64,000 bases of DNA from Macrostomum lignano (Eukaryota), in NCBI GenBank assembly GCA_002269645.1, contig NIVC01002295.1, positions 124,001 to 188,000 on the forward strand, in the 5' to 3' direction. The position numbers were made by a program, and so were the translations under genes. Shown here piece by piece: positions 1 through 64,000 of this stretch (position 1 is the stretch's first letter; each line of letters starts with the position of its first letter). A model generated the notes under the pieces. The model was not told the origin of the DNA. It searched no databases and saw only the letters and a list, made by a program, of their open reading frames with translations.

Positions 1-64
1 AGATCAAAGTGGCATCTCTCAGATCAAAGTGGCTTCTCTCAGATGAACGTGGCATCTTTCATAC

Positions 65-273
65 TGTAGGGTTGCGTTTGGTTTGGGCCGTAGGGGTGGG
101 GGTGCTCTATTAGTATATGTACTTGCATCTCGCTTTCTTCTCTGTACATGCCCACCACCCCAGTTGGGTGAGTCACTTTAATCGATCTATCATCGCTGAC
201 TATTTAATCGCTCGTAAATTATCGTGCATCAAAATATACTGCGTAAACTTACTCTAAATTCTCGGCTCTTACA
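65..273 (+). repeat. 5' LTR (209 bp)
   Basis: Starts TGTAGGG, ends CTTACA, direct repeat of 4879-5087. Contains TGAGTCA (AP-1-like) at 169-175. Confidence 0.96.
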
Positions 274-274
274 T

Positions 275-285
275 TGGTGGCAGCG
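275..285 (+). promoter_or_regulatory. Primer-binding site, probably tRNA-Leu
   Basis: TGGTGGCAGCG one base after the 5' LTR; complementary to the ...CGCTGCCA-CCA 3' end of metazoan tRNA-Leu(AAG/TAG). Confidence 0.75.
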
Positions 286-307
286 AGAACCCAGTGCAAG
301 TGCACTC

Positions 308-1129
308 ATGGCCCAGAACACCCTTCTACCGCCAAAGTTCAGTGGAACAGATGGCACTGACGTGAGAAAGTGGCTGCGCATCTTTGAGGAATTCGCCAAC
401 GATGCGAAATGGGACGACGCGACCTCAGCGTCGAAGGTGAAGCTGCTGCTCACGGGAGAAGCCCAACTTGTCGTCTGGGACCTGGCCGAGACAAGACAAA
501 AGAGTTTTAAAAGTATAAAGGAGGACCTCACAAAGTTTTATGGAGGCGAAGCCCACAGCTTTAAGGCCATGAGCGACTTCTACGCAAGGAAACGTGGAGA
601 TGCCGAGACACTGCGTGAGCTCTGCTTTAACCTGAAGCTGCTACACCAGAAAGCCAGACCGGACGACTCAAGTGCTCAGCGAGACCGAGATGTGCGCTTC
701 AAGCTTCTGCAGCTGCTCAAGGCCGACATTCGTGACAACCTGCTTAAGGCAGAGGACGCAGAGACCTGCAGCCTGGAGACTCTGCTGCAGCGGGCGGCTC
801 GGCTGGAGGAGCTGGCTGGGCGACAGTCGGTGGCGGCAGTCGCAGCCGTCAGCGCTACATCATCGGCAGAACCAAGCGAGGACCGCCTGGACCGACTGGA
901 GAAACGCATGGAGGAGCTCATCGCAAGGGTCAGCGTACAGTCGGGTACCGACACTCGGCGTCGCCGTCAACAGCGAGGAGGCGGCTGCTTCAACTGCGGC
1001 CAGCTCGGACACCGTGCAGCGCAATGTCAGCAGCGAGAGAAACAGCTGGGTCCGATCATCTGCCACAAGTGCTCTGGGCGGGGGCACAAGGCCTCTGTCT
1101 GCCCATCGAAGGCTCCGGGAAACTTTTAA
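308..1129 (+). CDS. gag: Gag with two CCHC zinc knuckles
   Basis: ORF 224-1129; the first ATG downstream of the LTR/PBS is at 308. Knuckles CFNCGQLGHRAAQC and CHKCSGRGHKASVC. Confidence 0.9.
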   Translation: MAQNTLLPPKFSGTDGTDVRKWLRIFEEFANDAKWDDATSASKVKLLLTGEAQLVVWDLAETRQKSFKSIKEDLTKFYGGEAHSFKAMSDFYARKRGDAETLRELCFNLKLLHQKARPDDSSAQRDRDVRFKLLQLLKADIRDNLLKAEDAETCSLETLLQRAARLEELAGRQSVAAVAAVSATSSAEPSEDRLDRLEKRMEELIARVSVQSGTDTRRRRQQRGGGCFNCGQLGHRAAQCQQREKQLGPIICHKCSGRGHKASVCPSKAPGNF

Positions 1130-1165
1130 GGGTTGGTGCAACGGGTGCGGGACCCACACCAACCC
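1117..1165 (+). promoter_or_regulatory. -1 programmed ribosomal frameshift signal (gag to pol)
   Basis: G GGA AAC heptamer at 1117-1123 in gag phase, 6-nt spacer, then stem GGGTTGGTG (1130-1138) / CACCAACCC (1157-1165). The pol ORF is in the -1 frame. Confidence 0.85.
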
Positions 1166-2919
1166 CAAGGAGCAATCCCGTGCTTCATGCTATTTTTATA
1201 CCTGGAGAGGCAAACGGCAAGCGGTGCCGCTGGCTGCTGGACACCGGAGCGCCGACCTCGCTGATCAGCGACGTTGCTTTGAGAGAGCTGGACGGTCGCT
1301 GCGAGCTGAAGCCGGCAGATGTCAGGCCTGTGTCCGTGGACGGCTCCGTTCTCGAGCTGTTAGGAAGCGTGAGCATTACGGTGCGACTCAGTCATCAGCT
1401 GCGCAGACAAATGGACGTGCTGGTGGTCAGAGGGATTCGCCCAAACTTCATCCTGGGGATGGATTTCGTGAGCAAGGCGGCCAGATCGCAGTTCAGCATC
1501 GACCAGGGTGCCAAGACAGTCGCATTCGATGGTGAGGCGGTTCCGTTCAGTGACTGCGATTCCAAGCAAGATGGCCCGCTGTCTTGTTGCTTGGTACCCA
1601 CAGTGATCATCGCCAGAGTTCAGGGCGCCGTCGTGGTACCGCCAAGGTCAGTTAAAGTGGTGGACGTGACGACCGAGACCAAGCAGGCACATGGCATCTT
1701 CGAGCCGTCACAGGAGTTCATCGATAGAATCGGAGTGCTGCCCGGCCGCGTGTTCGCGGTGTCTTCAGAGAGCGGCAAGATTCCGGTTCAGGTGTGCAAC
1801 CTCAGCTGCAGCCCGGTCACGCTGTTCTCCAACCAGAGCATCGGCACCTTCGAGAGCGCGGAGGTTATCAACGAGGACGAGGACGTGCACGAGTGGCGAG
1901 GCCCCGCAGACCAGTTCAACATCAATCCGGAGCTGCCGGAGGAGGACAGCAACCGTTTAGCAATGCTGCTGAGGGCATTTGCCGACGTGGTCTCAGTCCA
2001 TGAGTTCGACGTTGGTACGAGCAGCGCAGCGCAGCACAAGATTGAGCTGGACGACGGCGCTCGCCCGATTCGCCAACGGCCTCGGCGGGTGCCTCACGCC
2101 TTCAGGAGGCAAGTGGACGAGAAGCTGGAGCAGATGCGACAACACGGCGTCATCGAGCCCTCCACCAGCCCGTGGGCGAGCAACCTGATAATCGTCAGAA
2201 AGAAGAATAATGACATCCGAGTCTGTGTAGACTGGCGGGCGCTGAACAACCTCACAGTGAAGGACGCCCACCCGCTGCCGCATTTGCACCAAGCGCTCGA
2301 CTCCTTGGCTGGCTGCTCATGGTTCTCTACGATCGACATGCGCCAAGGCTTCCTTCAGGTGGAGGTCAGAGAGGAGGATCGGCCGTTGACAGCGTTCTAC
2401 ACTCAGAGCGGCCTGATGCAATTCCGCAAAATGGGATTCGGCATGTGCAACGCGCCTGCGACGTACCAGCGAATGATGGAGCTCATCATGACCGGCCTGA
2501 GCTGGGAGGAGGTCATCGCGTACATTGATGACCTGATCATCTTCAACAGGGACTTTGAGAACCACGTTCAGTCACTGTCCAAGGTGCTGCATCGACTGCG
2601 GTCTGCCAAGCTGAAGCTGAACCCAGGCAAGAGCTTCTTTGCCTACCGGAGCGTCACGTACCTGGGTCACCAAGTCTCTGAGAGCGGCATCGCACCTGCC
2701 GCGGAGAAGGTCGAGGCGATCAGGCGGATGCCGGAGCCGCAGTCTGAGGAGGATGTTCGACGCATCATCGGCATGCTCAGCTTCTACCGCAGGTTCGTGC
2801 CCAACTTCTCTGACATTGCCAAACCGCTGCATCACCTGGCTCAGAAAGGCGCGGGCGGCGGCTTCGTGTGGACGTCAGAGCATGCTGCGGTGCTGAACAA
2901 GTTGAAGGACGCGCTGACC
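1117..2919 (+). CDS. pol: Pol part 1: aspartic protease and reverse transcriptase
   Basis: LLDTGAPTSLI (protease), SPWASNLIIVRKK, CVDWRALN, FGMCNAPATYQ, YIDDL, VTYLGH (RT). The frame breaks at about 2918-2920. Confidence 0.93.
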
Positions 2920-4769
2920 AGGCCCCGGTGCTCCAGCTGCCCGACTTCAGCCGGCCTATCGTCATCAGCTGTGACAGCAGTGCTGTGGCCTTGGGTGCGG
3001 TGCTCAGCCAGGAGCGCGACGGCCAGGAGCTGCCAGTGGCCTACGCTTCCCGGACGCTGAGCAAGGCAGAGCGCAACTACAGCACCACGGACCGGGAGCT
3101 GCTCGCGATTGTTTGGAGCCTCAAGCAGTTCCGCATGTACCTGAGCAACAGCTGCAAGATCCAGGTGTTCACCGACCACAAGCCGATCACTGGGCTGCTC
3201 AACGCGAAGGAGCCAACCGGTCGGCTGGCACGTTGGCTACAGCTCATTCAGGAGTTCCCCCTGGAAATCCTGTACCGGCCCGGCAAGGAGAACATCGTGC
3301 CAGACACCCTCAGCCGAGCAGCGGCGGTGCAGTTCCAGATCGCTAATCTGCCTGACGAGCAGGACCAGGACCAGGTTCTGCACGCGGTTCGGCACGCGAT
3401 GCTCCAGCCCAACTTTCAAGTTCCGGCGGCGGTGAGTGCGTCGGTCCAGAAGCTGCTGCCCTGTCTGACGCTGTCACCGGACGGCGCACTGCTCCACAAC
3501 GGGTTGCCGGTGATCCCCCAGCACATGAGAGCGGAGCTGCTGCAACAGGCGCACGACCGGCCGAGCGCGGGTCACCTCGGTCAGCGGCGGGTGCTGCGGG
3601 CTCTGCGCGAGCGTTCCTGGTGGCCGGACATGCGCGAGGACGTGCGGGACTGGGTGCGGAGCTGCCTGGTCTGCCAACGACGCAAGGGAGCGCCAAAGCG
3701 AGCGCGCGCTGAGCTGGTGCGGCAGCCGCTACCGGCCAAGCCGTGGGCTGTCATGCAACTCGACATCAAGGGCCCACTGCCAGTCACTGAGTCTGGCAAG
3801 CGCTACATCATCTGCTTTGTCGACACATTTTCAAAGTGGGTGGAGGCGGCGGCCCTCAGCCAGATCGACGCCAAGACGGTAGCCGAGGCTCTGGTGACCT
3901 GTGTGGTGCTGCGGCACGGAGTTTCGGGGGTCGTGCACTCGGACCAAGGTCGCCAGTTTGAGGCCGAAGTTTTCAAGCAGACCTGCGCGCTGCTCGGAGC
4001 AGAAAAATCGAGGACCTCACCGTTTCACCCCAGCGGCAACGGGAACGTCGAGAGGTTCAATAGGACGCTGGGCAACATGCTCTCCGCATTCTGCTCAGAG
4101 AATCAGGCCAGCTGGGACGCCCTGCTGCCCTATGTCGTGTGGGCCTACAACAGCTCTGAGCACAGCTCCACGGGCGAGTCGCCGTTCAAAGTGCTACGCG
4201 GCATCGAGCCCAGACTGCTGGTCGACTTGGCACTCGGTGGGCAGCGCGACCAGCCGCAGGACTGCGCGGACCTGCAGGCGAGAATCAGGCGCGGCTTTCA
4301 GGTAGTGCGGGCGCACCTGCACACGGCCCAGAAATCGCAGCACGAGTTCTACAACCTAGGGGCAGAGACTACCGACTTCAAGACCGGTGACCGAGTGATA
4401 CTGACGCACCATGCGATGAAGCGCGGCCAGTGCAAGTCGCTGTCGAGCCGGTGGTCCGGCCCGTTCATCGTCCTTAAGAAGGTCAGCCCTGTGAACTACC
4501 GGCTGCAGGCTGTGAACGGCAGGCGCCGCTTGCTGGTCCACCACGACCGCTTGAAGCGCTTTATCGACCGACCGAATCTGAGCGGCAGGCCGCCAGCCAA
4601 GCCGGCCACCGAGGACGACTGTCAGAGCGTCGAGGACGCCGCGGGCCAGCTGGCCGGCCCGGACGCCTGGGAGCCGCTGCGCAACCTGGACGCGGCTGAA
4701 CCCGGCAACACGGTGCGCCGGTCGGGCAGGCAGCGCCGGCGGCCGGATTTTTACACGGCGACCTGTTGA
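2920..4769 (+). CDS. pol: Pol part 2: RT connection, RNase H and integrase
   Basis: APVLQLPDF, CDSSAVALGAVL, ELLAI, TDHKP (RNase H). HHCC finger, QLDIKGP / HSDQGRQF / VERFNRTL (DDE), GPF motif. No chromodomain seen. Confidence 0.93.
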
Positions 4770-4878
4770 CGTGCTTTTTTTCTGATCGGGACTTTTTTCG
4801 CGTTGCATGAACTTTTTTTTGTTTGCTTTTGTTTTATCCCGTTTTTTTATCCCATGTATTTTTCTTGGGGGAGAGTGA

Positions 4879-5087
4879 TGTAGGGTTGCGTTTGGTTTGG
4901 GCCGTAGGGGTGGGGGTGCTCTATTAGTATATGTACTTGCATCTCGCTTTCTTCTCTGTACATGCCCACCACCCCAGTTGGGTGAGTCACTTTAATCGAT
5001 CTATCATCGCTGACTATTTAATCGCTCGTAAATTATCGTGCATCAAAATATACTGCGTAAACTTACTCTAAATTCTCGGCTCTTACA
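4879..5087 (+). repeat. 3' LTR (209 bp)
   Basis: Identical to 65-273; preceded by polypurine tract GGGGGAGAG at 4867-4875. Confidence 0.96.
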
Positions 5088-5320
5088 ATACCAAAGTGGC
5101 GTCTCTCAGATCAAAGTGGCACCCCTTAGATCAAATGCGTTCCATCGTGTGTGTAAACTGACATTAATTATGAGGAATTCTTCAAATATTTAATATTTAA
5201 AAAATTCAAAGTCGAAATAGCATCGTTAAAGATTACATAAAACTGCTGTGTATCAGGTCCAGGACGAAGTTCTGACGAGACTTTCAATGTTAATTTTTCA
5301 CCCCTGACAAACCACTGCAG

Positions 5321-8300
5321 TGGCTGAGTCCCTGTCAGGCTCAGCCAGTGCCGACTATCTGATGCAGCGGCTCCGGCTCAATCACCAACTCGGCAGAGAG
5401 TTCGCTGATGCGGCCGCCGCAGCCACGGTGAACGATCTGGCCTCGGCGACTGAGGCGGAGCTACAAATGGTGAGTCTAACAAAAATTTTATTCTTTTTTT
5501 CGTGTTCGTCTACTTTCAGTAGTTTTCAGGAGCCCACGTAGATTTTTAAAGGGGATTTTTCTTTCTTTCAGTTTTTTTCTTTTGATTTTTTATTTCCAAA
5601 AGGGATCTTTTTTGTAATCGCCTACTTTCAGTAGTTTTTATAGCTGTTTAAGGACTACTTAAGGATCATGCCTTCTTTGAACGGTTGAGTGCGGGAGGCT
5701 GGTGTTTTTTAGTAACTTGTCAATAATTTTATTTCTCCTCAAAGATAAATTAGAATTGACCGAAGCTAATAAAAACATTCAAATGCGTCATACTCTTCGC
5801 TCCAACCAAACCAGCGATTCGGCTTGCATAAACTCGGTCACCGGCGGCGCGTTTTCTGTTGCCTTGACAACGCACAAGCGTTGGGACGCCTTCGGCGACC
5901 TCATCATAATCATCATCAGCATCAGCAGCAGCAGCAGCAGCAGCAGCCAATGATGCAGCAGAACGGAGTTCAGCACGGGCGTCAGAGCTCAAACCTATCA
6001 GCCAGATCTGCCGCTTCATCTGCAACCGCCGCTGCCGCACTTCAAACCTCCCCATCCTCCTCCTGCCCCTCCTGTTCCTCCTCTGACGACGGCGATCATT
6101 CATCATCGCTGCTCGCGGCCGCTTCGGCGGGCATCGCGAACCGGCGACAGGGTCTTCGAGCAGCGGCGGGGGCGGCGGTGAAGAACAGCAAAGCGACGGC
6201 GCTGACGGAGGTGCTGCCGCGGCGAGAGCTGCCGGCTTTCCCGGCTGGCGGCTGCAGCCGGTCGTGGATGGCAGACGGCGCCGCTGGCGGAGAGGTCGGC
6301 GGCCGCCGGGAGCTGTCAGGAGCCGTGGGAGGCGGCAGCTTCGATGACGCGGTGCTGGTGCGATCGCGGTCGATCGACTGTCTGGACGGCGACGCTGCCA
6401 GCCTGCAGAGGCGGCGGTTGGCGTCGGCGGCCTCGGCGGCATTCCGGCCGCTGGTCAGCGAGTCCTGGCCGCACCATCCCGACGTGCTGCTCCGGGACAG
6501 CTTTTCCTACTCGGTGTCCGTGAGTTCCCCGGGGCCTTGACGGGTTTCGTTTGTTGGGCCATATACTACTGCTTGAGTAGCCAGTCGAAGTCTTGTAGCT
6601 AGCATGAAAATTATTTCACTTGTCATTTTAATTTACTAGCAGTAGTAATATAAGCAAGTTACAAGTGAAAAAATTAAATGATTTTCATTGAATTCAAGTT
6701 TTTGATTGATTTATTAAAAAAGATTTTTATCAGAATTTCTACTTCTAAAGGTATGATACCATGAGGCTCGATATTAAAAATGTTAATACACTGCCTACGC
6801 TACTGCATGTAAAAGTGACTTAAGAGAGAGTTGGTAGAATGGCGCCGAATCTCAGAGATTGGTGGTAGAATGGCGCCAACTCTCAAAGATTGGTGGTAGA
6901 ATGGCGCCAACTCTCAAAGATTGGTGGTAGAATGGCGCCAACTCTCAAAGATTGGTGGTAGAATGGCGCCAACTCTCAAAGATTGGTGGTAGAATGGCGC
7001 CAACTATCAAAGATTGGTGATAGAATGCCGCCAACTCTCAAAGACTGGTGGTAGAATGGCGCCAACTCTCAAAGACTGGTGGTAGAATGGCGCCAACTCT
7101 CAAAGATTGATGGTAGAATGGCGCCAACTCTCAAAGATTGATGGTAGAATGGCGCCAACTCTCAAAGATTGGTGGTAGAATGGCGCCAACTATCAAAGAT
7201 TGGTGATAGAATGCCGCCAACTCTCAAAGACTGGTGGTAGAATGGCGCCAACTCTCAAAGACTGGTGGTAGAATGGCGCCAACTCTCAAAGATTGATGGT
7301 AGAATGGCGCCAACTCTCAAAGATTGATGGTAGAATGCCGCCAACTCTCAGAGACTGGTGGTAGAATGGCGCCGACTCTCAGAGATTGATGGTAGAATGG
7401 CGCCAACTCTCAAAGATTGATGGTAGAATGCCGCCAACTCTCAAAACTTAGTAATTAGCTCAGGCGAGCCTGCATACGAGTATCGTAACTAGTAATTATC
7501 GTAATTATAGTAACTAACTATAGTAACTATCGTAACTATCGTAACGAGTATCGTAACTACTCGTAGAATTCGGAAGACCGGACGACAATATATTGATTCA
7601 TTATCTCCGAATTCCAGTATCTGGGTTTTCGCCCACTGACAGACCATACGGACCCGACAGAGACCGCCCAGGTCATGCAGATGTTCCGCTGCAAGAGTGC
7701 CGACATTCTCAAGCTGCCCAGGATTCGTCTGACAGTGTGCTACAGAGGCGTGAAGTTCATCAATCCCGATAATGACGTGAGCTGCTGCGGAACCGATCTG
7801 TGTTTTTTAACTTGGCATTTCAGTTTTATTGGATGGATTGGAGAATATTACAATTTTGAGAGTTTTAAACAGTAAAACAGTGTTAGGTAAAACTACCAAG
7901 CGGAAATTACCAAGAGGAAACTACCAGGAGGAAACTACTAAGGGACGGGAGCTAGAAGGGGGAACTACCAAGAGAGCTAGTAGGGGGAAACTACAATAGT
8001 AAGGAGGAAGTACCAAATAGAAACTACCAGGAGGAAACTACCAAGGGAGCTAGTAAGGGGAAACTACCAAGGGAGCTAGTAAGGGGAAACTACCAAGGGA
8101 GCTAGTAAGGGGAAATTACCAAGGGAGCTAGTAGGGGCAACTGCCAGAGGGAAGCTACAAATTAGGGAAACCAGGCATATTCAAGAAGCGAACCGCGCAC
8201 TCTATTGCAGATGGTGATCACGGAGCACCGGATAACGGAGATCTACTTCGCCTGTCAGGACAACACTCGGCGAGCCAATTTTGCTTACGTTACTAAGGAC

Positions 8301-8819
8301 AGCGTGAACGGCGTGCACTATTGCCACTGCTTCGCCTCCCACTCACCTGTGAGTCTAACTGTGGCCCAGTATGGCAGTGGTGCTCACTTCCCACTGAGTC
8401 TCATCCTAAAATTTGTCCCACAGAGATCTCATGCCTAAGAAAACTGTCCCACAGGGATCTCATGCCTGATAAAACTGTCCCACAGGGATCTCATGCCTGA
8501 GAAAACTGTCCTACAGAAATCTCATGCCTGAGAAAACTGTCCTACAGAGATCTTATGCCTGAGAAAATTGTCCCACAGAGATCTCATCCTTGAGAAAACT
8601 GTCCCAGAGAGATCTCATGCCTGAGAAAATTGTCCCACAGAGATCTCATCCTTAAGAACAAATCGTAACAACCCACAGGAGACGGCAGTGCTCATCATCC
8701 AGACCCTGTCCGAGGCGTGCGGCCTCGCCAATCAGCTGATCGAATTCAACCAGCTGCGCCGTCAGCTGCAGCCAGACGCCCGCAGACGATCGAGTCGGAA
8801 GCGGAACAAACAGACTTGA
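5321..8819 (+). CDS. ANKS1: ANKS1/AIDA-like SAM + PTB domain adaptor, 3' exons
   Basis: Predicted exons 5321-5469, 5815-6519, 7618-7776, 8211-8348, 8679-8819 with GT-AG sites in consistent phase. SAM motif KLGHRRRV. PTB: WPHHPDVL...YLG...YRGVKFI...FAYVTKD...HYCHCF...IIQTLSEA. Upstream exons lie outside the window. Confidence 0.8.
6830..7445. repeat. 31-bp intronic minisatellite
   Basis: Unit GGTGGTAGAATGGCGCCAACTCTCAAAGATT, about 20 copies. Confidence 0.95.
7880..8160. repeat. Degenerate ~26-bp intronic minisatellite
   Basis: GGGGAAACTACCAAGGGAGCTAGTAA-like units. Confidence 0.8.
8415..8655. repeat. 31-bp intronic minisatellite
   Basis: Unit GATCTCATGCCTGAGAAAACTGTCCCACAGA. Confidence 0.9.
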
Positions 8820-8911
8820 TAAATTCGAAGATCAAAAATTTGATTCTGCCACTAAATAATCGTAGCTATAGAACAAGCATGACAACAGGAGGCTTCCAAG
8901 GATTTCTTCGA

Positions 8912-9070
8912 ATCGTGTGAATTGAAGGCCGATCAGCAACTCAAAATCGTGTGAATTGAAGGCCGATCAGCAACTCAAAATCGTGTGAATTAAAGGCCGA
9001 TCAGCAACTCAAAATCGTGTGAATTGAAGGCCGATCAGCAACTTAAACTCGTGTGAATTGAAGGCCGATT
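8912..9070. repeat. 34-bp tandem repeat in the likely 3' UTR
   Basis: Unit TCGTGTGAATTGAAGGCCGATCAGCAACTCAAAA, about 4.5 copies. Confidence 0.9.
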
Positions 9071-9653
9071 CAACCTACGCTGCTTTTCAATATTCGTTGA
9101 TGAGAAACGACCTCAGAAAAACTACAGTTGCTACATTTGACCCGACGTAGTCTCTATTGTCCATTATCTTTCATGTAATCATTTTATTGATAAATAATCG
9201 CTATGCATTCATTATCAGTAAATTAATATAAAAGACAAGACACTCGGGAGTTTTAATTCGATTTGCTCGCCAGCACAGTATTATAATATATGCATATATT
9301 GCTCATAATAGTAGCATGAGTTAAACAGTGCATTAATTAGATCATACTATTATAACAAATCAAAAAGCAGGAAACAAACCAAGTCTGTGGTCTAAATTTA
9401 TAACAAATCTATTGTGCAGAGAGGAATCATTAGCAATGTATTCTTGGATGCATTGAATTTACCATCATAATAATAATAAATTAACTATTATTATAGATAT
9501 AGTGACAACAAAAATAAGCACAATACTAGCTAGATTATATATAATGTCAGAAAATTCAATTTAAAATCAGCCTCATCTACCTACTGCTAGTAGCGTCTGC
9601 TGAATATACAAACATGAACTAAAATAGTTGAATCAAAAACTTCTTAAAAATGT

Positions 9654-10536
9654 TTATCGGAAATTCTCGCCCGAGAACACGCCCTTGGCGCGGCGGAACA
9701 CGCTGTCCTTGCTGGCATCGTAGGGATGCTCCTTCGAGGGGATCTCCAAAACCGACGGCAGAGGCGCCGTGTGCTGATCGATCACGGGACGGATCATCTC
9801 GGCAATGTGCTGCACTACAAGAATGATTGACACGTCGTCTCGGGCTACCAAGCGTTTGAAGGCCTCCTCGATATCGTGCACTCTGAGTAGCGGGTGAGGG
9901 CGACCAATATTTATCTTTAGTTTATCGGCTTATAAGTCAGCAGGTTCTTGACAGGTTTAGGAGTAACTCTTGGGGTTTAGGGGCGATTCTTAGGGTGAGG
10001 GGCGATTCTTAAAGTTTAGAGGCGATTCTTTGGGTTTAGGGGCAATTCTTAGGGTTTAGGAGCGATTCTTAGGGTTTAGGGGCGATTCTTAGGGTTTAGG
10101 AGCGATTCTTAGGGTTTAGGGGCGATTCTTAGGGTTTAGGGGCGATTCTTAGGGTTTAGGGGCGATTCTTAGGGTTTAGGGGCGATTCTTAGGGTTTAGG
10201 GGCGATTCTTAATGTAGGTTTAGGGGCGATTCTTAGGGTTTTTTGGGCGATTCTTAATGTAGGTTTAGGGGCGATTCCTAAGGTAGGTTTAGGGGCGATT
10301 TCTATAATAGCTAAGATCTTTTGGTAGGGCTTAGGGGCAGTTCCTGAACACAAAAGCACACACATTAAGTGAGTGGCCAGCCCACACCCCGCTCACTTGG
10401 TGTTGTTATCCACAACAAAAAAATTGTTGCCCTTCCGCTTATCCGACTCGCCAATGCCGCCGAGCAGGAATCCGGTGATTGTGTCCTCGTCTCCGATGAT
10501 GGCCATCAGTTTACCTCTGGCGGCTGCTAGCGACAT
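9654..10536 (-). CDS. ATP6V1F: V-type proton ATPase subunit F
   Basis: Exons 10536-10397 ([30 protein letters not shown]...) and 9882-9654 (...EEAFKRL...QHIAEMIR...[17 protein letters not shown]); 122 aa. Confidence 0.95.
9970..10340. repeat. 20-bp G-rich intronic minisatellite containing TTAGGG
   Basis: Unit GGGGCGATTCTTAGGGTTTA. Confidence 0.92.
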
Positions 10537-10614
10537 GACTGAGTGAGTGGGAGAATCACTGCTGCAATGCGGGTGGGAGATCGTGTGATGCGCTGCGAGC
10601 GTAGGCCAGCCGTT

Positions 10615-11010
10615 GAGTCTAAGCGAATCTCAGTGTGGTTTAGGCGAATCTCTGGGTAATTTAGGCGAATCTCAGGTTGGTTTAGGCGAATCTCAGTTTG
10701 GCATGGGCGAAGCTCAGTGTGGCATGGGCGAAGCTCAGTGTGGCATGGGCGAATCTCAGGGTGGTTTAGGCGAATCTTAGTGTGGTTTAAGCGAATCTCA
10801 GGGTGGATTAGGCGATTCTCATGGTGGTATGGGCGAATCTCAGGGCGGTTTAGGCGAATCTCAGTGTAATTTAGGCGAATCTCAGTGTAGTTTAGGCAAA
10901 TCTCAGGGTGGTTTAGGCGAATCTCAAGGCGGTTTAGGCGAATCTCAGGGCAGTTTAGGCGAATCTCAGGGGGGTTTAGGCGAATCTCAGGGGGGTTTAG
11001 GGGAATCTCA
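10615..11010. repeat. 21-bp minisatellite just upstream of ATP6V1F
   Basis: Unit GGCGAATCTCAGGGTGGTTTA. Confidence 0.92.
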
Positions 11011-11869
11011 GGGCAGATCTCTCGTAGTTTAAATAATTTTTAAAAAGCCTAACAAAACTTACAAATAATCAAAATTCTCTTCTATCGCTTGCGTGCCATT
11101 TTGACATCAAACTTATTAAATAACAATTCTCAAAAAGCAAAGATAGATCCACATAGATGTGCAGAATAGAATAACAAGCATAGTAATATTAATTCGTTGC
11201 AAAGCAATTAGAGCTAAGCTTTTATTATTGCGTACTACGGCTCGTAACTACTGTTCATAAGTAGCGTCTTGTCAGTAAACTATTTAATTTGATGTACAGA
11301 TAGTAGCACTTTGGGCAAAAAGTTACACAAAAAAACCGGAATGCAAAAAGTAAAGACATGAATGATACCTGGGTATTATAGCATAAAATACGCTGTGTTG
11401 TGAACAAAAGTACTCTAAAGATATTAATGTTTTCTAATTCTAAAGATACTGTCATTATGGGACAAAGTAACGGGAACTCAGAAATTAAGAAAATAAAAAA
11501 TATAAATAGCTTTAAAAACGCGGATTTAAATACTGCAACTCAATGCTAAAACACATTCGCTGCTCTCACTACTCAATAAGATATGAAGCGGAGATGATGG
11601 GATTTTTTGAAAGACAACATAACTTAATTAAGGCATGAGCGCCAGGTGCAAATAAATATGTTTTTACGCTTAGAAATACTTTTTTTAACTGAGTGCTTTA
11701 AATGGGCACTAGCTATTGGAGCTGTACAAAAACTTGCCGATATGTAGCGCAAATAATATAATAGTGCAGAAATTTCATCGCATAGACTATACATTAAGCG
11801 TGTGTAAGGCTTTAAATCAAATTGGCAAGCATGTGCTGCAAAACTGCTATTCAGGGAAAGTGATAGGGC

Positions 11870-12420
11870 TCGAGAGGAGAGGTGGAATAAGAGAAAAAGA
11901 GAGGAGGGGCGAGGAAATGAGATGAGAGAAGAGGGAAGAGAAAAACAGATGACAAAAGAGAGAAAAAGAGAGGAGGGTCCAGGAGATGAGATGAGAGAGA
12001 TGGGAGGACAGAGGAGATGAGATGAGAGGAGTTGAGAGGAGAGAGATGCGAGCAAAGATGAGATGGGAGGAGGGAGATAACGGAGAGATGAGATGAAAGA
12101 TGGGGTGAGAGGAGATGAGAGAGGAGAGGCGAGGAGAGGAGAGGCGAGGAAAGGAGAGGAAAATAGAGGAGAGGAGAGGAGACTGGAGGAGATGAGAGGA
12201 GAGAGGAAATGAAAGGAGAGAGAAGATGAAAGGATATGAGAGGAGAGGAAACGAAACGAAACAAGAGGATAGGAGAGGAGAGCAGAGAAGAGAAGAGAGA
12301 AATGAAAGCCAAAGGAGAGGAGACGAGAGGAGCTGAGATGAGAGAGGAGAAAAAGAGGAAATAAGATGGGATGGGAGAGGAGGGACGGGGAGTAAAGAGG
12401 AATACAAACAGAAGAGAGAA
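11870..12420. repeat. GA-rich low-complexity tract
   Basis: Nearly pure purine GAGAG/GAGGA run on the + strand. Confidence 0.9.
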
Positions 12421-12575
12421 GATTATAGTGGCAATGGCAACAGATGAAATAAAACTGACAGATGATACAATACAGTGATATCCGTCGCAAACTAAAATCC
12501 AAGATTACACGCAACTAAGCGATAAGGATGGACAGAATCAATCAATTGGAAAGAAAAGACGAGCTAGTCAGCCAG

Positions 12576-15500
12576 CTAGTCGTCGCAGGACACGTGTGTA
12601 AACAAATAAGACATGCTCTCATTATTGTGTATGCGCCGGATGCCCTCAGCAACCAGCACAGACACGTCTACAGTTTTGATTTTGTGACACTGCATCTTCT
12701 GCACCTCGTGCGGCACTGTATTGGTGACCACCACTTCGTCTATGCGACAGTCGTGGGCGGCTATTTTAGTAGCGGCATCGGCGCTCAACAGGCCGTGGGT
12801 GGCCATCACGATGACTCGGTAGGCGCCACGGTCGTGCAGCAGCTCGGCGGCTCGTACAAACTGTTCAATATCGTCTACCATGTCCTCTACGATGATGGCG
12901 ATGCGACCGGAGACGTCGCCAACTAGCTGCATGTGAGCCTTCTCCTTGGCCACAGGCATTGGGAAGAATTTCACTCCGGCATGGTGCAGAGGTCTGGCGT
13001 TTGATTGCCGAAATTACAGCATGTTAATCAATGCATGACTAGCCCTCCTACGCAATCCCTGCCTTACCCTCATAGACAATCCCTGCCTTACCCTCATAGA
13101 CAATCCCTGCCTTACCCTCATAGACAATCCCTGCCTTACCCTCCTAGACAATCCCTGTCTTACCCTCCTAGACAATCCCTGCCTTACCCTCCTAGACAAT
13201 CCCTGTCTTACCCTCCTAGACAATCCCTGCCTTACCCTCCTAGACAATCCCTGCCTTACCCTCATAGACAATCCCTGCCTTACCCTCCTACGCAATCCCT
13301 GCCTTACCCTCCTAGACAATCCCTGCCTTACCCTCCTACGCAATCCCTGCCTTACCCTCCTAGACAATCCCTGCCTTACCCTCATAGACAATCCCTGCCT
13401 TACCCTCATAGACAATCCCTGCCTTACCCTCCTACGCAATCCCTGCCTTACCCTCCTAGACAATCCCTGCCTTACCCTCCTACGCAATCCCTGCCTTACC
13501 CTCCTAGACAATCCCTGCCTTACCCTCGTAGACAATCCCTGCCTTACCCTCCTAGACAATCCCTGCCTTACCCTCCTAGACAATCCCTGCCTTACCCTCA
13601 TAGACAATCCCTGCCTTACCCTCCTAGACAATCCCTGTCTTACCCTCCTAGACAATCCCTGCCTTACCCTCATAGACAATCCCTGCCTTACCCTCCTAGA
13701 CAATCCCTGCCTTACCCTCATAGACAATCCCTGCCTTACCCTCCTAGACAATCCCCGTCTTACCCTCCTAGACAATCCCTGTCTTACCCTCCTAGAGAAT
13801 CCCTGTCTTACCCTCCCGGTGGTACCTCCCTAGATAAAACTATCCAAATAAGAAGTCCAGCACTTGAGCAACAATAACGAAGAATGCAAAGTAAATAAAC
13901 AGCATATTCAACTCTACTAGCTATCTGATGAAACTATATAATAACTTTAACAATAAAGGCAGATTACTATAATTTATACACGCGAATAAGTCATCAGTGT
14001 AACAAAATAAAAATCCATAAAATGGCAAAGCCTATACTTGAATAACTGCATATGCTACATAGTAACTGTAACGAAATCCTCCCAACCTCATTAAGCAAAT
14101 ATAATAGTGAAAGTACAGACTTCAATAATTTAAGCACTATAGTTGCCATGCAATGCAGATAATACGTAAATACCTGTGGCCCAGACGGGCGGGCTGTTTT
14201 AATCCACGAGTTAGCCTGGAAATATTGGTTCGAAGTTTTACAGTGCTTAATGCACTCAATAGCTACTGACAGGGTTAAATACGTTTTGCTTAATAATTTT
14301 TAATGTGCTACATGTAAGTACAAACCATAGTACACAACTCGAAAAACAACAATTAAAAGCATATTGAATCTACAAACCCGGTACTTTGTGTATAAGTTTA
14401 TGTACTTTTAATGTCAATATATGTACTTTAAATCTAAAAATGTACTTTTAATCTAAAAATGTACTTTTAATCTAAATTTGTAGTTTGAATCTAATCGATG
14501 TACTTTTATTATAAATCTATGTACTTTTAAATCTAAATCTATGTACTTCGAGTCTAAATCTATGTACTTTGAGTATAAATCTATGTACTTTGAGTATAAA
14601 TCTATGTACTTTGAGTATAAATCTATGTACTTCGAGCATAAATCTATGTACTTTAAATCTAAATCCAGACACGCTCTCGCAGTTCGGAACGGATTGAAGG
14701 TCCCAGAGAAACACAGAATCAAAGCAATCTAACGCACAGAAAACTATTAGGACACTATTTGCAGAAGTACGATAACAAGCAAAACCAAAGCGCAAATTAA
14801 GATCCTGCCCGGATCTACCAGCTACTAACCTTCGCTCTTCGACAGCACCTACGCCGCTAGCGCCACCAACGCCACCAGACGCTCCGGCAGCTTCCAACTG
14901 ATCAGCCTGCTGCATGGGCGGCGGCGGCGAGTTCCTACCGTCGGCCTGTTCCGATTCCGAGTGCTCCTCGCCGTGAATAACGGCCAAGGGCAGCCGGAGC
15001 CGTTCAGAATAGGAAGCGGCCCGCTGCATAGCGGCGGCATTCCTGGCCACAATGACCGCATTGCGATAATCCGACACGTCGTTCATCACGTATTGGATTA
15101 GAAACGAAGACGCTCTCAGATTGTCAATAGGCACGCTGTAGAAGCCTTGAATCTCTTTCTTATGCAAGTCAACTGTGATCATGCGGCTTAGGCCGGTGTG
15201 ACAGAATAGCGCGGCTAATAGCCTACTAACGATTGCGCCGCGTTTTCTCATCTTACTCTGCTTACAGTAGGGCAGATAGGGCATGACAACGTTAATAGTG
15301 CGAGCGTCGGCGGTTTTACAAGCGTACATCATTATAATGAGCTCCATAATATCGTTATTAACGTTCTTAGTGCCAGTTTGAATAATAAACACGTCCCTAG
15401 ATCGCATTGTCTCGTTGATTTCAACGCTAGTCTCTCTGTTGCTTTTTTGTAGCACGGATACGCTGCCTAGAGGCACGGAGAGGTACCTGGATACCAGGCG

Positions 15501-15581
15501 GGCGAATTCCGGATGCGAGTTGCCGGCTAGAAGTACCATGCCTTTGGTTGGCATGCCCATTGCTGTGGCCTGGCGATTCAT
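12576..15581 (-). CDS. PRPSAP: Phosphoribosyl pyrophosphate synthetase-associated protein (non-catalytic)
   Basis: Exons 15581-14830 and 12993-12576, phase 2. Motifs [31 protein letters not shown] insertion, and [10 protein letters not shown] in place of the catalytic DDMIDTxGT; VVTNTVP. The start codon is uncertain. Confidence 0.92.
13040..13815. repeat. 24-bp intronic minisatellite
   Basis: Unit TAGACAATCCCTGCCTTACCCTCC, about 32 copies. Confidence 0.96.
14395..14660. repeat. 21-bp intronic minisatellite
   Basis: Unit AAATCTATGTACTTTGAGTAT. Confidence 0.9.
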
Positions 15582-15704
15582 TCTGCCGCTGCAAAGCATC
15601 AGTATTGAAGTTGGTTGTGCAGCTGCACTGTGCATATATTTCATACTGCATGCGTTTAGCACTGATTGCTAAGGACTATCTGTGCTCCAATGATAAAAAA
15701 ATGG

Positions 15705-16265
15705 GTCTCAGTCATCTGCCTAAGTGTGTCTCAGTCATCTAAGTGTGTCTCAGTCATCTGTCTAAGTGTGTCTCAGTCATCTGCCTAAGTGTGTCTCAGT
15801 CATCTAAGTGTGTCTCTTCGTCTGTCTAAGTGTGTCTCAGTCATCTGTCTCAGTGTGTCTCAGTCATCTAAGTGTGTCTCATCATCTGTCTAAGTGTGTC
15901 TCAGTCATCTGTCTAAGTGTGTCTCAGCCATCTGTCTAAGTGTGTCTCAGTCATCTAAGTGTGTCTCAGCCATCTGTCTAAGTATGTCTCAGCCGTCTGT
16001 CTAAGTGTGTCTCAGCCATCTGTCTAAGTGTGTCTCAGTCATCTAAGTGTGTCTCATTCATCTGTCTAAGTGTGTCTCACTCATCTGTCTAAGTGTGTCT
16101 CAGTCATCTAAGTGTGTCTCACTCATCTGTCTAAGTGTGTCTCACTCATCTGTCTAAGTGTGTCTCACTCATCTGTCTAAGTGTGTCTCACTCATCTGTC
16201 TAAGTGTGTCTCACTCATCTGTCTAAGTGTGTCTCACTCATCTGTCTAAGTGTGTCTCAGTCATC
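15705..16265. repeat. 23/19-bp minisatellite
   Basis: Unit TCTGTCTAAGTGTGTCTCAGTCA with 4-bp-deleted variants. Confidence 0.93.
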
Positions 16266-17005
16266 TGGCTGTGTCCAGTACTAGTCTACCTATACTAAAC
16301 CCAGAACTTATGATAGACTAACACATTTGATTGCACAAAGACAAGCAAGGACGCAGAACAAACCATTGGAATGCTAAAAAATCTATATGAATATATTTAT
16401 CAATTAAAAAAAGTATTTTTTAGAAATCGTTATAAAATCTCATAAATCAAATAAAATTCAACGTGCAGACTACTTTAATTAGTTAGCACACACGGGATCC
16501 ATCATTATCTAATCAGATGTAGAAATCGGACTCACATAGTATTAACTAACTAATTATTAGCAAAAATGCAATCAACAAATGAATAAAATATTCCAACTAC
16601 CATAATTAAAAAATTAAGACAGTTTAATTAATAGGCCAGAATAAAAAATAAATTGGAATTGCACAATTTGGAAGACATAAAAGACTGTTAAAATCATTGA
16701 ATCCAACATATTTTGTTGACACGTGGTTTATCATCGAAATACTACTGCTACTACTTGACCAGCATAAGTAGTCAGTATGAATATTGTAGAAGATTTTTAG
16801 AAAATCACAGGAATCATGTATAAATTATATTTGTCATTGTATCGGAAATCTGTTTAGGGAAAAGCTAGATTTTGATCTGCGAAAAATTATCCAGTTAAGG
16901 GTGAACAATTTGAAATTAGGAATAAAACTACGATTGTATATGAATGATTAAAAGTTCGTCACCTGGAGCAGTGCAAATCGGATTAGTGTAAATGTAGGTT
17001 AGCCA

Positions 17006-19268
17006 CTATTTCGTCTTCAGCGGATCAAACTCGAAATCGGCGTCCATAGGACCGAAGCCGAGGCGCATCAGGTCTTGCTGCTGCTGCTGCTGCTGAGCAG
17101 AAGCAGAGGGCGCGGCGGCGGCGCTCGACTTTGTTGGTGGAACAAACGGAGCGCCAAAAAATGAATCTGAATTGAAGCCGCCCTGTTGCTGCTGCTGCTG
17201 CTGCGGAAACGGATTCGGCGCTGGTCTGGACGGTGGCGGAGCAACGGTCTGCTGCTGCTGCACCGGAGCCCAAGACTGATCGGTGTCAAAGTCCAGTATG
17301 ACCTCCGGCTGCGGCTTGGCTGCGGATGTGGCGGAGGCAGTCTGCAACAGCGGCTTGGCAGGAGTTGTAGCGGCAGCAGAAGCAGCAACGGTGGCGGTTG
17401 CTGCGCCAGACGCAGACGGCCTTGTTGTTGGCTGGGCCGTGGCGTCTTCGGAGGGCTGCGAGGATGCAATGTTTCGTATTTCAGTTAACTAGCAGTTATC
17501 AGTTTTAGGCTGGCTGGCTGGCTGGCTGACTGACTGACTGACTGACTGACTGACTGACTGACTGACTGACTGACTGACTGACTGACTGACTGACTGACTG
17601 ACTGACTGACTGACTGACTGACTGACTGACTGACTGACTGACTGACTGACTGCCTGACTGACTGAATGCCTGACTGACTGACTGACTGCCTGACTGACTG
17701 ACTGACTGACTGACTGACTGACTAACAAGCCAACCAATTAAAAGCAGTAAAAATGCAAAACATCTTTGCAAACAAAACCAACTAATCATCAAAGCCCTTG
17801 GCTACAAAGCATAAATGAGACTCTTAAGTTACGCGTCTCACCTGAGTAACCATCGTATGCGGAGCCTTTGCGTCTCCGCCAACGCCGCGAATCTCCGTGA
17901 CCTCTGTGATGTTCAAAAGTCGCAGGAATTCGTTTAGCTTGTCGGCCGGCACCTGTTCGCTGAGCTGCTTCAGCCTGGACCGGTAGATGTCTACCTGCTC
18001 TTTTAGACTCTGAAAAAGCAGACGATAGATTACAGATCCGTGATGTATATGAATGCTGTAGGATGGGGATTCTTTGGGTGCTGTAGGATGGGGATTCGGG
18101 GTGCTGTAGGATGGGGATTCTTCGGGTGCTGTAGGATGGGAATTCGGGGTGCTGTAGGATGGGGATTCTTGGGGTGCTGTAGGGTGGGGATTCGGGGTGC
18201 TGTAGGATGGGGATTCGGGGTGCTGTAGGTTGGGGATTCGGGGTGCTGTAGGATGGGGATTCTTCGGGTGCTGTAGGGTGGGGATTCGGGGTGCTGTAGG
18301 GTAGGGATTCGGGGTGCTGTAGGGTAGGGATTCGGGGTGCTGTAGGGTAGGAATTCGGGGTGCTGTAGGGTAGGGATTCGGGGTGCTGTAGGGTGGGGAT
18401 TCGGGGTGCTGTAGGGTGGGGATTCTTCGGGTGCTGTAGGATGGGGATTCGGGGTGCTGTAGGATGGGGATTCGGGGTGCTGTAGGATGGGGATTCTTGG
18501 GGTGCTGTAGGATGGGGATTCTTCGGGTGCTGTAGGATGGGGATTCTTCGGGTGCTGTAGCATGGGGATTCGGTGTGCTGTAGGGTGGGGATTCGGGGTG
18601 CTGTAGGGTGGGGATTCGATGTGCTGTAAGGTGGGGATTCGGGGTGCTGTAGGATGGGGATTCGGGGTGCTATCGAGACACTCACCACTTTGGGTATCTT
18701 GCCCTCTTTAACGCGCATCTCGTAAGCCAAATCGAAGGCCTGATTCAGAGTCAGCACCATGTCGCGGGTCTGCAATATTAATAAGAGAAATACAATAATA
18801 TATATAAAGTCACGATGCTCAAAGAATTTCAGTTTAGTATGCACTTACCTTGTTAATATCGTGTTTAAACAGCGTGCACTCGAACTCCGCTTTCTCAGCC
18901 GCTTTAGGCGGCGAAGTCTCGTACACAATAGCCAGGTAGTGCCGGTCAGCCGGGTCGCGGGCAATGTAGGAAATCTTCTCGATTGGCACCTTCATCAGGT
19001 GGGTCTTGGTCACCACCTCTTCGCCGCTGAATACCTCGATGCCCTGCACGGAGATGTGCACAGACACCATTGGCGCCTGCTTCACGCCGGATTCTTTGCG
19101 CCGAGATTTGCCTTCGCGCATTTTCTCGCTGGCCCGCTGAACAACGTGGATGCCTTTGGCCTCGGCGGCCGGGTACGTGCCCTCGAATTTGCACTGGAAT
19201 GACACGCCGTCGCGTCGGCGAAGATCTTCGTCTGGGTGGAGGCGCTGACTGGATTGGGTGTCGGGCAT
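17006..19268 (-). CDS. GULP1: CED-6/GULP-like PTB-domain engulfment adaptor
   Basis: Exons 19268-18849, 18769-18686, 18009-17842, 17488-17006, all phase 0. PTB: KGIHVVQRA...VHISVQGI...KISYIARD...MVLTLNQAFDLAYE, then a coiled segment (QVDIYRSRLKQL) and a Pro/Gln-rich tail ending FDPL. Confidence 0.78.
17509..17724. repeat. (CTGA)n microsatellite in intron
   Basis: About 50 tetranucleotide copies. Confidence 0.97.
18053..18672. repeat. 23-25-bp intronic minisatellite
   Basis: Unit GGGTGCTGTAGGATGGGGATTC(TT)G. Confidence 0.95.
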
Positions 19269-19344
19269 GGCTGCGGATGGAAGTTGCGGCAAAATTAACC
19301 GATTAGACTGTGCGCTAGTATAACAGTAACTGCACCTGCATGAT

Positions 19345-19575
19345 GAGGCTGAGAAGAACAGATGGAAAATTGCGAGGGGAGGAAGGAGAAAGAGAGGAGA
19401 GGGAAGAGAGGAGAGGGACGAGAGGAGAGGGACGGGAAGAGAGGAGAACGGAAAGAGAGGAGAGGATGGAGAAAGAGGAGGGATGAGGGAGAAAGGAGAG
19501 AGGAGTAAGAGAGGAGAGGGAGAGGCGGAGGGAGATATGAGAGGGGGAGAGGAGGGAAGGGAAAAGAGAGAGCCA
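19345..19575. repeat. GA-rich low-complexity tract
   Basis: Purine-rich run upstream of the PTB gene start. Confidence 0.85.
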
Positions 19576-20783
19576 AATTATAGAGTAGAGGTTCAGGCCA
19601 CATGTACTCAGAATAATACAAATTAGTATTGACGTTGCAAAAAACACAATATTGTAATTAGCTCTTACCCATAATTCAATATTTTACTTCTTAAATTTGT
19701 TTTTTTAATCAGAAAAGGCACAGAAAATAAAACTATAAGACAATAGAAGCAACAATTATAACACTAATTTTGACTAGCCTTATATACTTAGTTTAATAAT
19801 ACATATTATTTGTACATGACTAAGTTCTAAATTAACCTTGATAACAAAAATACGAGAATAAATAACAAAAAACGCGCATACGTGTATATATTGTAAAGAT
19901 GTAACCTCTGTATTTGTTTAAATATAACTGCTGTGAGATTTTCATACACAAAAAGGCGCTTTACGCAAGGAAACCATGCAGTTTTAAAAGAGAAAGAAAT
20001 CATTACAAAAATATTTATCATCTGTTCTTTTCTGTCGAACCAGACATTTAAAAATTGAAACATATCAGCCAAAATCTTAGATACTACTAAATCAGAGAAG
20101 TAGCATTTAAATGTCTCGGTAATAATCTGGAAGAAAAAAAGGACGGAAGCTACAGACAGAAACAAATTCTCCAATGAAATCTATTATTCTTGATATTATG
20201 AATAAATAAACAGCTAGATAAACACAAAGGAAAAATCTCTAGCTGAGTCTATTCATGTGTAAAAAGGCAACAATAGCAATAATTAGTAGATAATTCAGTC
20301 AGCTGAGTTCACTCAGTTTTCTATATTACGATTACAAGGGCACCATGGATGACCCTCAGGTCGCCAGGAAGACACGGCAAGGTTCAACTGAAATGCGACA
20401 GCCAATAATAGGAGCGATTGTAATATATTGTTGGGTGGAAACAAGAATTTGAGACACTCAATTGAATTTGAGTGTCTCAATTGTACAGAAAGGAGAATTT
20501 CTCGTTTTGAAGTGTAATATGTTCAATTTTTGCATATTAAGCTGTTGTAATTGCCATATTTTGTAGCGGATGTCCCCAAAGAGTATTATTTTAATTGACT
20601 CCTAGCTCTTCGTCAATATTACGCCCTGATCTCTAGACTCAATATAGACAGAAATGAGCTTTGCACACAGGAAAATGAAGGTCAGTGGCAGCATGTTCTG
20701 TATCGGATTACACCACGGGCTCAGGCGCTTTGTCTCTTTTAAAGCAACTTCTGTCGATTTTCAAGGACTTTCAAGTGGCCATA

Positions 20784-21099
20784 GGGGTTGTAGCCCAGTG
20801 GTTAGAGCGTCGGACTCACGAATTGAAGGTCGGCGGTTCGATTCCCGATCCCACTGGAACAATTTGTGTCCTTGAGCAAGACACTTAACTCTGCATTGTT
20901 TCAGTTCCCCCAGCTGTAAAATGAGTGCCAGCATTAGCTGGGGTAATTGAGGATGTGTGGCGACCCCCCAGTCCTTGGACTGAACAGCCGTACGCAGCCT
21001 TCAGATGCGCCGCGCAATAGCTGCGGCTGAGCTGTCGGTTGCACATCTGCTCATTAGGGCAGGTGTAATAATCAATTGTTATTATTATTATTATTATTA
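20784..21099 (+). mobile_element. tRNA-derived SINE with MIR-like CORE domain and (ATT)n tail
   Basis: A box TAGCCCAGTGG at 20791-20801 and B box GGTTCGATTCC at 20835-20845. 20865-20925 (TGTGTCCTTGAGCAAGACACTTAAC...TCAGTT...CTGTAAAATG) resembles the CORE consensus. ATT repeat tail at 21079-21099. Confidence 0.8.
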
Positions 21100-21339
21100 C
21101 TCGAATTGGTTCCCTTTCTTTTCCATTAATCAAGTTGATGATCTGATATGCGTATTTTCTGTCTATGGCAGACTCCGGGAGCGCATTTTTTCTCGAGTTT
21201 AATTGATACGCGCAATTGAAACCACAAAAAAAACTATCTGAGTTATAAGAACAGCATGCAAAAAATTAATTAGTGTTGGGCTATGAATTAAATAATTCAA
21301 TACTAGACAAATCTCGATCATTCAGCTTCAGTAATACAC

Positions 21340-22659
21340 ATGAGTCAATTCCTGACCAATATAATGAGCAGCAATAAAAAGCAACAGGAACAACTGGAGA
21401 CTCAATCTGCTTTCCGTCTGGACTTCTGCTCACCAGTTTATCTAAACAGTCTGCTCCGCCAACAGCACCTGCACTGGCTGGAGATTCATCAGCGGAGCAG
21501 GGACAGCTGTTCGATTGCCACAGTAATAACTCAGTTTCTATTCGTCATCCCAACCAGCTTGGCTAATTTGATCTGCGTACTAGGCACCGAAGCTCCTCTG
21601 TTAAAAGCGCAGCTGGGCTGCCAGTTGCGCCGGGTTCGAACTCCGGACTACGTCGCTCCGGACGGCCTGCAGACGTTCAGCGTTGACTATGCCGACGGAG
21701 GAGCGAGTGCGCACGCCAAATTTCTGGCCGCTTTGAATCGAATCTGCGTGCGTCTGCAGCTGACAAACATCTGCTTGGGACCGGCCGACAGTCGCAGCTG
21801 CGGAGACACTACAGTCAATGGCGCCAGGTGCAGCGCCTGCGCCAAGGTGCGAACCCACACCAAGACTGTCCGCGGCGCCAGCGCTGCGCCCCGATTCCAG
21901 CGTCAACCGCTGCTCACGCCTCCGCCACCGTCGCAGTCGCAGCGACCAAAAACTGCAGACAAATCAAAAGAGAAAGCAGCCGCCGACCAAATGGCTGAAG
22001 CAGCAGCCAATGAAATTATGCACCGATTGCAGCTTGTCAACTCTGCTATCGGCACCGCGGCTGTGGCAACGGCTTCCACTAGGGTGGCACTGCGCCGCTG
22101 CGAAGACGAACTGATGGAAGCTGCGTTTGTCAAATTGCGTCTGCACGCTAGCGCTGTGAGCATCTTCTCTGACTGGGCAGGCCAGCTAACGGACAGGCTT
22201 ATTGTCGGTTGCGCTGGCCTGCTAGCCAGAGCTGTCGCTTTGCGCCATGCCGCAGCCTCCGGCGTTGCTGACGCCGCAGTCGACGAGTTGATTCGTCGGG
22301 TGGCCACCGGGCCGCTCATCGCAGAGCTGGCCACAGTTGAAAGGACGCCGCTGTTCCGGGCTTGCCTGCTCTGCGACCTGCGCACCAGCCGTCAGCTGCT
22401 GTTGGACCAGCAGCCGTTGCGCCGTCGCTGTCCAGGTTGCGGCGCGAACTTCACAGCCGTCGCGGCCACCAGATTCGGCGCTGCCTACCAGCTCACCGTC
22501 AAGTCGCAGCGATGCGGCGTGGCCTGTCACGCATCGCTGCTTCAGCTGGCCGAAAGTGCCCGCGTTGCCAAGGACGCAAGCCTGGGCAGCCTACTGCTGC
22601 AAAAGATTGCCGCATTGCCTGTCTCAAATTCTTCGGGTTTGGCATTTTTCCAATCATAA
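21340..22659 (+). CDS. Uncharacterised intronless protein (439 aa) with two Cys clusters
   Basis: Long ATG-started ORF with GC-rich codons inside AT-rich flanks. ICLG..SC..RCSAC and CLLC...CPGC motifs; no family recognised. Confidence 0.7.
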   Translation: MSQFLTNIMSSNKKQQEQLETQSAFRLDFCSPVYLNSLLRQQHLHWLEIHQRSRDSCSIATVITQFLFVIPTSLANLICVLGTEAPLLKAQLGCQLRRVRTPDYVAPDGLQTFSVDYADGGASAHAKFLAALNRICVRLQLTNICLGPADSRSCGDTTVNGARCSACAKVRTHTKTVRGASAAPRFQRQPLLTPPPPSQSQRPKTADKSKEKAAADQMAEAAANEIMHRLQLVNSAIGTAAVATASTRVALRRCEDELMEAAFVKLRLHASAVSIFSDWAGQLTDRLIVGCAGLLARAVALRHAAASGVADAAVDELIRRVATGPLIAELATVERTPLFRACLLCDLRTSRQLLLDQQPLRRRCPGCGANFTAVAATRFGAAYQLTVKSQRCGVACHASLLQLAESARVAKDASLGSLLLQKIAALPVSNSSGLAFFQS

Positions 22660-23359
22660 TATTCATCTCGCCTGTTAGCTGCTCCAGTTTAGCGGTAGCT
22701 GCAGTACATAAAAATTAGCTTTGTTTTGTTTTAATTTTAATAGACAAAGACTTTTTGCAGGATGCTATTTGCTGTAAACTTGTTGAATAAAAGGTTGCAT
22801 CGGACAACATTTTCAGTAGATATTATATTTTCATAAATACTTTATTACTGCGCTACCTTCGTCACCAGCATGAGTTTTCAGTTGCTAACCTACCAGAGCC
22901 AGCTATTTGTGTCAGTCGGTTCCGAGCATAAGAAACTCCACCGATTATTTCCAAGCAATCGTCTTCAGTTAGCAACAAAGCAATTGTAAATGTGCGTGTT
23001 TGAACTAGCTGCTCACAACAATGGTTCAAACGGTGACTTTCGCATTCCATATTATAAATATATTATCTAGATAGTACAGTACACAGTGCTTATTTTGTTA
23101 CAAAGCATTTCGACTTGAACGATTTAAATTGAACTATATAAAATAGTCTAATAGGCTTTCAGTAGATAGCTATGGACAAACCAATATTTTACTATCGATT
23201 AAACTTCAGTGCCACGTCAAAATCATTCATTAGGCACTCTTTTAATCTCAATCCATATCTGCTGATCAATAATGATCATTAATTATCAATAGGCAATGCA
23301 GTGGGATACTGCAAGTCGACTGCCGACGATTCAGGTTAGGGCTATTGTTGAAGTTTAGG

Positions 23360-23545
23360 TTATGATTCAGGTTAAAGCTGCTGTTTAGTTTAGGGTTTGG
23401 GATTAGGTTAGGGATTGGGATTAGGTTAGGGTTTGGGATTAGGTTAGGGATTGGGATTAGGTTAGGGTTTGGGATTAGGTTAGGGATTGGGATTAGGCTA
23501 GGGTCTGAGATTAGGTTAGGGATTGGGATTAGGTTAGGGTAAGGA
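23360..23545. repeat. Telomere-like 18-bp G-rich repeat
   Basis: TTAGGG(A/T)TTGGGATTAGG units. Confidence 0.85.
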
Positions 23546-23606
23546 CTAGATTTGCAGTCAATTTGTGGCAGTCAAATGTCAACTGACAATCAATTGCGCC
23601 AGTTAA

Positions 23607-25403
23607 TCACTCCGTACAGTAGCTAAAAGGCGCACAATTGTGTAACAAAACTAACCACGACTGATCGATGGCCGCCTCAGTCACCTCGTGGTCGTCAATG
23701 AACAAAGTCTGTATAATGCCTGTGCGCCGCTTGCCGCTAGACACAGCACGGATGAAGCAGGCATGATCGCCTACTGTAAAGTGCGTCTCAGTGCCTTCGT
23801 CTGTGAACTCGCCCTGGGGATGTGGGATATTGTGGGAATAAGGTCTTCGTCAGGCTGATAAAGTAGCAAGACTTTCTTCTATAGCAAATCAAATCTAAGG
23901 CTCAAGGCATGTGAGGATGGCGATGACCCAAGAACTGAGGATCTGGGAGGCTGGTGGTACAGAAACTGTGGATCTGGGAGGCTGGTGGTACAGAAACTGT
24001 GGATCTGGGAGGCTGGTGGTACAGAAACTGTGGATCTGGGAGGCTGGTGGAACAGAAACTGAGGATCTGGGAGGCTGGTGGAACAGAAACTGAGGATCTG
24101 GGAGGCTGGTGGAACAGAAACTGAGGATCTGGGAGGCTGGTGGAACAGAAACTGAGGATCTGGGAGGCTGGTGGAACAGAAACTGAGGATCTGGGAGGCT
24201 GGTGGAACAGCAAATGAGGATCTGGGAGGAGACAACAGTCTGGGATCTGACAAAACTGGTCAGAAATAAAATGATAGGGATCAAGATAGAGCCCAGGAAA
24301 CTCACAGCTGTCTCAACGACTTTTCCATCAACGTAGACATCAAGCGAATCCTTCTCCAGTACAATTCTCACGAATTCGCCATCAATAATAGGCAGCCAGC
24401 ATTTGAGAATGCGCGCCTGGTTCTCGCTGAAGCTCTGCACGGATTTGCCATTCACCAACAGTTTATAATGATAATTAAAATCATCTGCTGCGACGATTTC
24501 AATTGTGCAGGGAGTGCTGCCGATTTTGAAATGCTCAATGCCAACTAGCTTGAACATGAAGTCTTCGCGCTTGATGCACTGGCGGAGAAATGCGGAGCAC
24601 GAGGGAGGGCATCTTAGATAGCGTTTAGACAGAATCTCGCACAAGCTCGAACCTTCACAATCTCTAACCTTCACAATCTCGAACCTTCACAATCTTTAAC
24701 ATTCACAATCTCGAACATTCACAATCTTTAACCTTCGCAATCTCGAACATTCACAATCTCAAACATTCACAATCTCTAACATTCACAATCTCTAACATTC
24801 ACAATCTTTAACCTTCGCAATCTCGAACATTCACAATCTCTAACCTTCGCAATCTCGAACATTCACTATCTCTAACCTTCACAATCTTTAACCTTCATAA
24901 TCTCTAAGCTTCGCAATCTCGAATCTTCACAATCTCAAACCTTCACAATCTCAAACCTTCACAATCTCTAGCCTTCACAATCTCAAACCTTCACTATCTC
25001 TAACCATCGCAATCTCTAACATTCACAATCTCAAACATTCACAATCTCAAACATTCACAATCTCAAACATTCACAATCTCAAACCTTCACAATCTCGAAT
25101 CTTCACAATCCTTAACCTTCAAAATCTCTAACCTTCTCTAACCTTTAGGTTTCCAAGCTTATGGATGTGACGTCCGACAAGACTTTCGACAATGTGAAAT
25201 TTCGAGCTTGTGAAAGCGATCCAGCATTTTTTGGGATTGAATTAAGACACGGGACTTCGACATTCGAACCTTACCTCTCCGTTAAGAAAGATGGCCCTCC
25301 GGCCCGAGGTCGTACCATGGTCAAACTGCACAACATGCACCCTATCGCTCAGAGGCACCTCCCATCTGGCGCTCATGACTTTTTTCTGGCCGTTTTCTTC
25401 CAT
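23607..25403 (-). CDS. FAIM: Fas apoptotic inhibitory molecule
   Basis: Exons 25403-25275 (WEVPLSDRVHVVQFDHGTTSGRR), 24578-24306 (FMFKLVG...RIVLEKD), 23813-23607 (GEFTDEGTETHF...AVSSGKRR). The start could instead be 25376, and the last exon could use an internal donor. Confidence 0.92.
23930..24230. repeat. 31-bp intronic minisatellite
   Basis: Unit GAGGATCTGGGAGGCTGGTGGAACAGAAACT. Confidence 0.94.
24645..25145. repeat. 17-bp intronic minisatellite
   Basis: Unit AACCTTCACAATCTC(G/T/A)A. Confidence 0.93.
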
Positions 25404-25957
25404 TTTTCTGCTGTTTTCTTTAAAGGTCAAAAGAAAAAGGCCAAGCGCATGCATCAATGGCATTCGTGCTATAATTTAATGAAAATATAAGCTACGCATA
25501 ATACAAAGGCTACTAATTATTTCCTTACAGTTTTTTCGACTAGTAAATGCAACTAACAAAGATAAACAGTAAAAAGCCAAACGTATCCAAGTCGCACATA
25601 TGCACACTATTAATATATAAAGTGCAACTGTTGCCTTTGTTAAATTGAGTTCACAATAATTAATTTTATTTGAACAAACAATAAAACACTAATTATCGCC
25701 AATACAATTGAATTAATAAGACCCTGTAATATATTTACCGATGGAACAGGATTCAGGACTATTCAAACAGATTATGGATAGCAAAACAGAAACGGAACTA
25801 GCAGCAAGGGAAACCTTCGATAAGCCCGCATGAATCACTGATTAATTAATTATTATAGCAATAGCAATAGCGGGCCGCGGGGTGAAAATGCAATCCAAGC
25901 CAAACCGGGGTACCATCGCTGTGCCTCGTTGATATTTAGATCGCGAAAATCCCCCAG

Positions 25958-26371
25958 CTAATAACCGCCTCGACCGCCGCCTCGACCACCACCGCGACCG
26001 CCTCCGCCGCCGCCTCGACCGCCGCCGCCGCCTCGTCCGCCGCGGAATCCGCCCCGGCCGCGGTGCATCATAGTCTTGCCGCGGCCCATGCCTAAGCCTT
26101 TAGTGCCGGTAGTTCGTTTAAACATTGGCGCATTTTTAAGCATGTCGGGCAGAATGAAGAATCGAGCTTTTGAGCCGCGCAGGAAAATGTTTTCCAGATG
26201 AGCAACGCGACCGTCGCGGAATGTGACCGTGACGTCCGACATCTGGCAGTTCATATTCTCCTCGGCTTCTACTAGCATGCCGCGGTACATCTCGCCTGTG
26301 TCCATCTCGCATGTGATCACGTGACCTTCGGCTTCGTGCAACAGTTTAGAAGGAACTCCTAGCAAGGCCAT
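25958..26371 (-). CDS. SNRPD3: Small nuclear ribonucleoprotein Sm D3 (intronless)
   Basis: [13 protein letters not shown]...GEMYRG...[10 protein letters not shown]...[20 protein letters not shown] followed by an RG-rich tail. Confidence 0.95.
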
Positions 26372-26569
26372 GCTGTTGACAAGCATGCATTCACATATTT
26401 AATTAAGGGGCAATTAATTATCAGGAGCTAATGGAAAACATCTTCTTTCTATGATAATGAACTATGTTATTAAAGTGTACTTTAAAATAGCTGGATATTT
26501 TTATCAATTATAGATTGTGCTTTTCGTCTACCACTTTTTTGGATACACCTTTGGGCTTATGACTCAATG

Positions 26570-27150
26570 AGATTTATGGGCTATGACTCAATGAGACTTT
26601 TTGGGACTTATGGGCTGCGACTCAATGAGACTTTTGAGCTGACTCAATCAGACTTTTGAGTTGACTCAATCAGACTTTTGAGTTGACTCAATCAGACTTT
26701 TGAGCTGACTCAATCAGACTTTTGAGTTGACTCAATCAGACTTTTGAGCTGACTCAATCAGACTTTTGAGTTGACTCAATCAGACTTTTGAGTTGACTCA
26801 ATCAGACTTTTGAGCTGACTCAATCAGACTTTTGAGCTGACTCAATCAGACTTTTGAGCTGACTCAATCAGACTTTTGAGTTGACTCAATCAGACTTTTG
26901 AGTTGACTCAATCAGACTTTTGAGTTGACTCAATCAGACTTTTGAGCTGACTCAATCAGACTTTTGAGTTGACTCAATCAGACTTTTGAGCTGACTCAAT
27001 CAGACTTTTGAGTTGACTCAATCAGACCTTTTGAGTTGACTCAATCAGACTTTTGGGACTTTTGAGCTATGAATCAATGATAGACTTTTGAGCTATGAAT
27101 CGATGATAGACTTTTGGGCTATGAATCGATGATAGACTTTTGGTCTATGA
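26570..27150. repeat. 22-bp minisatellite with internal inverted repeat
   Basis: Unit GACTCAATCAGACTTTTGAG(T/C)T; CTCAA/TTGAG pair within each unit. Confidence 0.95.
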
Positions 27151-28301
27151 CTCAATGATATTCCGAGGAAATCTACTTGTTTTCATATAAACTGCTAATA
27201 AAAATGCTTTTAATAACTTAGACGAAACAGAACCGACTGCCGAATCCAAAAATTGAAACGTGTACAAAACACACGCAAGTGTATATTATGTTTATTAATA
27301 TGAGTGACTGAGGATTTACTTTTTGCAAGTGAAATTACAGAAGGCTGGTGGGCGGGTGAAGCAAATAGCCAGGGAAATTAAATTTGCTGCATTTAATAGA
27401 AAAAGCACAATTTTTTCAACATGATCAACGAACATGACCGCTTCTGTCAAGCTTTAATAAAGATCAAGTTTACTGTCAATGCAGATTATTAGCTTAGTGT
27501 AGTAAGGAGGGCAATAGATATAAGATGTATATAATATGAATACGAGACAATAATTGGTTATAATGACATAATTAACAATTCAAAAGCATCAATTAATAAG
27601 CGGTCATCAGTGTATCATTTAAATTTCTAAACCTGTTAGAACTATAATTAGCGCCTCTAAGGACTTGATAACACTGAACTATGATCTTACTAAATCACTA
27701 TGCATTAACTAGCAAAGCTACAGAGACCACCGCAACTGCCGCTCTCTCTATCTGCCTGGTTCAACTGCATCAAAGAAGGGAAGAGAAAATATTAGTTATA
27801 AAAAACTCTTGACAGCCAGAAGAAGAAGATCTAAAAAACAGCAATAGAAATGGAAACAACTTAAACAGTTTAATTCAGTAGAGAAACCGCACGAACAGAC
27901 ACGGTAAACTGGGACAAACAATAGAAAAAAAATAGAAATTGCAGCACCGATACACGCTGTTTTCATAATTAATAATAATTAGGCTTGGGGGGACTGCTAA
28001 TGGCTTAACAATGGATAACTATATGAAGACATTGTACTGGCCAAAATATTACCGAGCCCCTCAATTAACATTTATAAATCAGTAATATTTGTAACAGCTA
28101 ATAAGAAGTGTGCGCTACTAGAACACAAACAACACCCCAGAAGCAAGCGCAAGGGACAGGGAGTTAACATTAACACTACAATTAGTTAAAAAGCATATTA
28201 TTACAATAGCTAGTCCTCAGAATTTGTTTATAGATTTAAGGCACAATTAAAGCAAACTAGATAAAGAAAAGGTGCGCCAACAATTCATAGAGACAGGCAA
28301 G

Positions 28302-28304
<3 letters not shown>

Positions 28305-28391
<87 letters not shown>

Positions 28392-28534
28392 GGCAGGCAG
28401 GAAGGCAGACAGACAGACAGACAGACAGGCAGACAGACAGACAGGCAGGAAGGCAGACAGACAGACAGACGGACAGACAGACAGGCAATAAGGCAGACAG
28501 ACAGACAGACACTAAGACAGACAGACAGGCAGGC

Positions 28535-28579
<45 letters not shown>

Positions 28580-28958
28580 GGCAGGCAGACAGACAGACAG
28601 GCAGGAAGGCAGACAGACAGACAGACAGACACTAAGACAGACAGACAGGCAGGCAGACAGACAGACAGAAAGACAGACAGACAGACAGGCAGACAGACAG
28701 ACAGGCAATAAGGCAGACAGACAGACAGACGGACAGACACTAAGACAGACAGACAGGCAGGCAGACAGACAGACAGACAGGCAGGCAGACAGACAGACAG
28801 AAAGACAGACAGACAGGCAGACAGACAGACAGGCAGGAAGGCAGACAGACAGACAGACAGGCAGACAGACAGACAGGCAATAAGGCAGACAGACAGACAG
28901 ACGGACAGACACTAAGACAGACAGACAGGCAGGCAGACAGACAGACAGACAGGCAGGC

Positions 28959-28991
<33 letters not shown>

Positions 28992-29174
28992 GGCAGACAG
29001 ACAGACAGGCAGGAAGGCAGACAGACAGACAGACGGACAGACACTAAGACAGACAGACAGGCAGGCAGACAGACAGACAGAAAGACAGACAGACAGACAG
29101 GCAGACAGACAGACAGGCAATAAGGCAGACAGACAGACAGACGGACAGACACTAAGACAGACAGACAGGCAGGC

Positions 29175-29215
<41 letters not shown>

Positions 29216-29266
29216 GGCAGGCAGGCAGGCAGGCAGACAGACAGAAAGACAGACAGGCAGGCAGGC

Positions 29267-29303
<37 letters not shown>

Positions 29304-29450
29304 GGCAGACAGACAGACAGACAGACAGACAGCCAGACAGGCAGGCAGGCAGACAGACAGACACTAAGACACTAAGACAGACAGACAGGCAGGCAGACAA
29401 ACAGACAGACAGACAGACAGGCAGACCAGACAGACAGAGACAAAGACAGA
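28305..29450. repeat. Compound (AGAC/AGGC)n microsatellite
   Basis: About 1.1 kb of tetranucleotide units with higher-order variant blocks. Confidence 0.97.
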
Positions 29451-30297
29451 GTACATTAATGAAATGAAGGCCAAAATATTCACCCCTGTACACAGTTGCG
29501 CATGAAAAGAACAGTGCGAATTAATGCATATCTCGTATACATTTGCTATAAAATTTTAAGCAGCGTACGCTCATTCTTCACATCGGTGCATAGAATGGAA
29601 CTATATAAACAAAAGCATTTTTAATTACAAGTGCAAATTTCGAATACTTAAAGTAAACATCTCTGGTATTCGATTCAAGTTATAAGGTGAATTTATGAAT
29701 TATTTTGTGTCCATTTCCATTCTAATAACTGGAATATTATACTATAACTTTCTACATTTTTAAAGAACATTAAAACTCATAGAACACGAAATCCAACGAT
29801 TCATGCTAACTACTTCGACCTATACTACTAACAGTATTACATGACATCATCTGATGCAAAAAGCTGCGAAAATGATCTACTAATAGCTTCTATTGCTTTG
29901 CTTCATCATAATTATATCTGTATTCAGGTTATATAAAATAATACGCAAGACCTAGCTAAGCTAAGCCTCATTTCCTAACCAGTAATAAATAGGTGTACGA
30001 ACTACGGACGGCAGATAAGGAGATGAGCTAATTAAACTTGAACAATACAATACACCCGACGTAGATTCAGTTGAGCCACAGATAGTAGAATAACTAGATG
30101 TATCACTCGTAAAAAATACGCTGATGGACTCTGTTTTGAGTAGCAAAATTAGCATTTTTGCATTAAATTTTACAAACTATTTACAAGTTTTTGAAGCTGC
30201 AACAATCGTCTTTTGCTTCCTACAAGTATACCCATTAAAGTAGCATCTTCACCTTGTTTAAAGCTGCACCCAAATCCAGTGAGTGTGCATAGCCAGC

Positions 30298-30548
30298 AAG
30301 AGAGAAAGGGTGTGGCGCCCCAGCCAGACCCATAAACAGTTGGGCTTTCCTCTTTCCCGCTCGTGACTCACTTTGACCTCTCTTCTTACTGCTCTCTCAT
30401 TGGCTGAGCGAGATCGGGTCTACCCCTTAAGCCTGAGCTTCGTCCGTCTGACTTTGACCTCTCTCCTTACTGCTCTCTTATTGGCTGAGCTAGGTTGGGC
30501 CTGCCCCCGTAGGCTGTGCTTCGTTTGTCTTGCGTTTACTTGTGTACA
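30298..30548 (+). mobile_element. Possible LTR-like remnant
   Basis: PPT-like AAGAGAGAAAGGG (30298-30310) directly before TGTGG. Internal 39-bp direct repeat carrying ATTGG (CCAAT) boxes at about 30371 and 30453. No clean TSD. Confidence 0.3.
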
Positions 30549-31232
30549 TCGAGTTAATTGCTAATTTTTCATTCTTAACCCATTATGCCTCCGAGGCCGC
30601 AAGCCTCGAGGGAGGAAAGGAAATATTAGCTGCCAAATTAAATTTAAGCGACAATGCGCTAACAAACTACGGGAAAAAGTAGACACTCTACTTTTACACA
30701 GGTTTAAATTGCGAGTGACATAATATCTGGTTACTCTAGTATCTATGAGTCAAACAAACGAATCGCATTGGCGAGAAGGAAGCTGGAAAAAGATCTTTCA
30801 CACATAGAAGGATAATTAAGATTATCATTACCGTAAAGAAACCATGGTGTCGCATCACTCCACTCAGAAGTGGGTCGATAAAAATGGAGAAACCGAGAAT
30901 GACATTTATGCATATATAGTTAGGAGTTTATATAGTTAAGTCTGTATGAATTCGCTATTTTACTAGTAAAACAAACAATGGGGAAACCACCGTGCTGCTG
31001 CCAATGAACATGTTAATGATCAATAAACAGAGAGACAAACAGACAAACTCTACCGAGCATAGGCCTACAAACAGCGAAGAGATATAAAGATAACAGAGAG
31101 AAAAGATGTCATCATAAGCTAAAAAACAAACAAATAACAAAACTAATAATTAGCTAATGTAAAGCATGGATAACAGAATTGGTATCTCTAACAATATATA
31201 TAGAGAGAAATCGGTGTGTATGTATAAAAACG

Positions 31233-33497
31233 TCAGTCCGCTGCACCAGCGGGCGGCAGTGCGGACAGGCGGAAGGCGAACACGCCAATTCTGAGGCCGC
31301 ACAGGCCGGCAGACGCGGAGGAGCTGGCCAGTGTAGAGCGAAGTTCCGCCGCCTCGCCGGCAACGCAAGCTGAAGCGGAGGATCTGGGAAAAGCGATGCG
31401 CAAGCAATTCTCGCCAGCTGTTGGACCGGTTAGCGCAGTAAGAAACGGTGCGCCGCAGGCTGTTAGAGATCGTTGAATAGCGCCATTGAGCTGAACAGAT
31501 TCAACTAAGCAGGGCCCGTCGGATAGCCAGCAGTGCATTGAAATTGGATCCGGGCAAGGCTGACGGCGCATCAAGGCCGAGCAGGGACGCTGACGGCAGT
31601 GCAGCAGGGCGACGGCGTGGCCATATTTGGAGGCCTCCTCTTCGGGCAGGCGAAAGCGCACCTGGCACACAAGGCCTGGCTGTGGTCGCAGGTAGCGTGG
31701 AGCAAATAATAGCGCCGCAGGAGCGAAGCCTAGCCTAGCCAGATGATCGGCCAGATGGTCGTGCATAGTCCGGCACAGATGGCCAACGTACAATTGCAGT
31801 ACGGCTGCACTTTGAGGACAGGCGCGCCTGGCGTACCGTAGCGGAGTTTGACCTTCGCAGGTTTCTACACCAAAATCGACACCGCCAAGGCTGCACAATG
31901 CGTCTACTAAATGCGGCTTGCGCAGCTTAATAGCACGCTGCAAAGTGGAATTGCCGGCCGGACAAAGCAAATTGGGATCGGCGCCGGCTAGCAACAGGCG
32001 ATGAACTAATGCCGGCGAGTCTCGTTCAACTGCCAGCATTAGCAGTGTTAGACCGGACTCGGAGGAGCGACAATCAATGTCTATAGTCTCTGATAGGTGA
32101 GCCACGGTGCCAGCCGTATCTAGTAACAAATCAACTATGCAAGCGTGACCGCGGGCCACGGCTAAACAGAGAAGCCGCTGCAAGTCTGCTATAGTCAGCT
32201 GCGGCTCCTGCTGGCTGACGGTCCGGCTAACAGCCGGCCAGTCGCCTCGTTCAACCGCTCGGCAGAGCAGCGGCCAGGATAGCGGAGGCGGCCGGTTTGG
32301 CGGCAGTCGGGCAGCCTGTCCGGCTAGGTGAGCGCGCAGCAGTTCAGCCTGATTAGCTACGTAGCGAAAGTCGGCCGCTGTCTCTTCGATTGGCGTCGTT
32401 GAGACCGACGCTGACGATGATGTCGACGGCTGCTGTTGTTGCTGCGGCGGAGGCGGCGGAGTCGGCGTCGAGGACACCGCCGAGGCGGTCGCGGACGCCG
32501 CTTTGTCTGATCGTTCATCGGAGGCGTCGCCAGCGGCTGAAGCTGCGGCCGAGGCCGAGGCAGAGGCTGTCGCAGCGGCGGTTGAATCTCGCTTAGCGGA
32601 ACCGAGCAAATCCGCCAGCAGCGGCGACTGATGCTGCGATGGCTTTGTTGATGACGCCGACGAAGCGGATTGCTGCGTAGGCGTTGGCGGTTGCACTGAC
32701 TCTCCAACCGTGGCGGCAGACGCTATTGTTGAGTCTTTCAAAACTTGTCCGCCGCTTCCAGTTGTTGCAGCGGCAGCCGAGACAGTCGGTTTGCCTTCGA
32801 TTTCTAAAGTGCTCGACGAGCCAATTGAGTTAGCGAAACTGCTGCCGCCTTCGGAATTGTTTGAATTGCCCTCCTCCCCGGTTGTGTCCTCGGCCGATGC
32901 GTCCTCGCTCTCTCGGCCGACGCTAACTCCGCTGCCACCGTTCAGCCGACGCCGGGATTTTGGCCGATTTTCGTCCAGACTGTCCACCAATTTGTTAGTC
33001 TTTGCCGACCCACCGCCAGTTGTTGGCAAATGCATTGCTGCCGCCGCTGCCGTTGTTGAGGAGCCTTGATCCCATCGCTTTGGCGCTGGACGCTTTCTGC
33101 TGCCGCTGCTATTGCTGCTGTTACTATTGCCGCCAGTCGATGCCCGATTGCTGCTGCTGCCGCTGCTGAGCTTACTGGCTCGAGCCGATCGGAAGGCTTG
33201 AATCATATCGGATACAACTGTTAAATTGTCCTCAGGCTCCCAGGTGTCATTCGATGGCGGATAATTTTTCCAGCGAACTTTAAAGTAAGACATGCCATTC
33301 TCAGTTTTCTCGGCTAGAATTTTGCCAACAACATATAAATCGTCGCCATTGTTTGATGCTGATGGCGGGGATGGTGCACTTTTAGTGCCAAGTCCTCCAC
33401 TGACGCCGCCCGCCTTGACTGCGGAGGCAGCTGCAACTGCCGCCACTGTGCCGGAGGCGGCGCCGCAATTGCTAGGCCGCCTGGCTGTTGTCTCCAT
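31233..33497 (-). CDS. MPHOSPH8: MPP8-like protein: chromodomain + ankyrin repeats + C-terminal beta domain (754 aa, intronless)
   Basis: Chromodomain YVVGKIL...VRWKNY...DTWEPEDNL. Ankyrin repeats (GLTLLMLA...GADPN, GQTPL). The C-terminus LSDGPCLVESVQLNG...GENCLRI...IGVFAFR parallels MPP8 RLCGPCSVQAVVLND...GPNKLFI...IGAYR as recalled. Confidence 0.8.
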   Translation of the reverse strand: METTARRPSNCGAASGTVAAVAAASAVKAGGVSGGLGTKSAPSPPSASNNGDDLYVVGKILAEKTENGMSYFKVRWKNYPPSNDTWEPEDNLTVVSDMIQAFRSARASKLSSGSSSNRASTGGNSNSSNSSGSRKRPAPKRWDQGSSTTAAAAAMHLPTTGGGSAKTNKLVDSLDENRPKSRRRLNGGSGVSVGRESEDASAEDTTGEEGNSNNSEGGSSFANSIGSSSTLEIEGKPTVSAAAATTGSGGQVLKDSTIASAATVGESVQPPTPTQQSASSASSTKPSQHQSPLLADLLGSAKRDSTAAATASASASAAASAAGDASDERSDKAASATASAVSSTPTPPPPPQQQQQPSTSSSASVSTTPIEETAADFRYVANQAELLRAHLAGQAARLPPNRPPPLSWPLLCRAVERGDWPAVSRTVSQQEPQLTIADLQRLLCLAVARGHACIVDLLLDTAGTVAHLSETIDIDCRSSESGLTLLMLAVERDSPALVHRLLLAGADPNLLCPAGNSTLQRAIKLRKPHLVDALCSLGGVDFGVETCEGQTPLRYARRACPQSAAVLQLYVGHLCRTMHDHLADHLARLGFAPAALLFAPRYLRPQPGLVCQVRFRLPEEEASKYGHAVALLHCRQRPCSALMRRQPCPDPISMHCWLSDGPCLVESVQLNGAIQRSLTACGAPFLTALTGPTAGENCLRIAFPRSSASACVAGEAAELRSTLASSSASAGLCGLRIGVFAFRLSALPPAGAAD

Positions 33498-34879
33498 TTA
33501 TAGAGAATTCCAAAATAAAGCGCTTAGGCCTGCTTTTTACGCATCGGAGCGATTGGCCAATGGTAATAAGGCGCGCGCCCGAACAGCAACTAAGACTGCT
33601 TCAAGATGGAAGAGCCACAAGGTCAATGAGCGTTTAAGAAAGTTCAGCTCAAGGATTCGACACCTAGTAGGTCAACTTGGAGGTGCGCAACTCCCAGAGT
33701 TATTCCAGAAATTCTTTATCAAGTTATGCGCCAGTGCATAAAGATAAGGTTGAATAAATAAACTTAATGCATATTGCTACAGCCATTTATAAAACCAATG
33801 TTTAAGCAAATAAAACCATAAATATTCAGGTTATACAAATTAAAGAATATTTGAGTCAAAGGTTTTATAAAATGTCACATTCACAGTGCTATATGGCATC
33901 CTGGATTCACACTCTGTCTAAGTGCAATTTGTTAGGAATAGTTATAAAAACTGTTTTATCTAGGGACATAAAAGTTAAACATAATACCAATATGAATAAT
34001 AAGATTTTCAATATTTAGATCAATGATTCAATGGTTGCATTTTATTTAAGCAAGTGACAATTACCATTCCTTTAATTTTATATGGTCTATGTTCATATAT
34101 GTCAACTTTGCTTTTGATTCTTCTACTTCTATCTTTGGTACTATGTCTCTTCTCTTCTCCTGTCTCTATTCTCCTGTTACTTCTATGAGCTATTTTCTAA
34201 TGCTTTTGCTCTTTTTCTTCTATTGCAAAAGTTCTATCCATGGTTGAACTAGTGGGCTTGACTTGGTATAACTCTATCCTTTAATACTTATTCTACTTTT
34301 AGCCATATCTTTTGAAGGAAATAACATTCTGTTGAAATTAAAAAAGCAATAAAACTGTAAAATACTTATCTATATAGTGATACATTGCATTTAATTATGA
34401 TTTTGCTATCAGTGTATGTGGAAAAATAGTGGGAAAAGGGTATGGATCAATTTTCCCACTATTTTTAGGATTTACCTTGTATTAAGGCAAAATGCTTTGT
34501 CATCTAGTACCATATCTGTATTTTTAGGTAGGCATTTTTGTGACTTACCTTGGCTAGGCCCCAGATCAGCTAGCTTGGCTAGGTATTAGGCATATACGAA
34601 ACTATATTTTATCCTATAGTTGTGCAATAAAAATTTCAGTTTTGTATTGTTTTTTTATTTTATAAGACCAAGCCAAAAATATATTTGCAAATAAAATGTT
34701 TTGTTCCTTTTTGAATCAAGTATATTTGTAAAAAATGTTGTATATAAATACTAAAATTTGTCACTTTTCTAAGACTAGATCAACAATATGAAAAATGATA
34801 TAGGTTAACTTTTAATTATATCTAAATATTTAGATTAGTCTAGGAATAGCTATTACTATATATTTAAATAACTATACCT

Positions 34880-35833
34880 CCATAGTGTGGAAGGACGGGT
34901 ATATGCCAGAAATCTCCATCGTACACAGGCATACATGCGCAACAGTCGGCCGAGTCGGCCGATGCGGCCGACCGATTTGGCGGCCAACCAAGGAAGTCGC
35001 AAAAATGCCCACCCGAAAAAATAACCAAATAGTAGTACTAAGTAGCTGACGAGGCATTTTGGATTAATAACACAGTCATAGTTACTCCTGCCGTTTACCT
35101 AAAGTTGCGTTAATTTTGCTTTAGGGTTTTTTTACATGTAAGTCGCATTTTGGCCAAAAACTATGTCGCATTTTTGTTAAAACTAAGTCGCATGGCCGAC
35201 CGAATTTCGGAGGTTGCGCATGTATGTACACAGGGATCACCTGTCGTACATGTCGTACATCGCTAATTTTTGGGGGGCGCTATGTCGTACACTGTCGTAT
35301 ATGTAAACATGTTACATGTCTGTCTGTCGTACACTTGTCAATGTCATACGACTCATATGTGAAGTATAGACATAGTTAGTATTCCTTTGATGAACAATCG
35401 GACACCAGTACCAGATACTCGTAGTCTCGTAACTAACTCATAACGTCGTTGTTAACGTATTGCGTTGAAGCAAAGAAGTAAAAATTCAATAGTTGCACTT
35501 TTCCACTCAAAGGGTAATTTAAATTATCAGTATTATATTTGTACAAACTCTTAAATTCAATTTTATTGGCGCAAAACTATACTTGACATTGCAAGCAGAA
35601 AAGTACAATATATCTGTTGTTTTACTTTGCATATTAAAAAAACGCAATATCAAGAATTTCCCGCACCTACCCACATATGTAAGTGCCACTATTTTTGTCG
35701 TATAGCACTTCCTTAAACTCTAACTCTGTCGTACAACACTAGTACCATTTTCCAATCCCTGTCGTACTGTCGTACAACAGGCCGAAATGAAAATTTACCT
35801 TCCGTCGTATACAGAAATCCTTCCGCACTATGG
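34880..35833. mobile_element. Non-autonomous DNA transposon (954 bp), 8-bp TSD
   Basis: TIRs CCATAGTGTGGAAGGA / TCCTTCCGCACTATGG; TSD CTATACCT at 34872-34879 and 35834-35841; about ten internal GTCGTA motifs. Confidence 0.88.
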
Positions 35834-36544
35834 CTATACCTATATTAATAGTTTGCGTACTATTCATATTAAAATCTTTCTTTTTATTAGAGGCCAAATT
35901 ATAAAAGAAACATTTATATAAGGGCCTATACCATATAGGCCCTAGTAATCAAATAGCCTTAGTATAGGTCTACTAATAATAATAATCTTATATGTTTGCA
36001 ATTGCTTATCTGCCAAATAGCTCAACCAATTTTCAATATTTCTTTACCAAAAGATGTCAAATGTGTCTAAATTGATATATAAATTTTAATGAGCTTTAGC
36101 TCATTGTTACAAGGATTAAATATTCAAAAAAAACTATATCATAGGGGCTTTTTAGTATATTTGCTTCTAAGCTAAATTTAACTGCACATTCAAATATTAG
36201 CAATAAAACTAAAAAAAATATAAAGACAATAAAAACCTCCTTCTAAGAGGGGATATGTCTCCAGTGTCTCCTTTTTTAGATATATCCCTGTTGGCCAGAC
36301 AATTACTTTATTTACATTGCATACCAATATGAGAAATGAGAAATAATTATTTGCTAGCTGGCAGACAGCTCTTTTTATAGCCTTAGCTAGTAACTAGCAA
36401 TCTTCGCCCCCCCCCCCGTTGGGGGACATCTGTATAGAATCTCTGCTCTCTACACGTAACAAAAAGATAGCCAAATAAAGCATTCACAAAGAAAATAGAC
36501 AAAATGCTTAAATGAAGTGCAATGCAAAAAGAAATCATCCCAAG

Positions 36545-37190
36545 ACAGCAAGCATCCCCCAGATAGCAAGTATCCCCCAGATTGCAAGCATCCCCCAGAT
36601 AGCAAGAATCCCCCAGATAGCAAACATCCCCCAAATTGCAAGCATCCCCCGGATAGCAAGCATCCCCCGGATAGCAAGCATCCCCCAGATTGCAAGCATC
36701 CCCCGGATAGCAAGCATCCCCTAGATTGCAAGCATCCCCCAGATAGCAAGCATCCCCCGGATAGCAAGCATCCCCCAGATTGCAAGCACCCCCCGGATAG
36801 CAAGCATCCCCCGGATAGCAAGCATCCCCCAGATAGCAAGCATCCCCAGGATAGCAAGCATCCCCCAGATAGCAAGCATCCCCCAGATAGTAAGCATCCC
36901 CCAGATAGCAAGCATCCCCCGGATAGCAAGCATCCCCCAGATTGCAAGCATTCTCTAGATAGCAAGCATCCCCCAGATAGCAAGCATCCCCCGGATAGCA
37001 AGCATCCCCCAGATTGCAAGTACCCCCCGGATAGCAAGCATCCCCAGGATAGCAAGCATCCCCCAGATAGCAAGCATCCCCCAGATAGCAAGCATCCCCA
37101 GGATAGCAAGCATCCCCCAGATAGCAAGCATCCCCCAGATAGTAAGCATCCCCCAGATAGCAAGCATCTTCCAGAGAGCAAGCAACCCCC
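36545..37190. repeat. 18-bp minisatellite
   Basis: Unit CCAGATAGCAAGCATCCC. Confidence 0.96.
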
Positions 37191-37204
37191 AAGACATTAA
37201 GTCA

Positions 37205-38375
37205 CATATATGTTTGACATGGTGGCTCTTAAATGTTTGATATGGTGGCTCTTAAATGTTTGACATGGTGGCACTTTAATGTTCTTCATGGTGGCTCTTT
37301 AATATTCTACATGGTGGCTCTTTTATGTTTGACATGGTGGCTTTTTAATCTTTGACATGGAGTCACGTATATGTTTGACATAGTGCTTATTTTATGTTTG
37401 GCATAGTGGCTCTTTTATGTTTGACATAAAGCCACATATATGTTTGACATGGTGGCTCTTTAATGTTCTTCATGGTGGTTTTTTAATATTCTACATGGTG
37501 GCTCTTTTATGTTCGACATGGTGGCTATTTTTTGTTCTACATGGTAACTCTTATGTTTGATATGGTGGCTTTTTAATGTCTGACATGGTGGCTCTTCTAT
37601 GTTTGACATGGTGGCTCTTTAATTTTGAACATGGTGGCTCTTTTATGTTTGACACAGTGGCTCCTTAATGTTCGATAAAGTGGCTATTTAATGTTTGACA
37701 TGGTGGCTCTTCAATGTTTTACATGGTGGCTCTTTAATGTTCGAAATGGTGGCTCTTTAAAGTTTGATATAAAGTCACATATATGTTTGACATGGTGGCT
37801 CTTAAATGTTTGACATGGTGACTCTTAAATGTTTGACATGGTAGCTCTTAAATTTTTGACATGGTGGCTCCTCAATGTTTTGACATGGTGGCTCTTAAAT
37901 GTTTTGACATGGTGGCTCTTAAATGTTTGACATGGTGGCTCTTTAATGTTCTTCATGGTGGCTCTTTAATATTCTACATGGTGGCTTTTTAATATTCTAC
38001 ATGGTGGCTCTTTTATGTTTGACATGGTGGCTGTAATTTGTTCTACATGGTAACTCTTTTATGTTTGATACGGTGGCTTTTTAATGTCTGACATGGTGGC
38101 TCTTTTGTGTTTGACATTGTGGCTCTTTTATGTTTGACATGGTGGCTCTTTAATTTTTAACATGGTGGCTCTTTAATGTTTGACACGGTGGCTCTTTAAT
38201 GTTTGACATGGTGGCTTTTTAATCTTTGACATGGAGTCACGTATATGTTTGACATAGTGCTTTTTTATGTTTGGCATAGTGGCTCTTTTATGTTTGACAT
38301 GGTAACTCTTTTTATATTTGAAATGTTGGCTCTTTAATGTTCAACATGGTAGCTCTTCTATGTTTGACATTGCAC
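37205..38375. repeat. Degenerate ~21-bp minisatellite
   Basis: Unit TTTGACATGGTGGCTCTTTAATG-like, about 55 copies. Confidence 0.94.
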
Positions 38376-38437
38376 TTCTATTATGTTTAGCAGTTTTGTG
38401 TTTTTAAGGTGTTTTGATAAAAAAATCTTTTTACACT

Positions 38438-38500
38438 ACTAAGATTCGAACCCAGGTCGCTACATTAGCATTCCAGTCTGTTTGCATCTTGGCTATCTCT
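38438..38500 (-). mobile_element. Degenerate tRNA-like head (old SINE remnant?)
   Basis: The minus strand shows A-box-like TAGCCAAGATG and B-box-like GGTTCGAATCT; no recognisable body. Confidence 0.3.
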
Positions 38501-39929
38501 TTTCAATTGGAGAACACAAATTGTGGCCCTTATAATTCAATTCTTACAGCAAGTCAATTGAAGTAAAAAGTTATGACATAATCAATTTCTCAGTCAGCCA
38601 GTATCAGTCCCAATTTAAGTTAGCAATATGGTTACGCAATATAAATCAAGTCATGTGTGCATTTCTTCGGCACTGTTTTCAACTTGTTGTGATGCAATCC
38701 TTATCACAATCGGAATTCAGCCAGTCAGTTTTTTCTCTAGCATTCTTACAATGCATTCCAGGTCGAAAGAGCTGCTTGACCTTTGCAAAAAAGCATGTTT
38801 TTCGAATAATTAATCCCTTTCTTTAACATTGAGCAATTTCTTAGCCAAGATGCATGTACCGTCCCAGGAAAATTTCTGATTGAATGGTGCAAGTTTGAAA
38901 AAAAAATCGGTTGAGCCATTTTTTCTGAAATCTATCGCATAGCTAGTTACACTTACAGACATTTCATTTTTAGTATATAGGACTAGGGCCTAGTTTTATA
39001 TATTATTCTATTTTCTAAATTATCTTTTGTATAGATTAATACTATACAAATGCCATATAACACACCATACATTACATTATTATAAGCTGAATAAAATATT
39101 GAGATAATCTTTACTTTTACTTCTCTAACATTTTAGTTTATTTATATTTTATGCTTAATTAAAAGAAAAAAGAAAAATTATTGTATTTCCATTGTTCTAA
39201 ATGTTTTTTTCTAAATTCCATATTTTATAATTAAATTAAAAGTACTAGATCCATACTGTCTAATACACTGGCCATTTTGATTGTGATATTAGGCCTCCCT
39301 CAGCCACTAGGCCCTACCAAGGGAATTGGCTAGCCTAGCCTATCACTATCAATATATAGAAAAATTACTTAGGCCTAGCAAAAAACTTCTGCCTAATACA
39401 AAGCCAAAACATTAGTTATCGTTTATTTTTTATCTATTTAAAGATAAAGCCCTTACTATTTTTATTAAAAACTGTTTATGTGCAGCAAATTTCTTGGTTC
39501 TTTAAACATAGATTGAAGGCCCCACGCCCGAAATGTATCTAAATAATAAAATACTAGCCATTTCTATAGCAAAGAGTTAGAAAACACGAAATGTTTTTAG
39601 CTATCTATTAGAATCAATTAATTTTCAACCGTGTCTATAATATAAATAGACCTATACCCTGTAACAGTCAATAGAATTTTTGCTTGTTATTTCTTTTCGT
39701 CCATTGATTTAATTTTCTGTGCTTTTTATAAGCAATCGTAAAAATTTTAAACTAAAATATTTATAAAACCTCTTTTTAAAGAGTTTAAACGTTTAAATTT
39801 TTTTCTTTACTCACTGCTACTAATATATTGTAAAACTTTGTTGTATCTTTTTTGTCATAACGGTTGCGTTTTAAATTATTGATTCGAATTGTGTGTTACC
39901 AAAAGATTTTCGAAATAGAAATAGAATAG

Positions 39930-40460
39930 CTACCACCTGAAAGCCTGAGCTATTACCTGAAAGCATGAGCTACTAGCCTACTACCTGAAAGCCTGGGCTA
40001 CCACCTGAAAGCCTGAGCTACCACCTCAAAGCCTAGCTAAGCCACAATCTAAAAGGAACGATAATTGTCTCTCATTGCAAAACAGTTTGTTCAATTCTGG
40101 CAGCTTTAGCGTCAACTAGAATTTCTGGGTATTTCTGGTAGGGACGAGTGGAGTGTTTCTGGTAAGGACGAGTGGAGTATTTCTGGTAGGGACGAGTGAA
40201 GTGATTCTGGTAGGGACAAGTGAAGTGATTCTGGTAGGGACGAATGGAGTGATTCTGGTAGGGACGAGTGGAGTGATTCTGGTAGGGACGAGTGGAGTGA
40301 TTCTGGTAGGGACGAGTGGAGTGATTCTGGTAGGGACGAGTGGAGTGATTCTGGTAGGGACGAGTGGAGTGATTTTGGTAGGGACGAGTGGAGTGATTCA
40401 GGTAGGGACGAGTGGATCGTGATTTTGGTAGGGACGAGTGGAGTGATTCTGGTAAAGACA
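39930..40460. repeat. Two minisatellites (20-bp at 39930-40040; 24-bp at 40130-40460)
   Basis: Units CTACCACCTGAAAGCCTGAG and GGTAGGGACGAGTGGAGTGATTCT. Confidence 0.9.
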
Positions 40461-40533
40461 GAGAAGAATCTAAGGACTAAGTGTCAATAAAAGGTCGTAT
40501 TTGAGGCTGACAAGATGCGAGTTTCTCCCGCAG

Positions 40534-41620
40534 ATGAGCTCGAGCATGTACATGGAAAAGTTGTCAGGCTACGTGTACGGCGGTGCCAACTTTACAGCCA
40601 TCCAGTTGAGACACTTCGGAAGCGAAAATTTTTCTGATGACGCCCAGGTGAGAAAACACAAATGATGAATAACGGATTGACTCGCTTTGAAAGCTGCAGT
40701 CACTTAAAGTGACTACAGTAAATAATTAATGGAACAGATCAGAAGTGGCTTATGAATTATCGCTGTTTGCTACAATTTTGCATGAACAGCCAGCAAATAG
40801 GCCAATGCTCCCGTGAGACTGCTCACTCTGTCTGTGCTAATCGAAACTGAAATTGACGCTTCTCAGTGAGGGACTTATGACTGGTGTTTATTTCATTTGT
40901 TAGGCCAGGGGCTCTTAGAGGCCAACAAGCTTCACGGCTTGAATACGGAGACTTCTGACACTAACCTGACACTGACACCTTCGGGAAACAATGATTGGAA
41001 CCATTTTCTTTAGAGCTTGAAACGAAGTACTGCAGTGAATAATAATTTCTGCTTCAGCTCGACCAGATACTTAATTCAGAGGCCGAACAGGTGCCGCAAG
41101 CTGCTTACCTGACCACCAAGTCGAGCGACAGGCCCGACGGCTCGAACTCACAAGCACGAAGCTTCACATAGTAGAAATCTTTTCAAGTTGTGAGCTCACG
41201 GAAGTAAATTTTTAGTTGATTATAAAACTTCTTTTCACCTAAGCTTTAGAAAAAATCCAACTCAATGGCCCATTCAGACAGAAACTTTCTCTCTTGCAAA
41301 TGCAATACAGGCTACTCATGTCAGTAGCAATAATAAAATACTCGTACAATCAGAAAAACAAACAATCATCTGTGCGAAAAGCTAACTGAAGAGATTTCGC
41401 ACCTGCAAAAGGAGCAGTACTTGAGCAGCTCACCGAGCATTAGCTCAAGCGTTACAATGTCACCAAGCCGTGCAGCGAGCTGGCAGCCAACAAAACCGAC
41501 ACCAGCGTATTCGGCGTCGACGCCGTCAGAGGCGTCTTCGTGGCCCTGCTAAGCGGCCTGTCCGCGGCTGTCTGTGTCTGCCTGTTGAAACTGTTAATTC
41601 ACTCCGTACGGCTGACCTGA
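40534..41620 (+). pseudogene. Ionotropic glutamate receptor remnant (ATD-like exon + disrupted S2/M4 segment)
   Basis: Exon 40534-40647 LSGYVYGGANFTAIQL resembles AMPA-type ATD GGANVSGFQI. 41373-41620 reads EKLTEEISHLQKEQYL(fs)EQLTEH*LKRY...TSVFGVDAVRGVFVALLSGL, in register with S2-M4 of iGluRs, with a frameshift near 41423 and TAG at 41441-41443 where Trp is expected. Confidence 0.65.
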
Positions 41621-41654
41621 AGTTCCGACGTGAGCCGTCTGCTGTCTGCCTTAG

Positions 41655-41895
<241 letters not shown>

Positions 41896-41919
41896 GTCTA
41901 ATAAAGATAAAGAGGATAA

Positions 41920-42700
41920 AGAGGGGAGAGTAGCGAGGAGAGAAGGGAGAGTAGCAAAAAGAGAAGGGAGAGTAGCGAGGAGAGAAGGGAGAGTAGCAAG
42001 AAGAGAAGGGAGAGTAGCGAGGAGAGAAGTGAGAGTAGCAAGAAGAGAATTGAGAGTAGCGAGGAGAGAAGGGAGAGTAGCAAGAAGAGAAGGGAGAGTA
42101 GCGAGGAGAGAAGTGAGAGTAGCAAGAAGAGAATTGAGATTAGCGAAGAGAGAAGGGAGAGTAGCGAGGAGAGAAGTGAGAGTAGCAAGAAGAGAAGTGA
42201 GAGTAGCGAGGAGAGAATGGAGAGTAGCGAGGAGAGAAGGGAGAGTAGCGAGGAGAGAAGGGAGAGTAGCGAGGAGAGAAGTGAGAGTAGGGAGGAGAGA
42301 AGTGAGAGTAGGGAGGAGAGAAGTGAGAGTAGGGAGGAGAGAAGGGAGAGTAGCGAAGAGAGAATGGAGAGTAGCGAGGAGATAAGTGAGAGTAGCGAGG
42401 AGAGAAGTGAGAGTAGCGAGGAGATAAGTGAGAGTAGCGAGGAGAGAAGTGAGAGTAGCAAAAAGAGAAGGGAGAGTAGCAAAAAGAGAAGGGAGAGTAG
42501 CGAGGAGAGAAGTGAGAGTAGCGAGGAGAGAAGGGAGAGTAGCGAGGAGAGAAGGGAGAGTAGCGAGGAGAGAAGGGAGAGTAGCGAGGAGAGAAGGGAG
42601 AGTAGCGAGGAGAGAAGGGAGAGTAGCGAGGAGAGAAGGGAGAGTAGCGAGGAGAGAAGGGAGAGTAGCGAGGAGAGAAGGGAGAGTAGCGAGGAGAGAG
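41920..42700. repeat. 21-bp purine-rich minisatellite
   Basis: Unit GAGAGTAGCGAGGAGAGAAGG. Confidence 0.95.
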
Positions 42701-43629
42701 TAAATGTGTGAGTAATGAAAGGCATTGTGCAGGCCTTTTCAGTTTAAAAAATTGTAAGACACTTTGAGTTTCCAGCGGCTGCTCTCTCAAAACAAACAAA
42801 AATTGATGAATGCCGTAAATTAAAAAAAATTCTGTTTTTGATAGAATCTACAAAACTGAAACCGACACGTATCGGGTTTTGAAAGAAAAAATTGTCTCTT
42901 GACACCCCCAGCCGCCTACTGAACACCCACCGGGCGTCTCCGTGATGAATGATGTGCACTAAACTGCATCGGAAAAGGGCAGGCTAATGGATTTGGTTGA
43001 AAATTCAGCTGAAACCTACACAGCTTCATCAGACAGACTAAAAAGGAACGCCGATTTCCCTTGGGACAAATCTAACTGAACTGCTAAAAACCTGAGGCAG
43101 GAAATTCCCCTACAAATCTCTATCAGTCTGTCTGTTGCATGGCAGCTTACTAGACTAAACGATTCGGTATGCTTAAAAGTGCTCTTAAACTGGGGTGAGT
43201 CGAGCAGACCCCGCCGTGATTTTTTAGTGGAGAACTCTGTAGCGGGAGTTCACTCTCTTGCCTGGCTTTTTCCCTGGGGTCCGGAATGTGGGATAAGGCT
43301 CCAGGGATCGAATGTGTCCCACACCCTGGGGCCTGGACTGCGCGGACCGAAGGCACTTAATTAAAAAAAACACCAAGCTAAAATGTGTTTGGCGCGTACT
43401 TGCCGCTTGACTGATTAGGCTGACCGACTGTTTCTGAACACTGCCACTTAACCTCGATGCGTACTCTGGACATTAGCTGCGCTTTTAAGATCTGTGCGGC
43501 CGGCCTCGCACTTTTAGCCACTTCCTCTGTGCGACTTTTCTTTGTGTAGATTGATTGATCCTTCCGTTTGTCTGGTTTCCTTTTGCTTGCTAATATATTG
43601 TTTAACGAGTTCTGACTCCTGCGAACGTT

Positions 43630-44030
43630 TTGCCTCGCTCTTTGCCTCGCTCTCTGCACTTTGCACTCTTCTCTCTCCTCTCTCCTCTGTCCCCTTCTCT
43701 CTCCACTCTCCTCTCTCGACTCTCCTCTTTCCTCTCTCCTGTCTCCACTCTACACTCCCCTCTCTCCTCTGTCCCCTCTCCTGTCTCCACTCTCCTCTTT
43801 CCTCTTTTCTCTCTCCTCTCTCCTCTCTCCTGTCTCCACTCTCCACTCTCCTGTATCCTCTCTCCTCTCTCCTCTGTCCCCTTCTCTCTCCACTCTCCTC
43901 TCTCGACTCTCCTCTTTCCTCTCTCCTGTCTCCACTCTACACTCCCCTCTCTCCATCCTCCACTCTCTACTCCCTCGCTCTCTCTAGTCTCTGTAAACTC
44001 TTCTCTCTACTCTTTGCTCTCTCCACTCTC
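43630..44030. repeat. CT-rich low-complexity tract
   Basis: Pyrimidine run with an internal duplicated block. Confidence 0.88.
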
Positions 44031-44644
44031 TTCTTGTTTCCCCATTTTACCTCATACATAAGCCTCTCAATTCATCATCGCAAACTGATTTCTCATGAAT
44101 TTTCATGCAACCCTGATCGCCCCAATCTCTGCGCAGCACCTGAAAAATCCCTGTCTGATAATCGATTCTCATCGCCCCGATCCATTCGAATTAATTCTCT
44201 TCCCAGAAATTTCATTTCTCTTTCCCCAGCAAAGCCGTACTCGTCAGCTGTTCCACTAAGCCCGGGTCTCTTGCTTGCGGTTCCCATCGTCCTATGCTCT
44301 ACAACATACTCGTAGCTAAGCCGGGCCGGGCCGGGCCAATGCAGACAGTTGAGCAACCAGTGCTTACAAAACATGCAGCCAGCAGTCTCTCTTCTTCATC
44401 TTTCTATAGCTCATATCATCTCCTCTCACGAATTCATTCAGGCATCTGCCCGAATCTCATCGCAACAGATTTCGTGATTTCTCATCTTCGCTATGAATAA
44501 TAAATTGCTGGCTAAGCTTTGGGAACCTGGCGTCTGCGTCTCTCGATGGGTTAGCGCGGCATGTCCTTTTTCATAGTGCATACATGGCCTCTATACACTG
44601 CATCATGGCTATCTCACACTTTCTGGCCTTAAGTGACCGCTTTC

Positions 44645-44698
44645 TGTCTGTCTGCCTGTCTGTCTGTCTGTCTTTCTTTCTGTCTGTCTGCCTGTCTA

Positions 44699-44768
<70 letters not shown>
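44645..44768. repeat. (GTCT)n microsatellite
   Basis: About 30 copies. Confidence 0.95.
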
Positions 44769-45463
44769 CAACCATCCAGCTCTCAGCTGACCTGAATTTC
44801 ACTTTGGCACATGAAAAGCCGCAAGCGCGTCAAGCATTTAATTGGAGATCGCGGCCCTGGCGATATTGCAGTTCCGCAATTCGAGCCTAAGGGCCCAGCA
44901 TATGAATCTGGAATATTTTCCAGTCAGAGATGAGGTCGAGGCTAGAAACTGCGGGACGTCAGAATATCAGCGTTAAATGCGGCATCAGTCAATCCCTCCA
45001 CTCTGCCGCTTCTATTTTGGTCTCACTCAGAAAAAAATTCAAATAGCGAAAAATGCTTCGCCTCTTTTACATTTTCTGGTCGCAGATCTGCCAGCGAAGA
45101 GCAATTCCAGCAACGCTGAGCCGGTGCAGAGAAAGAAAGGGTTGGGAAAAAGAGATCGTATCGCCGCTCTTCAAATCTCCCCCCCCCCGCAGTCACGAAT
45201 TCGTCCCCAATAGCGGCGGCGAGCACAGAGTTTGGCGGGGTTCCGGCTTTACCCATGCAGCCTCCTCTAGCTTCATCAGTCGCGGACCAACTGGCGGCTC
45301 TGGAGATCGGAGAAAAGGGTAGAGGGAGCAGCTACTAGGGGAGAAAAAGGGATCTAGCTATGCGGATAATAAGACACAGGAGCAGTAGAAGAAATAAAGA
45401 CGCATGGGATAAAAGAATAAAGAGCTGAGCAGTTGATCTCCACTACAGAAGTTCTGCATAGCC

Positions 45464-46186
45464 ATGGCTCTGCTGCTGGCCGAGCAGAGACAGCCGCTGA
45501 TTGTGGGCAGAGAATCCGGTCTCCCAGCTGCTCAGCCGCAGCCTCTTGAATTCCTGCAGCATCAGCGACGACTCGAGCCGGCTTCATCATCGTCGCCGTC
45601 GTCGCAGGCGCGTCCGTCCTTTCAGATCCAAGCGCTGGACGCGTCGCCACGCCCGTTGCGAGTCGTCGTTCAACCCGACGCGACCATCGGAGGCGGTGCC
45701 GCCAGCCGCTGCGTCCTCATCGCCAACAGCGGCGCCCGCGAGTGCACCTGCGCCAGCTTGACAGCTTCGCGGCTTCCCTCGCCGACGATCCCGCCGGCAG
45801 CTCCGTCGTTGTCGTCGCCGAAAACGACGCGGTCGCCTCCGCCGTTGTCAGTGCCGCCGCTGCTGCAACCGCCGGCGCAGTCGCCAAATGAGTCGCCAAA
45901 TCCTCAGAGAATCACCTACCTGGGCATGTCGTTTGTCACCTGCATCTTCTTCAACTTCCTGTTCGGCGGTCTGGCAGTCCTCGTGTCCATCCGGTCGCAT
46001 CGGACTCTGGCGGCCAGCTCGACGGCCGACACGGCAGCCGGCGTTGGCAGGCAGCGGCGCAAAGCCGCCCAGCTGGGCCGGTGTGCCTGCTGGCTGAATT
46101 TGCTGGGCATCGTCATCTCCATGGCAACGGTTATTGCATTCTTTCAGACTTATTTGCACCCCGAACAGGCTGGCAAGCATAAGTGA
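45464..46186 (+). CDS. CD225/dispanin-family membrane protein (PRRT/SynDIG-like)
   Basis: Pro/Ser-rich N-terminus, then YLGMSFVTCIFFNFLFGGLAVLVSIRS...KAAQLGRCACWLNLLGIVI (two hydrophobic segments typical of CD225). Confidence 0.82.
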   Translation: MALLLAEQRQPLIVGRESGLPAAQPQPLEFLQHQRRLEPASSSSPSSQARPSFQIQALDASPRPLRVVVQPDATIGGGAASRCVLIANSGARECTCASLTASRLPSPTIPPAAPSLSSPKTTRSPPPLSVPPLLQPPAQSPNESPNPQRITYLGMSFVTCIFFNFLFGGLAVLVSIRSHRTLAASSTADTAAGVGRQRRKAAQLGRCACWLNLLGIVISMATVIAFFQTYLHPEQAGKHK

Positions 46187-46264
46187 CTCTTGAGCTGAGT
46201 TTAACTTTCATTATCACTAACCCAAATACTAACCCCTTAACCCCTTGTATACTCGTAGTTGGGT

Positions 46265-46700
46265 GTCAGTTGGCGCTAAATTTGAGTCAATGGACTTCAT
46301 GAATTATTCGTCAGTTGGCGCTAAATTTGAGTCAATGGACTTCATGAATTATTCGTCAGTTGGCGCTAAATTTGAGTCAATGGACTTCATGAATTATTCG
46401 TCAGTTGGCGCTAAATTTGAATCAATGGACTTCATGAATTATTCGTCAGTTGGCGCTAACTTTGAGTCAATTAACGCCATCAATTAGTTGTCAGTTGGCG
46501 CTAACTTTGAGTCAATTAACGCCATCAATTAGTTGTCAGTTGGCGCTAACTTTGAGTCAATTAACGCCATCAATTAGTTGTCAGTTGGCGCTAACTTTGA
46601 GTCAATTAACGCCATCAATTAGTTGTCAGTTGGCGCTAACTTTGAGTCAATTAACGCCTTAAATTATTCGTCAGTTGGCGCTAAATTTGAGTCAATTAGA
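46265..46700. repeat. 45-bp tandem repeat with two sub-types
   Basis: GTCAGTTGGCGCTAAATTTGAGTCAATGGACTTCATGAATTATTC x4, then a variant with a different second half x4. Confidence 0.94.
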
Positions 46701-47384
46701 AATATACGAAGTAGCTCGTAGTTGTCAGTTCAATCAAATTCTCAATTTATGCATTTTGTAATGTCAAATACTAAACCTCATTTCTGAGGAATATATTTCA
46801 TAATTCACTCAACTCAGAGGTATTCTAGCCATGCTAGAAATATCCTACCAGTTGATGTTGTCAAATTCTAAACTACAGAACACAGCTACATACGCATATA
46901 CGATGCATTAACCTGGCCTCGCTCTGAACAAAGGCTGCAGGAAATAGCTAGTTTCCTATATATAGCACAGCGCATCTGGCCTAATAAATCTTATAGTAGA
47001 GAGTAGCTGTATGCAGCTTGACTCCGCGAGCATTTCCCTTTAGCAGGAACCGAGCACCCGCCCTCGCCCTCGTTGAAAGCATCTGTCTTGCACTTTACGA
47101 GCCAGTAATCTACGACAGGCAAGTGTACAGTGAACATGGCTCTCTATAAGCTATAACTGGCTAATTATAGAAACCCGCGAGAGTCGCGTGTACATTTTGC
47201 TACATGCCATACATATAATGGGTAATTTTTCTTACTCCGAACCGAATGCATCTGCTGGAGTCAAAATTTACATCGTTGCAAATGATTGCTGCAGATTTTT
47301 TATTTCTTGAAACTGAGCTCTATCAGTTAACGCATTGCTACTTATAAGTATCTCATCTAATTATAAATATTTCCTGCTTTAAGT

Positions 47385-48330
47385 CTCTGTTGTCACCCCT
47401 GAGGGATCAGTTGTTGTCACCCCTGAGGGATCAGTTGTTGTCACCCATGAAGGGTCAGTTGTTGTCACCCATAAGGAATCAGTTGTTGTCACCCCTGAGT
47501 GATCGGTTGTTGTTACCCCTGAGTGATCGGTTGTTGTCACCCATGAGGGATCAGTTGTTGTCACCCATGAGGGATCAGTTGTTGTTACCCCTGAGGGATC
47601 AGTTGTTGTCACCCATGAGGGATCAGTTGTTGTCACCCCTGAGGGATCAGTTGTTGTCACCCATGAAGGATCAGTTGTTGTCACCCCTGAGGGATCAGTT
47701 GTTGTCACCCATGAGGGATCAGTTGCATGTTGTCACCCCTGAGGGATCAGTTGTTGTCACCCCTGAGGGATCAGTTGTTGTCACCCATGAGGGATCAGTT
47801 GTTGTCACCCCTGAGGGATCAGTTGCATGTTGTCACCCCTGAGGGATCAGTTGTTGTCACCCCTGAGGGATCAGTTGCATGTTGTCACCCCTGAGGGATC
47901 AGTTGTTGTCACCCCTGAGGGATCAGTTGCATGTTGTCACCCCTGAGGGATCAGTTGTTGTCACCCCTGAGGGATCAGTTGCATGTTGTCACCCATGAGG
48001 GATCAGTTGTTGTCACCCATGAGGGATCAGTTGTTGTCACCCCAGAGGGATCAGTTGTTGTCACCCCTGAGGGATCAGTTGCATGTTGTCACCCATGAGG
48101 GATCAGTTGTTGTCACCCCAGAGGGATCAGTTGTTGTCACCCATGAGGGATCAGTTGTTGTCACCCATGAGGGATCAGTTGTTGTCACCCATGAGGGATC
48201 AGTTGTTGTCACCCATGAGGGATCAGTTGTTGTCACCCATGAAGGATCAGTTGCATGTTGTCACCCATGAGGGATCAGTTGTTGTCACCCATGAGGGATC
48301 AGTTGTTGTCACCCATGAGGGATCAGTTGC
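47385..48330. repeat. 24-bp minisatellite
   Basis: Unit GGGATCAGTTGTTGTCACCC(C/A)TGA with GCAT insertion variants. Confidence 0.96.
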
Positions 48331-48630
48331 TGGTGATGGTGTTCTTTGTATGGTCGTGTCGGGCGTCTTGTCTTGTTCACTTGCATTTTCTCCCAGGCTT
48401 CCATTTGCCTGACGCGTTGTTTAATCCAGTTCCTCCAGTCTTCGCGATCTAAGAACATCCGTTAAACCTCCATCGGGTCTAGGCCTCCTTCCCTAAGTAC
48501 GCTCGTAGCTTCTTCATTTGGTATACTTTCCAGACCCCGGAACCATCCGAGTACGGCTCTTTTCGCTATCAAGTACGGGCGTACTGAGCATACGAGTATC
48601 TTCTATCGTCGGTGTGCTTACGATGCAGTA
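48330..48630 (-). mobile_element. Degenerate non-LTR retrotransposon (RTE-like) C-terminal fragment
   Basis: The minus frame reads PYLIAKRAVLGWF...*RMFLDREDWRNWIKQRVRQMEAWEK, resembling the post-RT tail of RTE-clade LINEs (PKxxLFG...DRxxWR); in-frame stops present. Confidence 0.45.
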
Positions 48631-49292
48631 AAGTTAAACGTTTAACACTCGGCCTGACCGGGATAATATGAATAAACCAACTTCACAGAGGTGAATAAAT
48701 CATGTTTAATACGGTTCAGAGGAAACAACAATCGTCTTCAAGCAAATCACTTCCTCGCAAATAAACTCTTTAAATCTCTGCCAAACTCAAAACCGATAGA
48801 GGTACTTCATGCCAATCAAATAATCAAGTTAATCCCCTCTACGGAGGCCCAAAAAAGTTCTCCCCCCGGCGACGTCGAAATCGAATCAGCGCCGGCTGCG
48901 CCGAAACTCGACATCCGAGCTTCTCTTGACTTCTCTCTGTAGCTTGGCTGATTTTTCATTCAACTCTCATGCTAATTGATGCTGCAGGAGGCCTAAACAC
49001 AGTGCATGAACTCTTGTATTGGGACTAAAGCAAATGCTAATTCAACAGAGAAAATGATCGGGACAGAACGACATCAAGAAAAAGAAATTCAATGCCACAC
49101 AAATCAATCCAACATCGGTCGTCAATTATTTTGTTTTATAATCGCGGCGCATCGAGCCGGAAAACGCAAAAAGAGAGAGAGAATATGTGGGGAAAGTTGC
49201 AATTGGTTAAAAAGAATATTGCCTTTGCTTTCTAGTTTTGCATTGATACAGTCAAACCAGCCAGTGATGCATTGGTCAGCTGTGCCACTGTG

Positions 49293-50006
49293 TCAGTTCT
49301 CTGCCGGGAATTCGCCGTAAAGATTGACGCTGCGTTTGTTGCTTGGCTGCGACTTGAAACTGCTGCGTCTGGCCGCCTGACTGCGACTTGTCGCTCCGTT
49401 GGCCGGTCGAGTGCTCGACCACGACCCTTGTTTGGAGTTGGCCGCATTGCTCGGCTCCTCGTTCTGCGACGGCGGCGGGCAGGGTGGAGGGCAAGGCGGA
49501 GGGCAAGGCGGAGGGCAAGGCGGAGGGCAAGGCGGAGGGCATTTCGGCGGCGGCGGCGGGCATTTTGGCGGTGGTGGGCATTTTGGCGGCGGCGGAGAAT
49601 TTGGATTTGGCATCGCGCACGAGCACTTCCTGTTGGTGTCGGAGTTGGCCTTCTTCTGCTGTTCAGCAGCGTTGCAGCCTGGTCGACAGTTGCCTGCTGG
49701 CAGTCGCTCCTGCGGCTTCGGCTGCCGCGGCTCCGTGTACAGCAGCAGTAGGCCCGGCTTTGGCATCGGGTTGGCCGCCTCCTGCTCCTGCGGTTGCTGC
49801 TGCTTGCTATTCAGACTGCACGGAGTTTTGCATCGGCTAGCCATGGCTCTGGGCAGAATTCGCTTTAGTAGTGCACTGACGGGACTGCTGGGCACTAGAG
49901 AGCTTTGATTTGGTAGCTGGCTGCAGACTCGGCCTCGGCTCTCAGCTCCCTTAGCAGAGTCGGTGACTGTTCTCCATTCTTTGTCTGTCGATACTTGCGC
50001 GACCAT
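49293..50006 (-). CDS. Cys/Pro-repeat (CPPP)n protein, unknown function (237 aa)
   Basis: ATG-started single-exon ORF with GC-rich codons and a PPPKC/CPPP array; the opposite strand encodes an overlapping Gly-rich frame lacking an ATG. Confidence 0.55.
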   Translation of the reverse strand: MVAQVSTDKEWRTVTDSAKGAESRGRVCSQLPNQSSLVPSSPVSALLKRILPRAMASRCKTPCSLNSKQQQPQEQEAANPMPKPGLLLLYTEPRQPKPQERLPAGNCRPGCNAAEQQKKANSDTNRKCSCAMPNPNSPPPPKCPPPPKCPPPPPKCPPPCPPPCPPPCPPPCPPPCPPPSQNEEPSNAANSKQGSWSSTRPANGATSRSQAARRSSFKSQPSNKRSVNLYGEFPAEN

Positions 50007-50284
50007 AGACTATTTGTGACAGAATGGTCTATAATTTCGCTCCATAGAGTGTACTTTTACAAGATTACGCTCGTATATCAGAAACATAAAGTAGCTAGAA
50101 ACATAATCAGTACATGTAGCTAACACCATACTCAATTATGATAATTCTGCATATTTGAACACCCATCACGGCGAATGTGACTTCATCTTACACCAAATAC
50201 AACAAGCATGCACAAGCACTAGCGCGAGCTATTACTAGAAGTAGCTTCAGTAAGATAATAGATCTGGAAAGGGTGTAGTGTACA

Positions 50285-51410
50285 GAGCTCCTACTGTGGG
50301 GGGTATAGGAGGGCTCCTACTGAAGGGGTATAGGAGGACTCCTACTGAGGGGGTATAGGAGGGCTCCTACTGAAGGATGCACACTGTACAGATCTCCTAC
50401 TGAAGGGGTGTAGGAGGACTCCTACTGAAGGATGCACACTGTACAGAGCTCCTACTGATAGGTGTAGGAGGACTCCTACTGAAGGATGCACACTGTACAG
50501 AGCTCCTACTGAAGGGTGTAAGAGGACTCCTACTAAAGGATGCACACAAGGACCACTAGGAGCACTTCAAGTCTAGTAGTCCTTGGATGCACACTGTACA
50601 GAGCTCTTACTGAAGGGGTGTAGGAGGACTGCTACTGAAGGATGCACACTGTACAGAGCTGCTACTGAAGGGGTATAGGAGGGCTCCTACTGAGGGGGTA
50701 TAGGAGAGCTCCTACTGAGGGGGTATAAGAGGGCTCCTTCTGAAGGGGTATAGGAGGGCTCCTACTGAAGGGGTGGGTGTAGGAGGACTCCTATAGAAGG
50801 ATGCACACTGTACAGAGCTCCTACTGAAGGGGTGTAGAAGGACTCCTACTGAAGGATGCACACTGTACAGAGCTCCTACTGAAGGGGTGTAGAAGGACTC
50901 CTACTGAAGGATGCACACTGTACAGAGCTCCTACTGAAGGGGTGTAGGAGGACTCCTACTGAAGGATGCACACTGTACAGAGCTCCTACTGAAGGGGTGT
51001 AGGAGGACTCCTACTGAAGGATGCACACTGTACAGAGCTCCTACTGAAGGGGTGTAGAAGGACTCCTACTGAAGGATGCACACTGTACAGAGCTCCTACT
51101 GAAGGGGTGTAGGAGGGCTCCTACTGAAGGGGTGTAGGAGGGCTCCTACTGAGGGGGTATAGGAGGGCTCCTGCTGAAGGGGTATAGGAGGGCTCCTACT
51201 GAGGGGGTATAGGAGAGCTCCTACTGAGGGGGTATAAGAGGGCTCCTTCTGAAGGGGTATAGGAGGGCTCCTACTGAAGGGGTGGGTGTAGGAGGACTCC
51301 TACTGAAGGATGCACACTGTATATACAGAGCTTCTAATGAAGGGTGTAGGACTCCTACTGGAGGATGCACACTGTACAGATCTCCTACTGAAGGGTGTAG
51401 AGGGCTTGCA
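50285..51410. repeat. Composite ~55-bp minisatellite with internal palindrome
   Basis: TACAGAGCTCCTACTGAAGGGGTGTAGGAGGACTCCTACTGAAGGATGCACACTG; CTCCTAC/GTAGGAG pair. Confidence 0.93.
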
Positions 51411-51855
51411 CTTTGGGGGTTAGAAGGCTTTATTTAACCGTAGGGTGTCGAAAGCTTTTGCTGATAGAAAATAATAACGCAGACAATAACTTTATTTACT
51501 AAGTAACTCACACAGATGAATGGAAAAAAGTTTTAGCTAGTTGCTAATTTTAAAATGTATTTTACGCGACAAATTAAACTATTGATTACAACAAATTTGA
51601 TACATTGTGTAGCAAGCATCATATGCACGAGTGTAAACAGCATAAAGAGCGTTAGCAATACCGGTTAATGCTGCTTTAAAAGCACAAATTTGAATACTAC
51701 TTTACTGACTTTTTTACAGTACGCGGCCTATAACATGATGGAGGCAGATATTACTAAAGATTAAAGTAATTTATGAGTCCAATTTTACTGCTATTAAAGT
51801 AGCGATGCCAATTCAATGCCTTCATTAGCAGCTACTGAAACTGCCTTAAAATGGT

Positions 51856-52680
51856 TCACTCTGCGGCCTTCTCCGTTTCCATGGGAACGTCCTTCAGCTG
51901 CGGCTGCTCCCGAGCTGCCGGAGCCTCGAACGGCGCCTCGATGCACAGCCGGCCATCGTGGCTGAGCTTGCTCACCACCTGGTCCAGCTTGGTGCCGTCG
52001 GGCAGCTGGTAGATTCGCTCCAGCCGCTTGTGGACCCGCTGCCCACCGGCCTCCTCCTTGTGCTCCGCCTCCACCAGCACGCAGTCGCCCTGCTGTCGCA
52101 CGCGAATCTCGTCCGGCTTGAACTCGCGCACCGACAGCTCCGCCTTGAACCGCTTGCTGCCATCGTCCGCCTCCACCAGCTGGCCGGACCCCTCAGACTG
52201 CAGGTCGCCTCGCAGCAGGCCGCGCAGCTCGTCCCACACGGAGTCGCCCTGCGGTTTCTGCTGCTGCTGCTGCTGCTCCTGCTGCTTCAGCTGCTGCTGC
52301 TTCTGCTGCTCTTTGAACGGCGCCTGCAGCACCAGCATGCCGTCCCGGGTGAAGCCGCTGTTCAGCTTCTCTGCGTCCACTTCCTCCGGCAGCTCCACCG
52401 TCCGCTTCACCTCCGTCACGTCCTCGCCGTTCTCCAGCCGCGCCACCACCCGCACCTTCCGCTCCTCCCGCTTCACCGACACGTCCTTCGGCGAGAAGCC
52501 GCGAAGGTCCACAGTCCGGCTCCACTGACGCGGTCGCCTCGGACCTCTGTGCCGCAGCAGCTGCACCAGCGGGTCATACTCCGGCGTCAGCCAGTCGTCC
52601 AGCTCGCTCATGGCTGCCACGAGCGGCAGAGAGTGCGAGAACGGCGTGTACACGTTGCTCGGTGCGATCCACAGAGACAT
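51856..52680 (-). CDS. Small heat-shock protein with two alpha-crystallin domains (p40/Tsp36-like)
   Basis: VDLRGFSPKDVSV...RTVELPEEVD...GMLVLQAP and LSVREFKPDEIRV...RIYQLPDG...DGRLCIEAP, joined by a poly-Q linker. Likely start is the ATG at 52680, downstream of the TATA box. Confidence 0.92.
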   Translation of the reverse strand: MSLWIAPSNVYTPFSHSLPLVAAMSELDDWLTPEYDPLVQLLRHRGPRRPRQWSRTVDLRGFSPKDVSVKREERKVRVVARLENGEDVTEVKRTVELPEEVDAEKLNSGFTRDGMLVLQAPFKEQQKQQQLKQQEQQQQQQKPQGDSVWDELRGLLRGDLQSEGSGQLVEADDGSKRFKAELSVREFKPDEIRVRQQGDCVLVEAEHKEEAGGQRVHKRLERIYQLPDGTKLDQVVSKLSHDGRLCIEAPFEAPAAREQPQLKDVPMETEKAAE

Positions 52681-52802
52681 GCTTGCTGTGTCGCTTGTAA
52701 ATGATAGAGTTTGGCGATTGATTCGCTTTGCTTGAGATTGCTTTGCTTGCGGTTGCTTTGTGTGCTCCAATCCTGCCTCACTCTCGGATCCAGCTGTCTC
52801 GC

Positions 52803-52875
52803 TTTTATAGACTGGCACTGAGGAAGCTTCTCGAATTTTCTTGCCCACTGACTTCATTCTGGAAATTTCTAGAAA
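52803..52875 (-). promoter_or_regulatory. Heat-shock promoter: TATA box plus two four-unit HSEs
   Basis: TATAAAA at 52809-52803; GAAgcTTCtcGAAttTTC at 52823-52840; TTCtgGAAatTTCtaGAA at 52857-52874. Confidence 0.88.
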
Positions 52876-54236
52876 TCAAGCCGCTAACCCAAATTTAGAC
52901 AGCAAAATGTTCATATTTCTACTGTTAGTAGATGGGGAAATATGAGCTACATGCCAGAAAAGTAATGAATTGATGCTATGCAGCTTATAGAACCCAAAGG
53001 ATGGAACCAAAGATAGCTTTGACACTATCCCAGGATATTGGTTGAATCAAGAAAGTTCTCTTTCGTTCGAGATTGAGATTATAGCAGCTAACACAAACTG
53101 AATGGTTCAGCAGAACGCAGTCCTTTGGAACGCTACTTCAAATTAAATAGCCTAGCTGCCGCGAAAGGTTATCGAAACGATCACTTTACCGGCTTGAAAA
53201 ATGCGAAGCCATGTTAGTTAGCCAGCTAATCACTGCAATCAGGTAAAGTAGGAAGATATTCATAGTCAAAGTAGGAAGATGGAATTAGAACTGTTTAATT
53301 AAATGAGCGCCGCCGGCGCCTATAAGGTTTAAGAGTTATGCCCGACCGAATCTGTTTATCTACTGTAGTTAGTTCATAGCAGTTCATATGAACTACTATT
53401 AGTTCATAGTTTTTAGCGGTGGTAGTGATACAGAAGGGAGTTCCAGATTTAGATTTCGAAGCCCTGATGACGAAAGATCTCAGTCATTTCAATTGGCTCG
53501 TCGCTGCAGCAACGCTCTCTAAAGCACTAATTATATGAATCGAATTATTTGTTTACTCACAAAAAGTTAGAAACTTTAGCTCAATTTTTCATGGACTCCA
53601 ATTTTGAGAAATATTTTATTTTAAATTATAATGTAAGAAAAGTGAACAATGAGGAGTTCGGCGTGTGTGAGGGAAAGATCGACTAGTGCGCGTGGTATTC
53701 AATTCACACTTCCACATATTGAGAAGTCTATAATATAAGTCTATAATATTTCAGAAACAGAAGGAAATTAAGAAAGTGTGTGAGAGAGATAGAATGAGAG
53801 GGGAATTTCACAATTTGGAGTGAAGGAGAGAAAAGAGGGAAAACGTGTACTCGCTCTAAGTAAACGTATGGTTGATCAATTAGAAATTCGCATTTAAAAG
53901 AATTATTATTAAAAAACTGCCAAAAGTCGAAATTTAAACAATATATTAAAAAAATTAAAAACGAATACTTTAGAAATATTATAAACGATTTTGTCGATAT
54001 TTTAACTTTAAGGACAATTTATGCTTTCTGTTACAATTTTTAGGTTTATTGATTTGTTTATACTAGTAAAAAAGGACAAATTTCAGTTTGCCGAGTAGTG
54101 AGAGATAATCTCTAGAACTCTTTTTGACGACATTTCTATTTTAAGCTACGTTGTCTTTTATTATACAAATTGATAATAAAGCAATCTGTGACTTGTTCTG
54201 TGTTTCAGAATTAGAAAAAAAATCACAGCAGCCGCG

Positions 54237-57200
54237 ATGGCAACAACAAAGCCATATGGTCCTAATTCACAGTCTTTAACTTTTTTTGACCTTGAAGACC
54301 CGGATGATTTACCTGCAGACACACAAGGAACTGACTTTGAGTATAAAGATTTTACAGTCACAGCAGATTCACAATATTCTCAAAATGATGCTCTGAAATT
54401 TTCACATGGACCTCCTGGATCAACATTGGAAAGTCAAAATCAGGTAAGCCTAATGTAGGCCCTAATGCCAAAATAGGATACTAAAGAGTACCTTTATTGG
54501 CAACTCTAATCCCATGGCCATGGCTAGAGCCAGGAAGGCAGCATAGTATGTACCAGAAAAAAGTATGGGGGATAGGGGTAGGGCAATCAATGCACTTTAC
54601 TAGGCAATCTATGCAATTTTTCTATTGTCATATTGATTATTGTTTTATAGTAATAGGGACTTCAGTGAGTTATAAGAAGTGCGTGCCAATGGCAAAAAAG
54701 TAAGAAAAAAGTCCAATTTTTCAAGGGCGATTTTAAAGAAACTATAGAAGCCAGGATGAAAGTAAAATATGCATTTAAAAGGTAAAAAGGAGCTCTTTCA
54801 AATGACACCAACTGCAAGTCTAGCTTTGTTATACTTTTTGCACTGTCTATTTTTAAAGTTGACCATTTTTTAGGAGGAATATAAAATTGAAGCCAAAATG
54901 AATAAAAAAACAGTGGTTCAGAAAATACTTTTTCTTAGCTGCAATGTGTTTCTTATAATGGAAACAAAGGTTTTATAGTGTAAAGGGATAATTTAGAAAC
55001 ATTTTTCTGGTGTTAAAAAAAATTTTTTTTTCTTTTAATGCCCATATGGCTCTATGCAAAATTTCAAATCCAAAATTTTCCATGAAATCCTTTTCCTGCA
55101 TTGTTTCTCTTTATATTTTTCATTACCTATTGACAATACAAGCACAGTAAAAAAAACCGCTTGCCAATAGCTATAGGCGCAAAAATTTTGTGGAGGTTTC
55201 TTTTTTTGATACGTTTACATGTAAAATACCCATTGAAACGTGTATTTCGTGTTTTTTGTGAGACTCTGCCTTCCGGCAAACTAGTTCTCTGTGTCATTTA
55301 ACTAATTCTGCTATGCTGAACACGATAGGCAAAACCGTTTTTTAATAAACCCATGCGCAAAGCCTGTACAGCACATTACATTGCAGTTGGGGTGTCTGTC
55401 ATGCATTAAAAATTTAGGGCAAGAAGTAGAATAGTATTATAGTAGGTAAAAACCTGAACAAAATGACACTAGCCTTGTATAAATTAAGCAAGCAGAACAG
55501 ATGCTATTGTATTTTTAAAATTGCAATCATTGCGTATCTGGTTAAAATAGTCAAAATTTCATACACCCATCCTGTTTCAATTAGCTTAGCAACTTGGGCA
55601 TATAAAATAATATTAAAATATATAATTCATACAATTAACACTAAAAAACTGAACAAAATGACACCAAGCACAGTCATTTTGGTTGGCTAGAAAATTAATT
55701 ACAAGTGTTCAAAGACAAAAAGCCAACTTTTTGGCCAAAAATGATCACAAACCGTAATGTAAAAATTCCATTGGCTAAAGGCACAAATCGGGGTTACTAA
55801 AATAGCTGTAGTTTCCTTATTACTCAACCAAATCACTAAAGTTTGGCCATTTTGGAAATGGGAAAGTAAGATCTATCTAGTGAAATAGCAGCCTATAACA
55901 ATTTCTGAAATTTAATTTTCTCACTGAAGTGCCTAATAGTAACAGTCCTTTTGATGGTTGATAGTTATTTTGTCTGCTTCCAGTTTGTCTGCCACGCTTG
56001 TCTGCAAAAATACAATGCAGTCATTTTATCTGCTAACAAAATATTAAATACTAACTTTTTGTTTATTATTAATAAACTTTAGCATTATTATCATTAAATT
56101 AGATGGGGTAGGGTCAGGGATCATAACAATGCTCGCAACAGCTAGCCAATCATAATCATATTCAATTGCAAACTACTCTGCCATCTAATTCACTAATAAA
56201 CTTGCCTGTCATAAAACTTTTTTCAATAAATGTTTAAATTAAATATCAAATTTCTTTGAAATATTGCAATAAACAATTATGCATATAAAAAAGCAGCATA
56301 GAAAAAATCTATGCATGGCTCAAAATATCTTATTAAAAATAGCTTTATAAGTTATGTAGCTATTTTTTATTTTTTATTTTTGAAAAGTTGTTTCATTTGC
56401 CAGTAGACAATAAGGTGGCAAATAAATGACTTCATACCTTTTCACTAACAAATGAGGATAACTCTGGTAATAGCCACTTCAATAACAAGGGAAAATTAAT
56501 AGTATGTATTTAAATTTTCTCACACTTTGAAACTTTTATATCTATATAGAAAATAGATACTAGATAGACATGTATTAAGATGTTTAAATTGTTTATAGGT
56601 GTTTTAATTAATCTATTTTAATTTTAAGATTTGCCAAATACATATAACAAAACACTATTTATTACATCTTTGAGATGCTATTGGTGACACTTTTGAAGGT
56701 ATTGAAAAGGTCCTTGGATAGGTTGATAGTAGGTAAGCCTTATATAAACTAGGACAGTTAGCTATTTGGAGGCAAAGGCCTTAATAAGCTAGCAATGTCC
56801 AATTTGAGCCTAGAGATCGAAACCTATAAGCTCTTTGCAAATAATCTTTAGGTAGGCATTAGGATTGCAGACCTTGTTAGTGCAAAGTAGCTTGTGCTAG
56901 GTTGTCAAAGTAAGGACTAAAACTCCTAGTTCCCCTTTTGGCTAACATTGGAGCTAAGCTACATAGTCAAGCAAGATGTAATATCAGTGCAAAGAGTAGG
57001 TCAAGTTGAGAGGTACCTAAAAATAGGCACTTTCAGGTACTATGGGCTTGTGATAATCTAGAATTGGCATTGCCCAAAAGGTTGGCAAAAGTGAAAAGTG
57101 TAGCCAGTGGAATAGTGGAAGTGGCTAAGCATTTTCAGCTTGCAATTGAGGTGGCCCTGAAGCTGGGCCATGGTAGGCACAAGATATAACTTATTGGCAA

Positions 57201-60200
57201 TGCAGATATTTTAGATTTTGATCTAGAACTGGAGCAGAAAGTGGTTCCAAAGTGTGTAAATATGGCTGTCATAGGTGCAAGCAAGCTTACCTAGGTGGAG
57301 TAGCTAGCCAGTGGTGAGATAGAAAGCATCAGTGAAATTCCCCAGCTTGTCTAGGCTAGAGGTAGAGCTATAGTAGAGAGCAAAAAATGTTAGAAGACGT
57401 TTTTCTTCTTCTAAGCATTGGCAGAGTTGGCCAAGAGGATGCTGCAAGCTTTAGCATAAGTGTTAGACTGGCAAACATTGAGTGCGCCAAGCTTCCAGAG
57501 TGCCAAGCCAGAGAGAAGACTGCAGAGTGCCTTGAGCTTATAGATATCACTAGGTGTGGCTTTGTCAATATGGTGAATAAATTCCACTTAGAATCTAGGG
57601 AATTTAATTAATCCATGCTATTGAAAGTTAGTAGCTAGACTTTCTATTAGATGGCCAAGCTAATAAGGCTAGCTAGATTGCAGTCTTTAGGAGCAAGCAG
57701 CATGACCAATGCCAATGTTGATGTTGCATTAGCTGCAAGCTACTGCATGAGCTATTGGTTTGTTGCATCATATTAGTCATTATAGTCAAGAGGGCACTAA
57801 TATTGATTGAGGCAGTGGGAGCTATTACAAGGATCAAAGTTGTAAAAGGAGCAGTGGGAAGAGTAGATGTTGTGGCTACTGAAGCAGTTGGTAGCAGGTC
57901 ATTGGCTTTGCTATGCAGCTGCTCCACTTTAATAGAGGCTATACTGTGGTAATTCTGGGATTATTAGATCTGGTTGCTAGATAGGTCAGTTCTTAATCAC
58001 ATGATGACCATGGTAATGCTGACATTGCTACCAATTTGTCAAAGTTGACAATAAACTAATATGAGAACAAGCAGTTAGTAGAGAAAGAATTAGTAGAAGA
58101 GAAACAGAAGTGACAGGCTAAAGCTAAAGCCACAAGTTGAACTTGTATTTATATTAACATAGCAAAGGGTAGCTAAAATGTCTGGCAAATTAACAGTTGG
58201 GATTGTCTATAGGGAAAAGCATAATAGACAAAGGGAGTCAATTAACTGAAAAGTATGCAGCTGAATTGCAGAATAGAAAATACAAATATTTGGAAGATAG
58301 AAATCCAATAGCACATTTTCTAAGGGTCAGATAATATCAAATTTTCAAGATTTTCAAGACTTTAGATTTCTACTTTTGAGATAATTGAAATTCAATTAAT
58401 ATTCAAGATTAAGTGTAATTAGCATCTAGCCATAGTCCAGAAGAAGGCATGTATAGTGGAAATTTCTCACGAAATTTGGCATATATATTGGCATTCAAAA
58501 AGTGATTTTGGGCTTTTGGTATACAAATTTAATATCTTGGTCTATGATATGCACCAAAAATTAAAAAATCATATTATTGATAATAGTAACAATAGTCATC
58601 CATGCATTATAATGATAAAATTTAAGAACTATTTGATGCAAAATTCATTCCCATATTTTCTATAAAGTAATGATTTAAAATTGTAACAAAAATCACTAGT
58701 ATAGTATAGTAGTCTAGTAATACTGTTATCAAATCTATTGATTTGAAGCTTTGCTTAAATAATATACTCAGCATACATTGGCATATACAAAAAAAATTTT
58801 TGGGGGGTACATATAGACTGTTCTAAACTATAGGTATCTAATAAGCCTATTTACACTATTATTTGCACTATTTTTCAATGTAATTATTGTTACTTATTAA
58901 ATGTATATAATATAGTGATGATAATAAAAAGAAAAACGATTTGATTGTTTTAATTATTGAGCTTAAAGATTGAGCTTGAGATTTATGATTTAAGTATAAT
59001 AATATTGGCAAGGCTCCAGTTTGTTTTGCAATATTATTTTCAAGTTTGAATTGGTGCCACAATATAGTGCCTTTGAGCACTAGATAGAAGTAAATGGAGC
59101 AATAGCTGCAGTAGTAGATAGTGCAATAGATAGGGCAGTAACAGTAGCAATTGATAGAGCAGTAGATAAAATGATAGAGTAATAGATAGTGATAAAGTAG
59201 TAGATGAGCTAGAGGCTAAAAGATTTTCTGATATCATTTCCTATCCTTTTTGGCCAGATATTTTTTATACCATGGTACTATGTTGCAGCACTAATTCAAA
59301 CTTTAAAGTAATATCAGGAAGCAAACTAGGTGATTGCCATATCTGAAGAATATCATAGTTACAAAGTCTGTAGTTGCAAATATTGACTTTTTTCAAGATC
59401 TTGAAACCAATATCAAGATTTTAAAAAGTGCCAAGATCTTGATGATCAAGATTAAGATTGAGATCTTGTCCAACCCCTAGTAAAAACTTTTTTCCTTTGA
59501 CAATATAATTTTTGGACTCTTAATTTTTGTCATAACTTTTTTACAGGTAGATTAGGATGCAATTTGAAATTTTTCTTAATCTCTTAAGTCTGAAACTATG
59601 TTTCAAAATAATATTTTATATTCAGATGATTGATAGGGCTAAAATAAAGCTCAAGACAAGCTTTTTCATAATCAAAATATATATTCTCAATCTCTACATG
59701 TCTCTATTCAATTTTGGAATCAGGATTAGAATCCCATCCTAGCTCTAACTCTAATGTGTAACTTACTTAAGTAAATTTTTTAAAAATAGGATAAGATCAT
59801 GATCTTGCCCAATCCTAAAGATTTTGATCCCATCTAACCTCTGTATATTCTTAGACATTAAAAGAAGATAAGGGTCCCAAAATACCACCCATGATGCTAG
59901 GTTAGCACAAAATTTTAAAAAGGATGCAACACATTCTTTTCTTTCTACTTATCAATAATAGTAATATATAAGCATAGTAAATAATTGCCTTATCGATTGG
60001 ATCCATCTTAATGCAACCCAGGCGGACGGTTTTGGCCTGGCCTCGGCTGTAGCCGACATTGACTCGGCCGCAGGCGCGCTGAACCTGAACGGTCTAACCT
60101 TCGAGGACGAAGACGACGCCGAGAATGCCGTCGGTGTTGGCGCTGGCGGCGCGTTGTACACCCGCGACCTGCCTGAGCACGCCTGCGCCTACTGCGGCAT

Positions 60201-63200
60201 TCACGATCCGGCCTGCGTTGTGCTGTGCAATTCCACACAGAAATGGTTCTGCAATGGCCGCGGCAATACTAGCGGATCGCATATTGTTAATCATCTGGTC
60301 CGGGCTAAGACTAAGACTGTTAGTCTGCACAAGGACAGTCCGCTTGGCGCTACTGAGCTGGAGTGCTACGTCTGCGGATCTAAGAATGTCTTTCTGCTGG
60401 GCTACATTCCGGCTAAAGCAGATTCCGTGGTTGTGCTGCTCTGCAGACAGCCGTGCGCCTCGCAGAAGAAGGACATGAATTTGGACTCCAATCTGTGGGA
60501 GCCGCTTATCCAGGATCGCCAGTTTCTGTCCTGGATGGTGGGAGGCTTTGGGTTTTATTTTCTATGCTATTGTCACAGTTTTGTGTGCCCCCCCTCTGCC
60601 TGTCACACTGATCATCACGGCTTTGTGTGTGACCCCCTCTGCCTGTCACACTGATTGACATGCTTGTCCACCAGCTGTCACACTGATTGACATGCTTGTC
60701 CACCAGCTGTCACACTGATTGACATGCTTGTCCACCAGCTGTCACACTGATTGACATGCTTGTCCACCAGCTGTCACACTGATTGACATGCTTGTCCACC
60801 AGCTGTCACACTGATTGACATGCTTGTCCACCAGCTGTCACACTGATTGACATGCTTGTCCACCAGCTGTCACACTGATCCGACCCCACCCTACGATCCG
60901 CAGGTGAAGGTGCCCTCGTCAGAGGAGCAGATGCGGGCCAGGCAGATGAGCGCCGCCCAGATGAACAAGCTGGAGGAACTGTGGAAAAGCAACCCCGCCG
61001 CCACGCTAGAGGATCTGGAGAAACCGGGCGTAGACGAGGAGCCGAATCGGGTGACGCTACGCTACCAGGATGCCTATCAGTATCAGAACATACTGGGCCC
61101 GCTAGTTAAACTGGAGGCAGAGTACGACCGCCGGCTGAAGGAGTCTCAGACTCAGGAGAGCATCAGCGTGCGCTGGGACATGGGCCTCAATAAAAAGCGA
61201 ATAGCCTATTTTCAATTCTCTCGCGCTAACGAAGAATTAAAAATTATGCACGGCGACGAGCTGCGACTTCGCTATATGGGCGACTCGGCCAAGCCTTGGG
61301 TTGGCGTCGGCAACGTCATCAAGATACCCGACAATCACAGCGACGATGTGGCCATCGAGTTGAAGAACAACGCCGGCACGCCGATAGAATGCCAGCACAA
61401 TTTCGCGGTAGAATACGTTTGGAAAAGCATCAGCTTCGATCGAATGCAATCGGCCCTAAAAAAGTTTGCCGTCGATGAGCACTGCGTCACTTCTCATATC
61501 TATCACAAACTGCTTGGGCACGACACTGACGATATTGTGTTCAAGTGCCAACTGCCTAAGCGGTTCTCTGCACCTGGTCTGCCTGAGCTCAATCACAGTC
61601 AGGTGAGTTTTACCTGGGGACTGGCTTTGATGGCAGTTCTGATCAGGTGTGTTTTACCTGGGGACTGGCTTTGATGGCAGTTCTGATCAGGTGTGTTTTA
61701 CCTGGGGACTGGCTTTGATGGCAGTTCTGATCAGGTGTGTTTTACCTGGGGACTGGCTTTGATGGCAGTTCTGATCAGGTGTGTTTTACCTGGGGACTGG
61801 CTTTGGTGGCAGTTCTGATCAGGTGTGTTTTACCTGGGGACTGGCTTTGATGGCAGTTCTGATCAGGTGTGTTTTACCTGGGGACTGGCTTTGGTGGCAG
61901 TTCTGATCAGGTGTGTTTTACCTGGGGACTGGCTTTGATGGCAGTTCTGATCAGGTGTGCTTTACCTGGGGACTGGCTTTGATGGCAGTTCTGATCAGGT
62001 GTGTTTTACCTGGGGACTGGCTTTGATGGCAGTTCTGATCAGGTGAGTTTTACTTAGGGACTGGCTTTGATGGCAGTTCTGATCAGGTGTGTTTTACCTG
62101 GGGACTGGCTTTGCTGGCAGTTCTGATCAGGTGTGTTTTACCTGGGGACTGGCTTTGGTGGCAGTTCTGATCAGGTGTGTTTACCTGGGGACTGGGTTTG
62201 GTGGCAGTTCTGATCAGGTGTGTTTTACCTGGGGACTGGCTTTGGTGGCAGTTCTGATCAGGTGTGTTTTACCTGGGGACTGGCTTTGATGGCAGTTCTG
62301 ATCAGGTGTGTTTTACCTGGGGACTGGCTTTGATGGCAGTTCTGATCAGGTGAGTTTTACCTGGGGACTGGCTTTGATGGCAGTTCTGATCAGGTGTGTT
62401 TTACCTGGGGACTGGCTTTGATGGCAGTTCTGATCAGGTGTGTTTTACCTGGGGACTGGCTTTGATGGCAGTTCTGATCAGGTGTGTTTTACCTGGGGAC
62501 TGGCTTTGATGGCAGTTCTGATCAGGTGAGTTTTACCTGGGGACTGGCTTTGATGGCAGTTCTGATCAGGTGTGTTTTACCTGGGGACTGGCTTTGCTGG
62601 CAGTTCTGATCAGGTGTGTTTTACCTGGGGACTGGCTTTGATGGCAGTTCTGATCAGGTGTGTTTTACCTGGGGACTGGCTTTGATGGCAGTTCTGATCA
62701 GGTGTGTTTTACCTGGGGACTGGCTTTGATGGCAGTTCTGATCAGGTGTGTTTTACCTGGGGACTGGCTTTGATGGGAGTTCTGATCAGGTGTGTTTTAC
62801 CTGGGGACTGGCTTTGGTGGCAGTTCTGATCAGGTGTGTTTTACCTGGGGACTGGCTTTGCTGGCAGTTCTGATCAGGTGTGTTTTACCTGGGGACTGGC
62901 TTTGATGGCAGTTCTGATCAGGTGTGTTTTACCTAGGGACTGGCTTTGGTGGCAGTTCTGATCAGGTGTGTTTTAACTGGGGACTGGCTTTGATGGCAGT
63001 TCTGATCAGGTGTGTTTTACCTGGGGACTGGCTTTGCTGGCAGTTCTGATCAGGTGTGTTTTACCTGGGGACTGGCTTTGATGGCAGTTCTGATCAGGTG
63101 TGTTTTACCTGGGGACTGGCTTTGATGGCAGTTCTGATCAGGTGTGTTTTACCTGGGGACTGGCTTTGATGGCAGTTCTGATCAGGTGTGTTTTACCTGG

Positions 63201-64000
63201 GGACTGGCTTTGATGGCAGTTCTGATCAGGTGAGTTTTACCTGGGGACTGGCTTTGATGGCAGTTCTGATCAGGTGTGTTTTACCTGGGGACTGGCTTTG
63301 GTGGCAGTTCTGATCAGGTGTGTTTTACCTGGGGACTGGCTTTGATGGCAGTTCTGATCAGGTGTGTTTTACCTGGGGACTGGCTTTGATGGCAGTTCTG
63401 ATCAGGTGTGTTTTACCTGGGGACTGGCTTTGATGGCAGTTCTGATCAGGTGTGTTTTACCTGGGGACTGGCTTTGATGGCAGTTCTGATCAGGTGTGTT
63501 TTACCTGGGGACTGGCTTTGATGGGAGTCTGATCATGTGTTTTTTACCTGGGGACTGGCTTTGATGGGAGTCTGATCAGGTGTGTTTTACCTGGGGACTG
63601 GCTTTGATGGGAGTCTGATCAGGTGTGTTTTACCTGGGGACTGGCTTTGATCGGAGTCTGATCAGGTGTGTTTTACCTGGAGACTGGCTATATTCTGTTA
63701 TATATTCTACGATATTCTATTATTGGCAATAGTTTTTTAATTGGAATAATTGTTTACCTTAGAATTGAGCAGGTGTTTAACAAGCTGTGCCAACCCCACT
63801 TCGGATCAGGTTTACGCTGTCAAGACAGTTCTGCAGCGACCGCTAAGCCTTATTCAAGGCCCGCCAGGCACGGGCAAGACTCTAACCTCGGCTACAATAG
63901 TATACCACCTGTCCAAGCTCAACCAAGGCCAGGTGCTGGTGTGCGCCCCGAGCAACATAGCAGTTGACCAGCTGACTGAGAAGATTCACAAGACCGGCCT
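54237..64000 (+). CDS. UPF1: Regulator of nonsense transcripts 1 (UPF1 helicase), 5' part
   Basis: Exons 54237-54443 ([10 protein letters not shown]...DTQGTDFE), 60022-60537 (CH domain [11 protein letters not shown]...), 60904-61602, 63810->64000 ([24 protein letters not shown]), all phase 0. The gene continues beyond the window. Confidence 0.95.
56640..58260. mobile_element. Heavily decayed, CpG-depleted coding-like relic in UPF1 intron 1
   Basis: Moderate GC and codon-like texture but riddled with stops and almost no CG dinucleotides; family not identifiable. Confidence 0.4.
59385..59817. mobile_element. Possible MITE end fragments (CAAGATCTT-rich subterminal repeats)
   Basis: Two similar ends, GATCTTGTCCAACCCCTA (~59462-59479) and GATCTTGCCCAATCCTA (~59801-59817), preceded by CAAGAT repeats; no TSD established. 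Confidence 0.3.
60600..60880. repeat. 32-bp intronic minisatellite (UPF1 intron 2)
   Basis: Unit TGCTTGTCCACCAGCTGTCACACTGATTGACA. Confidence 0.94.
61603..63690 (+). repeat. 44-bp minisatellite filling UPF1 intron 3; each unit is GT...AG
   Basis: Unit GTG(T/A)GTTTTACCTGGGGACTGGCTTTGATGGCAGTTCTGATCAG, about 47 copies, beginning exactly at the donor. Confidence 0.97.

What the first reader, a model, noticed from the sequence alone, without database searches (positions are those of the whole stretch)
31233..33497. MPP8-like (HUSH complex) protein with full domain architecture in an invertebrate
Seen: an N-terminal chromodomain with aromatic-cage residues intact (Y, W, Y), a long disordered linker, ankyrin repeats and a C-terminal segment paralleling the MPP8 CTD motifs. 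Established: in mammals MPP8 reads H3K9me3 and its ankyrin/CTD region binds TASOR to silence retroelements, and HUSH is usually described as vertebrate-centred. Inference: this TE-rich flatworm-like genome may encode a HUSH-like silencing pathway.
Basis: partly seen in the sequence, partly recalled or inferred. Interest (0 to 1): 0.7.

Follow-up and report, generated by a model that had tools for sequence, protein, structure and literature searches.

The report
Divergent MPP8-like chromatin reader in flatworm
A gene of the flatworm Macrostomum lignano encodes a protein built like human MPP8, the methyl-histone-reading subunit of the HUSH transposon-silencing complex, but its partner-binding end resembles MPP8 only in predicted fold, and whether the worm has a working HUSH complex was not tested.

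Summary
The ORF is real: window 31233-33497 (-), 754 aa, no introns. It is 100% identical to Macrostomum lignano hypothetical protein BOX15_Mlig014748g4.

- **Chromodomain (aa 51-107):** it passes Pfam, and its best solved-structure match is the human MPP8 chromodomain (44% identity), ahead of HP1/CBX/CDYL. The aromatic cage is intact (Y55, W76, Y79).
- **Linker (about 270 aa):** Ser/Ala/Thr/Gly-rich, with low hydrophobic content.
- **C-terminal half:** the predicted structure has five ankyrin helix pairs, an extra-long last helix, and a nine-strand beta domain. This matches the published crystal structure of the MPP8 C-terminal domain (8QFB).
- **Fold search:** Foldseek puts 8QFB first for the ankyrin+tail model (E 2e-11). 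It also puts 8QFB first for the tail alone (E 2e-3, probability about 1, next hit probability 0.23).

Caveats: both models are low-confidence (pLDDT 55-60), TM-scores are about 0.4, and the tail is only about 10% identical to MPP8. HMMER finds no relative of the tail outside Macrostomum among 1.84 billion proteins.

An old paralog has the same architecture, and the folded domains are under purifying selection.

TASOR and Periphilin could not be searched in this genome. TASOR-like proteins are already reported across Metazoa, so this is a new, very divergent member of a known family. The HUSH function is inferred.

The parts
31233..33497 (-). Complete intronless coding sequence (754 aa plus stop at 31233-31235) of the MPP8-like protein, M. 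lignano BOX15_Mlig014748g4
   Evidence: ORF list. 100% identity over 100% of the length to the NCBI protein. The gene range on the contig equals the ORF length. An in-frame TAA lies immediately upstream of the ATG.
33177..33347 (-). Chromodomain, aa 51-107. Aromatic cage Y55 (33333-33335), W76 (33270-33272), Y79 (33261-33263)
   Evidence: Pfam PF00385, E 3.2e-12. Best PDB sequence hits are human MPP8 chromodomain chains 9h77/3qo2/3lwe (E 2e-10 to 2e-9, 40-43 bits), against HP1 at 35 bits. 44% identity over 61 aa and cage mapping.
32370..33176 (-). Low-complexity, probably disordered linker, aa 108-376. It contains two basic patches conserved in the paralog: SRKRPAPKRW (aa 133-142) and RPKSRRRLNG (aa 178-187). 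These are candidate nuclear localisation signals (inference).
   Evidence: Composition. No Pfam hit. Highest non-synonymous divergence and many indels against the paralog. Conserved islands are visible in alignment A1.
32277..32369 (-). Pre-ankyrin segment, aa 377-407, with a motif conserved between the paralogs (F..., Q-x-E-L-x-R-A-H-L, P-L-S). It sits where human MPP8 residues 536-562 bind the TASOR SPOC domain. The equivalence is inferred, not shown.
   Evidence: Invariant columns F377, Q383, E385, L386, R388-L391 and P405-S407 in A1. The position of the human SPOC-binding segment comes from PMC7618375.
31734..32276 (-). Five ankyrin repeats, aa 408-588. The last helix (aa 563-588) is about twice the normal length.
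   Evidence: Pfam Ank_2/Ank/Ank_3 over aa 471-559. The AF2 model has helix pairs 14-23/26-35, 42-55/58-71, 91-97/101-109, 124-130/134-143 and 158-165/169-194 in fragment numbering (fragment residue 1 = aa 395). pLDDT is 77-91 for most of repeats 1-3 and falls to 40-48 around repeat 5. Matches the 8QFB description.
31236..31733 (-). C-terminal beta-rich domain, aa 589-754. Nine predicted strands; candidate PINIT-like beta-sandwich. It carries a low-complexity insert (about aa 705-733) that the paralog lacks.
   Evidence: Tail-only model with nine strands. Foldseek top four hits are 8QFB chains, probability 0.99-1.0, and the next hit has probability 0.23. 49% identity to the paralog with saturated synonymous sites. 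No HMMER relatives outside Macrostomum.

Best explanation
This is a highly diverged flatworm member of the MPP8 family, a modular chromatin adaptor.

- The N-terminal chromodomain uses its Y55/W76/Y79 cage to bind trimethyl-lysine in an H3K9me3-type (ARKS-like) context.
- A long disordered linker with basic patches tethers it to the C-terminal module.
- That module is rigid: five ankyrin repeats, an elongated last helix, and a PINIT-like beta-sandwich. By analogy with human MPP8, it docks onto the SPOC-DomI region of a TASOR-like scaffold. This would anchor a HUSH-like silencing complex on methylated chromatin and help maintain or spread repression of transposons.

Shown here: the ORF, the chromodomain and its cage, the ankyrin repeats, the predicted topology, the specific fold match to 8QFB, the presence of a second paralog, and purifying selection.

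Inferred: methyl-lysine binding, binding to a TASOR-like partner, and any role in transposon silencing.
For: 1. The chromodomain is significant, and its closest solved relative is MPP8 (43 bits against 35 for HP1). The cage is intact.
2. The C-terminal half is predicted as five ankyrin repeats, a double-length last helix and nine strands. This is the arrangement described for the MPP8 C-terminal domain crystal structure (PMC7618375).
3. For the ankyrin+tail model, Foldseek against 350,542 PDB chains ranks the four 8QFB chains first. E is 2e-11 to 6e-10 over about 350 columns. Generic ankyrin proteins follow at E about 7e-7 over about 165 columns.
4. The tail-only model contains no ankyrin repeat, yet it again ranks the four 8QFB chains first (E 1.6e-3 to 5e-3, probability 0.99-1.0, about 200 columns). 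All other hits are noise.
5. An ancient paralog (P0002, 46% identity, synonymous sites saturated) keeps the same architecture. dN/dS is about 0.16-0.21 in the chromodomain, ankyrin repeats and long helix. Non-synonymous divergence is lower in the folded parts (0.34-0.52) than in the linker (0.68).
6. TASOR-like proteins with the MPP8-binding SPOC-DomI module are reported in invertebrates (PMC10578480), so a partner is plausible.
Against: - Both models are low-confidence: mean pLDDT 60 and 55, with the tail mostly 40-65, built from only two sequences.
- TM-scores to 8QFB are only 0.37-0.44. RMSD is 7-19 A, so there is no good rigid superposition.
- There is no sequence-level link of the ankyrin+tail region to MPP8. 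phmmer never reports 8QFB.
- An exhaustive profile search with the tail finds only Macrostomum proteins.
- The chromodomain's margin over HP1 is modest (about 8 bits), and it was measured only against solved structures.
- The validated human interface residues (F548, R741, F813) could not be mapped.
- No TASOR or Periphilin search of this genome was possible.
Confidence: 0.62

Rival explanations
1. It is a lineage-specific chromodomain-ankyrin chromatin reader that shares the MPP8 ground plan by common descent or by convergence. It no longer works in a HUSH-type complex, or never did. Its ankyrin/beta module would bind a different, flatworm-specific partner.
For: - The tail has no detectable sequence relative outside Macrostomum among 1.84 billion representatives. 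It is about 10% identical to MPP8, so the interface could be entirely rewired.
- MPP8 has been lost in other protostome models, Drosophila and Caenorhabditis. HUSH components are therefore dispensable in some lineages.
- No partner was identified here.
Against: - The full three-part architecture, including the unusual long helix plus beta-sandwich that is specific to MPP8 among PDB entries, is retained in two anciently diverged paralogs under purifying selection.
- TASOR-like SPOC-DomI proteins are reported across invertebrates.
Confidence: 0.3
2. It is a non-functional retrocopy or an annotation artefact. On this view the intronless ORF is a decaying processed pseudogene of the intron-containing paralog.
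For: The window gene has no introns, whereas the paralog has four canonical GT-AG introns.
Against: - The 754-codon frame is fully open even though divergence from the paralog is saturated at synonymous sites.
- Non-synonymous change is concentrated in the linker and suppressed in the folded domains.
- The identical protein is encoded on a second contig that is about 98% identical.
- No poly(A) tract or other retroposition scar is visible.
Confidence: 0.04
3. It is a transposon-derived chromodomain, of the kind found at the C-terminus of chromovirus integrases, fused to host ankyrin repeats.
For: The window is rich in transposable elements. A Ty3/gypsy-type pol lies at 1024-4769.
Against: - The chromodomain is N-terminal.
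- It has a complete three-residue cage.
- It matches cellular MPP8, HP1, CBX and CDYL chromodomains best.
- No integrase, RT or other transposon domain is present in the ORF.
Confidence: 0.02

Closest known systems
Vertebrate MPP8 (MPHOSPH8), the H3K9me3-reading subunit of the HUSH complex; C-terminal domain crystal structure 8QFB, chromodomain structures 3LWE/3QO2/9H77
   Same: - Same order of parts: N-terminal caged chromodomain, long disordered linker, five ankyrin repeats, elongated last helix, nine-strand beta-sandwich at the C-terminus.
- The chromodomain is 44% identical to the human one.
- 8QFB is the top structural match for the C-terminal module, with and without the ankyrin repeats.
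   Different: - It is shorter (754 aa; human MPP8 runs to residue 860).
- The C-terminal half has no HMMER-detectable similarity to MPP8, and the tail is about 10% identical.
- The first cage residue is Tyr rather than Phe.
- The beta domain carries a low-complexity insert (about aa 705-733).
- The gene is intronless and duplicated into two anciently diverged paralogs.
- The partner and the function are untested.
HP1/CBX and CDYL chromodomain proteins
   Same: Canonical chromodomain with a three-residue aromatic cage. Significant sequence matches at 27-35 bits.
   Different: - No chromoshadow domain, Pc box or enoyl-CoA hydratase-like domain.
- These proteins score lower than MPP8.
- They have no ankyrin repeats or beta-sandwich.
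[quoted passage not shown]
   Same: The human MPP8 beta-sandwich is described as PINIT-like in the literature. The flatworm tail matches that MPP8 domain at the fold level.
   Different: - No PIAS or Siz1 structure appears among the top 50 Foldseek hits of the tail model.
- No Pfam PINIT hit and no SP-RING domain.
- It is therefore not an E3 ligase.
S. pombe RITS subunit Chp1 (chromodomain + SPOC + DomII/PIN)
   Same: It is a chromodomain reader that anchors an RNA-linked heterochromatin complex. The literature proposes it as an analogue of HUSH.
   Different: In RITS the chromodomain and SPOC lie in one polypeptide, and there is no ankyrin/PINIT-like module. The flatworm protein follows the split, MPP8-type arrangement.

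Membership tests
MPP8 (MPHOSPH8) family | N-terminal chromodomain with an intact aromatic cage | tested here: met
   Pfam Chromo, E 3e-12. Y55/W76/Y79 align to F/W/Y of the human MPP8 chain.
MPP8 (MPHOSPH8) family | The chromodomain is closer to MPP8 than to other chromodomain families (reciprocal-best-type test) | tested here: inconclusive
   Among solved structures, MPP8 chains are the top three chromodomain hits (40-43 bits), against HP1 at 35, CBX5 at 35 and CDYL at 32. The margin is modest. No phylogeny or proteome-wide reciprocal search could be run, because the chromodomain word search returned nothing.
MPP8 (MPHOSPH8) family | Long intrinsically disordered linker between the chromodomain and the C-terminal domain | tested here: met
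   About 270 aa that are S/A/T/G-rich with 11.5% hydrophobic residues. No domain hit. Indel-rich and fast-evolving against the paralog. No disorder predictor was run.
MPP8 (MPHOSPH8) family | Five ankyrin repeats whose last helix is about twice as long and runs along the following domain | tested here: met
   Five helix pairs, with the last helix 26 residues long (aa 563-588), in the AF2 model. A helix of 28 residues appears in the tail-only model. Matches the 8QFB description. Confidence is lower for repeat 5.
MPP8 (MPHOSPH8) family | C-terminal PINIT-like beta-sandwich that superposes on 8QFB residues 741-860 | tested here: inconclusive
   Nine predicted strands. 8QFB chains are the only high-probability Foldseek hits of the tail-only model (E 1.6e-3, probability 1.0). 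However, TM is about 0.4, RMSD is 7-8 A, and the model pLDDT is 55.
MPP8 (MPHOSPH8) family | Detectable sequence homology of the C-terminal domain to MPP8 | tested here: not met
   phmmer of aa 395-754, 570-754, 395-480 and 540-640 against PDB sequences never lists 8QFB (only the top 60 of 226 hits were visible for aa 395-754). A tail-profile hmmsearch of 1.84e9 proteins finds only Macrostomum. This lowers certainty of orthology. It does not exclude remote homology in a fast-evolving lineage.
MPP8 (MPHOSPH8) family | Binds TASOR SPOC-DomI through the C-terminal domain; a TASOR-like gene is present in the same genome | not testable with these tools
The literature reports TASOR-like proteins in invertebrates in general, but I found no statement about flatworms.
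HP1/CBX family | Chromoshadow domain (HP1) or C-terminal Pc box (Polycomb CBX) | tested here: not met
   No chromoshadow or other CBX-type domain appears in Pfam at E <= 1.
Siz/PIAS SUMO E3 ligases | PINIT motif/domain together with an SP-RING zinc finger | tested here: not met
   No PINIT or zf-MIZ Pfam hit. No PIAS or Siz1 structure among the top 50 fold matches.

The most novel reading that the evidence does not exclude
The MPP8/TASOR-type HUSH module predates the protostome-deuterostome split and survives, in strongly diverged form, in Macrostomum. Two anciently separated MPP8 paralogs, one intron-containing and one intronless, would serve distinct HUSH-like complexes, analogous to vertebrate HUSH and HUSH2. 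M. lignano supports RNAi and transgenesis, so it would become the first invertebrate model in which intron-dependent self/non-self discrimination by HUSH could be tested.
Probability: 0.3. Interest if true: 0.65.

Novelty: new member of a known kind. Interest (0 to 1): 0.42.

Why it matters
HUSH is studied almost only in mammals, and MPP8 is said to be missing from flies and nematodes. No genetically tractable invertebrate model therefore exists for it.

A genuine MPP8 relative in M. lignano would do two things. This flatworm has established transgenesis (PMC5730564, listed).
- It would add the reader subunit to the evidence, so far based on TASOR-like proteins (PMC10578480), that the machinery is ancient in animals.
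- It would offer a system to ask whether recognition of intronless invaders is ancestral.

The extreme divergence of the C-terminal domain also shows how such orthologues escape sequence-based annotation. The protein is labelled only 'hypothetical protein' / 'Chromo domain-containing protein'.

The finding remains an annotation-level inference until partners and function are shown.

Tried and rejected
1. Whole-protein word-index search. It returned only the protein itself and one paralog, because the low-complexity linker dominated the word candidates.
2. The same search with aa 395-754. It was swamped by generic, mostly bacterial ankyrin proteins and was uninformative.
3. The same search with the chromodomain alone. 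No candidates came back. This used the last of the three searches, so no named MPP8 orthologues and no TASOR query could be obtained.
4. Exhaustive hmmsearch with the tail profile. Only Macrostomum proteins matched. Three further hits (P0124-P0126) are artefacts of many weak repeat matches in PKD or tandem-repeat proteins.
5. phmmer of sub-segments against PDB sequences, to pull out 8QFB and map the interface residues. No hit to 8QFB, so F548, R741 and F813 could not be mapped.
6. Two metagenome scans with the paralog alignments. No relatives.
7. Supplementary tables of the M. lignano genome and transcriptome papers and of the DUF3715 paper, searched for gene ids and HUSH gene names. Nothing was held or found.
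8. Retrogene hallmarks around the ORF. No poly(A) tract or target-site duplication was evident, so the origin of the intronless state is unresolved.
9. Rejected readings: a transposon-derived chromodomain, a pseudogene, and an HP1/CBX or PIAS family member. Reasons are given under the rival explanations and the membership test.
Full report
**What is there.** The finding's coordinates delimit exactly one open reading frame, window 31233..33497 on the minus strand, 754 codons. An in-frame TAA lies immediately upstream of the ATG. The protein is 100% identical over its full length to NCBI 'hypothetical protein BOX15_Mlig014748g4 [Macrostomum lignano]', which UniRef calls 'Chromo domain-containing protein'. 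M. lignano is a free-living flatworm (Platyhelminthes, Macrostomorpha). The window is contig NIVC01002295.1 of assembly GCA_002269645.1. A second contig, about 98% identical in the matching stretches, encodes the identical protein. The annotated gene range equals the ORF length, so the coding sequence has no introns.

**Checking the observation, domain by domain.**
- *Chromodomain.* Pfam finds a Chromo domain at aa 55-103 (E 3e-12, 46.6 bits against a cut-off of 25.1) and ankyrin repeats around aa 471-559 (Ank_2, E 2e-12).
- *Closest chromodomain.* Against all PDB chain sequences, the three best chromodomain matches are human MPP8 constructs (9H77, 3QO2, 3LWE; 40-43 bits, E 2e-10 to 2e-9). Drosophila HP1 (35 bits), CBX5 (35) and CDYL (32) follow. 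Identity to the human MPP8 chromodomain is 44% over 61 aligned residues.
- *Cage.* Y55, W76 and Y79 align with F, W and Y of the human chain.
- *Linker.* Residues 108-395 are 21% Ser, 16% Ala, 9% Thr and 9% Gly. Only 11.5% are hydrophobic or aromatic, against 34% in the C-terminal half. There is no domain hit.
- These three parts of the observation are confirmed.

**The C-terminal module.** The published crystal structure of the human MPP8 C-terminal domain (8QFB, residues 563-860) has five ankyrin repeats. Its last helix is twice as long as the others and runs along a tightly packed beta-sandwich (strands beta1-beta9), described as PINIT-like. [quoted passage not shown] Residues 536-562, just upstream, add a SPOC contact (PMC7618375).

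An AlphaFold2 model of aa 395-754 used only the paralog as alignment support. It gives five helix pairs, a 26-residue last helix (aa 563-588) and then a run of strands. Mean pLDDT is 60. It is high (77-91) for most of repeats 1-3 but 40-60 from repeat 5 onward. A model of aa 556-754 alone gives a 28-residue helix followed by nine strands (mean pLDDT 55).

Foldseek against 350,542 PDB chains gave two results.
Designed and natural ankyrin proteins follow at E about 7e-7 over about 165 columns.
- For the tail-only model, which has no ankyrin repeat, the same four 8QFB chains are again first (E 1.6e-3 to 5e-3, probability 0.99-1.0, about 200 columns). Every other hit has probability 0.47 or less.

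The topology and the specificity of the match therefore support an MPP8-type C-terminal domain.

**Limits of that evidence.**
- TM-scores are only 0.37-0.44. RMSD is 19 A for the full module and 7-8 A for the tail. This is what poorly packed, low-confidence models would give, but it is not a convincing superposition.
- At the sequence level nothing links the C-terminal half to MPP8. phmmer with aa 395-754, 570-754, 395-480 or 540-640 never reports 8QFB. Foldseek's identity for the tail is 10-11%.
- An exhaustive profile search with the tail against 1.84 billion representative proteins finds only Macrostomum proteins. It also returns three artefactual repeat-protein hits.
- Two metagenome scans found no relatives.
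It holds only for predicted fold. The validated human interface residues (F548, R741, F813) could not be mapped, for the same reason.

**Is it a functional gene?** M. lignano has a second gene with the same architecture, P0002 (BOX15_Mlig020555g1, 780 aa). It has Chromo and Ank Pfam hits and the same tail. The two are 46% identical overall, and synonymous sites are saturated (pS 0.7-0.9), so the duplication is old. Even so:
- Non-synonymous divergence is 0.34 in the chromodomain, 0.42 in the ankyrin repeats, 0.34 in the long helix and 0.52 in the beta region. It is 0.68 in the linker and 0.93 in the N-terminal extension.
- dN/dS is about 0.16-0.21 wherever it can be computed.

Both copies are therefore maintained by purifying selection on exactly the three folded parts.

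Short conserved islands in the linker include two basic patches (SRKRPAPKRW, RPKSRRRLNG). A pre-ankyrin motif (F377, Q-x-E-L-x-R-A-H-L, P-L-S) also stands out. It lies where human MPP8 contacts the TASOR SPOC domain. That equivalence is my inference.

**Most likely mechanism.** The protein is best read as a very diverged MPP8-family chromatin adaptor.
- The caged chromodomain reads a trimethyl-lysine mark of the H3K9me3 type.
- The flexible linker, with probable nuclear localisation signals, connects it to a rigid ankyrin/beta-sandwich platform.
- That platform docks a scaffold protein, most plausibly a TASOR-like DUF3715-SPOC-DomI protein.

Such proteins have been reported in invertebrates and 'throughout metazoa' (PMC10578480). 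Methyl-lysine binding, the partner, and any role in transposon silencing are inferences from the human system. None was tested here, and I could not search this genome for TASOR or Periphilin.

The main rival is that the ankyrin/beta module has been rewired to another partner and the protein acts outside any HUSH-like complex. The total lack of sequence conservation in the tail keeps this open. Pseudogene, annotation-artefact and transposon-derived readings are disfavoured by the selection pattern, by the domain content, and by the cellular-type chromodomain.

**Comparison with what is known, and novelty.** The literature I could read states that MPP8 has no orthologue in Drosophila or Caenorhabditis. 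It usually introduces HUSH as a vertebrate system. It also shows that TASOR-like proteins are widespread in invertebrates and that HUSH resembles fission-yeast RITS in domain logic. I found no paper that mentions MPP8 together with flatworms. The M. lignano supplementary tables held here list none of the HUSH gene names or these gene ids.

The gene is already in public databases, but only as a hypothetical or chromo-domain protein. I therefore rate it a new, strongly diverged member of a known family, and not a new kind of system. Its value is as a lead: M. lignano supports transgenesis and knock-down, so a HUSH-like pathway could be tested there.

**Context noticed in the window.**
- The gene sits between simple tandem arrays: (AGAC)n at 28291-29450, and 18-, 22- and 23-bp-period arrays at 36539-37191, 26619-27055 and 37210-38370.
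- A Ty3/gypsy-type pol region lies at 1024-4769. PRPS-like, tandem-HSP20 and UPF1 coding segments lie elsewhere.
- The window copy is intronless, whereas its paralog has four canonical GT-AG introns. This is compatible with an old retroposition or with intron loss. No poly(A) scar remains.

**Verdict.** I put about 0.6 on family membership with the inferred docking role. The HUSH-pathway claim is untested. Interest is moderate.

Noticed in passing
window 31233-33497 versus L003 5780-11745: The window gene is a single uninterrupted ORF. Its ancient paralog (P0002, contig NIVC01001341.1) has five exons and four canonical GT-AG introns of 591, 1175, 339 and 1518 bp. One of the two may descend from a retrocopy, or all introns were lost. 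No poly(A) tract or target-site duplication is visible next to the window copy.
   Followed up: partly
L001 (NIVC01003195.1) versus window 21233-43497 (= L002, NIVC01002295.1): A second assembly contig carries an identical protein in a region that is 89-99% identical in blocks, with indels. It is either the other haplotype or a recent segmental or whole-genome duplicate.
   Followed up: partly
window 1024-4769 (+): Ty3/gypsy-type LTR-retrotransposon pol region. One ORF has aspartyl protease and reverse transcriptase; an overlapping second ORF has RNase H, integrase zinc-binding and core domains, and a Tf2-type SH3/C-terminal domain. The split into two overlapping frames suggests a frameshift. 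LTRs and gag were not looked for.
   Followed up: no
window 28291-29450: About 290 copies of the tetranucleotide AGAC (84% matches), lying about 1.8 kb beyond the 3' end of the gene. It produces the long spurious 'CLSV...' ORFs in all frames and the strong AT skew of that interval.
   Followed up: yes
window 26619-27055, 36539-37191, 37210-38370: Three minisatellite arrays with periods of 22, 18 and 23 bp (20, 36 and 50 copies) flank the gene on both sides. The 23-bp array is the more degenerate (79% matches).
   Followed up: no
window 14517-15662 (-), 51856-52857 (-), 60154-61674 (+): Other coding segments: a ribose-phosphate pyrophosphokinase (PRPS)-like ORF, an ORF with two HSP20/alpha-crystallin domains, and fragments of a UPF1 RNA helicase (zinc-binding and 1B domains) that run towards the window end.
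   Followed up: no
P0123 (670 aa) versus P0002 (780 aa): A shorter database variant of the paralog lacks part of the acidic linker and a stretch of the beta domain (about 30 residues, including a predicted strand). It is probably an alternative or erroneous gene model from another copy.
   Followed up: no
window 33540-33565 (minus-strand upstream of the ATG): A palindromic CCAAT/ATTGG element (ccattggccaatcgc) lies about 50 bp upstream of the start codon, and a TATAA lies directly before the ATG. These are possible core-promoter elements. No transcript data were available.
   Followed up: no
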